Source of the DNA: Blastocatellia bacterium
Lineage (GTDB): Bacteria; Acidobacteriota; Blastocatellia; RBC074
DNA length: 64,000 nt
Reading direction: 5' to 3'
Assembly (NCBI GenBank): GCA_016789725.1
Contig: JAEUQN010000001.1
Location: 78,588 to 142,587, forward strand
In this document: one piece after another, positions 1 to 64,000 of the stretch
How the letters are laid out: every line of letters begins with the position of its first letter
Position numbering within the stretch: the stretch's first letter is position 1
Program-made: the position numbers and the translations under genes
The notes under the pieces: model-generated
What the model was told of the DNA's origin: nothing
Database searches by the model: none
Seen by the model: the letters and a program-made list of their open reading frames with translations, nothing else

Positions 1-41
1 ACTCCTTTGCGGTTCTCCCTCGCCCTAAGCTGCAAGATGAA

Positions 42-359
42 TTGCAAATCTTACAACGCAAAGTGCCGACGGCTTCGCGCGCCTTAATCGCGCAAGCGGC
101 GCTGATCGTGAGCGCCTTTCGACTCAAAAGCGGTTTCGTCGAATACCCAGGCATCCGTGAAGCCGAGGACTTTATTCGCCTGCTTTGGCAGCAAGAGGTG
201 GAAGTCATCACGCCGGATGTCCTGGCGAATTGTGTCGGGTTGCTGGTGAAAAACGAACCCGATTATGGGCGGTTTCTCAAGCGGGAAACCTTGGAATATT
301 TGATTGCAGAAAGCGAGGTCACGCACGCCGAAGTAGAAGCCTTTTTGGCGCAAACATGA
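42..359 (+). CDS. hypothetical protein (105 aa)
   Basis: Intact ORF at the window edge. I recognise no motifs. Confidence 0.3.
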   Translation: MQILQRKVPTASRALIAQAALIVSAFRLKSGFVEYPGIREAEDFIRLLWQQEVEVITPDVLANCVGLLVKNEPDYGRFLKRETLEYLIAESEVTHAEVEAFLAQT

Positions 360-411
360 TGTTGTTCTGCGATGTGAGATCGCTCAATTTTCACCGGAAA
401 GGAACGGATTT

Positions 412-1158
412 ATGCAAAAACGAGTTGGGAAAACAATTGAACGCTACGAACGAATCAAAGGCGCTTTTCTGGACAATGTGTCGGTGATGATGGTGTTGGG
501 GACAATGGTGATATTACTGGCCGGCTATTTTGTCTTCGTAGCCTATCAGCGCCGCATTATGCAGGTGGATGTCGAAGTACTTGACCAAACGAAATTCAGT
601 GAAGAGCAAGTTGCGACAGCGAACCAAAAGATTCAACCCATCGTGACGAAGCATCGCCATCTCTACATCGAAGCCGACCGCCTCCGCATCGCTCAAGCTT
701 TAGCTGCGGCTTCCACTGGCATCTACATCCAAGCCATCGTTGAAGACGTGATGCAACATCGCAATCTCACTTACGATGGCAATGTTCTTGTCAATAAGCT
801 GCAAGCCAATAGCCTCCTACCGCCCGGTGTAACCAATGTGGGGAATGGTCGTTGTGTTTCGGAATTTGGTGTCTACGATGTGCGCGCGGACACGAACCAC
901 AACATCATTGAAGTCCTCGCCGTCGGCAAAACCGATGCTGAAAATGGCGATGCCTACCTGGTGCAGCTTAACCCATCCGATGTCAGCCAAACCGTACGCA
1001 TCTGGCGTTCATCGGCGAAGAGCGTTTCTCTCGCCATCGGCCTTCCTGCTGGGCAATTGCTACAAATGGGCTGGCTCAGCGAACCGCTGCGTAATCCGCA
1101 AATTACCGAAGAGGTGAAGGCGCAGGTACAAGGATGGATTCAGAATGGCGGAAAGTGA
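412..1158 (+). CDS. hypothetical membrane-anchored protein (248 aa)
   Basis: N-terminal hydrophobic helix (VMMVLGTMVILLAGYFVFVAY). It is upstream of the coupling-protein gene and may be a conjugation accessory protein. Confidence 0.4.
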   Translation: MQKRVGKTIERYERIKGAFLDNVSVMMVLGTMVILLAGYFVFVAYQRRIMQVDVEVLDQTKFSEEQVATANQKIQPIVTKHRHLYIEADRLRIAQALAAASTGIYIQAIVEDVMQHRNLTYDGNVLVNKLQANSLLPPGVTNVGNGRCVSEFGVYDVRADTNHNIIEVLAVGKTDAENGDAYLVQLNPSDVSQTVRIWRSSAKSVSLAIGLPAGQLLQMGWLSEPLRNPQITEEVKAQVQGWIQNGGK

Positions 1159-1204
1159 TGGGATTGCGGATTTGGGATTACGGCTGATAGCTGATTGAGG
1201 TTTT

Positions 1205-3457
1205 ATGGGAAATATCATTGAAGTTGCGGTTTTCGTTTTCAAGCTGTATCGGAAGTACAAATCACCAATCACGATTTGTAACGAACTCGATTCAGTTTAT
1301 CCCGTGCCGCGTCCGACGGACACACCGTTTTTACCACCATATCAAGCTGTGCAAGCATTGATCTCAATTGGCACGCGCATGTTCACGATTGGCGTGGCCT
1401 CGGTGGTCGGATTGGTGTGCTGGTTGCTTGCGTTCTACTTTCTGCAATTGAGCTTGTTCGGTGTGACCGGGGCGGTTTTGCTCTTTCTGTGTGCCGGGAC
1501 TTTGTTGATTGCTTACTCGGAAGCCAAACAATTACCGCTGGCTTACCAACGCACGCAACAGCGCGTTTCGCAAGGGACGGCCTACTGGATGGAACCGGAG
1601 ATGATGGAGGATGCGGGTATCTTGTTTGATGCGGAGGATGGTTCTGACCGGATGGATCGTCTGGTGAGTCGTTTCTTTCGGTTCTTTGGGGTGAATCGTG
1701 AGCGGTCGGAGCAGGGAAAAGTATTTCCGCCGGAGGAAGGCTTTTTGGAAATGGGCCGGTATGGTTCCAAAATCATTGGCTTGCCGTGGGAGTTGTCTTC
1801 GCGCCACCTGGCATTGTTTGGCAAGACGGGCAGTGGCAAATCCAAGACGTTTTTCATAAACCAGATGCGCCGTTGGGCGAAACAGGGAAGCGTAATTGCC
1901 CTTGACCCCAAAGGCGAGCTGATGTGGCAAACGGGCCGTCATTTCCGCAATGTCTATCGCTTCAATCTGGTAGACCCGCTTGATTCTGACCACTGGAACT
2001 TTGTGCCAGATTGTCGGGATTCTGCGGTTGCCATTGATATTACTTCCATCATCCTGCAACTCGATCCGGTTAATAAAAAGGCAGGGGGCGTTGATCCGTT
2101 TTGGGAAAATGCCGAAGCGCTGTGTTTGTGGGCGCTCTTGATGTTTCTTTCGTCCTGTCGGAACGCGGACGGCTCGCCGATGATCCCGGCTGATCTCTCG
2201 CGTCTCATCTCTGCCCCGGAAGAATTCGCCACCGAAGAACAAATCGAACGGGCGAAAAAGACGGCGGAAGTCTCGCCGACGCGCTCCTTCAATGTGTCGC
2301 TCATCAATGACCTGATGATGTCCGTACCGGGCGAAATCGGCAAAGAAATCAAACACGCCTGGGGCATGTTTACAATTGTGAAGCAGGAAGGGCACGGGAA
2401 TGTCCTGCTCGGTTTGGGCGTGCGTTTGCGCAGCTTCATGACGGCAACCGTGCGCAGTCTCGCACAACCAATTGGTGGCAAAACCAATGCGCGCTGGATT
2501 TCTTTCAAAGAACTGCGCCAACCCGGTACGGCAGTTTTCCTCATCGTCAACGAAGGCGATACGGCCACCTATCAAGGCTTGCTCGCAACCTTCATGGGGA
2601 TGGCCACGCAGGCCTTGCGCAAGTCCGGCGAAAGCAAACGCGATGCGAAAGTGCTGTGCCTGTTTGATGAAGCGGGCAATATTCCAATTTGGGGGTTAGC
2701 GGAGTTGTTGGGCTTGGGTCGTGGGCGAATGATTTCGGTCGTCTGCTGTTACCAAACGGTCAATCAAATCTATTCCCAGTATGGTAAGGAAAAGGGCGAT
2801 ACGATCTTGGATTTGTTCACCAACTATCTGTTTCTCCCCGGCGCAACGAATCAAACAGCGGAACTGATTACGAAGCTGCTGGATAAGACGACAACGTGGT
2901 CACACACCGCCGTCAATGTTCTCGGTGGTTCTGAAGGTGATAACGAGCGTTCGGCGGAGATCGGGCGGGAATTGATGACGGTTGGTGAAGTGCGACAGTT
3001 GGTCGAATACAAACAAGCGTTAGCGATTGTCTCGACCTTACCACCGATTAAGCTGGCTTTCCCGAAATTCGCTTTTGATGCAGACTTGCCGAGGTTCAAA
3101 ATCGAAGGCGTTGTACTGGAGAAAGTTTCGTCTGCTGCTGTGTTAGAAGATGCAGCGGAGCCGGGGGAATTGGTTGAAGCAGTGGAAATTCAACCCCTCG
3201 CGGTTGCGCCCGCGCCGCCTGTACAGAAGGAATCGCTGATTGATTTTCTCGCCCTGGTGAATAGCGCGAAATCTGCCCCCGCTTCCTCCGTCGAAGTTGC
3301 TTCTCCAGCGGTGACCGATGAAAGCCCCGATGCTGCTCCTCCCTTGCCTCCGACACCTTCCCCCAAACCCAATAATGCGCGTCTCATCAAAGCGACCCCG
3401 CCGGTTTATGATCCATTTGACGAAGACCTCATCGAAAGGGACCCCACACTGTTATGA
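1205..3457 (+). CDS. Type IV secretion coupling protein (VirD4/TraG/TraD family ATPase)
   Basis: N-terminal TM helices. Walker A FGKTGSGKSKT is followed by VIALDPKGEL, as in VirD4/TraG. A Walker-B-like LFDEAGNIP is present. The C-terminal tail is Pro-rich and acidic. Confidence 0.7.
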   Translation: MGNIIEVAVFVFKLYRKYKSPITICNELDSVYPVPRPTDTPFLPPYQAVQALISIGTRMFTIGVASVVGLVCWLLAFYFLQLSLFGVTGAVLLFLCAGTLLIAYSEAKQLPLAYQRTQQRVSQGTAYWMEPEMMEDAGILFDAEDGSDRMDRLVSRFFRFFGVNRERSEQGKVFPPEEGFLEMGRYGSKIIGLPWELSSRHLALFGKTGSGKSKTFFINQMRRWAKQGSVIALDPKGELMWQTGRHFRNVYRFNLVDPLDSDHWNFVPDCRDSAVAIDITSIILQLDPVNKKAGGVDPFWENAEALCLWALLMFLSSCRNADGSPMIPADLSRLISAPEEFATEEQIERAKKTAEVSPTRSFNVSLINDLMMSVPGEIGKEIKHAWGMFTIVKQEGHGNVLLGLGVRLRSFMTATVRSLAQPIGGKTNARWISFKELRQPGTAVFLIVNEGDTATYQGLLATFMGMATQALRKSGESKRDAKVLCLFDEAGNIPIWGLAELLGLGRGRMISVVCCYQTVNQIYSQYGKEKGDTILDLFTNYLFLPGATNQTAELITKLLDKTTTWSHTAVNVLGGSEGDNERSAEIGRELMTVGEVRQLVEYKQALAIVSTLPPIKLAFPKFAFDADLPRFKIEGVVLEKVSSAAVLEDAAEPGELVEAVEIQPLAVAPAPPVQKESLIDFLALVNSAKSAPASSVEVASPAVTDESPDAAPPLPPTPSPKPNNARLIKATPPVYDPFDEDLIERDPTLL

Positions 3458-3981
3458 ATCATTTTGGCGATCAGCAACAACGCTTCTTTATCACCTACAT
3501 CATCGCAATTGTGGCGGTGATCGTCTGTCTCGGCGCGTTTCTCTATCGGGGTTACGCCGACGACAAAGCCATCGCAGCGTTTCTTCCTCAATGCAAAGCA
3601 CGCTCGTTCGTGAAGCTGATGGTGGAGTACCGCAAGCAGAGGCAGGAATTTCCGGTGGATTGGATGGAATTAAAACAAGCGACTCCAGCGCTCGCAAAGG
3701 TGGAGTGGAAATCCATTGGCATGCAGCAAATCACGCTCGCCAATTATCGCTACGTCATCACGCGCCTGCCCGAAGATCGCGCGGCGTTGTGGGCATTCCC
3801 TATCGGTGACTATCGCACGCGCGGCCCGGCCTATTGTGTGATCCTCGGTGCATCCTGGGCGCGTGTCTGGGGGCGACGTGCGCTTTCCGATGAAGCGATC
3901 TTTTCTTTGCCTGTGATTCCAACAGCGGAGGTTTTGCAGGAAGCGAGGTTTCAGGAAGTGCCGACGGACAAGTTGCAGTGA
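3454..3981 (+). CDS. hypothetical membrane-anchored protein (175 aa)
   Basis: Start overlaps the T4CP stop (ATGA-type coupling). N-terminal TM helix. Confidence 0.4.
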   Translation: MNHFGDQQQRFFITYIIAIVAVIVCLGAFLYRGYADDKAIAAFLPQCKARSFVKLMVEYRKQRQEFPVDWMELKQATPALAKVEWKSIGMQQITLANYRYVITRLPEDRAALWAFPIGDYRTRGPAYCVILGASWARVWGRRALSDEAIFSLPVIPTAEVLQEARFQEVPTDKLQ

Positions 3982-4283
3982 ATGTTTTTCATTCTAACCG
4001 ACCTAAAGAGAGGCTGCGTTTGTTTCAGATAGAACGAGAAGAAGAAGGCGCGGGATTATTGTTGACGAACGATCTGAGCCTACTAGCGAAATGGATCGTC
4101 AAGCATTATCAGCAGTGGCCGGATATTGAGCAGGATTACGAGCAACTCAAGAGCAGCAGTTGGTTGCTGACCAGAGCGAGATCCACGGTCACGGCCTCAC
4201 CGTTGCCAGGCTGTCCCCTGCTTGATGGCCGAATATTTTCGCAAGAGACAGGTGCCTATTTCCACCAAAGACAAAATGCTTGA
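3978..4283 (+). CDS. hypothetical protein (101 aa)
   Basis: Translationally coupled to the upstream gene. No motifs. Confidence 0.35.
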   Translation: MNVFHSNRPKERLRLFQIEREEEGAGLLLTNDLSLLAKWIVKHYQQWPDIEQDYEQLKSSSWLLTRARSTVTASPLPGCPLLDGRIFSQETGAYFHQRQNA

Positions 4284-4818
4284 ATAATCTATTCCTGAAG
4301 ACTAGCATAGCGCCGCTCATACAAATGGAAGTAATTTTGCTCGTTAGAGGGTGATCCTCATTTGGCTTTATTGGTTTTTTCGGTAACACATTTCATCTTT
4401 CTGTTTGTGTGAGCGCCAAGTGGCTTGCAATACAGAAGAGCGGTTTTATTAGCAGAGGCCCGTTTCCTTAGTATATGAGATAGGAATTCTACTCAGTCCG
4501 CCCCGGCCTGTCTCTAAATCACAATATCGCAGTACCAAACATGGGTTTCCTCCAAGGGTAAGGTCGAGCATGCATCTGGCGGATTTTCACACCAAACATT
4601 TTGTGTATGAATTGACCAGACGCTTTGCCTCCGATAGGGTCGAGAAACTGGCAGGAGCTGCGGCGGTCGCGCAAGTAGATTGGAATCTGCATCAGGTGGG
4701 TACTGCTTTGTTTCGCTTCTCAGTTGCCGCAAGGTAGAAAGTTGATCGAAGAAGTTTCAGATCACCAGGAACAACAGGAACCTCGGATCACACTTAGCAG
4801 GGAAGAGGTTTTTAAGCA

Positions 4819-5913
4819 ATGGGTATCTGGGTCGAAATCTTAAAACTTGGTGGCGCGGGCGAATATACGATAGCGCGAAAGATGCTCGCGCTGAACCTGC
4901 CTTTTTCATTACGAGATTTTGCTCCGTCAAGTGCAAGTCAGCGTCAGTATCACGGCGTGCTCCCGCGTGCCGTCAGGCGGTTTGCCATGACCCTTCCTAC
5001 CAACGAAAAAGGGTTGCTCCAGAGCTGCGAATCAGATTTTATTGATACTCTCCTGACAGATGTCTGTGAAGAAGTTGAACGGACATTATTACTGGTGGAG
5101 CTATGCCATCGGGAACCACAAGTGACGATAGAGCAGTTGCAACAGCTTTTCCCCTGGTCGCAAGGTCTCAAGCGAAGCGAGGGTTGGAAAAGAGCACGGC
5201 TGCTGGGGTATCTCCGCTCCTTTCAGGCTGTAGGAGTACATCTTCCTCCTGATGTTTGTCACACGGTTGCAGCCGCCGCTGAGCAGGAAGTCCCGGTCTT
5301 TTTATTTGATGAAATTGCTTATGCCGTGTCTGGTAGGCGAATGGAGCAAGGCTGGAAGGATTTCAAAGAAGAGATGGAGTGGAGTGATAGATTTGTCGGA
5401 ATCATCACCGGCGAAGAGGATATGTCAAGCGCCGCTGAGTGCTTGGATTATAGTTCCATTGTCTCCGCGCGATGGCTGGTCAATCCGATTGATGAAGACG
5501 CCGAGCATAAGGTCGAGTGGCTCCTCTTAGGAAGGGAGGTAAGCCCTGATTTGATGGCGCTCCTGGATTCTTTGCACGCGAACAGCCCAACCGATGGCTA
5601 TAGGCCGATTGCTTGGCATAATGTTTTTTGGAATCTCTCTTCCAACTATGAATCTCTGCCCCTCGCGCTGGAACTGCGAAGCCCTTTTCAAGAAACCGAT
5701 CAGGAATTGGCAGATCATATTGTCTCTCATTACACCGAAGTGAAGAGTACCTCGCGCCCTGTCATTTCACGGCGGAGAAAAAAGCTGTATGACATTTGTG
5801 CGGAGCGCATCATCCGCCGTCTGCGAGAATATTTCGCGCCGACGGAAAAAAATGTGATTGAGGTGAACAAAACGAAATCGGAATCACACTTACCCTTGAG
5901 TGAGGAACAATGA
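4819..5913 (+). CDS. hypothetical protein, first gene of the defense-like operon (364 aa)
   Basis: Stop overlaps the start of the 2104-aa helicase gene (ATGA). I recognise no domain. It is preceded by a 535-bp AT-richer intergenic region. Confidence 0.5.
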   Translation: MGIWVEILKLGGAGEYTIARKMLALNLPFSLRDFAPSSASQRQYHGVLPRAVRRFAMTLPTNEKGLLQSCESDFIDTLLTDVCEEVERTLLLVELCHREPQVTIEQLQQLFPWSQGLKRSEGWKRARLLGYLRSFQAVGVHLPPDVCHTVAAAAEQEVPVFLFDEIAYAVSGRRMEQGWKDFKEEMEWSDRFVGIITGEEDMSSAAECLDYSSIVSARWLVNPIDEDAEHKVEWLLLGREVSPDLMALLDSLHANSPTDGYRPIAWHNVFWNLSSNYESLPLALELRSPFQETDQELADHIVSHYTEVKSTSRPVISRRRKKLYDICAERIIRRLREYFAPTEKNVIEVNKTKSESHLPLSEEQ

Positions 5914-8900
5914 GCGGAACAACAACCATCTCGATCTCATCGGCGCTGCTACAAAAGGCGGCGCAATATGCGAGGCTATGTTCTGCTGCGGCCACGCGCG
6001 AACGTGTGTTGGTTTCTCATACGGTAATGCTCGCTGTGCAGGAATATCTGGAAAAGGTGCTAGGCGTAGCAGCGGAGCAGGGGCGTTCGCCCCAACTAAA
6101 ATTTGTCGAATTGCTTGATCTGGCAGATTTCCGTTTACAAGGATGGTCGCTTGAGGTACGGGCGATAACGTCGGTGGTCGAGCCCGCCCTTTATGTTCCT
6201 ACTATGCCCATGCTTGTCGGGGCGTTGGCAGATCATTACTTGGCGGCACAAGTGAATCGCTCGCTGACAGAGATAGAGGTCTTTGGCTTTGCCTGTCGAG
6301 AGGATTTGTCTGAAGCTGAATTGAGCGCGAATGGTCTCTTCGCCATCTTGCCAAGTGACTTACTGAGACCATTTGTCGAGTTGCCTTCGCTTCTCAGTAA
6401 ACCCTCTCGCAAAGACCCTGCGCCAGGAAGCGCATTTGAGGAATGGCAGGTACGAGGGGAGCGATTGTTATTGAACGTGAGTGAATGGCTCACAAACGAA
6501 GCTGTCTTTAGCCCAGAACAAATTGGGCACTTAGCCGCAGGACTGCGGGATGAGGTGCTGCGCGTTTACGGCGAACATCTGCCCGCTACTGGGGTAGAGC
6601 CATTACTAGAGCAACTCTTTCGTCGCTTTGGCATGCGACGCCCTGTACCGGCACCACCGCAGAGTGATTTGTTGTTTGCTCCTAGTGCCGAGGAGCAAAC
6701 AGAATTTGCGCGCTGGGAAAACCGGGAAAGCTATTTTCAGGACAACCTATATCCGGCGGAACGCGCGTCGCTTTACCGCTACTTACTGGCGGATGAAGCC
6801 GCCTTGCAGGAACATCGGCAAATGAGAAAGACGCTGGATCGGGCGACGAAAGGGAAACACCTGGCGTCACCACAGCGACGAAAACGGATGGCCCGACAGC
6901 AACAAAGTCGTTCCGTTTCTGCCACGCTGGAGACAGAACCTATCGCCCCAGACTTGCTCACAGCACTCACACAGGAAAGGGAATTCATGACAGGATCACC
7001 ATCATACGCACCTCACACGGCATCGAATGATTCGATGAATATCTTTGCATTTCGGGATCGCTTGATCGCTGATTACGCCAGCTATGTACAAAGCTTTATT
7101 CAAATTCGTAATCCCCGCGTTCGTGATTACGTCAACGAGCAACTCAATGCGGGTGTCTTTTACCCGGAGCCGTTGATTCAATTGAATCCCTCTTTTGCTC
7201 TTGGCGATTCACTTGACCAACTCATCACTGATCAGGTGTTGCATCCCGAATGTGCGAACATCTTTCGCAAAGATAAAGAAGATACGATTAGTTCAGGCCG
7301 ACTGCTTAATCTTCACCAGCATCAGACGGAAGCGATCAAAGCTGCACAGAAAGGCCATAATTATGTGCTGACGACCGGAACGGGATCGGGCAAAAGCCTC
7401 TCGTACATCATTCCTATCGTGAATCACGTTTTGCGGAATGGCACGGGGCGCGGCATTCAGGCGATTGTTGTCTATCCGATGAATGCACTGGCAAATAGTC
7501 AATTCGGTGAGTTGGAGAAGTTTTTATGTCGTGGGTATCCAGATGGGCCACCTGTTACTTTTGACAAATACACAGGACAGGAAAATGAGGAGGAACGAAA
7601 GCGCATTACACACAATCCTCCTGATATATTGCTCACAAACTATGTGATGTTGGAGCTGATCCTGACGCGCCCGGCTGAGCGGAAAATCATTGAAGCCGCT
7701 CGCGGGTTGCGATTTCTCGTCCTGGATGAATTACATACCTATCGTGGGCGGCAAGGCGCGGATGTGGCCTTACTCGTGCGGCGTGTGCGTGATCGCTTAC
7801 AAGCGAATGAACTGCAATGCGTCGGTACTTCTGCCACGATTGCCGGTGGTGGCACGTTCGAGGAACAACGAACAGAAGTGGCGCGTGTTGCAACACGGCT
7901 CTTTGGGGCAGCGGTGCGCCCGGAGGCCGTCATCATGGAAACGCTACGGCGCACCACCCCAGACCACGATGAACAGGATGCGAAGTTTGTCGCGGAGTTG
8001 AAGCAGCGTCTGGTTGAGATTCGTAAGGGAGAGCTTTTTGCGCGGGATTATGCCAGCTTTGTGAACGACCCATTGGCCATCTGGATCGAAAGCACATTAG
8101 GGGTCAAATCGAAAGACGGGCGACTCGTCAGATGCCAGCCACAAAGCATTACCGGCGAAGAAGGCGCGGCGAAAAAGCTTAGTGATCTGACTGGTATTGA
8201 GCGAGACCACTGTGAGGCTGCGATTGTGCGGGCTTTATTAGCGGGCTATGAATGTGAAAAGAATCCAGCCACGGGGTTCGCGCCCTTTGCTTTTCGCCTC
8301 CATCAATTCATCAGTCGTGGAGATACCGTCTATGCCACACTGGAAGAAGAAGCGGCACGCTATCTCACCATTTATGGACAACAGTACAGGCCCGGATCGC
8401 GTGAACACGTATTGCTCCCGCTCGTTTTCTGCCGTGAATGCGGGCAGGAGTATTACGGAGTACGACGTATCTACAATAAACAAAATCGGCCTGACCATTT
8501 CGCTCCACGCCAATTGAATGATCAATTAAGCGATCAGGAGAGCGAAGCTGGATTTCTTTACTTCAGCACGGACAGGCCATTTCCGACCGATGAAGAACAG
8601 ATTATCAATGAAAATCGTGTGCCCGATGATTGGGTTGAAGAACGAAAGGGGAAGTGGCGTATTCGGAAAGATCGCCAGGCAGATTTACCACGAACTATCT
8701 TGTTGGGGACAGATGGTGTGGAAGCGCCAGAGGGGAGGCACTTCAGTTATATCGCCGCGCCGTTCCGCTTCTGTCTCTGTTGTGGTGTGGCCTACGGTAT
8801 GCGGCAGCGCGATGATTTTGCGAAGCTTTCCTCGCTGGGTTCGGAAGGCCGGAGCACCGCCACCACGATTACCAGTCTTTCGGCGATTCGCTCCTTGCGT

Positions 8901-11900
8901 CGTTCCTCCTTGCCACAACACGCGCGCAAGCTGTTGAGCTTTACGGACAATCGGCAGGACGCTTCTTTGCAAGCGGGCCACTTCAACGACTTCATTGAAA
9001 CGACACTTTTACGCTCAGCCCTTTATCAGGCGGTGCGCAATGCCGGGGCCAATGGTATCAGCTACGATGAACTGACAGGAAAAGCCTTTGACGCATTGCA
9101 ATTGCCGCGCAAGCTATACGCCAAAAACCCGGAAGAGAAATTTCAGCACATCAAAGATACTGACCGCGCTTTGCGCGAGGTCATCGGCTATCGCCTCTAT
9201 CGTGATTTAGAACGGGGCTGGCGCATTACCATGCCGAATCTGGAGCAGTGCGGGCTTTTGCGTATGGAGTATCAATCATTGGATGAACTTTGTGCGGAAG
9301 AAAGCGAATGGATGAATTGTCATCCGTCGCTGACGACAGCAACGCCAGCAGTACGACAACAGATCGCCAAAGTGTTGTTGGATTTCATGCGCCGCGAATT
9401 GACCATCAACGTGAGTTATCTGGATTCACGCGAGCAGGAAAAGATCAAACAACAAAGCAATCAACGTCTCATCGCTCCATGGGCGATAGATGAAAATGAG
9501 AAACTTGAATACGCCGGAATTCTCTTTGCGCGGTCGCGCAAGCCCGGTGATCCTGCCGAAAATACTTATCTTTCGGCGCGCGGTGGCTTTGGGCAATATC
9601 TGCGGCGCACGACAACCTTTACCGACCTGCACCATCGTCTGGACTTGAACGAGACAGAAACGATCATCGCGGACTTACTGCGGATTTTGGCCACAGCCGG
9701 GCTTGTCACAAAAGTCGTAGAGGAACAGAAAGAGGAAGTCGCGGGGTATCAGCTCATGGCGTCGGCCTTACGTTGGACAGTGAGCGATGGTGCGCAGGCA
9801 TTTCACGACCCCATCCGCATGCCCAATGTGCCAGAGGGCGGTGGTCGAACCAATCCCTATTTTGTGAACTTCTATCGCGACCTAACGACGGATTTGCAGG
9901 GTTTGGAAGCGCGTGAGCATACCGCCCAAGTGCAATATGAGTTGCGCGAGGAACGAGAAGAAAAGTTCAAAACAGCGGAATTGCCCATTCTTTATTGCTC
10001 GCCCACGATGGAGCTTGGCGTGGACATCACCGAACTTAATGTGGTGAATATGCGCAACATGCCGCCCACGCCTGCCAATTATGCGCAACGCAGCGGGCGC
10101 GCTGGGCGCAGCGGCCAACCGGCCTTAGTTTTTACTTACTGTACGACCGGTAGCCCGCACGATCAGTATTTCTTCAAACGCCCCGATTTGATGGTGTCCG
10201 GGCAGGTTTCCCCGCCCCGTCTTGATCTGGCAAATGAAGATTTGGTGCGGGCGCATGTTCATGCGATCTGGTTGGCGGAGACAGGCATTTCGCTGGGAAA
10301 ATCCCTGAAAGAGATTCTTGATCTCTCCGGTGAAGAATTAACGCTAGATTTGTTCGAGAGCATCAAATTGCAGGCGGATGCACCTGTCGTCAGGCAACGC
10401 GCAAGTTTATTGGCAGAGAAAATGATGGCCACGATCAAACCGGATTTAGAGGCGTGCGACTGGTACGGCGAGACCTGGTTGGATGAAGTCTTAACGCAGG
10501 CTACAACCCGGTTTGATCGCACCTGCAACCGCTGGCGTGATTTGTATCGTTCTGCCTTAAAGGAGCGGGAACTCCAAAATGACATCATCATCCATCACGA
10601 GCGTAGCCCGCAAGATAAGGAGTTGGCGAAACGAGTGCGCGGGTTAGCTGAATCCCAACTCAAACTTTTGACCGAAGTAGAGAACGTCGCACAATCAGAT
10701 TTTTACAGCTACCGTTATTTTGCGAGCGAAGGCTTTTTGCCCGGGTACAATTTCCCGCGTTTACCGGTATCGGCCTTTATCCCGGCGCGTCGCAATAAGC
10801 AACGTGACGAATTCGTTTCGCGCCCGCGCTTTCTTGCCATTTCAGAATTTGGCCCGCGCGCTTTGGTTTATCACGAAGGCTCAAAATACGTCATCAATAA
10901 GGTCATTCTTCCGATCAGCGAAGGCGGCGATGTCTTGACGCAGCGCGCCAAGCTCTGCGAAGGCTGTGGCTATCTGCACGAGATTACACAAGGGGAAGGA
11001 CTGGATTTGTGCGAACGCTGTCAGCGCCCATTGAGTGCGCCGTTAACCTCACTCTTCCGGCTCCAAAATGTCTCGACGCGGCGGCGTGACAAAATCAACT
11101 CAGATGAAGAGGAGCGCATTCGACTCGGCTATGAAATTATTACCGGCGTGCGTTTCAGCGAGCATGCCGGCCAGCAAGTTTGCCGCACGGCTGAGGTATG
11201 CGTCGGCGATCAAGTCATTGCCCGTCTTTTCTACGGGCAGGCAGCCACCTTATGGCGGATCAATTTGGGATGGGCGCGCCGCCAAAATAAAAACCTGCAC
11301 GGATTCGTTTTGGATGTGGAGCGAGGCTATTGGAAGAGCGAAAGCGATGCCGCAACGGATGACCAGGAAGACCCCATCTCTCGTCGCACCTCGCGCGTGA
11401 TCCCTTATGTGGAAGACACCCGCAACTGCTTAATGATCGAACCGGTCGCGCCGCTCGCGGAAGAGCAAATGGCATCTTTGCAGGCCGCGCTCAAAAACGC
11501 GATTCAGGTACGGTATCAGCTCGAAGACAATGAACTGGCAGCGGAACCGTTACCCACGGTCTATGATCGGCGGCTTTTGCTGTTCTATGAATCTGCTGAA
11601 GGTGGTGCCGGTGTGTTGCGGAGAATGCTGGAAGACGAACAGGCATTTGCAAAGGTTGCCGCAACAGCTCTCGAATTGTGCCACTACACGATTGACGGAA
11701 TAGATCAGCGTCGCGCCTTACGGGCCAAAGAGGACTGTGAAGCAGCTTGCTACGATTGTCTGATGAGCTATTTCAACCAGCGCGAACATCGTCTACTGGA
11801 TCGGAATTTGATTCGTCGAGAGCTATTGCAATTTGCCAATGCGCTGGTCAAAGAGTCACCGACTTCTGTTCCTCGCGCCACTCATCTCGAACAATTGTTA

Positions 11901-12224
11901 CAACAATGTGATTCAGAACTTGAGCGCCAGTGGCTGCGGTATCTGGACGAAAATGGTCATCGGCTACCAAGCCACGCACAATCCCTGATCGAAGCCGCGC
12001 AAACGCGCCCGGACTTTCTCTATCGTGAGGAACAGGTTGCGATCTACATTGATGGGCCGATCCATGATTTTCCTGAGCGGCAACAGCGCGACCGCACCAA
12101 AGCAGACTGGCTTGAAGATCAAGGCTACACGGTCATTCGGTTTGCCCACAATGAGGAATGGGCGGCGGTTCTGCAAAAATATCCCCATATCTTTGGGAAA
12201 CCGCAAACGCCGCAGGAGAAATGA
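5910..12224 (+). CDS. Giant SF2 (DExH) helicase with Zn-ribbon/DUF1998-like Cys clusters and a C-terminal DUF559 (Vsr-like) endonuclease domain; DruE/DrmA-DrmB-like
   Basis: Helicase motif I (LTTGTGSGKSL), motif II (LDELH), motif III (GTSATIAG) and motif VI (QRSGRAGRSG) are all present. Cys clusters: CRECGQEY, CLCCG, CEGCGY..CERCQ, CEAACYDC. The C-terminal ~45 aa (VAIYIDGPIHDFPERQQRDRTKADWLEDQGYTVIRF) matches the DUF559 pattern. Confidence 0.65.
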   Translation: MSGTTTISISSALLQKAAQYARLCSAAATRERVLVSHTVMLAVQEYLEKVLGVAAEQGRSPQLKFVELLDLADFRLQGWSLEVRAITSVVEPALYVPTMPMLVGALADHYLAAQVNRSLTEIEVFGFACREDLSEAELSANGLFAILPSDLLRPFVELPSLLSKPSRKDPAPGSAFEEWQVRGERLLLNVSEWLTNEAVFSPEQIGHLAAGLRDEVLRVYGEHLPATGVEPLLEQLFRRFGMRRPVPAPPQSDLLFAPSAEEQTEFARWENRESYFQDNLYPAERASLYRYLLADEAALQEHRQMRKTLDRATKGKHLASPQRRKRMARQQQSRSVSATLETEPIAPDLLTALTQEREFMTGSPSYAPHTASNDSMNIFAFRDRLIADYASYVQSFIQIRNPRVRDYVNEQLNAGVFYPEPLIQLNPSFALGDSLDQLITDQVLHPECANIFRKDKEDTISSGRLLNLHQHQTEAIKAAQKGHNYVLTTGTGSGKSLSYIIPIVNHVLRNGTGRGIQAIVVYPMNALANSQFGELEKFLCRGYPDGPPVTFDKYTGQENEEERKRITHNPPDILLTNYVMLELILTRPAERKIIEAARGLRFLVLDELHTYRGRQGADVALLVRRVRDRLQANELQCVGTSATIAGGGTFEEQRTEVARVATRLFGAAVRPEAVIMETLRRTTPDHDEQDAKFVAELKQRLVEIRKGELFARDYASFVNDPLAIWIESTLGVKSKDGRLVRCQPQSITGEEGAAKKLSDLTGIERDHCEAAIVRALLAGYECEKNPATGFAPFAFRLHQFISRGDTVYATLEEEAARYLTIYGQQYRPGSREHVLLPLVFCRECGQEYYGVRRIYNKQNRPDHFAPRQLNDQLSDQESEAGFLYFSTDRPFPTDEEQIINENRVPDDWVEERKGKWRIRKDRQADLPRTILLGTDGVEAPEGRHFSYIAAPFRFCLCCGVAYGMRQRDDFAKLSSLGSEGRSTATTITSLSAIRSLRRSSLPQHARKLLSFTDNRQDASLQAGHFNDFIETTLLRSALYQAVRNAGANGISYDELTGKAFDALQLPRKLYAKNPEEKFQHIKDTDRALREVIGYRLYRDLERGWRITMPNLEQCGLLRMEYQSLDELCAEESEWMNCHPSLTTATPAVRQQIAKVLLDFMRRELTINVSYLDSREQEKIKQQSNQRLIAPWAIDENEKLEYAGILFARSRKPGDPAENTYLSARGGFGQYLRRTTTFTDLHHRLDLNETETIIADLLRILATAGLVTKVVEEQKEEVAGYQLMASALRWTVSDGAQAFHDPIRMPNVPEGGGRTNPYFVNFYRDLTTDLQGLEAREHTAQVQYELREEREEKFKTAELPILYCSPTMELGVDITELNVVNMRNMPPTPANYAQRSGRAGRSGQPALVFTYCTTGSPHDQYFFKRPDLMVSGQVSPPRLDLANEDLVRAHVHAIWLAETGISLGKSLKEILDLSGEELTLDLFESIKLQADAPVVRQRASLLAEKMMATIKPDLEACDWYGETWLDEVLTQATTRFDRTCNRWRDLYRSALKERELQNDIIIHHERSPQDKELAKRVRGLAESQLKLLTEVENVAQSDFYSYRYFASEGFLPGYNFPRLPVSAFIPARRNKQRDEFVSRPRFLAISEFGPRALVYHEGSKYVINKVILPISEGGDVLTQRAKLCEGCGYLHEITQGEGLDLCERCQRPLSAPLTSLFRLQNVSTRRRDKINSDEEERIRLGYEIITGVRFSEHAGQQVCRTAEVCVGDQVIARLFYGQAATLWRINLGWARRQNKNLHGFVLDVERGYWKSESDAATDDQEDPISRRTSRVIPYVEDTRNCLMIEPVAPLAEEQMASLQAALKNAIQVRYQLEDNELAAEPLPTVYDRRLLLFYESAEGGAGVLRRMLEDEQAFAKVAATALELCHYTIDGIDQRRALRAKEDCEAACYDCLMSYFNQREHRLLDRNLIRRELLQFANALVKESPTSVPRATHLEQLLQQCDSELERQWLRYLDENGHRLPSHAQSLIEAAQTRPDFLYREEQVAIYIDGPIHDFPERQQRDRTKADWLEDQGYTVIRFAHNEEWAAVLQKYPHIFGKPQTPQEK

Positions 12225-12225
12225 C

Positions 12226-15048
12226 ATGTCCTTTGCTATTGGATCACTCGTCAAAGCGCGAGGTAGAGAATGGGTTGTGCTGCCTGGCTCAGAAACAGAA
12301 TTATTGATGGTGCGCCCACTGGGCGGCACGGAAGACGAAGTCACGGGCTTACTTCTCCCGCTCGAAAAGGTCGAGTCCGCCCAATTCGCGCTGCCCAATC
12401 CGGCGCAGCTTGGCGATTACCGTTCGTGCCGATTACTGCGTGATGCCGTCCGGCTCAGCTTTCGTTCCAGCGCCGGGCCGTTCCGTTCCTTTGCGCGGTT
12501 GGCGGTCGAGCCACGTCCCTATCAATTGGTGCCGCTGATGCTGGCCCTCAAATTGGAACCCGTGCGAATGCTCATCGCGGATGACGTAGGCATCGGCAAA
12601 ACAATTGAAGCGAGTTTGATTGCGCGCGAATTGCTGGATCGCGGGGAAATCGAACGACTCGCCGTTTTATGTTCTCCGCAGTTGGCCACCCAGTGGCAAG
12701 GTGAATTGCGCGACAAGTTTCATATAGAAGCCGAAGTCGTCCTGCCTGGCACAGCTACGCGACTGGAACGCAATTGCCGCTTGAACGAATCATTATTTGA
12801 ACGCTACCCCTTTGTCATCGTCTCCACAGATTTCATCAAATCAGAGCGACGGCGGGCAGAATTCCAACGTACCTGTCCTGAGTTCGTCATTGTGGATGAA
12901 GCCCACACTTGTGCTTACGGCTGGGAAGGCCGAGGCGGACGACATCAACGATACGAATTACTCAAGGCCATTGCTGCCAATCAAGATCGGCATTTGGTAT
13001 TAGTGACGGCGACGCCGCACAGTGGCAACGAAACGGCCTTTCGCTCGCTTCTGACCTTGCTCAATCCTGAATTTGCCAACTTGCCAGAAGAGTTGATGGG
13101 AGCCGCGAATGAGCCTCATCGTCGCCGTCTTTCCGCACATTTCATTCAACGGAAACGGCGCGACATTCGAGATTATTTAGGAGCCGATACGCGATTTCCT
13201 GATCGTAAGGAAATGGAACTTGGCTATAAGCTGTCCAAAGAGTACAAGCAGCTTTTTGACCGTGTCTTGCATTACGCGCGGGAAGTCGTTAGTGATGAAA
13301 ATAACCAGGATCACCGGCAGCGGGTGCGCTGGTGGTCGGTGCTGGCCCTGCTGCGCTCCCTAGCCTCCAGTCCGGCTGCCGCCGCTGCCACGCTACGCAC
13401 TCGGGCTGCCAGCGCTGACGCAATAAGCTTGGCAGAAGCCGATGCGATAGGTCGCCGCACGGTGCTTGATCTGACCGATGATGAATCCGTCGAAAGCGCC
13501 GACCTGACGCACGGCAGCGATATAGGTGATGAAACAGAGGAAGAAAAGAAAAATCATCGCCGGTTACTCGACATGGCGCGTGAGGCAGATGCTTTGCTTG
13601 GTGCCAAAGACCAGAAACTCCAGCACGTCATGGAGATCGTTCGTGATCTCATCAAAGAAGGATTTCACCCCATTCTCTTTTGCCGTTTTATCCCAACGGC
13701 GGAATACGTGGCGGAGGAGTTGCGCAAAAAACTGCGCGGCGTTGAAGTCGTAGCCGTGACCGGCAAACAGCCATCAGACGAACGCGAGGAGCGTGTTAAT
13801 CAATTGGCCCAGTCGCCCCAGCGCGTCCTCGTTTGCACCGATTGTTTGAGCGAGGGCGTCAATTTGCAGGATCACTTCGATACGGTCATTCATTACGATT
13901 TATCGTGGAATCCCACCCGCCATGAACAACGCGAAGGCCGTGTGGATCGCTATGGACAGGAAAAAGACGAAGTCCGCATGGTGACCTATTATGGTCTCGA
14001 CAATCAGATTGATGGGATTGTCCTCAGCGTGCTGATTAGCAAGCACAAGAAGATTCGCAGTTCGCTCGGTATTTCCGTTCCCGTTCCCGTCAACACCGAT
14101 CAAGTCATCGAAGCGATCTTTGAGGGGTTGTTATTGCGCGGAAAAAAAGGCACGCCCGAAGAACAAATGCTGCTGTTTGAGGATTTCATGAAGCCGAAGC
14201 GGGAAGAACTCTATGGCAAATGGGATGAAGCAGGATTACGCGAAGAAAAACTTTCCCAGACGATGTTTTCCCATCGGCCTATTAAGGTGGAAGAAGTATC
14301 CAGAGAGTTGGAGGCTGTGCGCGCGGCCATTGGTGCTGGTGTGGATGTTGCTACTTTCACAAAGCAAGCGCTAACCGCCTACAAAGCAGCCGTCACAGAA
14401 AACAATCATGAGGTTCGGTTTGATATAGCGGAAAGCCCGCGCGCTTTGAAGGATGTCATTGGTTTGGGCCGTGATCAGTTTACCGCGCGCTTTGAATTGC
14501 CTGTCAAAGACGGTCAGCTTTACCTGAACCGCACCCACCCCATTGTCGAAGAGGTTGCCGCGCATGTGCGCGACACTGCACTTGACCCGCTGAGCGATGG
14601 CATTGCGCATCGTTGCGGCGTCATTCGCACACGCGAGGTCAATCGGCGCACGACCCTGATGCTCTTGCGGCTGCGCTATCACATCATCACCAAACGAGGC
14701 GAAGAACAATTTCCCTTGCTGGCCGAAGATGCGCAGCTTGTCGCCTTCGCGGGCGCACCGGCAAACGCCGAATGGTTGGAGGCTGAGGCCGCAGAACACA
14801 TCCTGGAATTACAACCCGATGCCAATGTGTTGCCCGATCAGGCCACGATGTTTCTGCAAAAAGTGCTGGATGAATTCGCACTGCTGCAACCGCATTTACA
14901 GCAGGTCGCTGAGGCGCGCGGCGCTGCACTCTTGGAAGCTCATCGCCGTGTGCGCACTGCCGCACAGATCAAAGGCGCGAGCTACGAAGTGAAAACCGAA
15001 ATGCCCGATGTGCTGGGCATCTATGTTTACCTGCCTGTTGCGTCATAG
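12226..15048 (+). CDS. SNF2-family helicase (DISARM DrmD-like)
   Basis: SNF2 motifs DDVGIGKT, VIVDEAHT and TATPHSGNE. Helicase-C motifs CTDCLSEGVNLQ and HEQREGRVDRYGQ. The start codon lies 1 nt after the upstream stop, with AGGAG 8 nt upstream. Confidence 0.75.
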   Translation: MSFAIGSLVKARGREWVVLPGSETELLMVRPLGGTEDEVTGLLLPLEKVESAQFALPNPAQLGDYRSCRLLRDAVRLSFRSSAGPFRSFARLAVEPRPYQLVPLMLALKLEPVRMLIADDVGIGKTIEASLIARELLDRGEIERLAVLCSPQLATQWQGELRDKFHIEAEVVLPGTATRLERNCRLNESLFERYPFVIVSTDFIKSERRRAEFQRTCPEFVIVDEAHTCAYGWEGRGGRHQRYELLKAIAANQDRHLVLVTATPHSGNETAFRSLLTLLNPEFANLPEELMGAANEPHRRRLSAHFIQRKRRDIRDYLGADTRFPDRKEMELGYKLSKEYKQLFDRVLHYAREVVSDENNQDHRQRVRWWSVLALLRSLASSPAAAAATLRTRAASADAISLAEADAIGRRTVLDLTDDESVESADLTHGSDIGDETEEEKKNHRRLLDMAREADALLGAKDQKLQHVMEIVRDLIKEGFHPILFCRFIPTAEYVAEELRKKLRGVEVVAVTGKQPSDEREERVNQLAQSPQRVLVCTDCLSEGVNLQDHFDTVIHYDLSWNPTRHEQREGRVDRYGQEKDEVRMVTYYGLDNQIDGIVLSVLISKHKKIRSSLGISVPVPVNTDQVIEAIFEGLLLRGKKGTPEEQMLLFEDFMKPKREELYGKWDEAGLREEKLSQTMFSHRPIKVEEVSRELEAVRAAIGAGVDVATFTKQALTAYKAAVTENNHEVRFDIAESPRALKDVIGLGRDQFTARFELPVKDGQLYLNRTHPIVEEVAAHVRDTALDPLSDGIAHRCGVIRTREVNRRTTLMLLRLRYHIITKRGEEQFPLLAEDAQLVAFAGAPANAEWLEAEAAEHILELQPDANVLPDQATMFLQKVLDEFALLQPHLQQVAEARGAALLEAHRRVRTAAQIKGASYEVKTEMPDVLGIYVYLPVAS

Positions 15049-15125
15049 GCGATAGATTTTGCCGAAAACAAAGTCTCGGTACTTGTTGATAACTACCGAG
15101 ACTTTGCTAAAAGCGAGTTGAGGAT

Positions 15126-15404
15126 ATGAACAAGCGTACAGCCTTTGACATCGTGGATTGCCTGGGGGAGGAATTGGATTTGATTGCCGATGCCGCCACA
15201 ACCAAATGGAAAGCCTATTTCGCGCGCTGGGCCTACGAGGTTTTGCAGCAATCGCCGAAGAATTACCTGTACCAGAAAGACGGGCAGGAATATGTGAAGG
15301 TGTTCGATAATCACCACATCCCATTCATTGTTCACATGCGCATTGCCGCCATTGGTGATGACCTCGCGGACGCCTGCGGTTGTCGCCGCGAAATTGACGA
15401 ATAA
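15126..15404 (+). CDS. small hypothetical protein (92 aa)
   Basis: GAGG Shine-Dalgarno 6 nt upstream of the ATG. The stop is 6 nt before the MTase start. I recognise no motifs. Confidence 0.4.
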   Translation: MNKRTAFDIVDCLGEELDLIADAATTKWKAYFARWAYEVLQQSPKNYLYQKDGQEYVKVFDNHHIPFIVHMRIAAIGDDLADACGCRREIDE

Positions 15405-15410
15405 GAATTT

Positions 15411-18400
15411 ATGCAACTTCGACGTCGTAATCTCTTCACCACCATTCGCACCGAGGGTGCAATCCTGCCTGCGGATTTGTTGCAGCGGATCAATGACCGC
15501 GATGCGCAAATCAAAGGGCTGACGCCGGAAGACTATCATTTGGCCGGAAGCCTGAAAGTCAACGAAGCGATCAATCAATCCTATAACCGGATGCTCAGCG
15601 CGTGGGCTTCGTTTCAGACGGCACTGCAAAATCTGACACCCACCGATGCGGGGACGACGGTAACGCGCGAAAAATGGTTGCTGCCGTTGTTTCAGGAACT
15701 CAGTTATGGTCGTTTGCCAACGGCCAAAGCCATCGAAGTCGAAGGCAAGCCGTATCCCATTTCGCACACGTGGCAAAACACGCCGATTCATTTGGTCAGC
15801 GCCAAAGTTGATCTGAATACTCGTACTGCCGGAGTCGCAGGCGCGGCCCGCGTTTCGCCGCACGGATTGGTGCAAGAATTACTCAACAGTTCAGACGCGC
15901 ATTTGTGGGGCTTCGTCTCCAATGGATTGCAACTGCGGATGCTGCGCGACAATGTGAGTTTGACGCGGCAGGCGTATGTCGAATTCGATCTCGAAGCGAT
16001 GATGAACGGCGAACTCTACGCCGATTTTGCGCTGCTCTGGTTGCTGTGTCACGAATCGCGTGTGAATGCCGAAGAGCCGCAGGCCAAACCATCTGATTGC
16101 TGGTTGGAAAAATGGTCGAAGACGGCGCAGGAACAAGGCACACGGGCGCTCGATGCCTTACGCATTGGCGTCGAAGACGCCATCAAAGCGTTGGGGCGCG
16201 GCTTTATTTCGCATCCGGCAAATCAGGGCTTGCTCAGCCAATTGCGCGGCGGCACGCTCGACAAACAGGATTACTATCGGCAACTGCTGCGGCTGGTCTA
16301 TCGGCTGCTGTTTTTGTTTGTAGCCGAAGACCGCGACTTGTTGTTTGCGCCGTCTGCTGATGAAACGATGCGCGGGCGGTACACGCGCTTCTATTCGGTG
16401 TCTCGTTTGCGCAAGCTGGCAGAACGGCGCATCGGTACACGCCACAGCGATTTGTATCACGGCTTGCGGTTGGTGATGCAAAAGCTGGGGAATGGCGGAT
16501 GCAACGAACTCGGCTTGCCTGCGCTCGGCAGCTTTTTGTTCTCGAATGACGCCATTGCTGCGCTGAACAATTGCGAAATTGCGAATCACGATTTGCTGGA
16601 AGCGATTCGCGCGCTGGCCTTCATTCGTGATGAACACGGCTTGCGCACGGTGGATTATAAAAACCTCCGCTCCGAAGAACTCGGCAGCGTCTATGAAGCA
16701 CTGCTTGAACTGCACCCGATTATCAATGCTGAGGCGCGCCATTTCGATCTGGATTCCGCCAGCGGCAACGAACGCAAGACGACGGGCAGCTATTACACGC
16801 CGGACAGTCTGGTGCAATGCCTGTTGGATTCCGCGCTTGATCCGGTCGTTGCGGAAGCAATGAAGCAACCGGATGCAGAGGCCGCACTGCTACGATTTAA
16901 AGTCGTAGACCCTGCCTGCGGTTCTGGTCACTTTCTGATTGCAGCCGCGCATCGGCTCTCGAAGCATTTGGCATCCGTTCGCACAGGCGATGGTGAGCCT
17001 GCGCCGGAAGCGATTCGCACGGCATTGCGTGACGTGATCGGGCATTGCATTTATGGCGTAGACATCAATCCGATGGCGGTCGAATTGTGCAAGGTATCGC
17101 TCTGGATGGAGGCGCTGGAACCCGGCAAGCCGCTCACCTTTTTGGAACATCGCATTCAATGCGGCAATGCGCTGATTGGCACGACTCCGGCGCTGATGAA
17201 ACGCGGGATTCCTGACGAAGCATTCAAGCCCATTGAAGGCGATGACAAAGCGACCTGCGCCGAATACAAACGCTACAACAAAAAGTATCGTGAAAGCGGG
17301 CAGCGCAATATCTTTGAATCTGAAATCAAGCTCGGCAATCTGGCCGTGAGCCTGCTGGCATTGGAAGAGATTGACGACAGTACGATTGCAGGCGTGCGCG
17401 AAAAGCAGCGGCGTTGGGAGCAGCTTGTTCGCTCTAATGATTATCTGTATGGCGGGCTGCTGGCGGATGCGTGGTGCGCGGCGTTTGTGTGGAAGAAAAT
17501 CGAAGACCGCAATCATCCTTACCCAATCACAGAAGAACTCTTCCGCAAAATCGAACAAAGCCCCTGGCACGTTGCTCGCAGTCATCACGAAACGGAAATC
17601 CGTCGGCTGGCGAAGCAGTATCAATTCTTCCATTGGCATCTGGCGTTCCCCGATGTGTTCCGCGTGCCAGTCAATGATGAAGAGCCAGAGAATGAGTTGG
17701 CAGGATGGAATGGCGGGTTTGATGTTGTACTAGGCAATCCGCCGTGGGAGCGTATTAAGCTACAAGAAAAAGAATGGTTTGCCGAACGCAATCCTGAAAT
17801 CGCTAATGCACCAAATTCGGCGGCTCGGCGGCAAAAGATCAAAGAGCTACGCGAAGCAGATAGTTCACTTTATGATGCCTTTCTGGAGGATTGTCGAAAG
17901 GCCGAAGGAGAAGGGCATTTCGTGCGAAGTAGTGATCGTTATCCGCTTTGTGGGCGGGGCGACATTAATACATATGCAATTTTTGCTGAGACGAATCGAA
18001 TGATCGTCAGTAATTGGGGGCGTGTTGGTTGTATAGTACCATCTGGTATAGCAACCGATGACACAACTAAGTTCTTTTTCCAAAATTTGATGGAGCTACA
18101 GCTTCTAATCAGCTTATTCGATTTCGAGAATCGTGATGGAATCTTTCCTGGTGTACACCGAAGTTACAAATTTTGCTTACTCACGCTTACTGGCAAAGAC
18201 AAACCTGCAAAGTTAGGCACAAAGTTTGTGTTCTTTGCGTATTCGATACATGACTTAAACGAAACATCGCGCCAATTTACTTTATCTGCTACTGAAATTG
18301 CGTTGCTCAATCCCAACAGCCACACTTGTCCAATCTTCCGATCCATTAGTGATGCCGAGTTGACTAAATCAATTTATCAACGCGCCCCTATTCTCCTAAG

Positions 18401-19463
18401 AGAATCGCAAACTGAGCTTGGCAATCCTTGGGCTATCGAAATTGGGCGCATGTTCCATACTTCTGATGATTCGCCATTGTTCTGTGCAGAGGGTAGTAGT
18501 AAAATGATGCGTTTATACGAAGCTAAGTGTTACTGGCAATTTGATCATCGCTACGCAACCTTTTCAGAAAATGATTACCAAGAAGTTTGCGAAACTCAGA
18601 AGCAAGACACGCAATTCCAGATTAATGTCCGTTACTATATTGAGTTTGTAAAAATACCCCAGAAGTTTCGCCAGCGGCTATCAAAATGGCATCTTTCGTT
18701 CAGAAAGATAACAAGGTCTACTGACGCAAGAACGCTCATCGCCAGTATTACACCTTTATCTGGTCTGCTTGATTCTGGCAACAACATTTATATTAAGTCG
18801 GCTTCTCATGCCGCTTGTTTGCTAGCATCTCTGAACTCTTTCGTTGTTGATTATGTTTCACGTCAAAAAATTGGTGGCCCAAATATGACTGTTGGTGTCA
18901 TTTCACAAGTTCCGAGTCTGAGTCCTGCCACTTATAATCAGGACTTCTCATTGATAAATGAAACACAAACATTACGCAGGTGGATATTGTCGCGTGTATT
19001 GGAGCTTACTTACACTGCCTACGACCTGCAAGGCTTTGCCGAAGATTGCGGCTATACAGGCGAGCCGTTCCGGTGGGACGAAGCGCGCCGCTTCCTGCTC
19101 CGCGCAGAATTAGACGCTGCCTACTTTCACCTCTACGGTATTGCGCGTGCCGACGTAGACTACATCCTCGACACCTTCCCCATCGTCAAACGCAAGGACG
19201 AAGCGCAGCACGGCGAATACCGTACGAAGCGCGTGATTCTGGAAATCTACGACGCGATGCAACAGGCCATCACCACCGGACAACCGTACCAAACCTTGCT
19301 TGATCCGCCGCCTGCGAATGGCTGGACACCAGCGGAAAGCAGGGATGAGGGCGGAGGGATGAGGGATGAAGAACAGACAGTGACAGCGCCCCAGGCCGAA
19401 GCCTTTCAATTGGAGATGCAGGACGCACGGCCACAGCCGACATTGTTCGATATTGTCGAGTGA
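15411..19463 (+). CDS. N6-adenine DNA methyltransferase, gamma class (PglX / DrmMI / type IIG-like), 1350 aa
   Basis: Motif I VVDPACGSGHFLIAA and motif IV VVLGNPPWE. There is a long N-terminal region. The C-terminal third is AT-rich, consistent with a target-recognition domain. Confidence 0.75.
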   Translation: MQLRRRNLFTTIRTEGAILPADLLQRINDRDAQIKGLTPEDYHLAGSLKVNEAINQSYNRMLSAWASFQTALQNLTPTDAGTTVTREKWLLPLFQELSYGRLPTAKAIEVEGKPYPISHTWQNTPIHLVSAKVDLNTRTAGVAGAARVSPHGLVQELLNSSDAHLWGFVSNGLQLRMLRDNVSLTRQAYVEFDLEAMMNGELYADFALLWLLCHESRVNAEEPQAKPSDCWLEKWSKTAQEQGTRALDALRIGVEDAIKALGRGFISHPANQGLLSQLRGGTLDKQDYYRQLLRLVYRLLFLFVAEDRDLLFAPSADETMRGRYTRFYSVSRLRKLAERRIGTRHSDLYHGLRLVMQKLGNGGCNELGLPALGSFLFSNDAIAALNNCEIANHDLLEAIRALAFIRDEHGLRTVDYKNLRSEELGSVYEALLELHPIINAEARHFDLDSASGNERKTTGSYYTPDSLVQCLLDSALDPVVAEAMKQPDAEAALLRFKVVDPACGSGHFLIAAAHRLSKHLASVRTGDGEPAPEAIRTALRDVIGHCIYGVDINPMAVELCKVSLWMEALEPGKPLTFLEHRIQCGNALIGTTPALMKRGIPDEAFKPIEGDDKATCAEYKRYNKKYRESGQRNIFESEIKLGNLAVSLLALEEIDDSTIAGVREKQRRWEQLVRSNDYLYGGLLADAWCAAFVWKKIEDRNHPYPITEELFRKIEQSPWHVARSHHETEIRRLAKQYQFFHWHLAFPDVFRVPVNDEEPENELAGWNGGFDVVLGNPPWERIKLQEKEWFAERNPEIANAPNSAARRQKIKELREADSSLYDAFLEDCRKAEGEGHFVRSSDRYPLCGRGDINTYAIFAETNRMIVSNWGRVGCIVPSGIATDDTTKFFFQNLMELQLLISLFDFENRDGIFPGVHRSYKFCLLTLTGKDKPAKLGTKFVFFAYSIHDLNETSRQFTLSATEIALLNPNSHTCPIFRSISDAELTKSIYQRAPILLRESQTELGNPWAIEIGRMFHTSDDSPLFCAEGSSKMMRLYEAKCYWQFDHRYATFSENDYQEVCETQKQDTQFQINVRYYIEFVKIPQKFRQRLSKWHLSFRKITRSTDARTLIASITPLSGLLDSGNNIYIKSASHAACLLASLNSFVVDYVSRQKIGGPNMTVGVISQVPSLSPATYNQDFSLINETQTLRRWILSRVLELTYTAYDLQGFAEDCGYTGEPFRWDEARRFLLRAELDAAYFHLYGIARADVDYILDTFPIVKRKDEAQHGEYRTKRVILEIYDAMQQAITTGQPYQTLLDPPPANGWTPAESRDEGGGMRDEEQTVTAPQAEAFQLEMQDARPQPTLFDIVE

Positions 19464-19483
19464 ACCGAAATGAGTTTTCCAGA

Positions 19484-22400
19484 TCAACGGTCAAACATCT
19501 CGTCATAGATACTTGCAGGCGCTGCTGCTGCAATTTCAGTGCGCTCCGGTTCCGTTTGCAATGTGCGTTCGATGCTTTCTGCGCGCTCTTGCCGTTCGTC
19601 GGTACGACCTTCCTTGGCGTGTGTGTAGTCGGATTGCTGATCGTCGCGCATCATCATTGCATTGCGTGTTGCGAGAGCTTGATCGGTGGGCAATTCTTGC
19701 TCACGATTTGTCGTAACTTCGGTTCTTTCGGTCGAACGTTCCAAGCCAGGTTCGCGTTCTATTGCCTGATCTACCAACCGATCCAGTTTCTCGAAGCCGC
19801 CATAGTATTTCTCGCGGGCCGTGAGTTCGGAATGCTGAAACGCTTGCAACATCTCGCGCTCCTGGGGCGTCGCTTGTTGCATCGCTTGGGCCGTGAAGTC
19901 GTTGTTGTTGACTTGTTCTCGGCTTTCCGCGATTGCATTATGACGGGCTGTTTCTGCGCGTGTTGCCGCCTCCCGTAAATACTCCCGGCTGCCTTCCGGG
20001 AGATTGAGGGTTGCGAGTTTGTCACTGAACTGCTGACTATTCGCGCGTCCTTCGTAGTGATCTTTGATGAGCGGCACAAGCTCATCTTTTCGCCCTTCCA
20101 ATACTGCTTTGTAGCCTGGTTCCTGAAGGCCACTCTTCCAAGTGTTAGCCCATTCTGTGCGACCGGCAGATGCCGCTTGCTCCTGCCCTTGCGCTTCGGC
20201 CACGCGCGCTACAATTTCTTGCTTGTGACGGTTGAGCGCATCGCGGGCATTCAGCACATCATTTTGATATTCGCGCATTGTCTCCACTTGCTTGAAGACC
20301 TGATGAGCGGTCAGGTCTTTCTCGGCAACGCTCTGGCCGCGCGCTTCTGCATTGTCTTTGCGGCGATGAATCTCATCGGGTATTGTTGCGACCCACGTTT
20401 CTTTGGAAATCTCTCGTGATAAGAATTCTTTGCTTTCCGGGTTCTGGCGAACGGTCACTTGTCCATCTGCCACCATACGCACTTGTGTGACTACCTCGGT
20501 CTTGGGATCGGCTTTTGCCGCTGTTATGGCCTCGGCGTAGGCTTGATAGCTGCGACTATGAATCGCAACGGCTCCATACAGCCGCTCGCCTGCGTCACGG
20601 CGCAGATGTAGCTCCTCGCTGGCCTGCTTGGCGATAAGGTTCACATAGCGCCGCTCGACATCGTTCAGCGTAGGACGACCCTCTTGTTTGCTGATGGCTT
20701 CTTCCAGCCGCTGACTGAGCGTGTCATGGTCACGCGCAGATTGAATTCGGGTGACGACTTCCTGCGCTTGTGGACTCGCTTTCTCCGGCGCATGCACTAA
20801 GGACTCGGCGCGCAGGCTGGTGACTTGTTGGTAGATAAAATCTTTCTCCGTCGGCCTGAGTTGCGCGACATTTTCCCGCAATTGCCAGGACTGTTCCTGG
20901 GGCGTCATCTCGCGTGAGAGTTTGGTGTTGGGGTTCACTAATGCGGCAAACCGATTGAGCTTTCCGATGTCGGGTCGTCCTTCGCGATCACGCTGTAGAT
21001 CAAGCGCCGTGATGATCTTCTGAACTGGCTCCGAGAGTTGTGTTTTCCCCTGCTGCATTCGCTCCACTTCGTTGCGCTTGTCTTGGGCTGTGAGAAGAGT
21101 GTCATGGAGTGCGCGGTGCATCTCCGGCGTGTAGTGCTGGGTGTGTGGGCCAGGGTTGGCCAGCAGCGCGCGTTGCTCGGTCGTAAATTTCCGATGACTG
21201 GTCTCCTCGCCTGCGCGTTGTTTGGCGGCATTGCTGTTGTTGAAGTCGCGGATCTGACGCGCCATCTTCTCTACATCGTCTGCGGTTTTTTGTTGGCGCA
21301 GAGCCTCGACAGCTCGTTGAAAGACGGGTGAGCGATTGCTCTCTCGCACGTAAGCATCCTCGCGCAGAACTTGTTGGGTGTACTGTTCGGTGAAACGCAC
21401 CAAGCTTTGATATTCCGCTTTGATGTCTGCGGGAGAAGCGCCTTTGGCCCGCGCGGTTTCGATGGCTGCCAAGTGGCTCTCATATTCCCGTGCGTTTTGT
21501 TGGGCGCGATAGGCTTCTCTTCCGGGTCTGTCTTCGATTCGGAGCGGGCGTTCGGCTTGCGCGTCGTTGTAGTTGCGCACATATTCGTTGATCTGGCGTT
21601 GTCCTGCCTGAGATGTCTCCCAATGCGGATTGGGCGCAAGTAATAATTCTTTGTCGCGCGGGCTGAGGTATGGATTCATCAACACCCGCTCGGCAAAGAT
21701 CATTTCTCGTTCCGCTGTCATCGGGCGTTCGCCCATTTTCAGCCGATCTGCATACATCTCCCGAAAATGAGTGTGTTCGCCCTCTGGTGCATTGGTACGA
21801 AGCGCGAATTCCTGCGCCCTTGTCGCATAATCTCGTGACGCCTTGTGCGCCCATTCAGGACTTTGGGCGAGTTGTTGCAGTTCGAAGGAATTGAAGCTAT
21901 TGGCCCGCGCTATTTCTTGCACATGTTGGTATTCGCGTGCGCCTTGCGCCTTGAGATGATCAGTCAAATCTAGTGTTTCTTTGTTGCCAACGTAGGCAGA
22001 ATGCTCCAATAAAGTCGCTGTTTCTTTGCGCGACAATCCTGCGTTGAGAATGTCCTGTCCCAAGCGTTCTGCGTCGGCAGGTGAAAGCTGTCCTTGCTGA
22101 TAAGCGTCGTATCGCCCCGCCAAACCTTGTCCGCGCTCGGTGCTGAGAATCCGGGCGACATCCTGTTGCTGATCGAGATAGTGTCCAGCGAAACGTTGGA
22201 CAGTGCGCGCGCCTTCGACTAACTCTCGCGGGCTGATCTGTAAACGCAATGCTTCCGTGATGCTCGGCATGGCGGTTCTGACGAGATATTGGTCGGTAAA
22301 GAGATGTTCATTGCCTGGGAGGCTGGTTTGCTGATCCAAACCGCCAATCCGAATGGCAGAAGTATTGAAAACTGTCCCTTCTCGCACGGCCTCGAAATCC

Positions 22401-23263
22401 TGCTCCTCGTATCGTTCCTCGGCAAGCTCATACTCTGTGACTTCAAATTCGTCAGCGTGACTGACACTGAAGACTTCTCTCTCGTCGTAGATGATCTGGC
22501 GATCTTCGATCTCTATGTCACGGTCGAACTCCGTTCGGTCTTCGGCTTCCAGCCGCACCAGCTCCTGATCCATTGCACCTCGCGCTTCCAAAATGTACTC
22601 GCTGTTGCCGCTGGCCCCGCCTTGTTCCATCAAGTCATCTTTGGAAAACTCTACAGCTTGGAGTTGCGCTGCGATTTCGCCCATTTGCGTTAAGGCTTCG
22701 CGTGTCGCCGTCAAACGCTCCGCATCCGGGCGATACCCGCCGCGCTCGTCGAAATTGATGGGGCGGAGATATTCATTGATGATCTCTAGTTTGTACGTCG
22801 TATCCGCATTGCGCCCCGCGATGGCTTGAATGTGATCGTGAAACTCCCGCGCCATTTCCCGCGTTGGCAAGTGCTGTATCAAATAGGCAAATTCACCTTT
22901 GTGTGGCTCGTCCGTGTTGGGAGTCGTGCGGGTGTGTTCTTCCGTTGGAATGATGGCGACTTCGCGATTGGCCGTGGCCCCAGCTTCATACATTTCCGCT
23001 AACGTGGTGTAGCCGTCGGCGCGTAACTTACTGGCCCATTGCGCCCGATCATAGCCTTCCGGGGGATTGAATACCGTACTTAAGTCGTCACGGTTGACTA
23101 AATGATGTTCCCCCGTCGCACCCGCAGATCGAGCCACAATCTCCACCATTGTGGCTTTTCCGTAGGGGCTTTTGTGTTCGTCCAATAAGTCCTGAACGCG
23201 TTTGTCTTGGTACGTTGCGGAGTCGGGAAGTTGTCGAAATGGATTGTAGCTCTCACTGGCCAT
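19484..23263 (-). CDS. large acidic, repeat-rich hypothetical protein (1259 aa)
   Basis: Long intact ORF with Gln/Glu/Arg/Ala-rich helical repeats. No enzymatic motif recognised. It is convergent with the MTase, leaving only a 20-bp gap. Confidence 0.45.
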   Translation of the reverse strand: MASESYNPFRQLPDSATYQDKRVQDLLDEHKSPYGKATMVEIVARSAGATGEHHLVNRDDLSTVFNPPEGYDRAQWASKLRADGYTTLAEMYEAGATANREVAIIPTEEHTRTTPNTDEPHKGEFAYLIQHLPTREMAREFHDHIQAIAGRNADTTYKLEIINEYLRPINFDERGGYRPDAERLTATREALTQMGEIAAQLQAVEFSKDDLMEQGGASGNSEYILEARGAMDQELVRLEAEDRTEFDRDIEIEDRQIIYDEREVFSVSHADEFEVTEYELAEERYEEQDFEAVREGTVFNTSAIRIGGLDQQTSLPGNEHLFTDQYLVRTAMPSITEALRLQISPRELVEGARTVQRFAGHYLDQQQDVARILSTERGQGLAGRYDAYQQGQLSPADAERLGQDILNAGLSRKETATLLEHSAYVGNKETLDLTDHLKAQGAREYQHVQEIARANSFNSFELQQLAQSPEWAHKASRDYATRAQEFALRTNAPEGEHTHFREMYADRLKMGERPMTAEREMIFAERVLMNPYLSPRDKELLLAPNPHWETSQAGQRQINEYVRNYNDAQAERPLRIEDRPGREAYRAQQNAREYESHLAAIETARAKGASPADIKAEYQSLVRFTEQYTQQVLREDAYVRESNRSPVFQRAVEALRQQKTADDVEKMARQIRDFNNSNAAKQRAGEETSHRKFTTEQRALLANPGPHTQHYTPEMHRALHDTLLTAQDKRNEVERMQQGKTQLSEPVQKIITALDLQRDREGRPDIGKLNRFAALVNPNTKLSREMTPQEQSWQLRENVAQLRPTEKDFIYQQVTSLRAESLVHAPEKASPQAQEVVTRIQSARDHDTLSQRLEEAISKQEGRPTLNDVERRYVNLIAKQASEELHLRRDAGERLYGAVAIHSRSYQAYAEAITAAKADPKTEVVTQVRMVADGQVTVRQNPESKEFLSREISKETWVATIPDEIHRRKDNAEARGQSVAEKDLTAHQVFKQVETMREYQNDVLNARDALNRHKQEIVARVAEAQGQEQAASAGRTEWANTWKSGLQEPGYKAVLEGRKDELVPLIKDHYEGRANSQQFSDKLATLNLPEGSREYLREAATRAETARHNAIAESREQVNNNDFTAQAMQQATPQEREMLQAFQHSELTAREKYYGGFEKLDRLVDQAIEREPGLERSTERTEVTTNREQELPTDQALATRNAMMMRDDQQSDYTHAKEGRTDERQERAESIERTLQTEPERTEIAAAAPASIYDEMFDR

Positions 23264-23568
23264 GCCGCGTTCTCCTGAAAACAGTTCGCTCCGATCAAGG
23301 CTGCCAATGCAAAATGACCTGACGAAACAGAGTTCTTGCTGCTTCTTCAGGTCATCTTCGCTTTATGCAACTTCTATGCGAGACGTAGGTAACTTCAAGA
23401 AATGGGCATACGGAAGGAAGGTGATGCTCTAAGGTGTGCGCTGCCATCACTTCCTCACCCCAATGCTCGGTCAGCAATCCGTTGTTGAATTTTCCCCGGT
23501 AGGTTGTGGCAAAGATGGTTCGCGCCTGCTTCGTGTAGGCCGCACGCCAGGACTGATAGCTTCTCGCT

Positions 23569-24219
23569 TTATTTCCCTTTCCTGAATTCCTCCGCCGTCA
23601 TCAGCTTTGCAAAGTACCGTTCGCCTTCCTTCTTGCCAGCCAAATAAATCCCTCGGCCTTCACCGTCATGCGTGTAGGGTTCCCCACTCAAAAACGCATT
23701 CGCCCGATACCCTGCTGGCGGAACGCAGTTGAGATAATGCTGATACTGCTCCTCTGTTGTCTCGCGCCACATGGGGGCAAACAGATTCAAGTCAAATACG
23801 GTCGTCGGGAAGATATGCCGCATGACTGATGGATGATTGCATTGTTTGATGCAGTGATAAGCGCGCGCGCCGTTTTCAAAGCGTTGGATCACAATGCTTG
23901 CTGGACTCGCCAAAAAGCCACGCAGCAAATCCGCTGTGTTGGCGTGAACGCCGATTCTTTCATCGCCGCCGGCGACCATTCCGCGATCCAGCTTGTGCGC
24001 GAACCATAGACCGAATTGGTCTATCATAATGGTGTGGGAGTCCTGTCCTAATTGCATGCCGTTGCGTTGTTGTTCCTGGGCGTAGCCTGGGACTTTGCCA
24101 TCGTATTCTGTGATGAAGAGATTGGGCGTGAGATAGCTTTCCGGTGAGAGTACATTTCTTTGTTGATTGGACATATTGCTTGGTAGAGAGGTTGTCGGGT
24201 GTAAGTGACTGGACGACAC
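23569..24219 (-). CDS. hypothetical protein (216 aa)
   Basis: Intact ORF. No motifs recognised. Confidence 0.4.
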   Translation of the reverse strand: MSSSHLHPTTSLPSNMSNQQRNVLSPESYLTPNLFITEYDGKVPGYAQEQQRNGMQLGQDSHTIMIDQFGLWFAHKLDRGMVAGGDERIGVHANTADLLRGFLASPASIVIQRFENGARAYHCIKQCNHPSVMRHIFPTTVFDLNLFAPMWRETTEEQYQHYLNCVPPAGYRANAFLSGEPYTHDGEGRGIYLAGKKEGERYFAKLMTAEEFRKGK

Positions 24220-24281
24220 TTGGTGATTCGCCCAGCGTCTGTAATCGTGTGAGAGGAGCCACGTATTTTGTAATGGGTGGC

Positions 24282-24866
24282 CTATTTGACGGCGAGACGA
24301 GCAATTCCTTCTTCGCCGATCATTTCGTAAGCAAACCCTTGCTTACCGAAAGCTGCGAGAAAATCTGTGGTGACCTGGATTAAGTCAGCGGTGCTTTTGA
24401 TTGCCACTGGAACTTTTAGAGAGTCGTCGTGCTTTGTGCGCTGCCGGATGTACAGCCACACCCCTGCCACCATCAATTCTTCGACCGTCTTGGCTTTCGT
24501 AAGCGCCCGTTGATAAAACTTCTGTACGGCTGTATAGCTGGTTTGCGAGGTGTGTTTCCCTTCTAACGCGACACTGGCGTAATAGCCGTACTGCTGGTCA
24601 TCATACACGCCCCAATCTGGATAATTCTGACACCACTCTTCATTGCTTTTGATGAGGGAAGCACGATCTTCCGCGAGACGCGCCCAGATGTCGGTCTCTG
24701 CCGCAAAAGGAGTATCGTTGGGCGTGACACTGCGATCCCAATGCCAATCGCGTGCGCGACGTCGCGGACTCACTTCCCAGCAATTGTTGTCGCCGCTTTC
24801 GATCATGGGCAGATACTGGCCCTCGGCTTTGATGAATAGAGAACGGTACAAAATTCGATAGCTCAT
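24282..24866 (-). CDS. hypothetical protein (194 aa)
   Basis: Intact ORF immediately upstream of the 216-aa gene on the same strand. Confidence 0.4.
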   Translation of the reverse strand: MSYRILYRSLFIKAEGQYLPMIESGDNNCWEVSPRRRARDWHWDRSVTPNDTPFAAETDIWARLAEDRASLIKSNEEWCQNYPDWGVYDDQQYGYYASVALEGKHTSQTSYTAVQKFYQRALTKAKTVEELMVAGVWLYIRQRTKHDDSLKVPVAIKSTADLIQVTTDFLAAFGKQGFAYEMIGEEGIARLAVK

Positions 24867-25199
24867 AGTATGAAATGAATTGGTCGAGTTGTGATTGGTT
24901 GGGTTATCGCAGCAATTGTGCGAGTGATGAGGCGACTGTGATTGCTCCGTTGATTTAGACGATCATACCACCGTAAAGCATTTTGACTTCGGCTTTCCAA
25001 CATTCAATCTGTGGATACTCTGCTGCGCATGAAAAGAGTCCTTTCATTGCGATCATCTCCTTCCAGCCAGGTTCTTCCACTAAATCGTCAGGGAGAACGC
25101 GAGTCCTCGTATGTGAGATTGATGTGCATTGGCGAGGTGTTGTTGCAAGCGACGGCAGTGTTCTTGGAGTCGGTGAATCACTCCTGAATCTATCGTGCG

Positions 25200-25589
25200 C
25201 TAATCGTTACGCTGTGATTCCAGTTGCAACAGGGGCACGACTAACTGGTATATCTTTTTCGCAAGTGCCTGACAATCTGTCTTGTCTGGTCGCGCCTCAT
25301 CGCTGTACTCGTGATCGAAGATGATGCTTGCAATCGCTTCCTCCGGCTCAATCTGAGCCTCTGTATCCAACTGTGCTGGTTGTTCTGTCGCAGGCTTTTG
25401 TTCGACTTTGATGCGGCCCGTACGGTAGCCATAAGAAATGGCGTTGGCTTTGATGAGTTCGATGATCTCATCCTTTGGAACTTCCTGTGTCCCTGCGAAA
25501 TGAAGTTGGATCGTGGCTTCGCTTTCTTCGAGCAGCGAAATCCAAATCTGGGGTGCGAGGAGAAGAATGGCTTGTTGCAATGCGGTCAT
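25200..25589 (-). CDS. small acidic hypothetical protein (129 aa)
   Basis: Acidic composition. Lies downstream of the relaxase operon on the same strand. Confidence 0.35.
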   Translation of the reverse strand: MTALQQAILLLAPQIWISLLEESEATIQLHFAGTQEVPKDEIIELIKANAISYGYRTGRIKVEQKPATEQPAQLDTEAQIEPEEAIASIIFDHEYSDEARPDKTDCQALAKKIYQLVVPLLQLESQRND

Positions 25590-25599
25590 AGGCGAGTCG

Positions 25600-25851
25600 T
25601 CAGATGGACGTTTGTTGTTGTTGGCTGGTTCTGTGTGTCTCTTTGGCGAAGACAGTGATCGGTTCCAGGTTCCTCAATTCGTGAATCAAAATGCTTTCGT
25701 TCAGATCAGGGTCGAAGTCAAAACCAGCTTGCCGCGCTAATTCGTTCACCTCGTCGGCATTGAGCGACGGTGATAGCAAATCTTTGAGAGATTGCACTAT
25801 CGCTACGGTTTCGCCGTATTCGTGTTGATGAACGAGAATATATGGTTTCAT
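25600..25851 (-). CDS. small hypothetical protein (~83 aa, internal Met start MKPYILVHQ)
   Basis: ORF 25600..25965. The N-terminal 38 aa look non-protein-like, so the later Met is preferred. Confidence 0.3.
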   Translation of the reverse strand: MKPYILVHQHEYGETVAIVQSLKDLLSPSLNADEVNELARQAGFDFDPDLNESILIHELRNLEPITVFAKETHRTSQQQQTSI

Positions 25852-25984
25852 GCCGATTCCTTGTGGTGGGTCTGATGGAAGCTTTCGTTGGTTGCGAAAA
25901 GACAATGAAGTAGTTCCTGTCTCGCAACCTCCCTGTCTTGATAAGAGACGCGCTGGCCTTCTCAATGGTTCGTGGCGTGGTTTC

Positions 25985-26434
25985 TTAATATTCAGGGCCA
26001 GCGACGTCAGCCGTTGTGAGTGTCGCCGCCGCTTCCATTGCCAAGTCAGTCAAATCGAGATGCCTCAATTCACCTTCGGAATTGATCACCCAGGCTTGTG
26101 CGTTGAGATACCGCATCTTTTCGTTACCGACTTCAAGGATGATAGCGACTTGTCCCTGTGCGAGCAATTGGCACAGTTCGCCCAACACGTCGGTATCTTC
26201 TTCGGTTTCTAGGTCCCAGCCATTATTCGAGAATCCACTTTCCTTGCTGTCGGACATCAGGAAGCCGACGCGATTCTCCTTTTCGATCAATTCCAGATTG
26301 TGTCGTTCGCAGAATGCTTGGAATGCTTCTGCATCGTTAACTTCAAAGTAATTGGATCGGAATTTTGCTTCGTAATTTGCCATAGGTGATTTTTGCTTCG
26401 AGTTTAGTGGCTGCCTTATCGCTCCGGCATCCAA
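25985..26434 (-). CDS. acidic hypothetical protein (149 aa)
   Basis: Overlaps the relaxase stop by 19 nt. Asp/Glu-rich. Possible DNA-mimic or anti-restriction candidate; this is inference only. Confidence 0.4.
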   Translation of the reverse strand: MDAGAIRQPLNSKQKSPMANYEAKFRSNYFEVNDAEAFQAFCERHNLELIEKENRVGFLMSDSKESGFSNNGWDLETEEDTDVLGELCQLLAQGQVAIILEVGNEKMRYLNAQAWVINSEGELRHLDLTDLAMEAAATLTTADVAGPEY

Positions 26435-28662
26435 TCCACGTCTGCGCGCTGTTCTTGCGCTGGCGTGCGTTCGATGGTTTCCGTGCGTTCGGGGTCGGTT
26501 TGCGATTGCGCTTCAATGCGGCTCATTTGTTCGATTACTTCTCGCTCTTCTTCCCGCTCCATTCCTTTCCGTTCATATTCCCAGCTAAGCTGCTGTTGCG
26601 TTTGCTCTTTGAACTCTTGCACCGCTTCTTTGTCGCGGCCCGCTAAGGTATGAACGTGCTGCAACATCTCTGCCAATGCTTTTGTCTCGTGGCTCGGCTT
26701 GAAATTGAAAAGCCGCTGCGTGTCATTGTAGAGGGATTGTTTGAGGCTCAGCGCGACTTCCTGACCTGCCTTGTCGGTGACGACCATCGTTGTCCGTTCG
26801 CCGCGTTTTTCGATCTGGTCAAGCGCGAAATTCGCACTTCGTTCTTCCCTCGCCACTAACGCCTGCATTCGTAGGTCGTGGTCTGCCAAGGCTCGCCCAA
26901 CATCGTTGCTGCTCATCCTATCCGCCACAATTTCTGCTTTCCGCGCTTCTTTCAGTAGCTCAATATCACGCGTCTCTACTGCAATTCGCGTGATCTCTGC
27001 GTATTCGCTGAACCGCAAGGTCGGGCGAACCGTGTCTTTCTCGCCACTTGCTTGCTGCTGTAAGAAAGTTGTGATGCCCGCCAACGATTCGCGCGTCTGT
27101 GCCAGTCCTTCGGCTTTTCGCTCCAGATAGTCACCAATTCTGGCGACGGGTTCCTTCGCGGCTTCGGCTTTCTCCTGTTTGGCGTATCGAACACTGGGGA
27201 TTACATTCTCAAGGTTGATGTTGCCATTGTAATCAACGTATTTTGCCTGGTGCGCTAAATACTGTGCTTCCCGCAACGCTGACGCATACGATCTTCCTTC
27301 GACCACTTCCTTGTTTTTGCCGTTCTCAAAGCGGTGCAGGTCGTTTTCGTTTCCTTGCAAGCGGGCTTGTGTGAGCAATTGTTGTCCACGCAGCCAGCTT
27401 TGCTGTTTCGCTTCATCGAAGCCGTTCTTCTGCCGCTCGGCTGCCAATGCCAACGCCAAGCGATCTACCTTGCCGCTGCGAATCGCCTCCGTTTTGATCC
27501 AATCCGCTTGCGCCTGAGTAAGTTTGGGAATGACGTGCGCGCCCTCAACCCCCAGCGATTCGCGCCCGACGCTTACTCGCTCCTCGTAGTCGTTAACCTG
27601 TCCTTGTAATTGCTGCGCCTTCGCTTCCAACTGCGACTGAATGGCTTCTTTGTGCAGCGCGTACTTTTGCTCCATCTCTTCTTTCGCTTGCGGTACGGTT
27701 TGCAAATTGGGTTTGATGCCTTCTCTGCGCAGCTTGGCAAAGGCTTCATCATTGATCCGCTTGTCAATGTCATACAGCGAAAGGGGGCGAAGCTCGCCCT
27801 CTACACGAAACTTCCAACGTTCGCCATGATCCTCCAACGAAGCTTGTTGGCGACGTAACGCGTCCAGCTTCGTCTCCTGAAGCAATTGCAGTCCCTTCGC
27901 TTCAGCAAGGTCTTTGGTGATTGCAATGTTGGATTTTGGTTCGCTGGTCTCATATTGCTCGGCTTCTGAGTCAAATCGTTCTGCCCTCAGCAGTGGTTCG
28001 TTGTACTCCGATCTCGGTTGTTGGCTGTCCGTAATCGGAGTCATTGTCTGCGCCACATCGCGCGCAAAACCAACTGACCGCTCATAGTCTGGGTTGCGTT
28101 CTCGAAAAGCGGCTTGCTGTTGGTCGAGTTCGGCTTCGAGGCGCGCCAGAAACGGACTCGGTATGACTACTTTGTCCGCTCCGAATCCTTCCGACTTCGG
28201 CAGCCACCGATAGGGCATTTCGTTGAGCGTCATCTGCTTTCTGTGTTCTGTGTTCTTGTACTCCTTCCAAATCACGACGTGAGTGTGCGGATTGTCGGTA
28301 TTCAGATGAATTCCAGCTACCCATCGCAAATGATCTGCCTTGATTGACTCTCTTGCTTCTTCCATTCCCTGGCGAATTACCTCCCGGAATGCGGCGGTAC
28401 GCTCTTTGTCTGTGGCTCCCATTTTGTCGAAATCCTCCGGGCGCAAGGACAGCACCAGGTGAAAGGTGTCGGCGCGGCTGAGCGTATCTTTTCCGTTCAA
28501 GATGCGATTGGCTTCTTCGACAGAAAGCTTGTCGTGTTCAGCCGAAAAGAGATCGCGGTGCTGCCTCCCTTCGCGGCTTTCATCCCGATCTCGCTCAGAA
28601 ATGTATTTCGTCGGAGACATTGCGGCGCTTTTGGCTTGTGGCGCTCGGATGGAAACTCTCAT
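26416..28662 (-). CDS. Relaxase (MobA/VirD2 family) with long coiled-coil C-terminal extension
   Basis: His-triad motif HLNTDNPHTHVVIW (HxDxxxPHxH). An N-terminal Tyr-containing region SPTKYISERD. 748 aa. Confidence 0.7.
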   Translation of the reverse strand: MRVSIRAPQAKSAAMSPTKYISERDRDESREGRQHRDLFSAEHDKLSVEEANRILNGKDTLSRADTFHLVLSLRPEDFDKMGATDKERTAAFREVIRQGMEEARESIKADHLRWVAGIHLNTDNPHTHVVIWKEYKNTEHRKQMTLNEMPYRWLPKSEGFGADKVVIPSPFLARLEAELDQQQAAFRERNPDYERSVGFARDVAQTMTPITDSQQPRSEYNEPLLRAERFDSEAEQYETSEPKSNIAITKDLAEAKGLQLLQETKLDALRRQQASLEDHGERWKFRVEGELRPLSLYDIDKRINDEAFAKLRREGIKPNLQTVPQAKEEMEQKYALHKEAIQSQLEAKAQQLQGQVNDYEERVSVGRESLGVEGAHVIPKLTQAQADWIKTEAIRSGKVDRLALALAAERQKNGFDEAKQQSWLRGQQLLTQARLQGNENDLHRFENGKNKEVVEGRSYASALREAQYLAHQAKYVDYNGNINLENVIPSVRYAKQEKAEAAKEPVARIGDYLERKAEGLAQTRESLAGITTFLQQQASGEKDTVRPTLRFSEYAEITRIAVETRDIELLKEARKAEIVADRMSSNDVGRALADHDLRMQALVAREERSANFALDQIEKRGERTTMVVTDKAGQEVALSLKQSLYNDTQRLFNFKPSHETKALAEMLQHVHTLAGRDKEAVQEFKEQTQQQLSWEYERKGMEREEEREVIEQMSRIEAQSQTDPERTETIERTPAQEQRADVDWMPER

Positions 28663-28730
28663 AATCCTTCATAGATTTTCGGGATTCGTTTTTCGTCAAA
28701 CTCAAACCGAGAGGCGAATGTTGACAACCA

Positions 28731-29339
28731 TTATTTGGGTTCTTCGTTGAGAAGAAGTTTCCGATACTTACTGATTTGGGCTTCGACCTTCTCCAAACCG
28801 GCAGCAAGAATCTTTGGTGCTTCCGGGTCTTTGCCGAGTAAGGCTTGTGTGAGATGGGCCGTTAAGGTTGACTCGCCAGTCATCGCCAACAGAATCTTGC
28901 TGAGGTTGTTGTTCTGTTCGCGCAGGAGTTCAATTTGCGTGAGTAAGCGGGCGTTCTCATCTATGGTTACTTGCAGCGCGATCAAGTCTTTACTGAGCTT
29001 GTCGAATTGAATCCCATTCACATCCTGCGCATGCCTGCTCGATACCTGGATGTGTTCGACAAGCTCGCCGATGATTTCCCCTTTGAGGATCGCGATACTT
29101 TGTGGGGAGTTCGGGTTGAACTTTCCTTCGCGGATATCCTTGTACTCTTCGCCACGTTCTTCGGCCTTGATGCCAAGTTCAATGAGTCTGCGCAGGTATC
29201 GTTGCTCATTGTAGAGCGGCGACTTCCGCTTTTTCTCGTTCAAGTAGGCGCGCTGCTCTTTCTTGAGTCGGAGCGGAATCGGATTACTTTCAAATTCAGA
29301 GGGCTTCTTCTTCTTGAGCAAAGCAGGTTTCGATTTCAT
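28731..29339 (-). CDS. relaxosome accessory protein (MobC-like), 202 aa
   Basis: Lies immediately upstream of the relaxase on the same strand. Basic N-terminus (LRLKKEQRAYLNEKKRK) followed by a coiled coil. Confidence 0.4.
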   Translation of the reverse strand: MKSKPALLKKKKPSEFESNPIPLRLKKEQRAYLNEKKRKSPLYNEQRYLRRLIELGIKAEERGEEYKDIREGKFNPNSPQSIAILKGEIIGELVEHIQVSSRHAQDVNGIQFDKLSKDLIALQVTIDENARLLTQIELLREQNNNLSKILLAMTGESTLTAHLTQALLGKDPEAPKILAAGLEKVEAQISKYRKLLLNEEPK

Positions 29340-29972
29340 ACAATTCGTCGCACCTTTCTGGAAAAATTCGCCGAGGAGGCAAACTGGAAATATCCTTACT
29401 TGTGGAATGAGCTAGACGATTGTGGCTGCGGCAATTAACGTGCCAGATTATACTTGTATAACTTGTTATCGCCGGAAATTTACCTCACGCAATTGGTTGC
29501 AATGTTTCGGCTTACACGCTGTTTCGGAGAACTTTGCGAATTCCTTCCTGCGCCCACCGCCGAAATACCCCAACCATTCCCAAAGAACGAAGACTTGATG
29601 GCATTGTCAGAGGCACGGACGGAAGCACGGCGAAGAGAAAATCCACAGGGGAGAGGCAAAGACGAAGGGGGCAAAGCTCATTCGGCAGACCGTTCAGGTG
29701 GCTCGATGGAGGAAGAACGCTCAAACGGTGATTGACGGATGAAGGACAGTGCTGGCTGTCAACGCGAGGGTGCTTATGGCTCAAGCCGAATTATCAAAGA
29801 GCGAGATGCAGGGACGATGAGGCGCATTCCACTCTGATTTATTCCTGACGTGACATGGAAGCGGGAAGAAAGAGGGAGGGGTTTACGAAAGGAAAAAGAA
29901 AAGGCGGTGATCCGAAGACAACCGCCGAAAGACAAGGAGTATTGAGATGCGAAGAACACAACGATATGAACC

Positions 29973-29981
29973 GTAAAAACC
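29973..29981 (-). promoter_or_regulatory. GT[AG]AAAACC motif instance 1
   Basis: ccGTAAAAACCaa. It lies between the DUF4326 stop and the mobC-like gene. Confidence 0.3.
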
Positions 29982-29987
29982 AAAGCT

Positions 29988-30353
29988 TCACAGTTTGTCA
30001 GTTTCGAGGAGCCAAAGGATGGCCGCCTTGATGATGTCGCAGTGACAAGGTTGCGGGACACACCAGCAAAAAAGGGAAACGGGGTTGCCGTCTTTGACGA
30101 TGCGCGCGATGCGAAAGAGTTCGTCGTAGGCTGCTTGTCCGTTGAGTCGGTCGCAGGGTTGGTGGTTGAGCGCGCGCCAAAGGTCTTGTCGGAAAAGTTG
30201 GATGGCTTGATCACGATTGCCATCTTTTCCGAGGACAAATGGGTTGCCAAGAGGAGAAGCAGACAGGGCAGACATTTTGCGACCGCAGTAAATGTGTTTG
30301 GGGTTATGAGGATTGGGACGTTGGGATTTGCAGTTGTAGATTGAGATAGTCAT
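29988..30353 (-). CDS. DUF4326 domain protein (121 aa)
   Basis: YCGRKMSALSASPLGNPFVLGKDGNRDQAIQLFRQDLW matches the DUF4326 signature (GNPF...G...R..AI..F). GGAGG lies 4 nt upstream of the ATG. Confidence 0.55.
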   Translation of the reverse strand: MTISIYNCKSQRPNPHNPKHIYCGRKMSALSASPLGNPFVLGKDGNRDQAIQLFRQDLWRALNHQPCDRLNGQAAYDELFRIARIVKDGNPVSLFCWCVPQPCHCDIIKAAILWLLETDKL

Positions 30354-30385
30354 GCAGCCTCCGAAAGAACGTGGGAGTACTGGCA

Positions 30386-30394
30386 GTAAAAACC
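30386..30394 (-). promoter_or_regulatory. GT[AG]AAAACC motif instance 2
   Basis: caGTAAAAACCgg. It is 33 nt upstream of the DUF4326 ATG. Confidence 0.4.
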
Positions 30395-30533
30395 GGAGGC
30401 GTGAGAGGAAAGGCGCTGGGGAATAGCGTGCGGAATGCAGAATAAAGAGTGATGCGGTAACGGGGTGTGATTCTGGATGGGCGATTTTGGATTTTGGATT
30501 CGGGGAATCCGAGCAAGCCGCGAATAACTGCTC

Positions 30534-30568
30534 AAAAAAAGAGGCGACCCAACCGAAGCCGGATCGCC
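30534..30568 (-). terminator. Rho-independent terminator (11-bp stem, UUCG tetraloop, U7 tail), copy A
   Basis: The minus-strand transcript reads GGCGAUCCGGC-UUCG-GUUGGGUCGCC-UCUUUUUUU. It is 57 nt downstream of the PEP-CTERM-like gene. Confidence 0.6.
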
Positions 30569-30624
30569 AGTGAAAGAAAGGAGATTATGAAGCAATGGTC
30601 TACCTTCAGTAAAAAACCGAAGGC

Positions 30625-30894
30625 TTATGGACGGTTCCGTTTCTTGAGCAAGGACGCGATGCCAGCAAGACTGGAGCCTAAGAGGAGAAGGCTTACAGAT
30701 TCAGGAACGTTGGCTTGGGGAAGCTTGGCGAAGAACTCTTGTTGATCCAGGTTTCTGTCCGCCGGGGTAATGAGGCCGACACCAGCGGTGGGCGCGTTGG
30801 AGTAAGCAACGGAGCGGTTGAGCCAGGTGTTGGTGTCAGCTCGAGAGAGAAGTGAAAAGAAGGAGAGCAGAGTGAGAATGGTGAACAGTTTCAT
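30625..30894 (-). CDS. small secreted protein with PEP-CTERM-like C-terminus (89 aa)
   Basis: Signal peptide MKLFTILTLLSFFSLLSRA. C-terminus VPESVSLLLLGSSLAGIASLLKKRNRP, i.e. P-E-x followed by a TM segment and a basic cluster. Confidence 0.4.
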   Translation of the reverse strand: MKLFTILTLLSFFSLLSRADTNTWLNRSVAYSNAPTAGVGLITPADRNLDQQEFFAKLPQANVPESVSLLLLGSSLAGIASLLKKRNRP

Positions 30895-31185
30895 GGGAAT
30901 TACTGGTAAGAAAAAGGGCGGCTGAAAACCAAACAAGGAAAGTTGTTTTGACCTGCTTGACGGCTTCAGTGACTGGATCAGACTGGATCAAGGCTTTGGT
31001 AGAAACGAGATTCGCCCATACCAGCTTGCGCCGCCGGGAAAAGGGGCAAGCTTTCGTAGAAGTCGCGGTTGGGCGCGCCGAGACGCCAAAGGGTTTCGGG
31101 TTCCGCCAGCAAGAAGGTGTCATCGTCAACAGGGAAGGTGTTTTGTGGTTCAACCCAGAGATGGAAGCGATCGGGGGGATGTTGG

Positions 31186-31383
31186 TTAGCGGGCATGCGC
31201 GTCACCCCCGAACAAACGATAGGCGATGTCGGATAATTCAACCGAGACACATTCGCTACAGATGACTTCACCGAAATCGGCGTCAACGAAGTGTTTGCCG
31301 CGCGTGACGAGGTGTTCTTCGCCGCAGTTAGGACAGACGTGGGATTGGTTACTGGTCGGGAAAAATTGAATTGAAACGGACAT
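31186..31383 (-). CDS. small zinc-ribbon protein (65 aa)
   Basis: CPNC..17 aa..CSEC. Confidence 0.35.
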   Translation of the reverse strand: MSVSIQFFPTSNQSHVCPNCGEEHLVTRGKHFVDADFGEVICSECVSVELSDIAYRLFGGDAHAR

Positions 31384-31465
31384 AGTTACTCCTGATGGTG
31401 GATTTGAGATGGCGGATTTTCGAGAGACGAAACCCGAAGCTGTGAAAGACGCTTAGATAGAAACA

Positions 31466-31474
31466 GTAAAAACC
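31466..31474 (-). promoter_or_regulatory. GT[AG]AAAACC motif instance 3
   Basis: caGTAAAAACCgg. It is ~83 nt upstream of the Zn-ribbon gene. Confidence 0.4.
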
Positions 31475-31585
31475 GGAAACGTGATTGGGAGGGGGCTTGC
31501 TTGAGTAGGAAGAGTGACGAGGTTGTGTTTGGCAGGCAAGGTAATGACGTTGCGTGTCAGGTATGAGTCCTTCTGGTTGGAATGC

Positions 31586-32452
31586 TCAATAGTGTTCGTG
31601 GAGGGTGGCTTCGATCAGAGCGAAGTTATCCATCGTCTTCAGGTGCAAGATAGCCTTAATGTGTGCGAAGAAGAATTTGACAGGTTTGCCGGCTTCGAGC
31701 AGCGAACGGGTCAAGTCGAGGGTATCGTCGTGTTTTGCGGGACGGCGAAATGCAACGTGATTCGTCTCGTCGTAGAGCGCAAGCCCGAAGTTCGCACTGG
31801 AACAGGCGGCTTGCTTGGTGGCCACGAAGAAGTCTGCTCCAAATTCCGCTGGCACAGGTACGGTCGTGAAGTTCCCGTGATTGATGAGCGCTCTATCCCC
31901 AACGTGATAGAGCGCCACTTCTGGGTAGCGTTCGTCGGCGATGAAGAGTTGGATGCGCGAACTGAAGCCTGCCTCATCAGTAAGCAGAAAACGGCCTTCC
32001 TGGTTGATGATGGTGGCGAGTGTCATTGCGATTCGCAAGGGAAGTTGGGTGATGGTCGGACTACCAAAACAGAAGACATTCATTGCTTTCGCCTTACGGA
32101 ACAGAACAGCGGCGAAGAAGTCGCCGCGCGTTCCATTGATCCAGATGTCCCAGCCGCGCCGTTGGTATTGTTCGATGAGTGGTGGGAGAGCGTCTTGAGA
32201 AGTGGCGTTGATGTACAAGTGATCGTATCCGGGTTCCAAGTCCCAGGGATGTCCGGCATTGATGTCAAGGTCTTGTTGGATCAGCGCTTCCTCTGAATCT
32301 CCCTTGGTTGCTCTGTGCGAGCGTCTTCGTGCTGGGTGCGGTTTAGAAAATGATGAGTTAGGAATTGGCAACTCCCTCCTGTTCCATGAAGGCTTGCAGT
32401 GGCCTGATGACTTGTGGATTGATGTCGCGCCGCTCGCGGATTTCTTGCGCAA
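31586..32452 (-). CDS. hypothetical protein (start uncertain, probably internal)
   Basis: The C-terminal ~200 aa look protein-like. The N-terminal part of the ORF overlaps the upstream 117-aa gene and looks non-coding. Confidence 0.4.
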   Translation of the reverse strand: MRKKSASGATSIHKSSGHCKPSWNRRELPIPNSSFSKPHPARRRSHRATKGDSEEALIQQDLDINAGHPWDLEPGYDHLYINATSQDALPPLIEQYQRRGWDIWINGTRGDFFAAVLFRKAKAMNVFCFGSPTITQLPLRIAMTLATIINQEGRFLLTDEAGFSSRIQLFIADERYPEVALYHVGDRALINHGNFTTVPVPAEFGADFFVATKQAACSSANFGLALYDETNHVAFRRPAKHDDTLDLTRSLLEAGKPVKFFFAHIKAILHLKTMDNFALIEATLHEHY

Positions 32453-32711
32453 TGATCTTGGTGATTTGCGCTTCGTCAGGTGTTGCGGAGGGAAGCGGGG
32501 CGAAGAACGAATCTGCGATGTCCGGGCGGGACAGTGAGAAATCAGGGAATCGCTCTTGATAAAGAGTGAGCCGTTGCGCTACAAGACTGTATTCGTGCGC
32601 GAGGAATGTATCGCGTTCGTGCTGGGTACGCGTGAAGTGGGACTTGTAGTAAGCGGACTTCAGCGTAAGGAATGCCAGAATCGTAAAGAGATCAGACGGT
32701 TGCAGTTGCAT
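32358..32711 (-). CDS. hypothetical protein (117 aa)
   Basis: Intact ORF. Its start overlaps the GGDEF gene's stop by 20 nt. Confidence 0.4.
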   Translation of the reverse strand: MQLQPSDLFTILAFLTLKSAYYKSHFTRTQHERDTFLAHEYSLVAQRLTLYQERFPDFSLSRPDIADSFFAPLPSATPDEAQITKIIAQEIRERRDINPQVIRPLQAFMEQEGVANS

Positions 32712-33228
32712 AAAGAGACTCCTGCTTACGTTGTTGTTTGCGGAAATACATCGCGTCGTCCGCGTCGCTCAGGGAACAGCCGATACCACCAGAGATGCAA
32801 ACGCCAAGCCGTTGGACTTCCGGGACGTGGGCAATCAATTGATCAAAGCGGATTTCCGCCCTGCGGCGAAACGCCTCGGCGATTTCCTTTGGCACCAAGC
32901 AAACAAATTCGTCGCCGCCCAACCGAAAGACACGACGACAATGAAATTCAGCCGCAGTACAAGCCAGTGATTCCGCGACAGTACGCAACAAGCCATCGCC
33001 CGTTTTGTGTCCGAGCGTGTCATTGACGGCCTTGAATGAGTTCACGTCAAAGAGGACAACGACGAATCCTTCAGCGAAAGCGGCGGGAAAAGCAGCTTCG
33101 AGTGCGCGGCGATTGCCGATTTGGGTCAGAGGATCGGTATAGGCTGCCTGGATGGCGTTCTTGCGGCGCTCGGCCAGTTCAGGGGAAATGAAATCCGCAA
33201 TGCGAGCTCGTGTTTGATCGAGAATCAT
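32692..33228 (-). CDS. standalone GGDEF-domain diguanylate cyclase (~178 aa; start at MILDQTR)
   Basis: RLGGDEFVCLV with an intact GGDEF motif. DVNSFKAVNDTLGHKTGD is present. No sensor domain. Confidence 0.6.
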   Translation of the reverse strand: MILDQTRARIADFISPELAERRKNAIQAAYTDPLTQIGNRRALEAAFPAAFAEGFVVVLFDVNSFKAVNDTLGHKTGDGLLRTVAESLACTAAEFHCRRVFRLGGDEFVCLVPKEIAEAFRRRAEIRFDQLIAHVPEVQRLGVCISGGIGCSLSDADDAMYFRKQQRKQESLYATATV

Positions 33229-33287
33229 GTTGTAACTCTTTCGGCATAGAGAACGAGTTGTTCGGCCGTGGCAGTGGGGTACGGGCG

Positions 33288-33296
33288 GTAAAAACC
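33288..33296 (-). promoter_or_regulatory. GT[AG]AAAACC motif instance 4
   Basis: cgGTAAAAACCgg. It is ~60 nt upstream of the GGDEF start. Confidence 0.4.
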
Positions 33297-33489
33297 GGGC
33301 GCATCGCGCGCAAATCAAATGGCAAAGGGCAGAAAGCAGAAGGGAGACATGGTGTTGTTTGCCTTATTGTGAGGCGGGGATTGCGGAGGGCGGAATGAGG
33401 AAGAATTGTCTGTGAAACAGAAAGGGCGACCGCGTGGGAAAGGGACAGCCGCCCAAGAGGGGGTACGAAATGTTAGATCATTGCTTGTG

Positions 33490-33798
33490 TTAGTTGCGCG
33501 TGAGGTTGGCCGAGAGCCGCGCGATGGCGTCATCGGACATCTCGCTGGCAGCGTTCAAGACGTCGGTGAAGGAGAAGTCGGCTCTGACGTAGGAGGTGGT
33601 AGGTGGCTTGCCGGGATCAGTGACTTGAACGACGGCAAGTCCGAGCCAATAAGGATCAAGAAGGATCACTTCCTCAGAGGGCGTTGTGATGGTTTCGCCT
33701 GCTTGAAACAATCGAACCGAGCAGTGGCTATGACAACGATTCAGTTGGACGGGCAGCCCGGCCAACAGGGCGTGCAGTACGGTCTGCGCTTTGGACAT
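33490..33798 (-). CDS. hypothetical protein (102 aa)
   Basis: Intact ORF co-oriented with its neighbours. Confidence 0.3.
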   Translation of the reverse strand: MSKAQTVLHALLAGLPVQLNRCHSHCSVRLFQAGETITTPSEEVILLDPYWLGLAVVQVTDPGKPPTTSYVRADFSFTDVLNAASEMSDDAIARLSANLTRN

Positions 33799-33840
33799 TG
33801 AAACTCCAGATTGATAGTGGTGGTTGGAAAGGGAAGGGAA

Positions 33841-34152
33841 TTAGCCGACGCGACGTCCGCCGCATGTGTCGGGATGATTGCGGACAACCATACCTTTTGC
33901 CTCAATCCAGGCCTGGGCTTCTTCGTCGGTCAGATTGTTGCCATCGTTGCTTGTCAGCGTCTGGAACAAATTGGTAGCCAGAAAAATTTCGCCGTTGTGA
34001 AGCGTGATGTAGAAGTCCCCTGGAAATTTGGGTGTGGATTCAATGGACGCGACTTGCTGGCGGGTGATTTCCCAACAGTTGCCAGTCGGGGAATAGAGGC
34101 CGACGACCCTGGTTTGCAATGCGAAGCTGATAGGAGGGGGTGAGTTCTGCAT
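33841..34152 (-). CDS. hypothetical protein (103 aa)
   Basis: Intact ORF co-oriented with its neighbours. Confidence 0.35.
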   Translation of the reverse strand: MQNSPPPISFALQTRVVGLYSPTGNCWEITRQQVASIESTPKFPGDFYITLHNGEIFLATNLFQTLTSNDGNNLTDEEAQAWIEAKGMVVRNHPDTCGGRRVG

Positions 34153-34253
34153 ATGAAATTCCTGCGAGAGAATAACGGAAAGTGAACAAAAGAAGAAACC
34201 ACGTTGGATTCTGAATTTAGAGATCTGGAGAAGGCGGTGTCAAAAGCCTTCCG

Positions 34254-34288
34254 AAAAAAAGAGGCGACCCCGCCGAAGCAGGATCGCC
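34254..34288 (-). terminator. Rho-independent terminator, copy B (32/35 nt identical to copy A)
   Basis: The minus-strand transcript reads GGCGAUCCUGC-UUCG-GCGGGGUCGCC-UCUUUUUUU. Confidence 0.6.
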
Positions 34289-35059
34289 GAGAGAAGAACG
34301 CGTGTTTTTTAGGAGAGAGACTTGGGTTCCTGCGCCACGCCAGCGAACCTTGGGCCTGATCACGCTGCCGAACCCCCTGCGGAGACAACCGACTCCGGCT
34401 TGTTCGGTGCGTCTGGTACGCGCGATGGCGCAGGAAGAGGAAGCGCAGAGAGGGGCGGTTTCGGCGCAAAGAAATGTTTCCGAAACGAAATGTCGCCGTG
34501 TGGGAGACGTTGCGCTTTGACAAAGAAGCCACTACGCCGCGCCCATCGTTCCAGCACGACCATCCTTGGGTTGTGTTCTTTGGACAAGTTGGCCTCCATC
34601 GTTGTGGCGTGCCGAGAGGCCGTGGGTGGCCGTCCGGCACGCCGTGCTTGACCGAGCAAACGTGATCGGTCAAGGCCGGGGCACGAGAGCGGGAGTTGGT
34701 GTTGGCTCTCGTTCGGGATAGGGAAGAAAGCACACGGAAACGGTCGGGTTCTGATCGAAGGCTCAGCTTGCGTGGTCGTGCAAGCCAGTCTTGTAGCAAC
34801 AAAGCAACGTCCCCAGTTGATTGTTGCGCCGACCGCTTCCGTCTACGCTCCGCCGTAAGCAGGAGTTAAACTTACAGCAGCGCCGTCAGAGGCAGCGCGG
34901 CTGGCATCGCTTGGAAGACCGCACAAGGCCAGCCGCTTTCGTGGTGGATGTCGTTGAAGGTTGAGAGATGAGTTGCCGTACAGCTTGCCGGAATCCATCT
35001 TGTGTGATTGCTAGTTGGGTTAGAGGCGAATCCAGCCGCCTAGCAATTTCTTATCATCC

Positions 35060-35068
35060 GTAAAAACC
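35060..35068 (-). promoter_or_regulatory. GT[AG]AAAACC motif instance 5
   Basis: ccGTAAAAACCct. It sits at the head of the ORF-less 34.3-35.0 kb segment. Confidence 0.35.
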
Positions 35069-35369
35069 CTACTGGACGGAGATGGTCACGGTGTTGGCGG
35101 GCTTTTCTTGGATGACAATTTCTAGCGGGTAATTTCCCGTCATGACTAGGGAAGTGAGCCTTTTGATTGGGTACGACCCGCGAGAGTGCGTACGACGAAA
35201 ACAATCAGAAACGGGAATGTGAGTAGCGCCACCCCGACGGTGACAAGCACAAGAAAAAGTGCCTGCGCGAGCTGAAGAAGACGATTCATACGAAAAGAAC
35301 AGCCCAGCCAAGGGCGAATCCTGACTGGGCGGTTGTGGTTCCAATGGTTGAAGCGCGAAAGGCTGGGAA

Positions 35370-35777
35370 TTAGCTGCGCGGCACTTTGCCGACAAACTGG
35401 ACGCGGAACGCGTCGAGTCGGTTGGAGTGGTATTCCTGGCCGTCCTGGCCTTCTTTCGTGATGTTGATGGATAAGCGACCATCTTGCACCGCGATCCGGG
35501 AGCCGGGCTTAGCCGCTTGCATCAGCTTGACGACACCCGGATTGCTGGAAACGATTTCGACCCACTGGCCCTTCTCGTTACGTTCGGCTTGTTTGTCATT
35601 CAGCTTTTCGCCTTTGACTGGACGGCGGGTGACGACCCCCAGAAACGCACAGTAACTGTTGCCGTTTTTGTCTTTGCCGAAGTGGATGAGGGATTCTTTG
35701 TTCGTCGGTTGAACGACGGTGACAATTGTGTTGGTGACGTTGAAGGAGGGAAGCGGATTGGTGTTTGCGTTTGCCAT
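35370..35777 (-). CDS. hypothetical OB-fold-like protein (~135 aa; start MANANTNPLP)
   Basis: Protein-like only from the internal Met onward. Adjacent to ssb. OB-fold assignment is tentative. Confidence 0.35.
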   Translation of the reverse strand: MANANTNPLPSFNVTNTIVTVVQPTNKESLIHFGKDKNGNSYCAFLGVVTRRPVKGEKLNDKQAERNEKGQWVEIVSSNPGVVKLMQAAKPGSRIAVQDGRLSINITKEGQDGQEYHSNRLDAFRVQFVGKVPRS

Positions 35778-35859
35778 AGAGAGAGTAGACCTTTCAGTGA
35801 TTTGGTTGTCTTGAAGTGAGGTGAACGCACGCTGCGTTCGGAACAAGGATTTATTCCCT

Positions 35860-35868
35860 GTGAAAACC
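35860..35868 (-). promoter_or_regulatory. GT[AG]AAAACC motif instance 6
   Basis: ctGTGAAAACCac. It is ~85 nt upstream of the 135-aa OB-like gene. Confidence 0.35.
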
Positions 35869-36000
35869 ACGCGCGAAGCGCGCCTTCGGCGTTGGTTGTA
35901 AACGTGCGCAAAACTCTTTTGCAGCAGTGACAGGAATAGAAAAAGCCAGGACGCAGTGAATCCGAATCCTGACTTTTGCGGATGATAGGGAAGGGGGCAC

Positions 36001-36453
36001 CTAGAACGGAATATCCTCTGTATCGTCGGTGCCTTGCAACTCCGGCGCTTGCTCTGTGGCAGGTGCGGCAGTGCTGGTTCCATTGCCGTTTTTGCGGAAC
36101 AGGATTGAGAACTTGGTACCGGTCATGCGAATTTCGTTGTAGACCGTGCCTTCTTTCTCGTTGGCGTTTTCGTACGCATCGGTCGCGTCAATGCGCACCC
36201 GGTCGCCTTTGCCTACGCCGCTCTTGGCGACCGCATTGGCCTGTCCGCCCCAGAAGGTCACGATGCGGACGGAACGACGTTGTTGGTTGCCGCGCACGAC
36301 GTTGCTGATGACTTTCAGGTCAACGACCGCGCGGTCTTCACCGTTGACTTTGACGGTACGAACTTCCGGCGTGACGGCAAGGTTGGCTTCAAAGCTGATC
36401 TGTTGGTAATCGGAGAATTGGCGAGTTGCATTACTGTTGTTGGTTTCTGACAT
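36001..36453 (-). CDS. ssb: single-stranded DNA-binding protein
   Basis: Acidic C-terminal tail ending DDTEDIPF, matching the canonical SSB D-D-D-I-P-F. 150 aa with a Gly/Gln-rich linker. Confidence 0.75.
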   Translation of the reverse strand: MSETNNSNATRQFSDYQQISFEANLAVTPEVRTVKVNGEDRAVVDLKVISNVVRGNQQRRSVRIVTFWGGQANAVAKSGVGKGDRVRIDATDAYENANEKEGTVYNEIRMTGTKFSILFRKNGNGTSTAAPATEQAPELQGTDDTEDIPF

Positions 36454-36577
36454 GGTGGGAAAATCCTTTCAAATGGTTGTGATTGATTCGGGGAAACATA
36501 CAAGGCGGTCTGCACCTGTTATGCCAGTGTCGCTCAAGCGAGGAAGCTTTTTCCTGTCGAGCGATTTTGTATTGCCT

Positions 36578-36586
36578 GTAAAAACC
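36578..36586 (-). promoter_or_regulatory. GT[AG]AAAACC motif instance 7
   Basis: ctGTAAAAACCca. It is ~125 nt upstream of ssb. Confidence 0.4.
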
Positions 36587-36679
36587 CAGAGGCTTTGTGA
36601 GGTGAACTATTGGGAGAAGCTGTGACTTTGGCTTTTGGATTGGGAAGCCATTATGCCGCGACCAACCTCGAATCGAAGC

Positions 36680-37048
36680 TCATTTCACCGCGTACCCCTG
36701 ACGTGCTTGCTGGTACGGACGAATTGCTCTCTGGATCGAATTGAAGACGCGCTCCGAATATCGCTTACGGCGTTCCGTTGCCTTTGTTGCAAACTGCGGA
36801 AAGTCATGCAGGATGTCCGTGATCTGCCCGGCTACCTCTTGCATGCCTGCAAGCTTCAGTATCTGATCGAACCAGAACTGAGGTTTGTACTGATTGACGC
36901 GAACCGTGTGTGCCATCTTGAGCACTGGCTGACTGGCAGCCGTCATGGCAGCTTCCTCTTTGGCGAGAAGTTGATGCAGTTGGTTGAGAACGTAGGCATT
37001 CTCGATGCGATCCTGCCCGGTAACATCCTTGTAACTTGCAGCGTTCAT
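36680..37048 (-). CDS. hypothetical protein (122 aa)
   Basis: Intact ORF with a GT[AG]AAAACC motif 52 nt upstream. Confidence 0.35.
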   Translation of the reverse strand: MNAASYKDVTGQDRIENAYVLNQLHQLLAKEEAAMTAASQPVLKMAHTVRVNQYKPQFWFDQILKLAGMQEVAGQITDILHDFPQFATKATERRKRYSERVFNSIQRAIRPYQQARQGYAVK

Positions 37049-37099
37049 AGCGGTGACTCCTGATCGTGAAATGTTGTTTGAGGCAGTGGGCTATGAACC

Positions 37100-37108
37100 G
37101 TGAAAACC
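37100..37108 (-). promoter_or_regulatory. GT[AG]AAAACC motif instance 8
   Basis: ccGTGAAAACCcg. It is ~52 nt upstream of the 122-aa gene. Confidence 0.4.
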
Positions 37109-37335
37109 CGGCGGCTACGCCGCAACGCAAACGGCAAATCTCAAAATGCAAAAGGGCGGAAGACGGTTTGGGCTTTATTGGGTTTGGGAAATGGGGCGGA
37201 GTGAGGACTTCACGAGATTGGAATAGCAAGCGACAGCGGATTTCGTGTAGGAGCGGGCGGAAAGCGGCTGAACCCTCAGCACATATCGCTTTTCGGGATG
37301 TCCGCTTTCTCTAATTAGCGATGAAGGTCAATGAT

Positions 37336-37668
37336 TCAATCTGCGCGCTTGTCATCATTCCACGCCTGCTCTGCATCCTCGTCGGATTCAAACCGCGCGC
37401 AAGCATCGCATCGTTCGATCACACCGCTTGCCGCACGCAAAACACCGGGTACACCACTGTGCAAGATTTCTTGCGGGTCTTCGCAAAGACAGACAAAGAC
37501 AATCGCAGATTTCGGTTGAACCTCGCCTTGGAGTCTCCATTCAGTGAGGTGTGTTTGCGCGGCGGCTTCGGTCTCGAACTGACGCGCGAAGAAGGGACTG
37601 CTTGTCCACGTTTGGTTGCCGTAGACAAATTCAGTCTCGGAGCCAGTGGTGCGAGTGATGACGTACAT
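37336..37668 (-). CDS. hypothetical protein (110 aa)
   Basis: Intact ORF. Confidence 0.35.
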   Translation of the reverse strand: MYVITRTTGSETEFVYGNQTWTSSPFFARQFETEAAAQTHLTEWRLQGEVQPKSAIVFVCLCEDPQEILHSGVPGVLRAASGVIERCDACARFESDEDAEQAWNDDKRAD

Positions 37669-37683
37669 CCGCTCTTCCTTTCG

Positions 37684-38385
37684 TTATATGGTCTGCAAAA
37701 AGTCACCCGGTTCTTCTTCCGAGAGCGCATCAGCCAGATAGCCCGTTGGGAATTGCGCTTTCAAGTGGGCCGCAACCAAGAGTCGAATGCCTTCTTGGAG
37801 CTGTCGGATTTGCGCTTCGAGTTCGGCGATCTCCGGTGCGATCTCAGCGGCGGCAGCTTGCCACGACGACTGCGCAGCACGACACTCGTTTTGTTGTTCG
37901 GTGATCTGCGCAAGCGCGACAGGAACGTCGTACTGTTCTATCGTGCGGTATTCGTCGGCGAGGATGGCGGCGTATTTGCGAAAGGCTTCGGGCCAAGTGC
38001 TGGCGGAGCGCGCTTCTTCTGCGGCGGCCTCGCGCAACTCGCGCCGACGGCGTTCCTGCGCTTCGTACTGACGGTCTTGCAGGTCGTTTAGTTGTTGGCG
38101 GAGGTCGGTAGCTTCGGCTTGTGCATAGCGCGCGGTATCGTGGAGAGGTTGATAATTTTTACTCATCAGCAGAGCCCTCTTGAAGTTGTTCGTTCGCGGC
38201 ATCCCTTGCACGTTGCGTTTGTAACGTGCGATTTCCTTCGCACCATGAACAGCCCCCATGATTGCGACGGCTTCTATCGTGGCGTTTGGAACCGCGATAG
38301 CGTTTCCGGCGCTCTTTGCCGGAGGCGATGGCTTTGTCGAGTGGCATAAGTTACTCCCAGAGTGAAAAGCAAAGTTTGTCGGCAA
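37684..38385 (-). CDS. coiled-coil hypothetical protein (start uncertain; likely MSKNYQ at 38166)
   Basis: Heptad-like Glu/Arg/Gln/Ala-rich segment. AGAGGG lies 9 nt upstream of the internal Met. Confidence 0.4.
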   Translation of the reverse strand: MPTNFAFHSGSNLCHSTKPSPPAKSAGNAIAVPNATIEAVAIMGAVHGAKEIARYKRNVQGMPRTNNFKRALLMSKNYQPLHDTARYAQAEATDLRQQLNDLQDRQYEAQERRRRELREAAAEEARSASTWPEAFRKYAAILADEYRTIEQYDVPVALAQITEQQNECRAAQSSWQAAAAEIAPEIAELEAQIRQLQEGIRLLVAAHLKAQFPTGYLADALSEEEPGDFLQTI

Positions 38386-38551
38386 CCGCTTCCAGGGCGG
38401 TCTTGAGATTCGTCGCGGCTTCGAACGTGATTCCGTCAGCGATAGTTTCGCGGCGCGTAGTATGGCTGGCGTCTTGCCAGTAGACGTTTAGGAAGTGCGT
38501 CCCGTCAGCGTTTTGATAGATAGCGAATGAGGGTGGTCTTGTATCAGGCAT
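38351..38551 (-). CDS. small hypothetical protein (66 aa)
   Basis: Intact ORF. Confidence 0.3.
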   Translation of the reverse strand: MPDTRPPSFAIYQNADGTHFLNVYWQDASHTTRRETIADGITFEAATNLKTALEAVADKLCFSLWE

Positions 38552-38557
38552 CGGTAA

Positions 38558-39052
38558 TTATCCTTTCTGAAATAGTCCCACTCGCAAGGCGGGGTAGTTG
38601 GCGGCGAAACGCTCAATGCCTCGTTCGTATTCCGCCCAATTTCCTCCGGCGAGGCCACAGCCAATCCCGAATGGCAACGCGACCGACGTGATGCCTTCGA
38701 TCTTGCCCACCAGCATCAACGCATACTTGAATGCGCCCAGCCGATGCCGTGTGTTGTCGGTGTTGCGCGGATCGGGATTTGGCTTGCCCGGCGCAATCTG
38801 CCCGTACAAATTGATGACGGGATCGTGAACGGAAATCCGTGCGTACTGGTCGCGGTGGTTGAGCTTGTCCGTGCGCTCGGTATAGACATTGGCCTGTGGA
38901 TACTTAGCGAAGATGGCTGCCGCCACGCCCTTCGCATACGTCGAAAGGCAATTCGTTTGATGGCAGATGTATTGGAAGCTGTAGTTGTCCACGGCGCGCA
39001 ACAAATCGTCGTGGATGATTTCGAGATTTGACAGTGTGGACTTTGTGGTCAT
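38558..39052 (-). CDS. macro-domain (ADP-ribose binding/processing) protein
   Basis: ICHQTNCLSTYAKGVAAAIFAKYP resembles the macro NAAN...GGGV..AI motif. SVALPFGIGCGLAGGNW resembles the second Gly-rich macro motif. Confidence 0.55.
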   Translation of the reverse strand: MTTKSTLSNLEIIHDDLLRAVDNYSFQYICHQTNCLSTYAKGVAAAIFAKYPQANVYTERTDKLNHRDQYARISVHDPVINLYGQIAPGKPNPDPRNTDNTRHRLGAFKYALMLVGKIEGITSVALPFGIGCGLAGGNWAEYERGIERFAANYPALRVGLFQKG

Positions 39053-39110
39053 AGTGTTTCCTGAATGACAGGCAACAGATTACAAGCAGAATGATCAAGC
39101 ACCATTCCAT

Positions 39111-40763
39111 TTATCGTTCTGACCTCCGCGCTTCAATCAGCTTTCTCTTCAACCCTGTGTGGCGTATCGGCACGCGCTTGATCGCATCAAAGAAGGCTTT
39201 CTTCTGGCCAACGAAGACGACGTGCTTCTCAGCGCGGGTCATCGCCGTGTAGACCAGCGCGCGAATCAACATCCGGCTCATGGAGCTATGAATCGGAATG
39301 ACCACACACGGCCACTGAGAGCCTTGCGATTTGTGGATCGTGATCGCAAACGCATACAGCAATTGATTCCAGGTGTCAGTGGAGTAGTGGACGCGCTTGC
39401 CTTTCTCGAATTTGACTTCCAGCGCATCACCGACAGCGTGCTTCACTTCTCCAACTTCACCATTCATCACACCCAACTTGCGGTTGTTCTTGGTGTGAAT
39501 CACTTTGTCGCCTGTGCGGAAGTTCAACGAGCCAGCAACCGACGTGCCGCCATCCCCGATGCCGCGCAAGATGTCATTCAAGTTGTTTGTTCCTACCGTG
39601 CCTTTCTTCATCGGCACGAGACATTGAATCTGGCTGATCGGATCGTAGCCAAGCCGTTTCGGTAACGATTGGTTGATGATGAGCGGCATCATCTTCGCAA
39701 TCTCCTCGGCAGACTCGATTTCGATGAAGTACGAATCCGATTTCTCCGCGCCCGGTTTCGCAAAGCGAATATCATCATAGCGGCCTTCCCGGATTGCGGC
39801 GGCGTTGCGTGCAACCCAACTCGATTCGTCCTGCCGAAACACTTTCGTGAGTCGAACGATTGCGACCGCTTTGCTTTCAATGAGGTCTTTGAGCACTTGC
39901 CCCGCATCCACCGAGGCCAATTGTTCAGGATCACCGACGATGATGAGCCGGGTGCGCGACGTGCATGCCAGACAAAGCTGCGCCATCATCCACGTGTCCA
40001 CCATTGAGAACTCATCCACGATCAGCACATCGCCAACGACTGGAAAGAGGAAGTTCCAAACGTATTTCTTGACCGCGCCGCAGTAGTACATCAAGCGATG
40101 GAGTGTTTCCGCGGATCGTCCCGTCGCTTCCGCCATGCGCTGGGAAGCGCGCCCTGTCGGTGCGGCGCAATGCACCAACAAGCCTTGCTGCCGAAACAAT
40201 TCGAGGATCGCATTCACCGTCGTCGTCTTGCCTGTGCCCGGATAGCCTGCCAGGATCAAAACGCCTTCGGCTGCCGCCGCGCGTACCGCCTCTTGTTGCT
40301 CGTCGGAAAGTGGTTTGTTGTAGGTGCGAAGAAACGCTTCGACAGTGGCGGCTTCAATCGGTTTGCAATTCCTACCAATGGACTTCAACCGCTCCGCGAT
40401 CATCGTTTCGGTTTGGAAGGTGGCGGGTGTGAAAATGTAGTTGTCCGTGTCTCGCACCAACTCGCCGCGTGCGATCACTTCCTCCAGCGATGCTTGCACG
40501 TCTTCTGGTTTGGCGGCATAGCGGGCGCATAGTTCGGCGACCAGCTTGTCTTGTGGAAAACATGTATGGCCTTCCTTCCGGGCGCGGTCTAAGGCTTCGA
40601 GGAAACGAGTAGTGTGGGGATGAACCGGAAGGGGGGTGCGAAGCAGCGAGTAAAGCTGCAACAGCCGGGCAATGAACGCGACGGCTAAGACTGCTTTCAG
40701 CTTGTGTGGTTGTATCCGAATTCGCATGATAGCAACTCCTGATGAATGACTTTCCACGATCAT
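39111..40763 (-). CDS. RecD-like SF1 DNA helicase (plasmid TraA / Dda-like)
   Basis: Walker A LAGYPGTGKTT. VLIVDEFSMVD. IIVGDPEQLASV. TIHKSQGSQW. YTAMTRAEKHVVFVG. The true start may be Met13 at 40727. Confidence 0.7.
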   Translation of the reverse strand: MIVESHSSGVAIMRIRIQPHKLKAVLAVAFIARLLQLYSLLRTPLPVHPHTTRFLEALDRARKEGHTCFPQDKLVAELCARYAAKPEDVQASLEEVIARGELVRDTDNYIFTPATFQTETMIAERLKSIGRNCKPIEAATVEAFLRTYNKPLSDEQQEAVRAAAAEGVLILAGYPGTGKTTTVNAILELFRQQGLLVHCAAPTGRASQRMAEATGRSAETLHRLMYYCGAVKKYVWNFLFPVVGDVLIVDEFSMVDTWMMAQLCLACTSRTRLIIVGDPEQLASVDAGQVLKDLIESKAVAIVRLTKVFRQDESSWVARNAAAIREGRYDDIRFAKPGAEKSDSYFIEIESAEEIAKMMPLIINQSLPKRLGYDPISQIQCLVPMKKGTVGTNNLNDILRGIGDGGTSVAGSLNFRTGDKVIHTKNNRKLGVMNGEVGEVKHAVGDALEVKFEKGKRVHYSTDTWNQLLYAFAITIHKSQGSQWPCVVIPIHSSMSRMLIRALVYTAMTRAEKHVVFVGQKKAFFDAIKRVPIRHTGLKRKLIEARRSER

Positions 40764-40776
40764 TTTTTTACTGACG

Positions 40777-40785
40777 GTGAAAACC
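40777..40785 (-). promoter_or_regulatory. GT[AG]AAAACC motif instance 9
   Basis: cgGTGAAAACCga. It is 14-50 nt upstream of the RecD-like helicase start. Confidence 0.4.
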
Positions 40786-41512
40786 GAAGTCGTTATTGCC
40801 GGAAAGCTCGTGGGATGTGTCTAGGGGAAAGTCTAGGAGGCCGATTTTCTTCGAGCGGAAAGCGGAAACAGGTTGGGCACAAGATGAGGCATGACACGCA
40901 GAGAGCAGACACATTCACACACGCTTCAGCGATACCTGTAAGAAGGAGTAGTTGCTGTTGGTTGGCACATTTACTGGGGCGATTAACGGGCTGGTGGTTC
41001 TGTATTCACTGACGAGACAGACGGATCACAACCGAAAGTATTGCACCCTTCCTCTTGTGGTTTTATTTTCTCCCTCGGCGAGATTCTTCATGCGTTGGGC
41101 ATTCATCCGGGTAACCTGTCGCCCCGCCATGGGTAGATTCGTCCTGTTCAGAAGCAGCGCTAACAATTCTTTGTTGAAGAGGAAGAGACGAATTTTTCCG
41201 CCTCGGTCTTATGCGTTGCCGGAAAGCAGTGGTTGCCCGATAAATAGGTCAGATATGGATGCCATGTGTAGGGTTATCAATCATGCTTAGCCTCTAAAAG
41301 ATGCCAATTTATGGGCCGGAAGGAAAAAGAAGAAGGGGTACCTTTCCAACCGCTGATTATTAGGCTCGATGCCGCCTCTCTTTTGGAATGCGCCAACCCA
41401 CAGAGCTATTGGTATGTTTCCGCTCCACTGCGTTGTCTCACTCGGTCACGAAATAAAATTGACCGAAGAAAATGGCCTGTGATACCGTCTGGAAGCTTTG
41501 GAATAGCGAGCT

Positions 41513-41911
41513 ATGAGAAGTGGGTTCACAAATCGCAGAAAATTACACACGTGGCAGCGCAACGTTTCGCTGGTGCTGTTGTTGTTTTGTTTCTACGATA
41601 TGGCCGTTGCGGATGTTCTCTTTCCCGGTTCGTGTGAACGGGAAGGGGCGATGATGCCATCCTCTGCTACTCCAGCATCAGACCAGCAAAGCCGTTCCAC
41701 GATAGCGGACGTTGAGCAGGAACAGCATCAGACTCCGGCAGATTCGATGCCAGTGGAAGATGATTGTTTTTGCTGCTGCGCTCATATCGTGCCTGCGGAG
41801 AGTTACAAGTTTCCGCCTCTCCTGCTCCAACCTACACCCATCGAATCTCATCCGGGGAACATTCCCGCTACCCCTGTCGCTGAACTCTTCCGTCCTCCAC
41901 GCCTTGCTTAA
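41513..41911 (+). CDS. small Cys/His-rich hypothetical protein
   Basis: Contains DDCFCCCAHIVP. It is upstream of the czc-like operon. The start is uncertain. Confidence 0.3.
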   Translation: MRSGFTNRRKLHTWQRNVSLVLLLFCFYDMAVADVLFPGSCEREGAMMPSSATPASDQQSRSTIADVEQEQHQTPADSMPVEDDCFCCCAHIVPAESYKFPPLLLQPTPIESHPGNIPATPVAELFRPPRLA

Positions 41912-41950
41912 TCCTCTCGCATTGTAATCACCCTAATAAGGCCGTCGTGT

Positions 41951-43429
41951 GTGCAGTTGTACGCCCGTGCCTTGCGCGCAAGGGAAGTTCTCCCCTGTCG
42001 CCGTAAATTCAAGAGGTTAAGCATGGATTCCAAGAAGTCTTTTCCTGGGATCACTTCACTGTCTCTTTGGTGGAGTGTTCTCACTATAAGTTGTCTCTTT
42101 GTCAGTTTCCCATCTTCAGGGCAGGGGCAACCGCCTGCGCCGAATCTTTCCCCAAACGAGGGAGCAGAGCGCCAAACGTTTCGTAGCGTCACGGAAGTCG
42201 TGACAGAGCAAACCGTGAATGCCCGACAGGGGCTTTCAGCGACGGAACTAATTACACGCGCGCTGACTTCCAACCAGGAGTTGGCGGCAGTGCGCCTGGA
42301 GCTTGAACGGGCACGCGCACGAGTACAACAAGCCGGATTGCGCCCCAATCCAACATTGGATTTTGAGCAGCAACGCGGCGTGTTCAATTCGCCGGGCGAA
42401 CGTGTAACGACAGTCGGCATTTCCGTCCCAATCGAAATGGGCGGCAAACGAGCGCGGCGGCTGACGCTGGCACAGGCCGAACTCGAAGTCGCGCAAGCTG
42501 AAGTTGCGGAACGGGAGCGTAGATTAGCGGCGGAAGTGCGCGCCGCCTATGTGGAAGCGATGGCTGCGCAGCGTGAACTCAGCATCACGGAAGGACTGAA
42601 CCGTCTCGACACCCAAACCGTGCGCGTCGTAGAAGCGCGCGTGACCGAAGGCGATGCCGCGCCGCTCGAAGTGAATCTGTTGCGCGTGGAAGTTGACCGC
42701 TTGCGGGCGCGGCGGGCACTTATCGAGGGACGCTTGCAGGCCGCCTTGCTGAAGCTCAAAACTTTGGCTGGCATTCCGCCCAGCGATGTCTTGCAAGTAC
42801 GAGAAGAACTGGCGCAACCCCTGCTGCGGGAACCACCGGCTGCGGTGGAAGCAGCAGTAGAGATTGCGTTGCGCACTCGTCCCGATCTACGGCTGGCGCG
42901 CTTGCTGGAAGAAGCGGCACAAGCCGGATTGAAATTAGCGCAAGCCCAGGCCCGACCAGACATCATCGTCTCGGCCCGCTACGGCACGAGTCAAAACAGC
43001 TTTGATGAAACGCCGATTGGCTTTCTGACCGACCGCGACAAACTCTTCTCGGTCGGCGTTTCCATTCCCTTACCACTTTTCAATCGCAATCAGGGAGCAG
43101 TGGCGGAAGCCGCAACGACCATCACGCAGGCGCAGCGTCGCCGCGAATTTGTGGAATCCGTCGTGCGCTCGGAGGTCAGCAGCGCGCTCGCGCGCTACCA
43201 AGCGGCTCAGGCCGCGCTCACCACCTTTGAGCAAGGCGTCATCGTGCGCTCGAACGAGAACATTCGCGCCATTCGCGCCGCCTACGATGTGGGCGCATTC
43301 CGCGTGACGGATCTGATTGCCGAACAGCGGCGGCTCCTGGATTCTCAGCGCGAATACACCGAGGCGCTCACCGAACGGTATCGCGCGCTGGCGGATTTTC
43401 AGTCGGCACTGGGAGGCAACGAGAAATGA
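41951..43429 (+). CDS. outer membrane efflux protein (CzcC/CusC/TolC family)
   Basis: Signal peptide. Two repeated helical OMF-like halves. First gene of an OMF-MFP-RND triplet. The start is probably MDSKK at 42023. Confidence 0.7.
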   Translation: MQLYARALRAREVLPCRRKFKRLSMDSKKSFPGITSLSLWWSVLTISCLFVSFPSSGQGQPPAPNLSPNEGAERQTFRSVTEVVTEQTVNARQGLSATELITRALTSNQELAAVRLELERARARVQQAGLRPNPTLDFEQQRGVFNSPGERVTTVGISVPIEMGGKRARRLTLAQAELEVAQAEVAERERRLAAEVRAAYVEAMAAQRELSITEGLNRLDTQTVRVVEARVTEGDAAPLEVNLLRVEVDRLRARRALIEGRLQAALLKLKTLAGIPPSDVLQVREELAQPLLREPPAAVEAAVEIALRTRPDLRLARLLEEAAQAGLKLAQAQARPDIIVSARYGTSQNSFDETPIGFLTDRDKLFSVGVSIPLPLFNRNQGAVAEAATTITQAQRRREFVESVVRSEVSSALARYQAAQAALTTFEQGVIVRSNENIRAIRAAYDVGAFRVTDLIAEQRRLLDSQREYTEALTERYRALADFQSALGGNEK

Positions 43430-44856
43430 GGAACCAAATGAACGAAATGAAAATTCCATCACCTGAAATCAAATCACTACGGCTGCGTGCCGCCTTGCTG
43501 AGTGCGGGAATACTGATCCTGACAGCGTTGTTCTTGTCCGCGTGTGGTGGGGCGAAGAAGGAAGAGGCGGCGAAGGCGGAAGCCGGTGAAAAGGCAGGCG
43601 AACATAAGGAAGGTACAGGCGAGGAAGTCAGCTTGTCGCCGGAAGCCCTGGCCGCTGCCAAACTCGAATTTGCGGAAGTCACCGCGCGCGCAGGCGGCGG
43701 GTTACTGCGTGTGACCGGCTCAGTCGAAGTCAATCAGCAGCAAACCCAACAGGCGACGCCGCTCGTGTCGGGGCGCGTCGAACGGGTGTATGTGGCGCTC
43801 GGTGACCGCGTGCGTGTGGGGCAGCCGCTCGCCGTGATTGCCAGCCCACAGATCGCGCAGATGCACGGCAAACTGCACGAAGCGGAAACAAAACTTGCGC
43901 TGGCACAACGCGAATTGGAGCGGGTGCAGAAAGCCGAAAATCGGGCGGCAGTCTTGACGGCCAAAGCCCGACTGGATGAAGCGGAGGCGGCGCTCACACG
44001 CACGCGGCGGCTGATTGAAATTGGCGCAGGCGCAGGCAAAGACCTCGTCGCAGCAGAGACAGCGTATCGCACAGCCAAAGCCGAGTACGACTTTCAAAAC
44101 AACATTGCGCTGAACAAAGAACTTCAGGAAGCCCGCGCCAATGTGGAGACCTCCCGTGTGGATGTGGCGCATATCCGCGATGAATTGAAGTCGCTCGGTG
44201 CGCCCGTCAACCGCGAGGAACACAGCAAGCAGGGCGACGATCATAAACAAGATACTTCGCTGATTGCATTGCGCGCTCCTGTTTCCGGCACGGTCACGGA
44301 ACGACTCGTCAATGCGGGCGCAGGAATTGAGGTCGGCAAACCGCTCTTCACCATCGCCAATCTCTCCACCGTTTGGGTGATTGCCAACGTGCCGGAAGCA
44401 CAGGTCAGTCGTCTGCGTGTCGGCACAGCAGCCCGAATTTCCTCCGCTACGCTAGGTGGTGATGCGCGCACCGGACGCATCACCTACATTGATCCGCAAC
44501 TGAATGAAGAAACGCGCACGGCGAAAGTGCGGATCGAACTTGCCAACGCGGGCGAGCGGCTGAAAGGCGGCATGTTTGTCGAAGTCGAGTTTCAGGTGAG
44601 CGGAGCGGAAGCCGCTGGCGAAGAACTGGCTGTCCCGGCGGCAGCAATTCAACGAATGGGCGAGCGCACTATCGTCTTTCTTGCCGATGAAAACGAACCG
44701 GGGCATTTCAAGGTGCGCGAAGTGGAATTGGGCGGCGAAAGCAACGGCTACCGCGTGATCACGGGCGGACTCAAAGCGGGTGAGCGCGTCGTGACGAAGG
44801 GCAGCTTCACGCTGAAATCGCAGTTGCAGAAAGGCGAACTGGGGGAGGAACACTGA
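43426..44856 (+). CDS. RND efflux periplasmic adaptor (CzcB/CusB, HlyD family)
   Basis: N-terminal lipoprotein-like signal (LSACGG), a coiled-coil hairpin and beta-barrel segments. Translationally coupled to both neighbours. Confidence 0.7.
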   Translation: MRNQMNEMKIPSPEIKSLRLRAALLSAGILILTALFLSACGGAKKEEAAKAEAGEKAGEHKEGTGEEVSLSPEALAAAKLEFAEVTARAGGGLLRVTGSVEVNQQQTQQATPLVSGRVERVYVALGDRVRVGQPLAVIASPQIAQMHGKLHEAETKLALAQRELERVQKAENRAAVLTAKARLDEAEAALTRTRRLIEIGAGAGKDLVAAETAYRTAKAEYDFQNNIALNKELQEARANVETSRVDVAHIRDELKSLGAPVNREEHSKQGDDHKQDTSLIALRAPVSGTVTERLVNAGAGIEVGKPLFTIANLSTVWVIANVPEAQVSRLRVGTAARISSATLGGDARTGRITYIDPQLNEETRTAKVRIELANAGERLKGGMFVEVEFQVSGAEAAGEELAVPAAAIQRMGERTIVFLADENEPGHFKVREVELGGESNGYRVITGGLKAGERVVTKGSFTLKSQLQKGELGEEH

Positions 44857-47800
44857 TGATTAGCGCACTCATTCGCTTTGCTGTGGCGCAACGGCTGCTC
44901 GTGTTGCTGGCTGTCGTATTGCTCATCGGCGCAGGCATTTATAGTTTACTGAACCTGCCGATTGACGCCGTGCCGGATGTCACGAATGTGCAGGTGCAAG
45001 TGCTGACTGCTGCGCCCGCCCTTTCCCCGCTTGATGTCGAGCGACAGATCACGTTCCCCGTCGAAGTGGCGATGAGCGGCTTGCCTGATATTGAAGAGAT
45101 TCGTTCGGTCTCGAAGTTTGGCCTCTCGGCGGTCACCATCGTTTTTGACGACAGCATAGATATTTACTTTGCGCGCCAACTCGTGCTGGAGCGGCTCTCA
45201 CAGGCGCGCGAGCAAATCCCGGCAGAGATTGGCGCACCGGAGATGGGGCCGATTTCGACGGGACTGGGCGAGATTTACCAATACGAGTTGAAAGCGAAAA
45301 ATCCGCAGGAATACGACGCGACGGCGCTGCGCACCATTCAGGATTGGAGCGTGCGGCGGCAATTGCTCGGTGTGCCGGGCGTGACCGAAGTCAACAGCTT
45401 CGGCGGGTTTGAGAAGCAGTATCAAGTGCGGCTCGATCCGGCGAAGTTGCAGGCTTACGGCTTGAGCTTACGCGATGTATTTGACGCCGTCGCCCGCAAC
45501 AATGCGAACGTCGGCGGCGCGTATATTGAGAAAGACGCCGAACAATATCTGCTGCGCGGCATCGGCTTGGTGAGTTCGCCCGAAGACATTGCGATGATCG
45601 TCGTCAAGACGGGCAAAGACGGCGTGCCAGTCTTTGTGCGCGATGTGGGCGAAGTGGTCGCGGGCGCTACGGTACGGCAAGGCGCAGTGACCTCGAACGG
45701 CGAGGGCGAAATCGTCGCAGGCATTGCGATGATGCTCAAAGGCGAGAACTCACGTTCCGTCGTGGAGCGCGTCAAAGCGCGCGTCGAGGAAATCAAAAAG
45801 ACGTTACCCAAAGGCGTCGAACTGATTCCGTTTTATGACCGCACAGAACTTGTTGACCGCACGATCTGGACGGTAGCGAAAAACTTAATTGAAGGCGCGA
45901 TTTTCGTTATCGTCGTATTGATTTTGCTGCTCGGCAACTGGCGCGGCGCGTTGGTGGTGGCGACGATCATTCCGCTCTCGATGTTGTTTGCGGCCATTCT
46001 GATGCGCGTCTTCAACGTGTCGGGCAATCTGATGAGTCTGGGCGCGCTTGATTTTGGTTTGATTGTGGACGGCGCGGTGGTAATGGTCGAGAACGCCGTG
46101 CGCAGGCGTGCGGAAGCGCAACACGAAGGCAAAGACGAAGCGCCGGAAAAAACGATTCTTGACGCTTGTCTGGAAGTCGCGCGTCCGGTCGTGTTTGCAG
46201 TGGCAATCATTGCCATCGTTTACCTGCCCATCCTCAGTCTGACCGGCATTGAAGGCAAGATGTTCAAGCCGATGGCGCTGACGGTTGTGTTTGCGCTGAT
46301 TGGATCACTGCTACTCTCGCTGACTTACGTGCCAGCCATGCTGACGTTCGTGTTGCGCGGGAAAGTAGCAGAGACCGAAAGCCCGATCCTTCGCATCGCG
46401 CGGCGCTGGTACGAACCGGCGCGGGCGTTCGTGATGCGGCGGCGCATTCCAGCGCTAACGGTGGCATTGGTCTTGGTGATCGTGAGCGGCGCGTTGTTTC
46501 CTTTCCTCGGTGCAGAATTCATTCCGCGCCTTGACGAAGGCTCGTTGGCAGTGCAAATCGGGCGACTGCCCAGCGTGTCATTGACCGAATCCATTCGCAT
46601 CGGGACGGAAACGGAGAAAGTGCTAAAGAGCTTTCCTGAAGTGACAACGGTCATTTCCAAGACCGGACGCGCTGAAGTCGCTACCGACCCGATGGGCGTG
46701 GAAGTCAGCGACCTGTACATCGCGCTCAAACCGCGCGATGAATGGACGACGACCAAAAGCCGCGAAGAGTTGATTGAGAAAATGTCTGAGGCGCTGGAAA
46801 ACAAAGTGCCGGGCGCGGCCTTCAGCTTCTCGCAGCCGATTGAATTGCGCGTCTCGGAGTTAATTTCCGGCGTGCGCTCCGATGTCGCCATCAAGCTCTT
46901 CGGCGATGATCTCGACACGCTCAAGACTGAGGGCGAGAAGATCGCGCGCGTCGTCGGCAAGGTGAGTGGCGCGGAAGATGTCAAAGTCGAGCAGATTTCC
47001 GGCCTGCCGCAGTTGCAGATCAAACCCAACCGGGCAGCGATTGCGCGTTACGGCATCAACGTCGAGGCCGTCAACGATCTGGTCGAATCCGTCGTCGCCG
47101 GCAAGCAGGCAGGTTTGGTGTACGAAGGCGAGCAACGCTTCAATCTGGTCGTGCGCCTGCACGAAGCCGCAGGCCGCGATGTGGAGACGATCAAGGGGCT
47201 ACTCGTCTCGGCCCCCAATGGCGCGCGTATACCGCTCGCACAACTGGCTGACATCTCTATCGTCGAAGGCCCGGCGCAGATTTCGCGCGAAGACACGCGC
47301 CGCCGCATTGTGGTCGAATTGAATGTGCGGGGGCGCGACATCGGCAGCTTCGTCAAAGACGCGCAGGCCGCGATTGATCGTGAGGTTAAGCTGCCTGCCG
47401 CGTATTATCTCAAGTGGGGTGGGCAATTTGAAAACCTGCAACGCGCGTCGGAACGATTGCTGATCGTCGTGCCGCTCGCACTCTTCCTGATCTTCGTGCT
47501 GCTCTTCACGACGTTCAATTCGCTCAAGCAAGCCGTGTTGATTTACACCGGCATTCCGTTCGCCATTGTCGGCGGCGTGTTTGCACTGGCAATGCGTGGA
47601 CTGCCGTTTTCCATCTCGGCAGGCGTGGGCTTTATTGCGCTCTTTGGCGTCGCGGTACTGAACGGCGTCGTGATGGTGAGCGCGATCAATCGGCTGCGCG
47701 AAGAAGGCCGCAGCGTAGATGACGCCGTCAGTGAAGGAGCGTCCACCCGCTTACGTCCTGTGCTGATGACGGCGTTAGTCGCCAGCCTGGGGTTTATTCC

Positions 47801-48017
47801 GATGGCGATTGCCACATCCGCTGGAGCCGAAGTGCAACGTCCGCTGGCAACGGTTGTCATCGGCGGGTTAATTACATCAACGATTCTCACCCTGTTAATT
47901 CTACCGATGCTCTATCGGTGGTTTGAGCGAGAACCAAACGAAAATTCGCAGTTCACTTCATCGCAAGAGCGCGCCGCTGAAGAAAGTGATGTGGCGGAAG
48001 TGCAGGCAGTACCGTAA
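44856..48017 (+). CDS. heavy-metal efflux RND transporter (CusA/CzcA family)
   Basis: 1053 aa. The N-terminus MISALIRFAVAQRLLVLLAVVLLIGAGIYSLLNLPIDAVPDVTNVQVQV is typical of CzcA/CusA. 12-TM architecture. Confidence 0.85.
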   Translation: MISALIRFAVAQRLLVLLAVVLLIGAGIYSLLNLPIDAVPDVTNVQVQVLTAAPALSPLDVERQITFPVEVAMSGLPDIEEIRSVSKFGLSAVTIVFDDSIDIYFARQLVLERLSQAREQIPAEIGAPEMGPISTGLGEIYQYELKAKNPQEYDATALRTIQDWSVRRQLLGVPGVTEVNSFGGFEKQYQVRLDPAKLQAYGLSLRDVFDAVARNNANVGGAYIEKDAEQYLLRGIGLVSSPEDIAMIVVKTGKDGVPVFVRDVGEVVAGATVRQGAVTSNGEGEIVAGIAMMLKGENSRSVVERVKARVEEIKKTLPKGVELIPFYDRTELVDRTIWTVAKNLIEGAIFVIVVLILLLGNWRGALVVATIIPLSMLFAAILMRVFNVSGNLMSLGALDFGLIVDGAVVMVENAVRRRAEAQHEGKDEAPEKTILDACLEVARPVVFAVAIIAIVYLPILSLTGIEGKMFKPMALTVVFALIGSLLLSLTYVPAMLTFVLRGKVAETESPILRIARRWYEPARAFVMRRRIPALTVALVLVIVSGALFPFLGAEFIPRLDEGSLAVQIGRLPSVSLTESIRIGTETEKVLKSFPEVTTVISKTGRAEVATDPMGVEVSDLYIALKPRDEWTTTKSREELIEKMSEALENKVPGAAFSFSQPIELRVSELISGVRSDVAIKLFGDDLDTLKTEGEKIARVVGKVSGAEDVKVEQISGLPQLQIKPNRAAIARYGINVEAVNDLVESVVAGKQAGLVYEGEQRFNLVVRLHEAAGRDVETIKGLLVSAPNGARIPLAQLADISIVEGPAQISREDTRRRIVVELNVRGRDIGSFVKDAQAAIDREVKLPAAYYLKWGGQFENLQRASERLLIVVPLALFLIFVLLFTTFNSLKQAVLIYTGIPFAIVGGVFALAMRGLPFSISAGVGFIALFGVAVLNGVVMVSAINRLREEGRSVDDAVSEGASTRLRPVLMTALVASLGFIPMAIATSAGAEVQRPLATVVIGGLITSTILTLLILPMLYRWFEREPNENSQFTSSQERAAEESDVAEVQAVP

Positions 48018-48058
48018 CAGAAATAAAAAAATCGCCTCTGACTGGAAAGGAGAATTGA

Positions 48059-48940
48059 ATGCAGAAGTTGAGAAAACGGATTGGATTGCTGCTCGTTGTT
48101 TTGCCCTTGCCAATTGGGGGCAGCGCCCAATCGCTACCTGCGGTGACCCCGACTACAGCAGTAGTGGGATCGTCGCCAACCGAATTGCCGCGCACGACAG
48201 CAGCACCCAACGAGAAACTCGAACCGGCAGAACAAGCGGAACAAGAGAAACGGAATGGTCTTCCTTCCCCATCTCCGACTACCTCGACGCCAACCGCCCC
48301 TCAGTCCGATCCGACTGAGGGATTTCGTTGGCGCTCTGCCATGAAGCAGTCGCTCCTTTTTCTGGCCGTCGAACACGGCTTTCGCTTTGCTACTGAACCA
48401 GGAACACGGGCAGATTTGAAGGGACCATTTTTCCGCAACTGGTTTGAATCTGCCTCGAATCTTCGCGGCTGGCGCGATGGCGACCCCTTCATCGTGAATT
48501 ATATCGGCCATGCGATGCAGGGCGCAGTCACCGGCTTCATTCAAATTCAGAACGATCCGCTGGGGATCAAACCCAAGCCGGGCTTCAATCGAGCTTATGT
48601 GCGCAGCCGGACGCGCGCGTTCTGGTGGAGTGCGGCCTACAGCACGCAGTTTGAACTCGGCCCCTTGAGTGAATCATCGCTCGGCAATGTCGGCTTGCGC
48701 CCCACCAAAGCCTCCCAACATCCGCAGGCGTTTGTAGACATGGTGATCACGCCTACGGTCGGAACAGCCTGGCTCGTAGGGGAAGATACGCTCGATCACT
48801 ATTTGATTCGCCGCCTTGAAAACAAAACTACGAACCGCGTTGTCCGGCTTCTGGTGCGTAGCTTCCTGAATCCGGGGCGCAGTTTTGCCAACGCGATGCG
48901 TGGCAAATATCCCTGGTATCGAGATGACCGGAGATTATAA
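48059..48940 (+). CDS. secreted hypothetical protein (293 aa)
   Basis: Signal peptide, then a Pro/Thr-rich linker, then a globular C-terminal domain. Confidence 0.45.
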   Translation: MQKLRKRIGLLLVVLPLPIGGSAQSLPAVTPTTAVVGSSPTELPRTTAAPNEKLEPAEQAEQEKRNGLPSPSPTTSTPTAPQSDPTEGFRWRSAMKQSLLFLAVEHGFRFATEPGTRADLKGPFFRNWFESASNLRGWRDGDPFIVNYIGHAMQGAVTGFIQIQNDPLGIKPKPGFNRAYVRSRTRAFWWSAAYSTQFELGPLSESSLGNVGLRPTKASQHPQAFVDMVITPTVGTAWLVGEDTLDHYLIRRLENKTTNRVVRLLVRSFLNPGRSFANAMRGKYPWYRDDRRL

Positions 48941-48987
48941 CCACTTCAACTTGCAGTAGTGCCTAAGCCTCAACACGAAGGAGGAAT

Positions 48988-49506
48988 ATGTCAGTTCTAA
49001 GTCTCCGAACCAATGTAGATGTGCCGCAGGAAGTCACGCCGCGCCCCACGACCAACGAAACCGTTTTACTGGAAACCCTCTGGCAACGGCATGCGCGGCA
49101 CGTCTACACCCTGGCGTTGCGGCTCCTGGCCGATGTCAATGAGGCGGAAGCGATCACGGCAGAAGTCTTTCAGCGTGCTTATCAGGGCGTACCCGATCAG
49201 GCAGGCGAGGAACATCGTTTTCTGTTGGCATTGACGATAGACCGTTCGCTGGCGTGGCTGCGCAAACAACAGCGGCTGCTTATCCCAGACAAAAGCGATG
49301 CTCCCGTAGAGGTAACTGCGCCCTCATCCTATCCGGTTGACCTGGAAGCGCATCTGCTGCGCTTGCCCGATTACTGGCGCGTCGCGTTTGTGTTGCACGA
49401 TGTGATGGGCTTGCGTCACGAGGAAATCGCTACCTATCTCCGCACGGAGGAGGCGTATGTGCGACGAGTCGTGCATCGCGCTCGCTTAGCCTTGCGCAAT
49501 GCATGA
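48988..49506 (+). CDS. ECF-type RNA polymerase sigma factor
   Basis: A sigma-70 region 2-like segment (HARHVYTLALRLLADVNEAEAITAEVFQRAY) and a region 4-like segment (HEEIATYLRTEEAYVRRVVHRARLALR). Confidence 0.65.
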   Translation: MSVLSLRTNVDVPQEVTPRPTTNETVLLETLWQRHARHVYTLALRLLADVNEAEAITAEVFQRAYQGVPDQAGEEHRFLLALTIDRSLAWLRKQQRLLIPDKSDAPVEVTAPSSYPVDLEAHLLRLPDYWRVAFVLHDVMGLRHEEIATYLRTEEAYVRRVVHRARLALRNA

Positions 49507-49524
49507 AAGAAAGCAGGATGGCTA

Positions 49525-50409
49525 ATGGATACAATTTTGCGCAATGCACTGCTCTCTGGAAGCCTGGCGGTGATTGTCGTTCTGGTCGGGGCTGGCCTGT
49601 TTCTCGTGCGACCATTAAGCACGATCTGGCGTAGCAGGCTCCATGTCTTTGCAGCAGGAGCCTTATTTGCCGTCCTTGCGCTCGAACTGATGCCAGACCT
49701 GTTAATTGCGCATCACTTTGCGGCAATGTCCGCCTTTCTCTGTGGCCTGCTTCTGCGGATGGCTATGAAATGGTTGACGGGGAAAATCAAAAAAGAGCGG
49801 GACGACTTACCCAAGCCACTACTCACGACAATGATGGAAGCCTTGGTCTATGCCTTGATGGTAGGCATTCTGATGGGCAGCAGCTTCGTTGCCGGCGTCA
49901 GAGAAGGGCTGCTACTCACCCCCGCCTTGACGCTGGCGGCACTCGCTATCTGCCTGGTCGCGCTGGCACGCTTAGGACAAGCAAGTAGTTCGCGCCAACG
50001 GGTGACATTCTTTCTGCTCAGTCTGGCGGCACTCATTCTGAGCGGCGCAGCCACAGGCGCGACCTTGCTCTGGGGACGGGCAACCGTTGATCTTGACCTG
50101 TTGTATGCGTTCGGTATGGCGGTGCTTTTACTTTGGGCGCTGGAATCGTTAATTGAGGCTGGCGAGGATGAGTCGCCTGTTCACACCCTCTTCTTTTTCG
50201 TCCTCGGCGCGCTATTGTTCATATTTCTGGCAGGCCGGTTTGGGCGCGCGCATCCCGATCATCCAGGCCGTCCGGCCACCACAACAAGCGCCCCATACAA
50301 TCACCCACCCAATGAATCATTCACTTTCTCAGACAAACTGACTTTGGAGGCCCCGTATGGAAAAACTGGAACTGGATTTGGAACTACTGCTGCCCGGCTT
50401 GGTGGATGA
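49525..50409 (+). CDS. polytopic membrane protein (possible anti-sigma/unknown)
   Basis: Multiple TM helices. Lies immediately downstream of the ECF sigma gene. The 3' end overlaps the ATPase start. Confidence 0.4.
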   Translation: MDTILRNALLSGSLAVIVVLVGAGLFLVRPLSTIWRSRLHVFAAGALFAVLALELMPDLLIAHHFAAMSAFLCGLLLRMAMKWLTGKIKKERDDLPKPLLTTMMEALVYALMVGILMGSSFVAGVREGLLLTPALTLAALAICLVALARLGQASSSRQRVTFFLLSLAALILSGAATGATLLWGRATVDLDLLYAFGMAVLLLWALESLIEAGEDESPVHTLFFFVLGALLFIFLAGRFGRAHPDHPGRPATTTSAPYNHPPNESFTFSDKLTLEAPYGKTGTGFGTTAARLGG

Positions 50410-52684
50410 GCAGGATCAATGCGTCGCGCGCTTGCAGGAACGCTTGCAAACGACACGCGGCGTGACCGAAGCTCACCTTGAAAAAAATGACGGCAAAGCA
50501 CAACTCTGCATTCACTACGATGTAACGCAAACAACGCTCGCGGCCATTCAACGGCTCGCCACACAGACCGGCGCGGAAATCTCCGAACGCTATCAACACG
50601 ACCTCATCCGCATCGAAGGCATGGATTGTTCGGATTGCACGCTCGCCATCGAACACGGCCTCAAACGCATGGACGGCGTGTTGACGGCGACGGTGAATTA
50701 CGCGGCGCAAACGGCGCGCGTGGAATACGACACCGAGAAACTCAATCGCAATGCTATTGAAAAGCGCATTCACGGCCTGGGCTACGCGGTGGCGAAAGAA
50801 GGCGTGGCGGCTTTTTTCGCCGAGCGGCGCGAATTGATTTTCGCGTTGCTGGCAGGCGCGTTCGTGCTGGCGGGCTGGTTGTCGGGACGCTTTTTCGGCG
50901 CAGGCGAATGGGTCACGACACCGCTGTATTTGGCGGCGTATTTATTCGGTGGCTGGGACATTGCGCGCCACGCGGTTCACGCGCTGCTCGAAAAACATTT
51001 CGACACCGATTTGCTGATGGTGCTGGCGGCGCTCGGCGCAGGGGCGCTCGGCGAATTCTTTGAAGGCGGGTTGCTGTTGTTTCTTTTCAGTTTGGGACAC
51101 GCGCTCGAAGAAATGGCGCTGGATCGCGCGCGCGATGCGGTGCGCAAACTCGGCGACCTCGCGCCCAAGACCGCACTGGTGCGGCGCGACGGCAAAGAAG
51201 TGGAACTGAGCGTCGAACAACTCAACGTGGACGACACGGTGATCGTGCGGCCTGGCGTGCGCATTCCCGTGGACGGCGCAATCCTGAGCGGTGCATCCGC
51301 CGTCAATCAGGCTCCGGTCACGGGCGAGAGCGTACCGGTTGAGAAAGCGCCGGGTGACAAAGTCTTCGCCGGAACGGTCAACGGCGACGGCGCGCTCGAA
51401 GTGAAAGTCACGCGGCTGGCAAAAGACAACACGCTGGCGCGCGTGATGCAGATGGTCGAAGAAGCGCAAACGCAAAAGACGCGCACGCAACAGATGACCG
51501 AAAAGTTCACGCGCTGGTTCGTGCCTGCCGTGCTGATCGGCGTCGCACTGATGATCGTCGTGCCGCTGTTGTTCGGCGGCGGGTTTCGTGAATCCTTCCT
51601 GCGCGCGATGACCTTGCTCGTAGCGTGTTCGCCTTGCGCGCTTGCGCTCGGCACGCCTTCCGCGATGCTGGCGGGCATCGCACAGGCGGCACGCAAGGGG
51701 CTGCTCATCAAAGGCGGCGCGCATCTCGAAACGCTCGGTGCCTTGACGACCATTGCCTTTGATAAAACCGGTACGCTGACGCACGGCCAGCCCGAAGTCA
51801 CCGATGTCATCACCGAAGCGGGCCGCGACGCCGATGAATTTCTCGCAACGGCGGCGGCGCTCGAAAGCCGCTCCGGTCATCCGCTGGCACCGGCCGTCGT
51901 GCGCGCGGCGAATCAGCGTCCGCTCACGTTGCCGCCAGCGGGAGAATTGACTTCGTTCACGGGGCGCGGCATTCGCTCAACGGTCAACGACACGGACGTG
52001 CTGATCGGCAATCGCAAGTTGTTTGCTGAATTCAGCATTGCGCTTCCCGACACCTTGCGCGAACAGATGGAACAACTGGAGGCTGACGGCAAGACCACGA
52101 TGATCGTAGCCATCGGCGGCGCAGCAGCAGGCGTGATTGCATTGGCTGATACGCCGCGCGCCGATGCGAAAGCGACTTTGCAACAACTCAAAGCACTCGG
52201 CATCCGCCAGACGCTGTTGCTGACGGGCGATAACCGGCGCGTCGGTGAAAAGATGGCGAGCTTGCTCGGACTTGATGCGGTGCGCGCGGAGTTGATGCCG
52301 GAAGACAAAGTGACGGCGATTCGGGAACTCGCAGCGGGAGAAATCGTAGCGATGGTCGGCGACGGCGTGAACGATGCGCCCGCATTGGCAGCGGCCAGCG
52401 TCGGCATTGCGATGGGCGGCGCGGGAACCGATGTCGCGCTTGAAACCGCAGACGTGGCGCTGATGGGTGATGAACTGAGTAAACTGCCTTTCGCCGTCGG
52501 GCTGGGACGCGCGACGCGCCGTGTGGTGTTTCAAAACCTGGCGATCTCGGCGTTGGTGATTGCTTTTCTGATTATCACGTCTATTCTCGGTGTCGTCGGC
52601 ATCGGGCTGGCGATTGTCTTTCACGAAGGCAGTACGCTGGTTGTGGTTGCCAATTCGCTCCGGCTGCTGGCTTATCGAGAGTAG
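50357..52684 (+). CDS. heavy-metal translocating P1B-type ATPase
   Basis: N-terminal HMA domain with GMDCSDC. Transmembrane SPC motif (VACSPCALALG). DKTGTLT. HP motif (SRSGHPLA). GDGVNDAP. Confidence 0.85.
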   Translation: MEKLELDLELLLPGLVDEQDQCVARLQERLQTTRGVTEAHLEKNDGKAQLCIHYDVTQTTLAAIQRLATQTGAEISERYQHDLIRIEGMDCSDCTLAIEHGLKRMDGVLTATVNYAAQTARVEYDTEKLNRNAIEKRIHGLGYAVAKEGVAAFFAERRELIFALLAGAFVLAGWLSGRFFGAGEWVTTPLYLAAYLFGGWDIARHAVHALLEKHFDTDLLMVLAALGAGALGEFFEGGLLLFLFSLGHALEEMALDRARDAVRKLGDLAPKTALVRRDGKEVELSVEQLNVDDTVIVRPGVRIPVDGAILSGASAVNQAPVTGESVPVEKAPGDKVFAGTVNGDGALEVKVTRLAKDNTLARVMQMVEEAQTQKTRTQQMTEKFTRWFVPAVLIGVALMIVVPLLFGGGFRESFLRAMTLLVACSPCALALGTPSAMLAGIAQAARKGLLIKGGAHLETLGALTTIAFDKTGTLTHGQPEVTDVITEAGRDADEFLATAAALESRSGHPLAPAVVRAANQRPLTLPPAGELTSFTGRGIRSTVNDTDVLIGNRKLFAEFSIALPDTLREQMEQLEADGKTTMIVAIGGAAAGVIALADTPRADAKATLQQLKALGIRQTLLLTGDNRRVGEKMASLLGLDAVRAELMPEDKVTAIRELAAGEIVAMVGDGVNDAPALAAASVGIAMGGAGTDVALETADVALMGDELSKLPFAVGLGRATRRVVFQNLAISALVIAFLIITSILGVVGIGLAIVFHEGSTLVVVANSLRLLAYRE

Positions 52685-52696
52685 GAAACACATCCC

Positions 52697-53302
52697 ATGA
52701 CGGAAACTGCTCTGAAAATCTTTTTGCCGATTTATTTTCTCGCCTGGTTCGCACTGGCGTTTGCCTGGCGTTCCTATCTGACCTGGAAGCGCACCGGACG
52801 CAATCCTTATCGGCTGGGCAAGAGTGACAACGCGCATGATTTTGTTGGCGTGTTGTTTCGTCTGACGATGGTAGTGAGCGCAGGCGTTGTCTTGCTCCAT
52901 TCGTTGTCGAGTGAACTCTATGGTTATTTTGCGCCGATAGCTTGGCTACAACATCCGACCTTGGTGACGCTCGGCGTCGTTTTACTGTTGGTCTCTTTCC
53001 TCTGGATTCTGCTGGCGCAAAAACAGATGGGCGATTCGTGGCGCATCGGGATTGACCACGAAGTAAAAACGCCGCTGGTCAGAGAGGGCGTCTTCAAGCT
53101 TTCACGCAACCCGATCTTTCTGGGCATGCGCCTCAACCTGTTGGGACTCTTCCTTATTCTGCCTAATGCCGTCACCTTGTCTGTGCTGATCTTGGGTGAC
53201 GCGCTGATGCAGATTCAGGTGCGTTTGGAAGAGGAGTACCTGGGCCGCATGCACGGTCAGGAGTACGAATATTATCGCCGCCAGACACGCCGTTGGTTGT
53301 AA
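52697..53302 (+). CDS. isoprenylcysteine carboxyl methyltransferase (ICMT/PEMT) family membrane protein
   Basis: LVREGVFKLSRNPIFLGMRLNLLG resembles the ICMT-family C-terminal signature. Multiple TM helices. Confidence 0.55.
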   Translation: MTETALKIFLPIYFLAWFALAFAWRSYLTWKRTGRNPYRLGKSDNAHDFVGVLFRLTMVVSAGVVLLHSLSSELYGYFAPIAWLQHPTLVTLGVVLLLVSFLWILLAQKQMGDSWRIGIDHEVKTPLVREGVFKLSRNPIFLGMRLNLLGLFLILPNAVTLSVLILGDALMQIQVRLEEEYLGRMHGQEYEYYRRQTRRWL

Positions 53303-53348
53303 GAGTCTGGCGATTCCCAATCAACATTATTTACAGGAGGAACTCTCA

Positions 53349-53843
53349 ATGACACTTCATTTCAGAACAATGTTGTTGCTGCTGGTCGTGCTTTGGCTTT
53401 GCGGCAACATCTTGACGCTTGCCCAAACCGCTGACGAAAAAGCCGTGCGCGAAGTTGTGCTGAAAAACGCGGAGGCGTTTGAAAAAGGTGACCTCGCACT
53501 AATGGACAAAATCTGGGCCGATGACGACAAAGTCACGGTGATCGAGGCGGGCAATTTTGATTACGGCTGGCGCAACTTCCGCGACAAGCATCTCGGCCCG
53601 GAACTGAAGGCGATGCAAAACCGCAAGTTCACCGCCAGCGACATTCGCGTTCACGTCAAAGACAAGACGGCGTGGGCCACGTTTGCCTACAAAATCGAGG
53701 CCGATTTCAATGGGCGGCACATTGACGCGGAGGGCGCAGGTGCAATGGTGATGGAGAAGATCAAAGGGGAATGGCGCATTGTGATGTATTCCACCAGCGG
53801 CAAGCGGCGTCCGGCGACTCCGGCCCCGGAGAAGAAGCATTGA
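53349..53843 (+). CDS. secreted SnoaL-like/DUF4440-like protein
   Basis: Signal peptide plus an NTF2-like fold pattern. This is a weak assignment. Confidence 0.4.
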   Translation: MTLHFRTMLLLLVVLWLCGNILTLAQTADEKAVREVVLKNAEAFEKGDLALMDKIWADDDKVTVIEAGNFDYGWRNFRDKHLGPELKAMQNRKFTASDIRVHVKDKTAWATFAYKIEADFNGRHIDAEGAGAMVMEKIKGEWRIVMYSTSGKRRPATPAPEKKH

Positions 53844-53867
53844 GCACAAGCGGAAGCCTCTCATCTG

Positions 53868-54311
53868 TTATTGTTGGGCGCGAACGATGAACCCTTTCAA
53901 CCAGGCGCGGATTTCATCGCGTACCCGGCGAAAGATGGCTAACGTTTCTTCCGGGCTTTTTGCGCCGGGGGCAGGTGGGTCTTCAAAGCTCTGATGAATC
54001 CGTTCGGCTTGGCCGGGAAAAAAAGGGCAAGTTTCTTTCGCGTTATCGCAGACGGTAATAATGTAATCGAATTCCTGGCTCGTGAATTCATCCGCCGCCT
54101 TTGACCGGTGGCCGGAAATATCAATCCCGATCTCCTGCATGGCTTGAATCGCTTCAGGCCGCACGCTGGAGGGTTTTACTCCGGCGCTCTCGACTGTCAA
54201 AGCAACGCCGCCATCGTGCCGTAGAATGCCTTCGGCCATTTGGCTGCGGGCCGAATTCCCGGTGCAAAGAATAAGAACTCGTTTTGGGTTATTCACAATC
54301 ATTCCTTTCAT
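53868..54311 (-). CDS. arsC: arsenate reductase, LMW-PTP family
   Basis: CTGNSARSQMAEG P-loop (CX5R) near the N-terminus. ~147 aa from the MKGMIV start. Confidence 0.7.
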   Translation of the reverse strand: MKGMIVNNPKRVLILCTGNSARSQMAEGILRHDGGVALTVESAGVKPSSVRPEAIQAMQEIGIDISGHRSKAADEFTSQEFDYIITVCDNAKETCPFFPGQAERIHQSFEDPPAPGAKSPEETLAIFRRVRDEIRAWLKGFIVRAQQ

Positions 54312-54511
54312 TTTGAGCGGTAAAGCATACGGCTGACGATCACCGCTATGAGGGCGGCTCCGGCGAGTACCCACACAAGACGCTCACTCGCACCTGAAAC
54401 CCATAGTAAGGTCGTGGCACCCGCAAGTATAATCTGCAAAGTGCCTAAGAATATGCGGAGCCATCCCTCAGTCAACTTATGCCGTGTTCCTTCCTTCATT
54501 ATCTGGAACAA
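54308..54511 (-). CDS. small membrane protein (67 aa)
   Basis: Two predicted TM helices. Overlaps the arsC start. Confidence 0.3.
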   Translation of the reverse strand: MFQIMKEGTRHKLTEGWLRIFLGTLQIILAGATTLLWVSGASERLVWVLAGAALIAVIVSRMLYRSK

Positions 54512-54527
54512 ATGAAGCTAAAACATT

Positions 54528-55280
54528 TTATTCGTGTTTGTGAGCATCTGCTTTGCCCTTTTCGGTTTTCACAGGGCTTCCTTTGAGAGCAAAGATAACG
54601 ACCTCAGCGGACTCGCCTTTTATCCCCTTAATTTGGGCTTTCTCTCCGGTTGCCAGCCACTGCGTTTTCCCTGACGCAAGCGTGATGCGCTGGCTTTTCC
54701 CCGTAAGTGCAACTTGCACGCTGGTGAGTCCGACGATGAGTTGTGGCTCTGCGCCTAAAGCAGAAAGTTCACAGACTTTCCCCTTCGCACAGACAAGCCG
54801 CGTGGCACGAAGCTGCTCATTTTCAAATTCCACTTGTTGGATGTTCTCGGCACTCGCCAAGTCTCCCGGCTGAAACTTACCTCGTAACGGTTTTTTCGTG
54901 TCTTCTACGGTTTTGAATTCAATGCGCAGAAAATCACTCGCGGTGTCGTTGGGGTTTTCGACTTCGTGTACCTCTTTCACCGCTTTATAGAGGCGAAAGC
55001 TCCGCGCCTTTACCGCCGCGCGCGTGACACCTGCATAACTGAGTCCAATATGCTTGAAGATTACTGGGCCGCTATCACTCAGGTAAACATACGCCGCGCC
55101 TGTCTCCGTATGATCGTGGGCCGGAATTTTCGCGTGGGGGGCGTAATGCACTTTCGTTACTTTCACCCATTCATTTTCAAAGTCGAGCTTGTAGGCATTG
55201 GGGGCAACTTTCGTCGGGTCTTGCGCAAAAGTAACGGCAGTTAAAAACAGAACGAGACAAGTGAGAACTAAATGCTTCAT
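54528..55280 (-). CDS. secreted hypothetical protein (250 aa)
   Basis: Signal peptide. Overlaps the aquaporin stop. Confidence 0.4.
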   Translation of the reverse strand: MKHLVLTCLVLFLTAVTFAQDPTKVAPNAYKLDFENEWVKVTKVHYAPHAKIPAHDHTETGAAYVYLSDSGPVIFKHIGLSYAGVTRAAVKARSFRLYKAVKEVHEVENPNDTASDFLRIEFKTVEDTKKPLRGKFQPGDLASAENIQQVEFENEQLRATRLVCAKGKVCELSALGAEPQLIVGLTSVQVALTGKSQRITLASGKTQWLATGEKAQIKGIKGESAEVVIFALKGSPVKTEKGKADAHKHE

Positions 55281-56011
55281 TGATAAATTTCCTTCTGCTC
55301 CCGGCTCGTCTCGTGTGGAGTAACGAGCGCCGGAGCGGTTAGCGGGAGTGCTGGCACAAGCCAGCGAAACAGCGCAGTGGCCGCAACCGCGCCAAGGAAC
55401 TGTGCAATGATAAAGCCCGGCGCATCTGCCGGGCGGATGCCGGAAAAAGTATTCGTGAGTGAACGCGCGAGGGTGACAGCAGGATTAGCAAAGGAGGTGG
55501 AAGCCGTAAACCAGTACGCGGCGGTGATGTACGCACCAACTGCAAACGGCACTAATGCTGCGCGTCTTCTTGCTACGCTCCAAATCACCGAGAGAAGCCC
55601 AAAGGTGGCAACAAACTCACTAAAGATTTGTGCGCTGCCGCTGCGCGTATGCACTGAAAAAGAAAAGAGCGGCTCACCAAACATCAAGTGCGCCGCTGCT
55701 ACCCCGAAGGTGGCTCCGAACACTTGAGCCGCAAGGTAGCCTGGGGCTTCCCGCCAGGGAATGCCGCCCTGCCAAGCATCCATCAACGTGACTGCCGGGT
55801 TAAAGTGGGCACCGGAGACGGGGCCGAATGTGAGAATAAAAGCCACCAATCCCGCGCCAGTGGCAAGGGTATTGGCAAGTAAAGCAAGCGCCACATTCCC
55901 ATTGGCTAAGCGTTCTCCCATAATCCCACTTCCCACGACAGTAGCGAGTAAGAGGGCTGTGCCAAGAGCCTCCGCTACGACTTTTCGAGTCAGGCTCACA
56001 TTTTCATTCAT
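55277..56011 (-). CDS. aquaglyceroporin (MIP family; putative arsenite channel)
   Basis: Two NPA boxes: GAHFNPAVTL and FANPAVTLARS. The start is probably MNENVSL. Confidence 0.75.
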   Translation of the reverse strand: MNENVSLTRKVVAEALGTALLLATVVGSGIMGERLANGNVALALLANTLATGAGLVAFILTFGPVSGAHFNPAVTLMDAWQGGIPWREAPGYLAAQVFGATFGVAAAHLMFGEPLFSFSVHTRSGSAQIFSEFVATFGLLSVIWSVARRRAALVPFAVGAYITAAYWFTASTSFANPAVTLARSLTNTFSGIRPADAPGFIIAQFLGAVAATALFRWLVPALPLTAPALVTPHETSREQKEIYQ

Positions 56012-56469
56012 TTGCTTTTTCCCAGTGCGAGCTTCATAAAAACGGCAGTTGAGCAGCGCGGCAGAGTCCATTCCGGGGAGTCTTTGAGCGCCTGGTTGTA
56101 GCGTGTGCGGTTTGCTTCCCGAAAGCCGAATACTTTGGCAAAGAAATCTTTCGCCGTTGTGGTGAGAAGCACCATTTCTGTGAGGTTATCTTTTGCTGCG
56201 ATGTCGAGAAGCGCATACGTCAGCCGGGTTCCTATCTTGTGCCTTTGGTAGTCTGGGTGAACTGCCAGTGAACGCAAGAGGCCGATCTTTGCGTGACGCT
56301 CCAGGCCGATGCAGCCGATGATTTTTCCGATTCCATCAACGGCGACTAAAAAGTCCTCGAAATGTTCCTTCACTCCCTCGTGTGGCAGATCAACCACACG
56401 AAGAAGTGAGAGAACTTTATCAAGCACAGCAGGTGTGGCCTTTGTAATCGTAATCAGAGGCTCTGCCAT
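56008..56469 (-). CDS. GNAT family N-acetyltransferase (ArsN-like by context)
   Basis: Acetyl-CoA binding-like region RSLAVHPDYQRHKIGTRL. Lies within the ars cluster. Confidence 0.55.
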   Translation of the reverse strand: MAEPLITITKATPAVLDKVLSLLRVVDLPHEGVKEHFEDFLVAVDGIGKIIGCIGLERHAKIGLLRSLAVHPDYQRHKIGTRLTYALLDIAAKDNLTEMVLLTTTAKDFFAKVFGFREANRTRYNQALKDSPEWTLPRCSTAVFMKLALGKSK

Positions 56470-56470
56470 A

Positions 56471-56923
56471 TTAACGTGTGATCCCAACAAGCTCCGTCGT
56501 TGCGGTGACACAGCAAGCGGTCGCTTCTGCTTTCTCTGGGAGATTGTCTTCTAAGACCACGAATACTTCCCACGCATTGCCGTCCGGGTCTTGCACCCAA
56601 GACTTATCCTGCACGGCATAGCAGCAACTTGTTTTCTCTTCATCGCGCGTCGTGAGTCCTGCTTGAATCCAACGCTCCCGAATGGCTAAGACATCCTCGG
56701 TTGAGGCAACTTGTAGTCCTAAGTGAGAGAGCGCTCCGCGTTCTTTCACCGGCGCTTCGTTCATTGCCAAATTGAGCGGCGGATTTTGCACATCGAATTT
56801 CGCGTAGCCAGTGCGGACTTTGGCCGGTTCGATGCCGAACATCTTCTTGTAGAATTCAATGCTCGCTTGGACGTTTCGCACGTTGATCGAGACGTGCGGT
56901 TTCAAAACGGTAACTGATTTCAT
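56471..56923 (-). CDS. VOC/glyoxalase-family protein with vicinal Cys pair (ArsI/CadI-like)
   Basis: KTSCCYAVQDKSWVQDPDGNAWEVF: a vicinal Cys-Cys followed by DPDGN.WE, as in ArsI C-As lyase / CadI. Confidence 0.55.
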   Translation of the reverse strand: MKSVTVLKPHVSINVRNVQASIEFYKKMFGIEPAKVRTGYAKFDVQNPPLNLAMNEAPVKERGALSHLGLQVASTEDVLAIRERWIQAGLTTRDEEKTSCCYAVQDKSWVQDPDGNAWEVFVVLEDNLPEKAEATACCVTATTELVGITR

Positions 56924-57028
56924 AGTGTTCTCCTCTTTCATATTCGGTAAATCAAATATGAAGGCACTGTACGCCTCTTCAACATATTCGTCAAATCAAA
57001 TATATTCTGTGTTATACTTTTTTCTGTT

Positions 57029-57430
57029 ATGAGCAAAACGGCTGAGTTTGATTTAGAGCAGTTCTTTTTGGCGTTGTCGGATAAAACCCGGTTGCGCATA
57101 ATCAATCTGATAGGGGAGGATGAGCTTTGCGTGTGCTTCTTTGTGGAGGTGTTGGATGAGTTGCAGCCGAAGATTTCGCGGCATTTGGGCGTATTGCGTG
57201 AGACGGGATTAGTGTCGGCGCGTAAGGATGGCAAATGGATGCACTACCGTGTTGAGACACCACAGCATCCGCACGCGGCAAAAGTCCTCGCGGATGTCCG
57301 CGCTTGGCTCAAAGACGATCAGGAAATGCAACGCGATAGGGCGCGGCTGGTCAAAGTGTGCTGTGGTTCCTGCCTCCCTCCAGCACTCAACGGTGCGCCG
57401 CTTCCGGCAAGTATCTTGGCCGAGCGATGA
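57029..57430 (+). CDS. arsR: ArsR/SmtB family metalloregulator
   Basis: ELCVCFFVEVL metal-binding motif immediately before the HTH (ISRHLGVLRETGLV). Divergent from the ars operon. Confidence 0.7.
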   Translation: MSKTAEFDLEQFFLALSDKTRLRIINLIGEDELCVCFFVEVLDELQPKISRHLGVLRETGLVSARKDGKWMHYRVETPQHPHAAKVLADVRAWLKDDQEMQRDRARLVKVCCGSCLPPALNGAPLPASILAER

Positions 57431-57546
57431 AGCCTTGCCTGATCGCTTGACTCTTGAGCCTGTACAATGGGCTAAAGTGACAGAAGCTCATGGGGAATTA
57501 ACAGCGCGGGCATAAATAAATCCTTGCGCCAACTCTCTGGCGATTT

Positions 57547-58332
57547 ATGCAACTCTACAGCCAACTCATTGATGGCTCGCATGCAGAAACGATTCTGTTC
57601 ATTCCCGGCCTCACAGGGTCGCACACTTGCTGGGATGAGCATTTTCAAGCTCTGAGCCGCAACTACAATCTGCTGTTGCTTGATACGCTCGGCTTTGGTC
57701 ATTCGCCGAAACCGGACATCGCCTACTCGCTGGATGACCATTTGCACGCTCTGAGTGAGACATTGGAAAGATGGCAGGTGCAACAGACACACTTGGTTGG
57801 GCATTCGATGGGATGTTTGTTGGGCTTGGCATTTGCGCAACGGTATCCCGAACGAATCGGAAAACTATGTTTGCTGGCTTTGCCCTGGTTTCAAAACGAA
57901 CAGGAAGCGCGGGAGAGCATCAGTCACAGTTCGCTCTTTAATCGCTGGCTGGCGATGGATAGCTCACTCGCACATGCGGCCTGTACGTTGATGTGTGCCT
58001 TGCGCCCCTGGCTGTTACCGATCATCCCACATCTGGTCAGAGATGTGCCGCCGATGGTCGCTCAGGATGCGCTGCGCCATACTTGGTATTCCTATTCGAG
58101 AACGTTACAGCATGTGATCTTTGCGGCGGAAACCTCCAAATGGATGGCAGAAATCTCGCATCCGCTGCTGTTGATCCACGGGAGGCGAGATACGACGGCT
58201 CCGCTTGAGAATGTGAAAACCCGGCTGGCTTCAACACACCCTGCGGAACTGATCGAATTAGATGCTGATCACGGCTTGATCTTCACGCATAGCCAGACGA
58301 TTGCCACCAGAATAGCGGAGTTCATTCCCTGA
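57547..58332 (+). CDS. alpha/beta hydrolase
   Basis: GHSMG nucleophile elbow (LVGHSMGCLLG). 261 aa. Confidence 0.6.
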   Translation: MQLYSQLIDGSHAETILFIPGLTGSHTCWDEHFQALSRNYNLLLLDTLGFGHSPKPDIAYSLDDHLHALSETLERWQVQQTHLVGHSMGCLLGLAFAQRYPERIGKLCLLALPWFQNEQEARESISHSSLFNRWLAMDSSLAHAACTLMCALRPWLLPIIPHLVRDVPPMVAQDALRHTWYSYSRTLQHVIFAAETSKWMAEISHPLLLIHGRRDTTAPLENVKTRLASTHPAELIELDADHGLIFTHSQTIATRIAEFIP

Positions 58333-58452
58333 AATGTGATGCGAAATCAATCCGCCCTCATCATGCCCCTCTCCCTTAATCGGCAATACAGCAATCTGCC
58401 CCGTGCAGCCGCACGTGAATGGACTCTTGCGATTCACGGGCACAAGAATTCG

Positions 58453-59568
58453 TTATCGGTATAACTCTTGTGACGAAAACTCTTTCTTGCGACATTCTGC
58501 CATCGGGTCTTCGTCGGCACAGCAATCAATAACCGTCTCCTGCGCTATTGTGGGCGATTCATTCGCCGCAATAACTGAGAGATTCTGGCTTGAAGAGTTC
58601 CCGGCATAATAGCCTGTGCGAGTGCGCACGATAGTGCGCTTGGCCGTTAAAGGTGCCTCGACTTCAACTTTGAGGCGATGCCATTTTCCATCAGCGGTCG
58701 GATTTGAAGGAGTGTAGCCGATAGAATATTGGCGGCGCAGTTCCAGCGCGATTTGCTCGAAATCCTCACTCATTTTCTCGTCATTGCGCGGGAAGAATGA
58801 TTTTCCGCCCGACACCGTAGCGAGTTTATCCATCACACTTCCACCATTGCTGCGTGGTAGCAACGGGCCAATCAGGATTGTGTAGATTGTCACGCCTGCC
58901 TCTTGCACTTTCCGTCGCACTTGCCCGAAATCGGTACGAGAATGATTGTCTTCCCCGTCACTAATGACAATTAAAGCACGCTTCGCGTACCTACCGCGCG
59001 CGACGGCTTCCAGTCCGAGTATGACGGCATCGTAGAGAGCGGTGTTCCCTTTCAGCTTAACGTTGCCAAATTGCGAGAGCAGCGCCTCGCTGTCGCGCGT
59101 TTTATCCAGCAGCAGTTTGGCCGTGTCACTGAAACTAATAAGCGAATATTCGTCTTCCGGGTGGCTGGTTTGGATGAAGCGCGCGAGCGCATTCTTGGCG
59201 CGCAGGATTTTATCTCCGGTCATTGAGCCTGAGACATCAAAGACAATGCCCACGGAGGCAGGCGCGTCACGGTCACTGAAGTAGCTGATCTCCTGTCGGA
59301 CACCGTCGTCGTATACGGTGAAGGCCGTAGGGTCGAGTCCTGGCACATACTGCCCCTCTTTATCTGTCACGGTCACAGCAAAGGAAACCAGCTCAGTGCT
59401 AATCACAACGCGACTGTCATTCTCTAAGGCTGATGCTTTCGGCGCGATGGCAGCGGCTCCGCTGCTCGACTGCGCCACCAGTGGTTGCGGCATGGCAAGT
59501 AGAGATGCGAAAGCGAGAAGAACAGTGACGAACGCAGTTCGCCACAAAACAGGTAACGGTGTGTTCAT
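58453..59568 (-). CDS. secreted VWA domain protein
   Basis: Signal peptide. MIDAS motif VGIVFDVSGSMTG. Confidence 0.65.
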   Translation of the reverse strand: MNTPLPVLWRTAFVTVLLAFASLLAMPQPLVAQSSSGAAAIAPKASALENDSRVVISTELVSFAVTVTDKEGQYVPGLDPTAFTVYDDGVRQEISYFSDRDAPASVGIVFDVSGSMTGDKILRAKNALARFIQTSHPEDEYSLISFSDTAKLLLDKTRDSEALLSQFGNVKLKGNTALYDAVILGLEAVARGRYAKRALIVISDGEDNHSRTDFGQVRRKVQEAGVTIYTILIGPLLPRSNGGSVMDKLATVSGGKSFFPRNDEKMSEDFEQIALELRRQYSIGYTPSNPTADGKWHRLKVEVEAPLTAKRTIVRTRTGYYAGNSSSQNLSVIAANESPTIAQETVIDCCADEDPMAECRKKEFSSQELYR

Positions 59569-59576
59569 AATGACTC

Positions 59577-60434
59577 CTATTGCTTTGGCGTGGGCGCGGG
59601 ACTTAACCCTATCTTGCGCCCTTGCTCATACACCTTTTTCCAAAGACTTTCGTACTCGACCTCAGTCAGCGGGCGCTTGAGGTCAAAGACGTAGCTCTTG
59701 CCATCCACCCCAAACTGTCCTTCCCAGGTCGCCAGCTCGAACTGATAGCGACCGAGTTGACCGATGTCACGGATGTCTGTGTAGCGCCAGAAGCGCGCGC
59801 CGCCCGTGTCATCCGCGTTGAGAACCATGTATTGCTCATAGACCCGCAGCCAGCCTGACTTCCCGCCGACATGCTGGCGATGGAAGACGGGAATCTCAAA
59901 CAGCAGTCGGCCAGATTCCGTCTCGTTATTTGGGAGAACGCTGGTTTCAATCGGGCGGTGGAAGCGCGCGAGCAGTTGCTGCACCACTTCCGGCGTGATC
60001 TCTCCTTCACGCAGACGAAAGAGGTAATCGTGTTCGGAGCCGGTGCGCATTGCTTTGCCGTCCGTGAACGGCGCTTTGCGCGGGATGAGCGGGAGGCGCG
60101 ACGCTTCGTAAACTGTCACCCGCAATTCATCCCGCGCAATGGATAGCCGCTTGATGTCATCGTCACGCCAAGTGCGGCTGTGACGTTCCTCGTCCTTGCC
60201 TTCGCCTTGGAAGGCAATGCCGTTCTCCATAATGCGAAGCTCACCCCGGCCCTGGCCGAGGGCGTGATCGTGGATAACCTTGTAGGTCGGTGACGCGGGT
60301 TGGCTCGGCGGCGGGTTTTGTGCGTTGACACTATTTGCCAACGCACTCCACAACACGGCCAGCAGGAACGGCTGACCGACTTGTCTGGCAATTCTGATCA
60401 TCTTGTTTTGTCCTTCCCAGACGCGGCTGTTCAT
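59577..60434 (-). CDS. secreted hypothetical protein (285 aa)
   Basis: Signal peptide. No motifs. Confidence 0.4.
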   Translation of the reverse strand: MNSRVWEGQNKMIRIARQVGQPFLLAVLWSALANSVNAQNPPPSQPASPTYKVIHDHALGQGRGELRIMENGIAFQGEGKDEERHSRTWRDDDIKRLSIARDELRVTVYEASRLPLIPRKAPFTDGKAMRTGSEHDYLFRLREGEITPEVVQQLLARFHRPIETSVLPNNETESGRLLFEIPVFHRQHVGGKSGWLRVYEQYMVLNADDTGGARFWRYTDIRDIGQLGRYQFELATWEGQFGVDGKSYVFDLKRPLTEVEYESLWKKVYEQGRKIGLSPAPTPKQ

Positions 60435-60787
60435 TCGACAATCAACTTGCCTTTCAGCATGTTCATCCCGCAGGCGAACGTGAACTCGCCCTTGCGCGGC
60501 GTGAATTCCACTGTCACCGGCTCGTTGAGCGGCAACGCGCGGTTGATGTTGTACTCCTTGATGACGATCTCTTTCGCGCAGCCTTCGTCGGTCTTGCGCA
60601 CGAAGGTCACTTTGGCGTGTACACCGGCTTTGAGTTTGAGGCTGCCCGGGTCAAAGCCTTTGCTATTGATCTCGACAGTCGCAGTCTGTCCGTCGTTAGG
60701 CTGCGAGAGAGGTTTGCCGAATACGGCCAGGGAGACTACTGCGAGGAGCAGTGCGCCGATAACGAAAATGGATTTTCTACTGTTCAT
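60431..60787 (-). CDS. secreted cupredoxin-like small protein
   Basis: Signal peptide. Beta-rich with a C-terminal Cys/Met motif (FACGMNMLKG). Confidence 0.4.
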   Translation of the reverse strand: MNSRKSIFVIGALLLAVVSLAVFGKPLSQPNDGQTATVEINSKGFDPGSLKLKAGVHAKVTFVRKTDEGCAKEIVIKEYNINRALPLNEPVTVEFTPRKGEFTFACGMNMLKGKLIVE

Positions 60788-60793
60788 AGTTTT

Positions 60794-61783
60794 TCACCTC
60801 ATTGATTGATTGAAGATGGTTGGTTGATTGGTTGGCCTTCGCGCATCGCCTGCTGCTTGATCGGCCACCTTGAGTAATTGCGCCGCCGCTAGTACCGACG
60901 GCACGTAGTTAATGGTTTCGAGCGGGAGCAGACCGCGCTCCGCCAACACCCGGAAATCACGTGTACCCGCCCGCTGCATCGCCCGTGCCACGCGCCCTTC
61001 GCCTGCGTTGTAGGCCGCCAGCGCGAGTTGCCAATCGCCGAAGAGCGCGTGCAAATCGCGCAGGTAACGCGCCGCCGCCCGCGTGGATTTCTCCGGGTGT
61101 TGCCGCTCGTCCATCCACGCCGTTTGCCGCAAACCATAACGCGCGCCGGTCGTTGGAATGAATTGCCAGATGCCGCGCGCCGATTGCGGTGAAAGTGCTG
61201 CCGCGTTGTAGCCGCTCTCGACCAGGCCGACCGCGAGCAACCATTCCGGTACGCCTTCCTCGCGGAAGATGCGCGCCATCATCGGACGATACGCGGCCAA
61301 TCGCCTTTGCCCGTTCTTCAGCCGCTCGCTGCCGCGCCCTCGGTAATAGTTGAGGTACGCTGCTACTTGCGGAGAGGGGGCTTCACTTGCGCCCAATGTC
61401 GGAGCGGGTTTGGTGGCCCTCTCATCAAGTGCCACGAGTGCTGCCGTGACTTCGCGCAGATACTCGCCGAGCATTGGATCATCGCGCTTCGCATCGCCAT
61501 CGGGGGCTGCCGCCGCGATCATCGCGCCTGCTTGTCGGAATAACTGGCGCGCGGCCTCGCGTTGCCCGACCGCTTGCTTCTGCACGGCCTCACGCCGCAG
61601 CCTGTCGGCCTCGACAATGACGCTTGCAGCGTCGGCAGCGACCGTTACCCGCGCCAGAAAGCGGTCGAGCGATTGGCCGACATCGGCGCTTTGTGCGCGC
61701 ACCATCGCAGCGAAGGCGAGCAAGCCCCCAAGCGCCGCGATGATGCGCGCGGTCTTTTTGTTTACGAGCTTTGATGGCATCAT
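60794..61783 (-). CDS. lytic transglycosylase (SLT domain)
   Basis: [27 protein letters not shown], an SLT active-site Glu-Ser motif plus a GxWQ-type segment. Confidence 0.65.
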
Positions 61784-62214
61784 CACTGCACATTGATTGG
61801 GAACATCACGCGCTGGTTCGCGCCGAAGGTCGCCCCGAAATTCCATTTGCCGCGCATCTCAAAATCGCTTTCGACGGTGTAGCGCCCCGGCGTGCCCGAA
61901 GGCGTGGCCGACGCGCCGCCGAGCATGTCGGACATGCCCGGCATCGGCATGCGGGAACTCAGTTTGACTTCGCCGACATCCACTAGTTGATTGTCGGCAG
62001 CTTTGCGGAACTCCAGTGCATATTTGTTCTTGCCTTGCTTCAACTGCCCGTTCTCGGCGAGCAGCGTGACGACATAATCGCCGACGCGCTGCTGCGCGAT
62101 CTGTTTCAGTTCAGCCCCACTGTTACCGGCACTGTTGCCCGTGCTGTTGCACGCCGCCAACGTGATGCCAAACACGACGGCGACTAGCGCCGCCAGCATT
62201 GCTTTCGTTTTCAT
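61783..62214 (-). CDS. lipoprotein with Met-rich motif (possible Cu(I)-binding)
   Basis: Lipobox [16 protein letters not shown] Met-rich segment. Confidence 0.4.
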
Positions 62215-62273
62215 GGTTGTGATCTCCTTTGTGATGGCAGAGCCAGACCATCTGACCCGGCCAATTGGTGCGC

Positions 62274-62693
62274 TCATTTTCCTTCCAGTTCTCTGGCCCG
62301 GAAGGTGTGGAACTTCGCCATCTCTTCCGCTTCCTGCGCGGCGCTTGTGGTCGCCTTGATGTACTTCTCGCAGTGCAGCCGCATCTTCCTGATGTAGGGG
62401 TTTTCGCCTGTATCCTTTGGATTTCGAGCGACGCGCTTGCTGAAATCCGCCAGCATCTTCTTGTGCATCTCGATCTCCTGGCGATATTCCGCGGCCTTCT
62501 TCTGGTATCGCTCTGCCAGTTCGTAGTGATCTTTGGCAGTTTGCGGAATCTTCATCTCCTGACTGTGCGTTGCATGATCCTGTTTCGCTTCCTGTCCATA
62601 CGAGGGGGCAGCGAGCGCCAGCAGCAGGCTCAAGGCGCTGATGGCAAGCCAGATCGTTGCCGGGCTGTTTTTGTGTTGGTTGTTTTCAAACAT
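62274..62693 (-). CDS. secreted hypothetical protein (~139 aa)
   Basis: Signal peptide from the MFENNQ start. Helical and charged. Confidence 0.35.
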   Translation of the reverse strand: MFENNQHKNSPATIWLAISALSLLLALAAPSYGQEAKQDHATHSQEMKIPQTAKDHYELAERYQKKAAEYRQEIEMHKKMLADFSKRVARNPKDTGENPYIRKMRLHCEKYIKATTSAAQEAEEMAKFHTFRARELEGK

Positions 62694-62934
62694 GATGTTT
62701 CTCCTTCTTGATGGTTGTGTTTGCAGATGGGAAGACTTCGATAGAAATCTCCCGTGATGTTCGGTTTCGTCATTGCGGCCTCCGCTCGCCTGTTGACGAG
62801 GAAGGTCGGTTGGTTGGCGTCCGTGTGCGGTGCTGATGCGCATACTTGCCGTCAATCGTCTGTTGCAGTTCCGCCATTGATTTACCTTCGTGGTACAGAG
62901 TCATCGCGTCACGCGCGACGTCGAGGCAGATGTC

Positions 62935-63360
62935 TCAGATAAAGCCCATCTCATCCCACTGCAGTTTGCCCTCCGCCGTGCGGCCTTTGACAAAGCAATC
63001 CCGCGCGCTTTTGTGCCCACCACTTTCACAGCCGCAATAGCAGGGCGCATATTCCAGCACCTCAGGATGCCGGGCAGCGAAGGCGTACATGGCGCGCACC
63101 TGATCAAGCGGCCTAGCCGGCGTCTCGGCGGTGGGCAAGGGTGGCCACTTCGCCTCCCAGGCGGTATCTTTCAATGCCTGTTCGGTCATCGGCGGCGTTG
63201 GCTGTGTCTGGGCGGCACTCTCTTTTTTCGGCGCTCGATGAAGGAAGGCGTACAGTGTGACGAGCGCCCCTATCAACAACACGACGAGCGCGAGCGCAGG
63301 CCACATAGGGGGCGCGCTCTTCTGCGGTTTGGTTTTGTTTGGTGATTTCTGCCGATTCAT
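62935..63360 (-). CDS. PCYCGC-motif protein
   Basis: Contains YAPCYCGCESGGH exactly. N-terminal TM/signal. Confidence 0.55.
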   Translation of the reverse strand: MNRQKSPNKTKPQKSAPPMWPALALVVLLIGALVTLYAFLHRAPKKESAAQTQPTPPMTEQALKDTAWEAKWPPLPTAETPARPLDQVRAMYAFAARHPEVLEYAPCYCGCESGGHKSARDCFVKGRTAEGKLQWDEMGFI

Positions 63361-63369
63361 AACTGCTCC

Positions 63370-64000
63370 TTAACTAACTAATTCAGGTTCTTTGAGTTTG
63401 TCCTTTTCCGTTGTCTCTTCGTTCCCTGCATCTGGTTGTGCCGCTGCCTTCTCTGCGCGCCGGATTTCGCGCTCACGCAGCCACAGGAAGATCGCGGGCG
63501 TGACGATCAACACGTGCAGCAGCGACGAAACCATGCCGCCCAGCACGGGCGTGGCGAGCGGCTTCATCACTTCTGCGCCTGTGCGTGTTGACCACATAAT
63601 TGGCAACAGCCCGGCGACCACTGTGGAAACCGTCATCACTTTTGGCCGCAGCCGCAGCAACGCGCCTTCCATCACCGCTTCCCGCAGCCCCGCAAGCGTC
63701 AATGTGCCGCCGAGTTCTTCGCGTTTGCGTGCGACCGCTTCTTCCAAATAAACGACCATCACCATCCCTGTTTGTGTGGCGGTGCCAAAGAGCGCGATAA
63801 AGCCGACCCAGACTGCGACCGAAAAGTTGTAGCCGAGCAGCCAGACCAGCACGACACCGCCCGTCAATGCGAACGGCACAGCCAGCAACACGTGCGCGGC
63901 TTCTTTCACGGAGTGATAGGTGAAGTAGAGCAGCAGGAAGGTGATGGCGAGCGCAATCGGAATGACGATCTGCAACCGTTGCTTAGCACGAATCTGATTT
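63370..64000 (-). CDS. CusA/CzcA-family RND transporter, 3' portion (continues beyond window)
   Basis: The C-terminal ~200 aa carry typical RND TM10-12 and a charged tail. The ORF is open at the window end. Confidence 0.7.

Follow-up and report, generated by a model that had tools for sequence, protein, structure and literature searches.

A putative structured mRNA leader and a small arginine-rich protein gene in the leading region of an acidobacterial conjugative element

The segment at 34289-35059 of the window, by which we mean the whole stretch of 64,000 nucleotides that was analysed, probably holds a cis-acting structured mRNA leader which, together with the gene of a small Arg-rich protein and a strong terminator, heads a short leading-region operon; we put the probability of this reading at about 0.6. 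The segment had initially been annotated as a candidate noncoding RNA, and of that proposal the structure has held, in the form of two conserved folded domains, whereas its noncoding nature has not, since the domains appear to lie in the leader of an mRNA that also carries a conserved small open reading frame (ORF). The assignment as an mRNA leader follows from the sense-strand bias of the folds, their G.U pairs, the co-oriented motif upstream, the Shine-Dalgarno (SD) site, the ORF and the terminator taken together. According to the proposed mechanism, transcription would begin just after a GGTTTTYAC-N6-TA motif and the leader would act in cis on its own transcript. It would set the timing of small-protein synthesis, possibly via pairing of a conserved UGCCCCGG or of GCCUUC with the SD site, while leader and terminator together would gate the promoter-less genes behind, at 34152-33490 in the window and at 8740-9108 in a related contig, L001. 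Such an element would work like known structured mRNA leaders, and judging from the searches below its sequence and structure family appears to be new and to lie outside Rfam. Unexplained structured leaders are common.

Leading regions decide the survival of a plasmid in the first minutes inside a new host, and to our knowledge their regulation is known mainly from enterobacterial single-stranded DNA promoters and Bacillus plasmid repressors. The layout here is different, with a shared 27-nt motif before the units, strong terminators inside the units, and one unit in which an orphan protein is combined with a large conserved RNA fold. Should this RNA prove regulatory, it would represent a new class of structured RNA linked to the establishment of plasmids, although its rarity, with two lineages in the public data searched, limits the practical value.

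The leading region and its repeated motif

The window represents a conjugative element of acidobacterial type. It carries the genes of a type IV coupling protein (1205-3457), a MobP/MobL-type relaxase (28662-26416, minus strand), a RecD2-like helicase (40763-39111) and two SSB-like proteins (36453-36001 and 35777-35370), and it also encodes a DUF4326 protein and a stand-alone GGDEF protein, the gene of the latter lying 1.3 kb from the segment. Between 29.9 and 40.8 kb every gene is on the minus strand and heads toward the relaxase end, which is the gene layout of a leading (establishment and anti-defence) region. In such regions the genes lie in the orientation needed for transcription from the transferred strand (T-strand), and anti-defence functions are abundant among them (PMC11541004). 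Since the genes point to the relaxase/oriT end, this rule would make the + strand the transferred one. An ORF-free stretch of about 620 nt (~29340-29965) separates the leading genes from the relaxase operon; extended to 29981 it is the likely oriT region, with the last motif copy (29981-29965) pointing into it, and a repeat-finding tool returned no short inverted repeat over ~29340-29981. The window leading region also holds two possible anti-defence genes (31186-31383 and 38558-39052), the candidates being a Zn-ribbon protein with a weak Lar-like match and a protein with a faint DarG-like match, and in L001 a NADAR-domain protein gene at 14457-14891 might likewise serve anti-defence. No tRNA or tmRNA genes were found in the window.

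Homologues of the OB-like protein encoded upstream of the segment led to L001, a 22-kb contig of a Blastocatellia metagenome-assembled genome (MAG) with 66% protein identity and a gene order matching that of the window. Its counterpart of the unit is ~74% identical and keeps the order of motif, domain A, domain B, SD site, small ORF and terminator. An 18-mer taken from the conserved core was used to scan 185,579 species genomes, the JGI metagenomes and IMG/VR, and besides chance hits it recovered only the contig of L001 and two short contigs ~95-99% identical to the window, L035 and L041. Logan contigs identical to the window also exist, and the samples SRR14092386 and SRR14092372 contain identical sequence, whereas the contigs to which the OB-like and GGDEF homologues led were either too short or without the unit. 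These scans of genome, metagenome and viral collections thus leave two independent lineages plus minor variants, and as far as the public data searched have shown, the unit is confined to two lineages of related conjugative elements in Acidobacteriota-like hosts. L035 and L041 are binned to Heliobacteria/Heliomicrobium MAGs, which is probably a mis-binning of the mobile element. Over 34360-34850 the window and L041 are 99.6% identical, and this pair was left out as evidence of constraint, while the divergence of L035 is patchy and may reflect recombination.

The segment itself is ORF-poor, as had been noted, and its GC content of 0.58-0.62 exceeds that of the flanks (about 0.50-0.55). Its ends are also as first described. 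At its head stands a motif copy, GTAAAAACC, at 35060-35068 when read on the + strand, which occurs in 6 exact copies against 0.31 expected, and at its other end a strong terminator; one ORF of 282 aa (33954-34802) does run through this terminator and continues into the next gene. The segment does not, however, lie immediately downstream of the OB-like gene as was originally described, since three features of the minus strand intervene: a terminator (35330-35302), a gene of a 47-aa membrane peptide (35289-35146) that is kept in L001 (6041-6178) and in the further locus L007 (929-1054), and a relic of 24 codons (35143-35069). The relic derives from a deleted gene of a ~344-aa secreted protein and aligns with the C-terminus of the product of L001 6393-7427, with GNYPLEIVIQEKPANTVTISVQ set against GNYTAELVINGKAANTVVIPVQ. 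In the relatives (L001 6041-7427; L007 929-1231) a gene of a 41-47-aa membrane peptide is followed by that of the ~344-aa secreted protein, which has an Acidobacteria-style C-terminus (…NGKAANTVVIPVQ) and of which the window retains the last 24 codons only. L035 has a further deletion of 52 nt in the relic area (35164-35113).

The head of the unit is marked by a promoter- or operator-like motif at 35042-35068 on the minus strand, GGTTTTTAC-n-G-nnn-R-TA-nnnn-A-n-T-G. Its 17-nt core, GGTTTTYAC-N6-TA, has 10 minus-strand copies between 29965 and 40785, against 0.38 expected in the whole window on both strands, and all of them are intergenic and in the same orientation as the genes. In L001 the 9-nt core is found in 11 gene-strand copies at up to one mismatch. 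Alignment of 19 copies gave an extended consensus of ~27 nt, GGTTTTYAC-n-G-nnn-R-TA-nnnn-A-n-T-G, in which the G at +2 and the TA are invariant. This asymmetric motif stands ahead of nearly every leading-region unit, at 29965-40785 (-) of the window and 762-15396 (+) of L001, and its spacing is incompatible with a sigma-70 promoter. It may act as an unusual promoter or, by analogy with the Reg576 sites of p576 (PMC6294495), as an operator; those sites are likewise short conserved motifs repeated upstream of each unit of establishment genes. The likeness to Reg576 concerns the GGTTTTYAC motif and not the RNA, and the sequence here is different, asymmetric and ~27 nt long. The minus strand at 30617-30534 carries a motif variant, GTTTTTTAC, and some 33 nt behind it a near-twin of the terminator of the segment; if the motif is a promoter, this arrangement would yield a small RNA of ~70 nt.

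Folded domains of the leader

From motif to start codon the leader spans ~470 nt. Its variable 5′ part (34858-35041, 184 nt, minus strand) cannot be aligned with L001 and is 95% identical to L041. It contains an ORF of 51 aa (34998-34843, minus) that stops inside the 5′ strand of the P1 stem of the following domain and is not conserved in L001; 5 of the 6 substitutions among the window-type variants fall at third codon positions (p about 0.02, uncorrected), and the ORF may be an upstream ORF or a chance occurrence.

The conserved part of the leader consists of two domains on the minus strand, each identified by folding z-scores, a covariance model and paired changes. Domain A (34722-34857) is predicted to form a three-way junction, into which the sequences of both lineages fold independently. 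The P1 stem of ~23 bp includes a G.G mismatch that is conserved, P2 ends in the GNRA tetraloop GGGA, as G[GGGA]C, and P3 carries an 8-nt loop AMGACCAC. The 10-nt junction CGAUCAGAAC is invariant and a 25-nt core AGCCTTCGATCAGAACCCGACCGTT is 100% identical between the lineages. Domain B (34585-34712) comprises three hairpins and is ordered as hairpin i with the loop CAAYACCAAC, the conserved UGCCCCGG (34683-34676), hairpins ii and iii, the SD site and the start codon. In the window the folding z is -4.25 on the sense strand and -2.18 on the antisense strand for domain A, and -5.41 and -3.33, respectively, for domain B; over both domains and both lineages the sense values range from -4.1 to -5.5 and the antisense values from -1.2 to -3.7. 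G.U pairs occur 11 times in the sense folds and an A.C mismatch once, and the single L041 substitution in hairpin iii changes a G-C pair to G.U.

Covariance models built from the window type recovered domain A at 7657-7791 (73.7 bits) and domain B at 8140-8273 (35.8 bits) of L001, and no further copy of either domain in the window or the other fetched loci. The suggested check for conserved structure on an aligned homologue bore out the initial proposal, in that the helices are kept through double-sided changes in the second lineage. In domain A, 97% of the paired cells are standard and double-sided changes affect 9 pairs, where slid controls gave 0-3; in domain B, 98% are standard and such changes affect 7 pairs, where the controls gave 0-1. 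None of 500 shuffles reached the observed number of double-sided changes. These counts come from alignments fitted to the model in one deep pairwise comparison, window type against L001, and since there are only two independent lineages the covariation rests on that comparison; the compensatory change thus lends good support, short of statistical proof, to both predicted folds. The differences fall at the three codon positions as 13/16/11 and 8/11/11 in the two domains, with no 3-nt periodicity, unlike in the core of the ORF behind them. An antisense ORF that runs over domain A in both lineages was rejected as a candidate, as its identity is limited to the RNA-conserved cores and it has no codon periodicity. 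In L001 some 340 extra nt lie between domains A and B, and therefore the two need not work together.

The fold has no match among known RNA families. Over the whole window Rfam gave 0 matches at the gathering threshold, and L001 likewise gave none; with Rfam 15 at E up to 10 there were only chance-level matches, none above 19 bits where the thresholds lie at 40 to 100, and none of them common to the window and L001. The c-di-GMP riboswitches GEMM-I/II (RF01051, RF01786), of interest with a GGDEF gene nearby, were absent even at E <= 10.

In RNAalifold predictions the conserved UGCCCCGG pairs with the SD site GGAGG, and the minimum free energy folds of domain B of both lineages agree with this. 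The anti-SD helix is invariant between the lineages and so has no support from covariation. Full-length folds give the SD site a pairing probability of at least 0.8, and its partner differs between sequences, in L035 being the conserved GCCUUC of domain A; the SD sites of neighbouring genes are predicted to be paired as often (0.4-1.0), and thermodynamic SD occlusion, being undistinctive against these genes, was dropped as evidence. With an invariant helix, shifting partners and undistinctive SD pairing, control of translation by SD occlusion is a plausible reading of the modelled folds, short of proof.

The small gene, the terminator and the genes behind

The initial annotation had seen no convincing ORF on the minus strand of the segment. 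A small ORF at 34587-34360 contradicts this, as it is preceded by a GGAGG site and is intact in the window type, L035 and L001. It encodes 75 aa from a TTG start on the minus strand, or 79 aa from an ATG at 34599; the start is placed at 34587 because the spacing of the GGAGG (34597-34593), 4-5 nt before the start codon, is conserved between the TTG of the window and the ATG of L001. The start contexts read ...GGAGGCCAAC-TTG-SKEHNPRMVVLERWARRSGFFVKAQRLPHGDISF... in the window and ...GGAGGCCAG-ATG-RDNTRVIVLDRWARRYHICLKAARPPFGEIQIF... in L001. The frame is open at 70-79 aa in the window, L041 (where it is identical to the window), L035 and L001. Within a 27-codon N-terminal core 14 residues are identical between the window and L001, 10 of the 14 via synonymous codons, and the differences are distributed over the codon positions as 9/6/17; a tblastn search of the small ORF against L001 gave 54% over 28 aa. 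The frame stays open in both lineages, an SD site precedes it and there is a synonymous excess, which together give 34587-34360 the sequence marks of a protein-coding gene. Constraint on the protein seems modest to moderate in view of nine amino-acid changes in L035, which include D36C in a G[D/E]I motif.

The N-terminus of the predicted protein is Arg-rich, with the pattern R-x5-RWARR-x5-K-x2-R, and the tail is rich in Pro, Ala and Ser. No homologue was found in a word index of 5.8 billion proteins or in a HMMER scan of 1.84 billion representatives, nor was there a Pfam match at E <= 10. A single-sequence AlphaFold model (pLDDT 68) places a helix on the Arg-rich stretch and a beta-hairpin behind it, and a Foldseek search of the PDB with this model returned nothing below E = 0.4. 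As judged by these searches, the product appears to be an orphan protein of no known family.

The 3′ untranslated region (34289-34359, minus) contributes an arm, UGGCGCAGGAA, that in predicted folds pairs with UUCCUGCGCCA inside the ORF. It is followed by the intrinsic terminator that had been noted at the end of the segment (34254-34288, minus), and the strand transcribed from 34288 to 34254 indeed carries a GC-rich hairpin with a U-tract, as expected of Rho-independent termination: an 11-bp stem with 8 G-C pairs, a UUCG loop and a U7 tail. A 91%-identical copy is present at 30568-30534, and related copies in L001 and L041. Terminators from different units, and from both elements, share GGCGAYC..GCU..CGG..GGUCGCCU-U7 and an upstream pyrimidine tract, with copies at 34254-34288 and 30534-30568 of the window, about 8580-8620 of L001 and 1455-1490 of L041; from their sequences they appear to form a 'family' rather than independent hairpins.

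Behind the terminator lie genes without a motif copy of their own, at 34152-33490 in the window and 8740-9108 in L001, which are unrelated to each other, and for this reason the unit looks like a regulatory head before variable cargo. In the window a sigma-70-like site behind the terminator (34243-34214, 10/12) could drive the downstream genes independently, and in L001 no such site was found behind the terminator. Classical leader-peptide attenuation was discarded, as blocking the ORF plus 12 nt did not abolish the predicted terminator hairpin in either lineage, and an alternative pairing with the terminator was found in neither lineage.

Alternative readings and known systems

Several other explanations were weighed against the cis-acting leader. 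Domain A might be an independent functional RNA, for instance a small RNA released by processing, a scaffold that binds protein or a decoy against defence systems. It is the part most conserved between the lineages, with its identical 25-nt core, it is set apart from domain B by the ~340 nt in L001, and the GNRA tetraloop, three-way junction and invariant loops and junction are features of complex folds; the 23-bp P1 stem would moreover suit RNase III, and leading regions are rich in anti-defence functions (PMC11541004). Still, neither lineage has a promoter motif or a convincing terminator between A and B, no conserved complement to the loops or junction of domain A, and hence no trans target, was found in either element, and a paralogous domain is missing from both the window and L001, all of which makes an independent RNA unlikely. 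Slightly more doubtful is a processive-antitermination cassette like lambda pL-nutL-N or conAn of pLS20, in which the small protein would bind the leader and let RNA polymerase pass the terminators. The order of motif, structured RNA, small basic protein, terminator and motif-less genes, common to both lineages, would fit such a cassette, as would the other terminator inside the neighbouring unit of the OB-like protein and peptide, the conserved R-x5-RWARR-x5-K-x2-R N-terminus modelled as a helix, and the P2 GNRA cap, which resembles boxB; in the lambda N-boxB system boxB is capped by a GNRA-like loop. RNA-plus-protein antiterminators and a 456-nt leader are known from Gram-positive conjugative plasmids (PMC8191782, PMC13401043). 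All of this support is circumstantial, however, and it is offset by the lack of a single-stranded boxA-like element, the CGCUCU hexamer lying inside a stem, by the low-confidence protein model without a fold match, by the sigma-70-like site directly after the terminator of the window, and by the opposite order in the known system, where ConAn1, of 172 aa, precedes its RNA (PMC8191782).

A single-strand promoter or priming structure, which was among the initial suggestions, would require the domains to act as ssDNA on the transferred strand, as an Frpo/ssi-type promoter or an sso-type priming site in the recipient. The leading-region location next to two SSB-like genes agrees with this, as does the presence of Frpo elements upstream of ssb genes in other plasmids (PMC11541004), and when the segment was folded as DNA both strands were better than shuffles (z = -4.2 and -3.0). 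Yet the Frpo reading fails its defining tests: no sigma-70-like -35/-10 hexamer pair is found on either strand within 34289-35059, the predicted DNA folds consist of several short hairpins instead of one long fold-back, and a blastn search of 34200-35400 against the 72,556 plasmids of PLSDB, assumed to include F-like and IncI plasmids, gave no match, as did a search against phages. Furthermore, in both lineages the minus (mRNA-sense) strand folds better, whereas the + strand is the presumed transferred one, and an SD site and a coding ORF stand directly behind the fold, so that action as ssDNA seems very unlikely. Decay, the other early suggestion, is more improbable still. For the segment to be a decayed coding sequence or a functionless selfish remnant one could point to the true deletion relic directly upstream (35143-35069), the additional 52-nt deletion of L035 and the unconserved 184 nt of the 5′ leader. 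That relic is the sole one found and lies just outside the segment; against decay, none of the ORFs of the segment has a match in Pfam or PHROGs, tblastx against L001 gave an extended match only over the small ORF, and the helices are kept by compensatory and the ORF by synonymous change. Finally, a hok/sok-like type I toxin-antitoxin, with an inert folded toxin mRNA, an occluded SD site and an antisense RNA, would account for a long folded mRNA with a small ORF in a leading region and for the strong predicted pairing of the SD, but it is scarcely credible with a basic, Pro-rich protein without a hydrophobic segment, an opposite strand without a sigma-70-like promoter, and SD pairing that is not distinctive among neighbouring genes. 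The cis-acting leader of the small-protein mRNA is therefore the reading that we prefer.

The unit nevertheless shares features with several known systems. Single-stranded DNA promoters of the Frpo/ssi type were reportedly described for leading regions by Masai and Arai in 1997. Those of F and ColIb-P9 (PMC11541004) are, like the element here, highly folded, orientation-specific noncoding sequences among ssb and establishment genes, but they are long fold-backs carrying -35/-10 hexamers, which are missing here along with similarity to known plasmids, and the present fold favours the mRNA-sense strand and is followed by an SD site and an ORF. The type I toxin mRNAs of hok/sok, flm and pnd are also long and folded with a small ORF and occur in plasmid leading regions, whereas here no hydrophobic peptide is encoded and no antisense promoter was found. 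With lambda pL-nutL-N the unit has in common a promoter or promoter-like motif, a leader hairpin with a GNRA-like cap, a small Arg-rich and partly disordered protein, and then terminators before early genes; it differs in having no recognisable boxA/boxB and no N homology, and its RNA is far larger, with two domains of ~130 nt. The conAn system and the 456-nt zipper-attenuator leader of the pLS20 family (PMC8191782, PMC13401043) likewise combine a large structured RNA and a protein at the head of an operon, with a similar leader length and with terminators inside an operon of a conjugative element. Those systems, however, belong to Firmicutes and head the conjugation operon and not the leading region, the 172-aa ConAn1 is encoded upstream of its RNA, and a test for alternative pairing with the terminator came out negative here.

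As the parallel with lambda and conAn rests on gene order and protein composition here, the unit is an antitermination candidate only, and it is quite unlikely that the leader and the small Arg-rich protein make up a novel module in which RNA and protein jointly bring about antitermination (or an RNA-binding protein regulates itself). If they did, the module would, immediately after transfer, activate the cargo genes in the leading regions of acidobacterial conjugative elements and would be a counterpart of lambda N/nut and conAn in a new phylum and plasmid region, for which we know of no such antitermination system, with the GGTTTTYAC-N6-TA motif serving as a dedicated promoter or operator of the early phase.

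Outside the leading region the window also carries a defence-like cargo cluster at 5910-19463, whose members include a 2104-aa DEAD/MrfA-Zn helicase with DUF1822, a DISARM DrmD-like SNF2 helicase (12025-15048) and an Eco57I/MmeI-like methyltransferase (15411-19463). A gene at 19484-23263 on the minus strand, which lies downstream of the relaxase operon, encodes a protein of 1259 aa that has no Pfam, NCBIfam or PDB sequence match.
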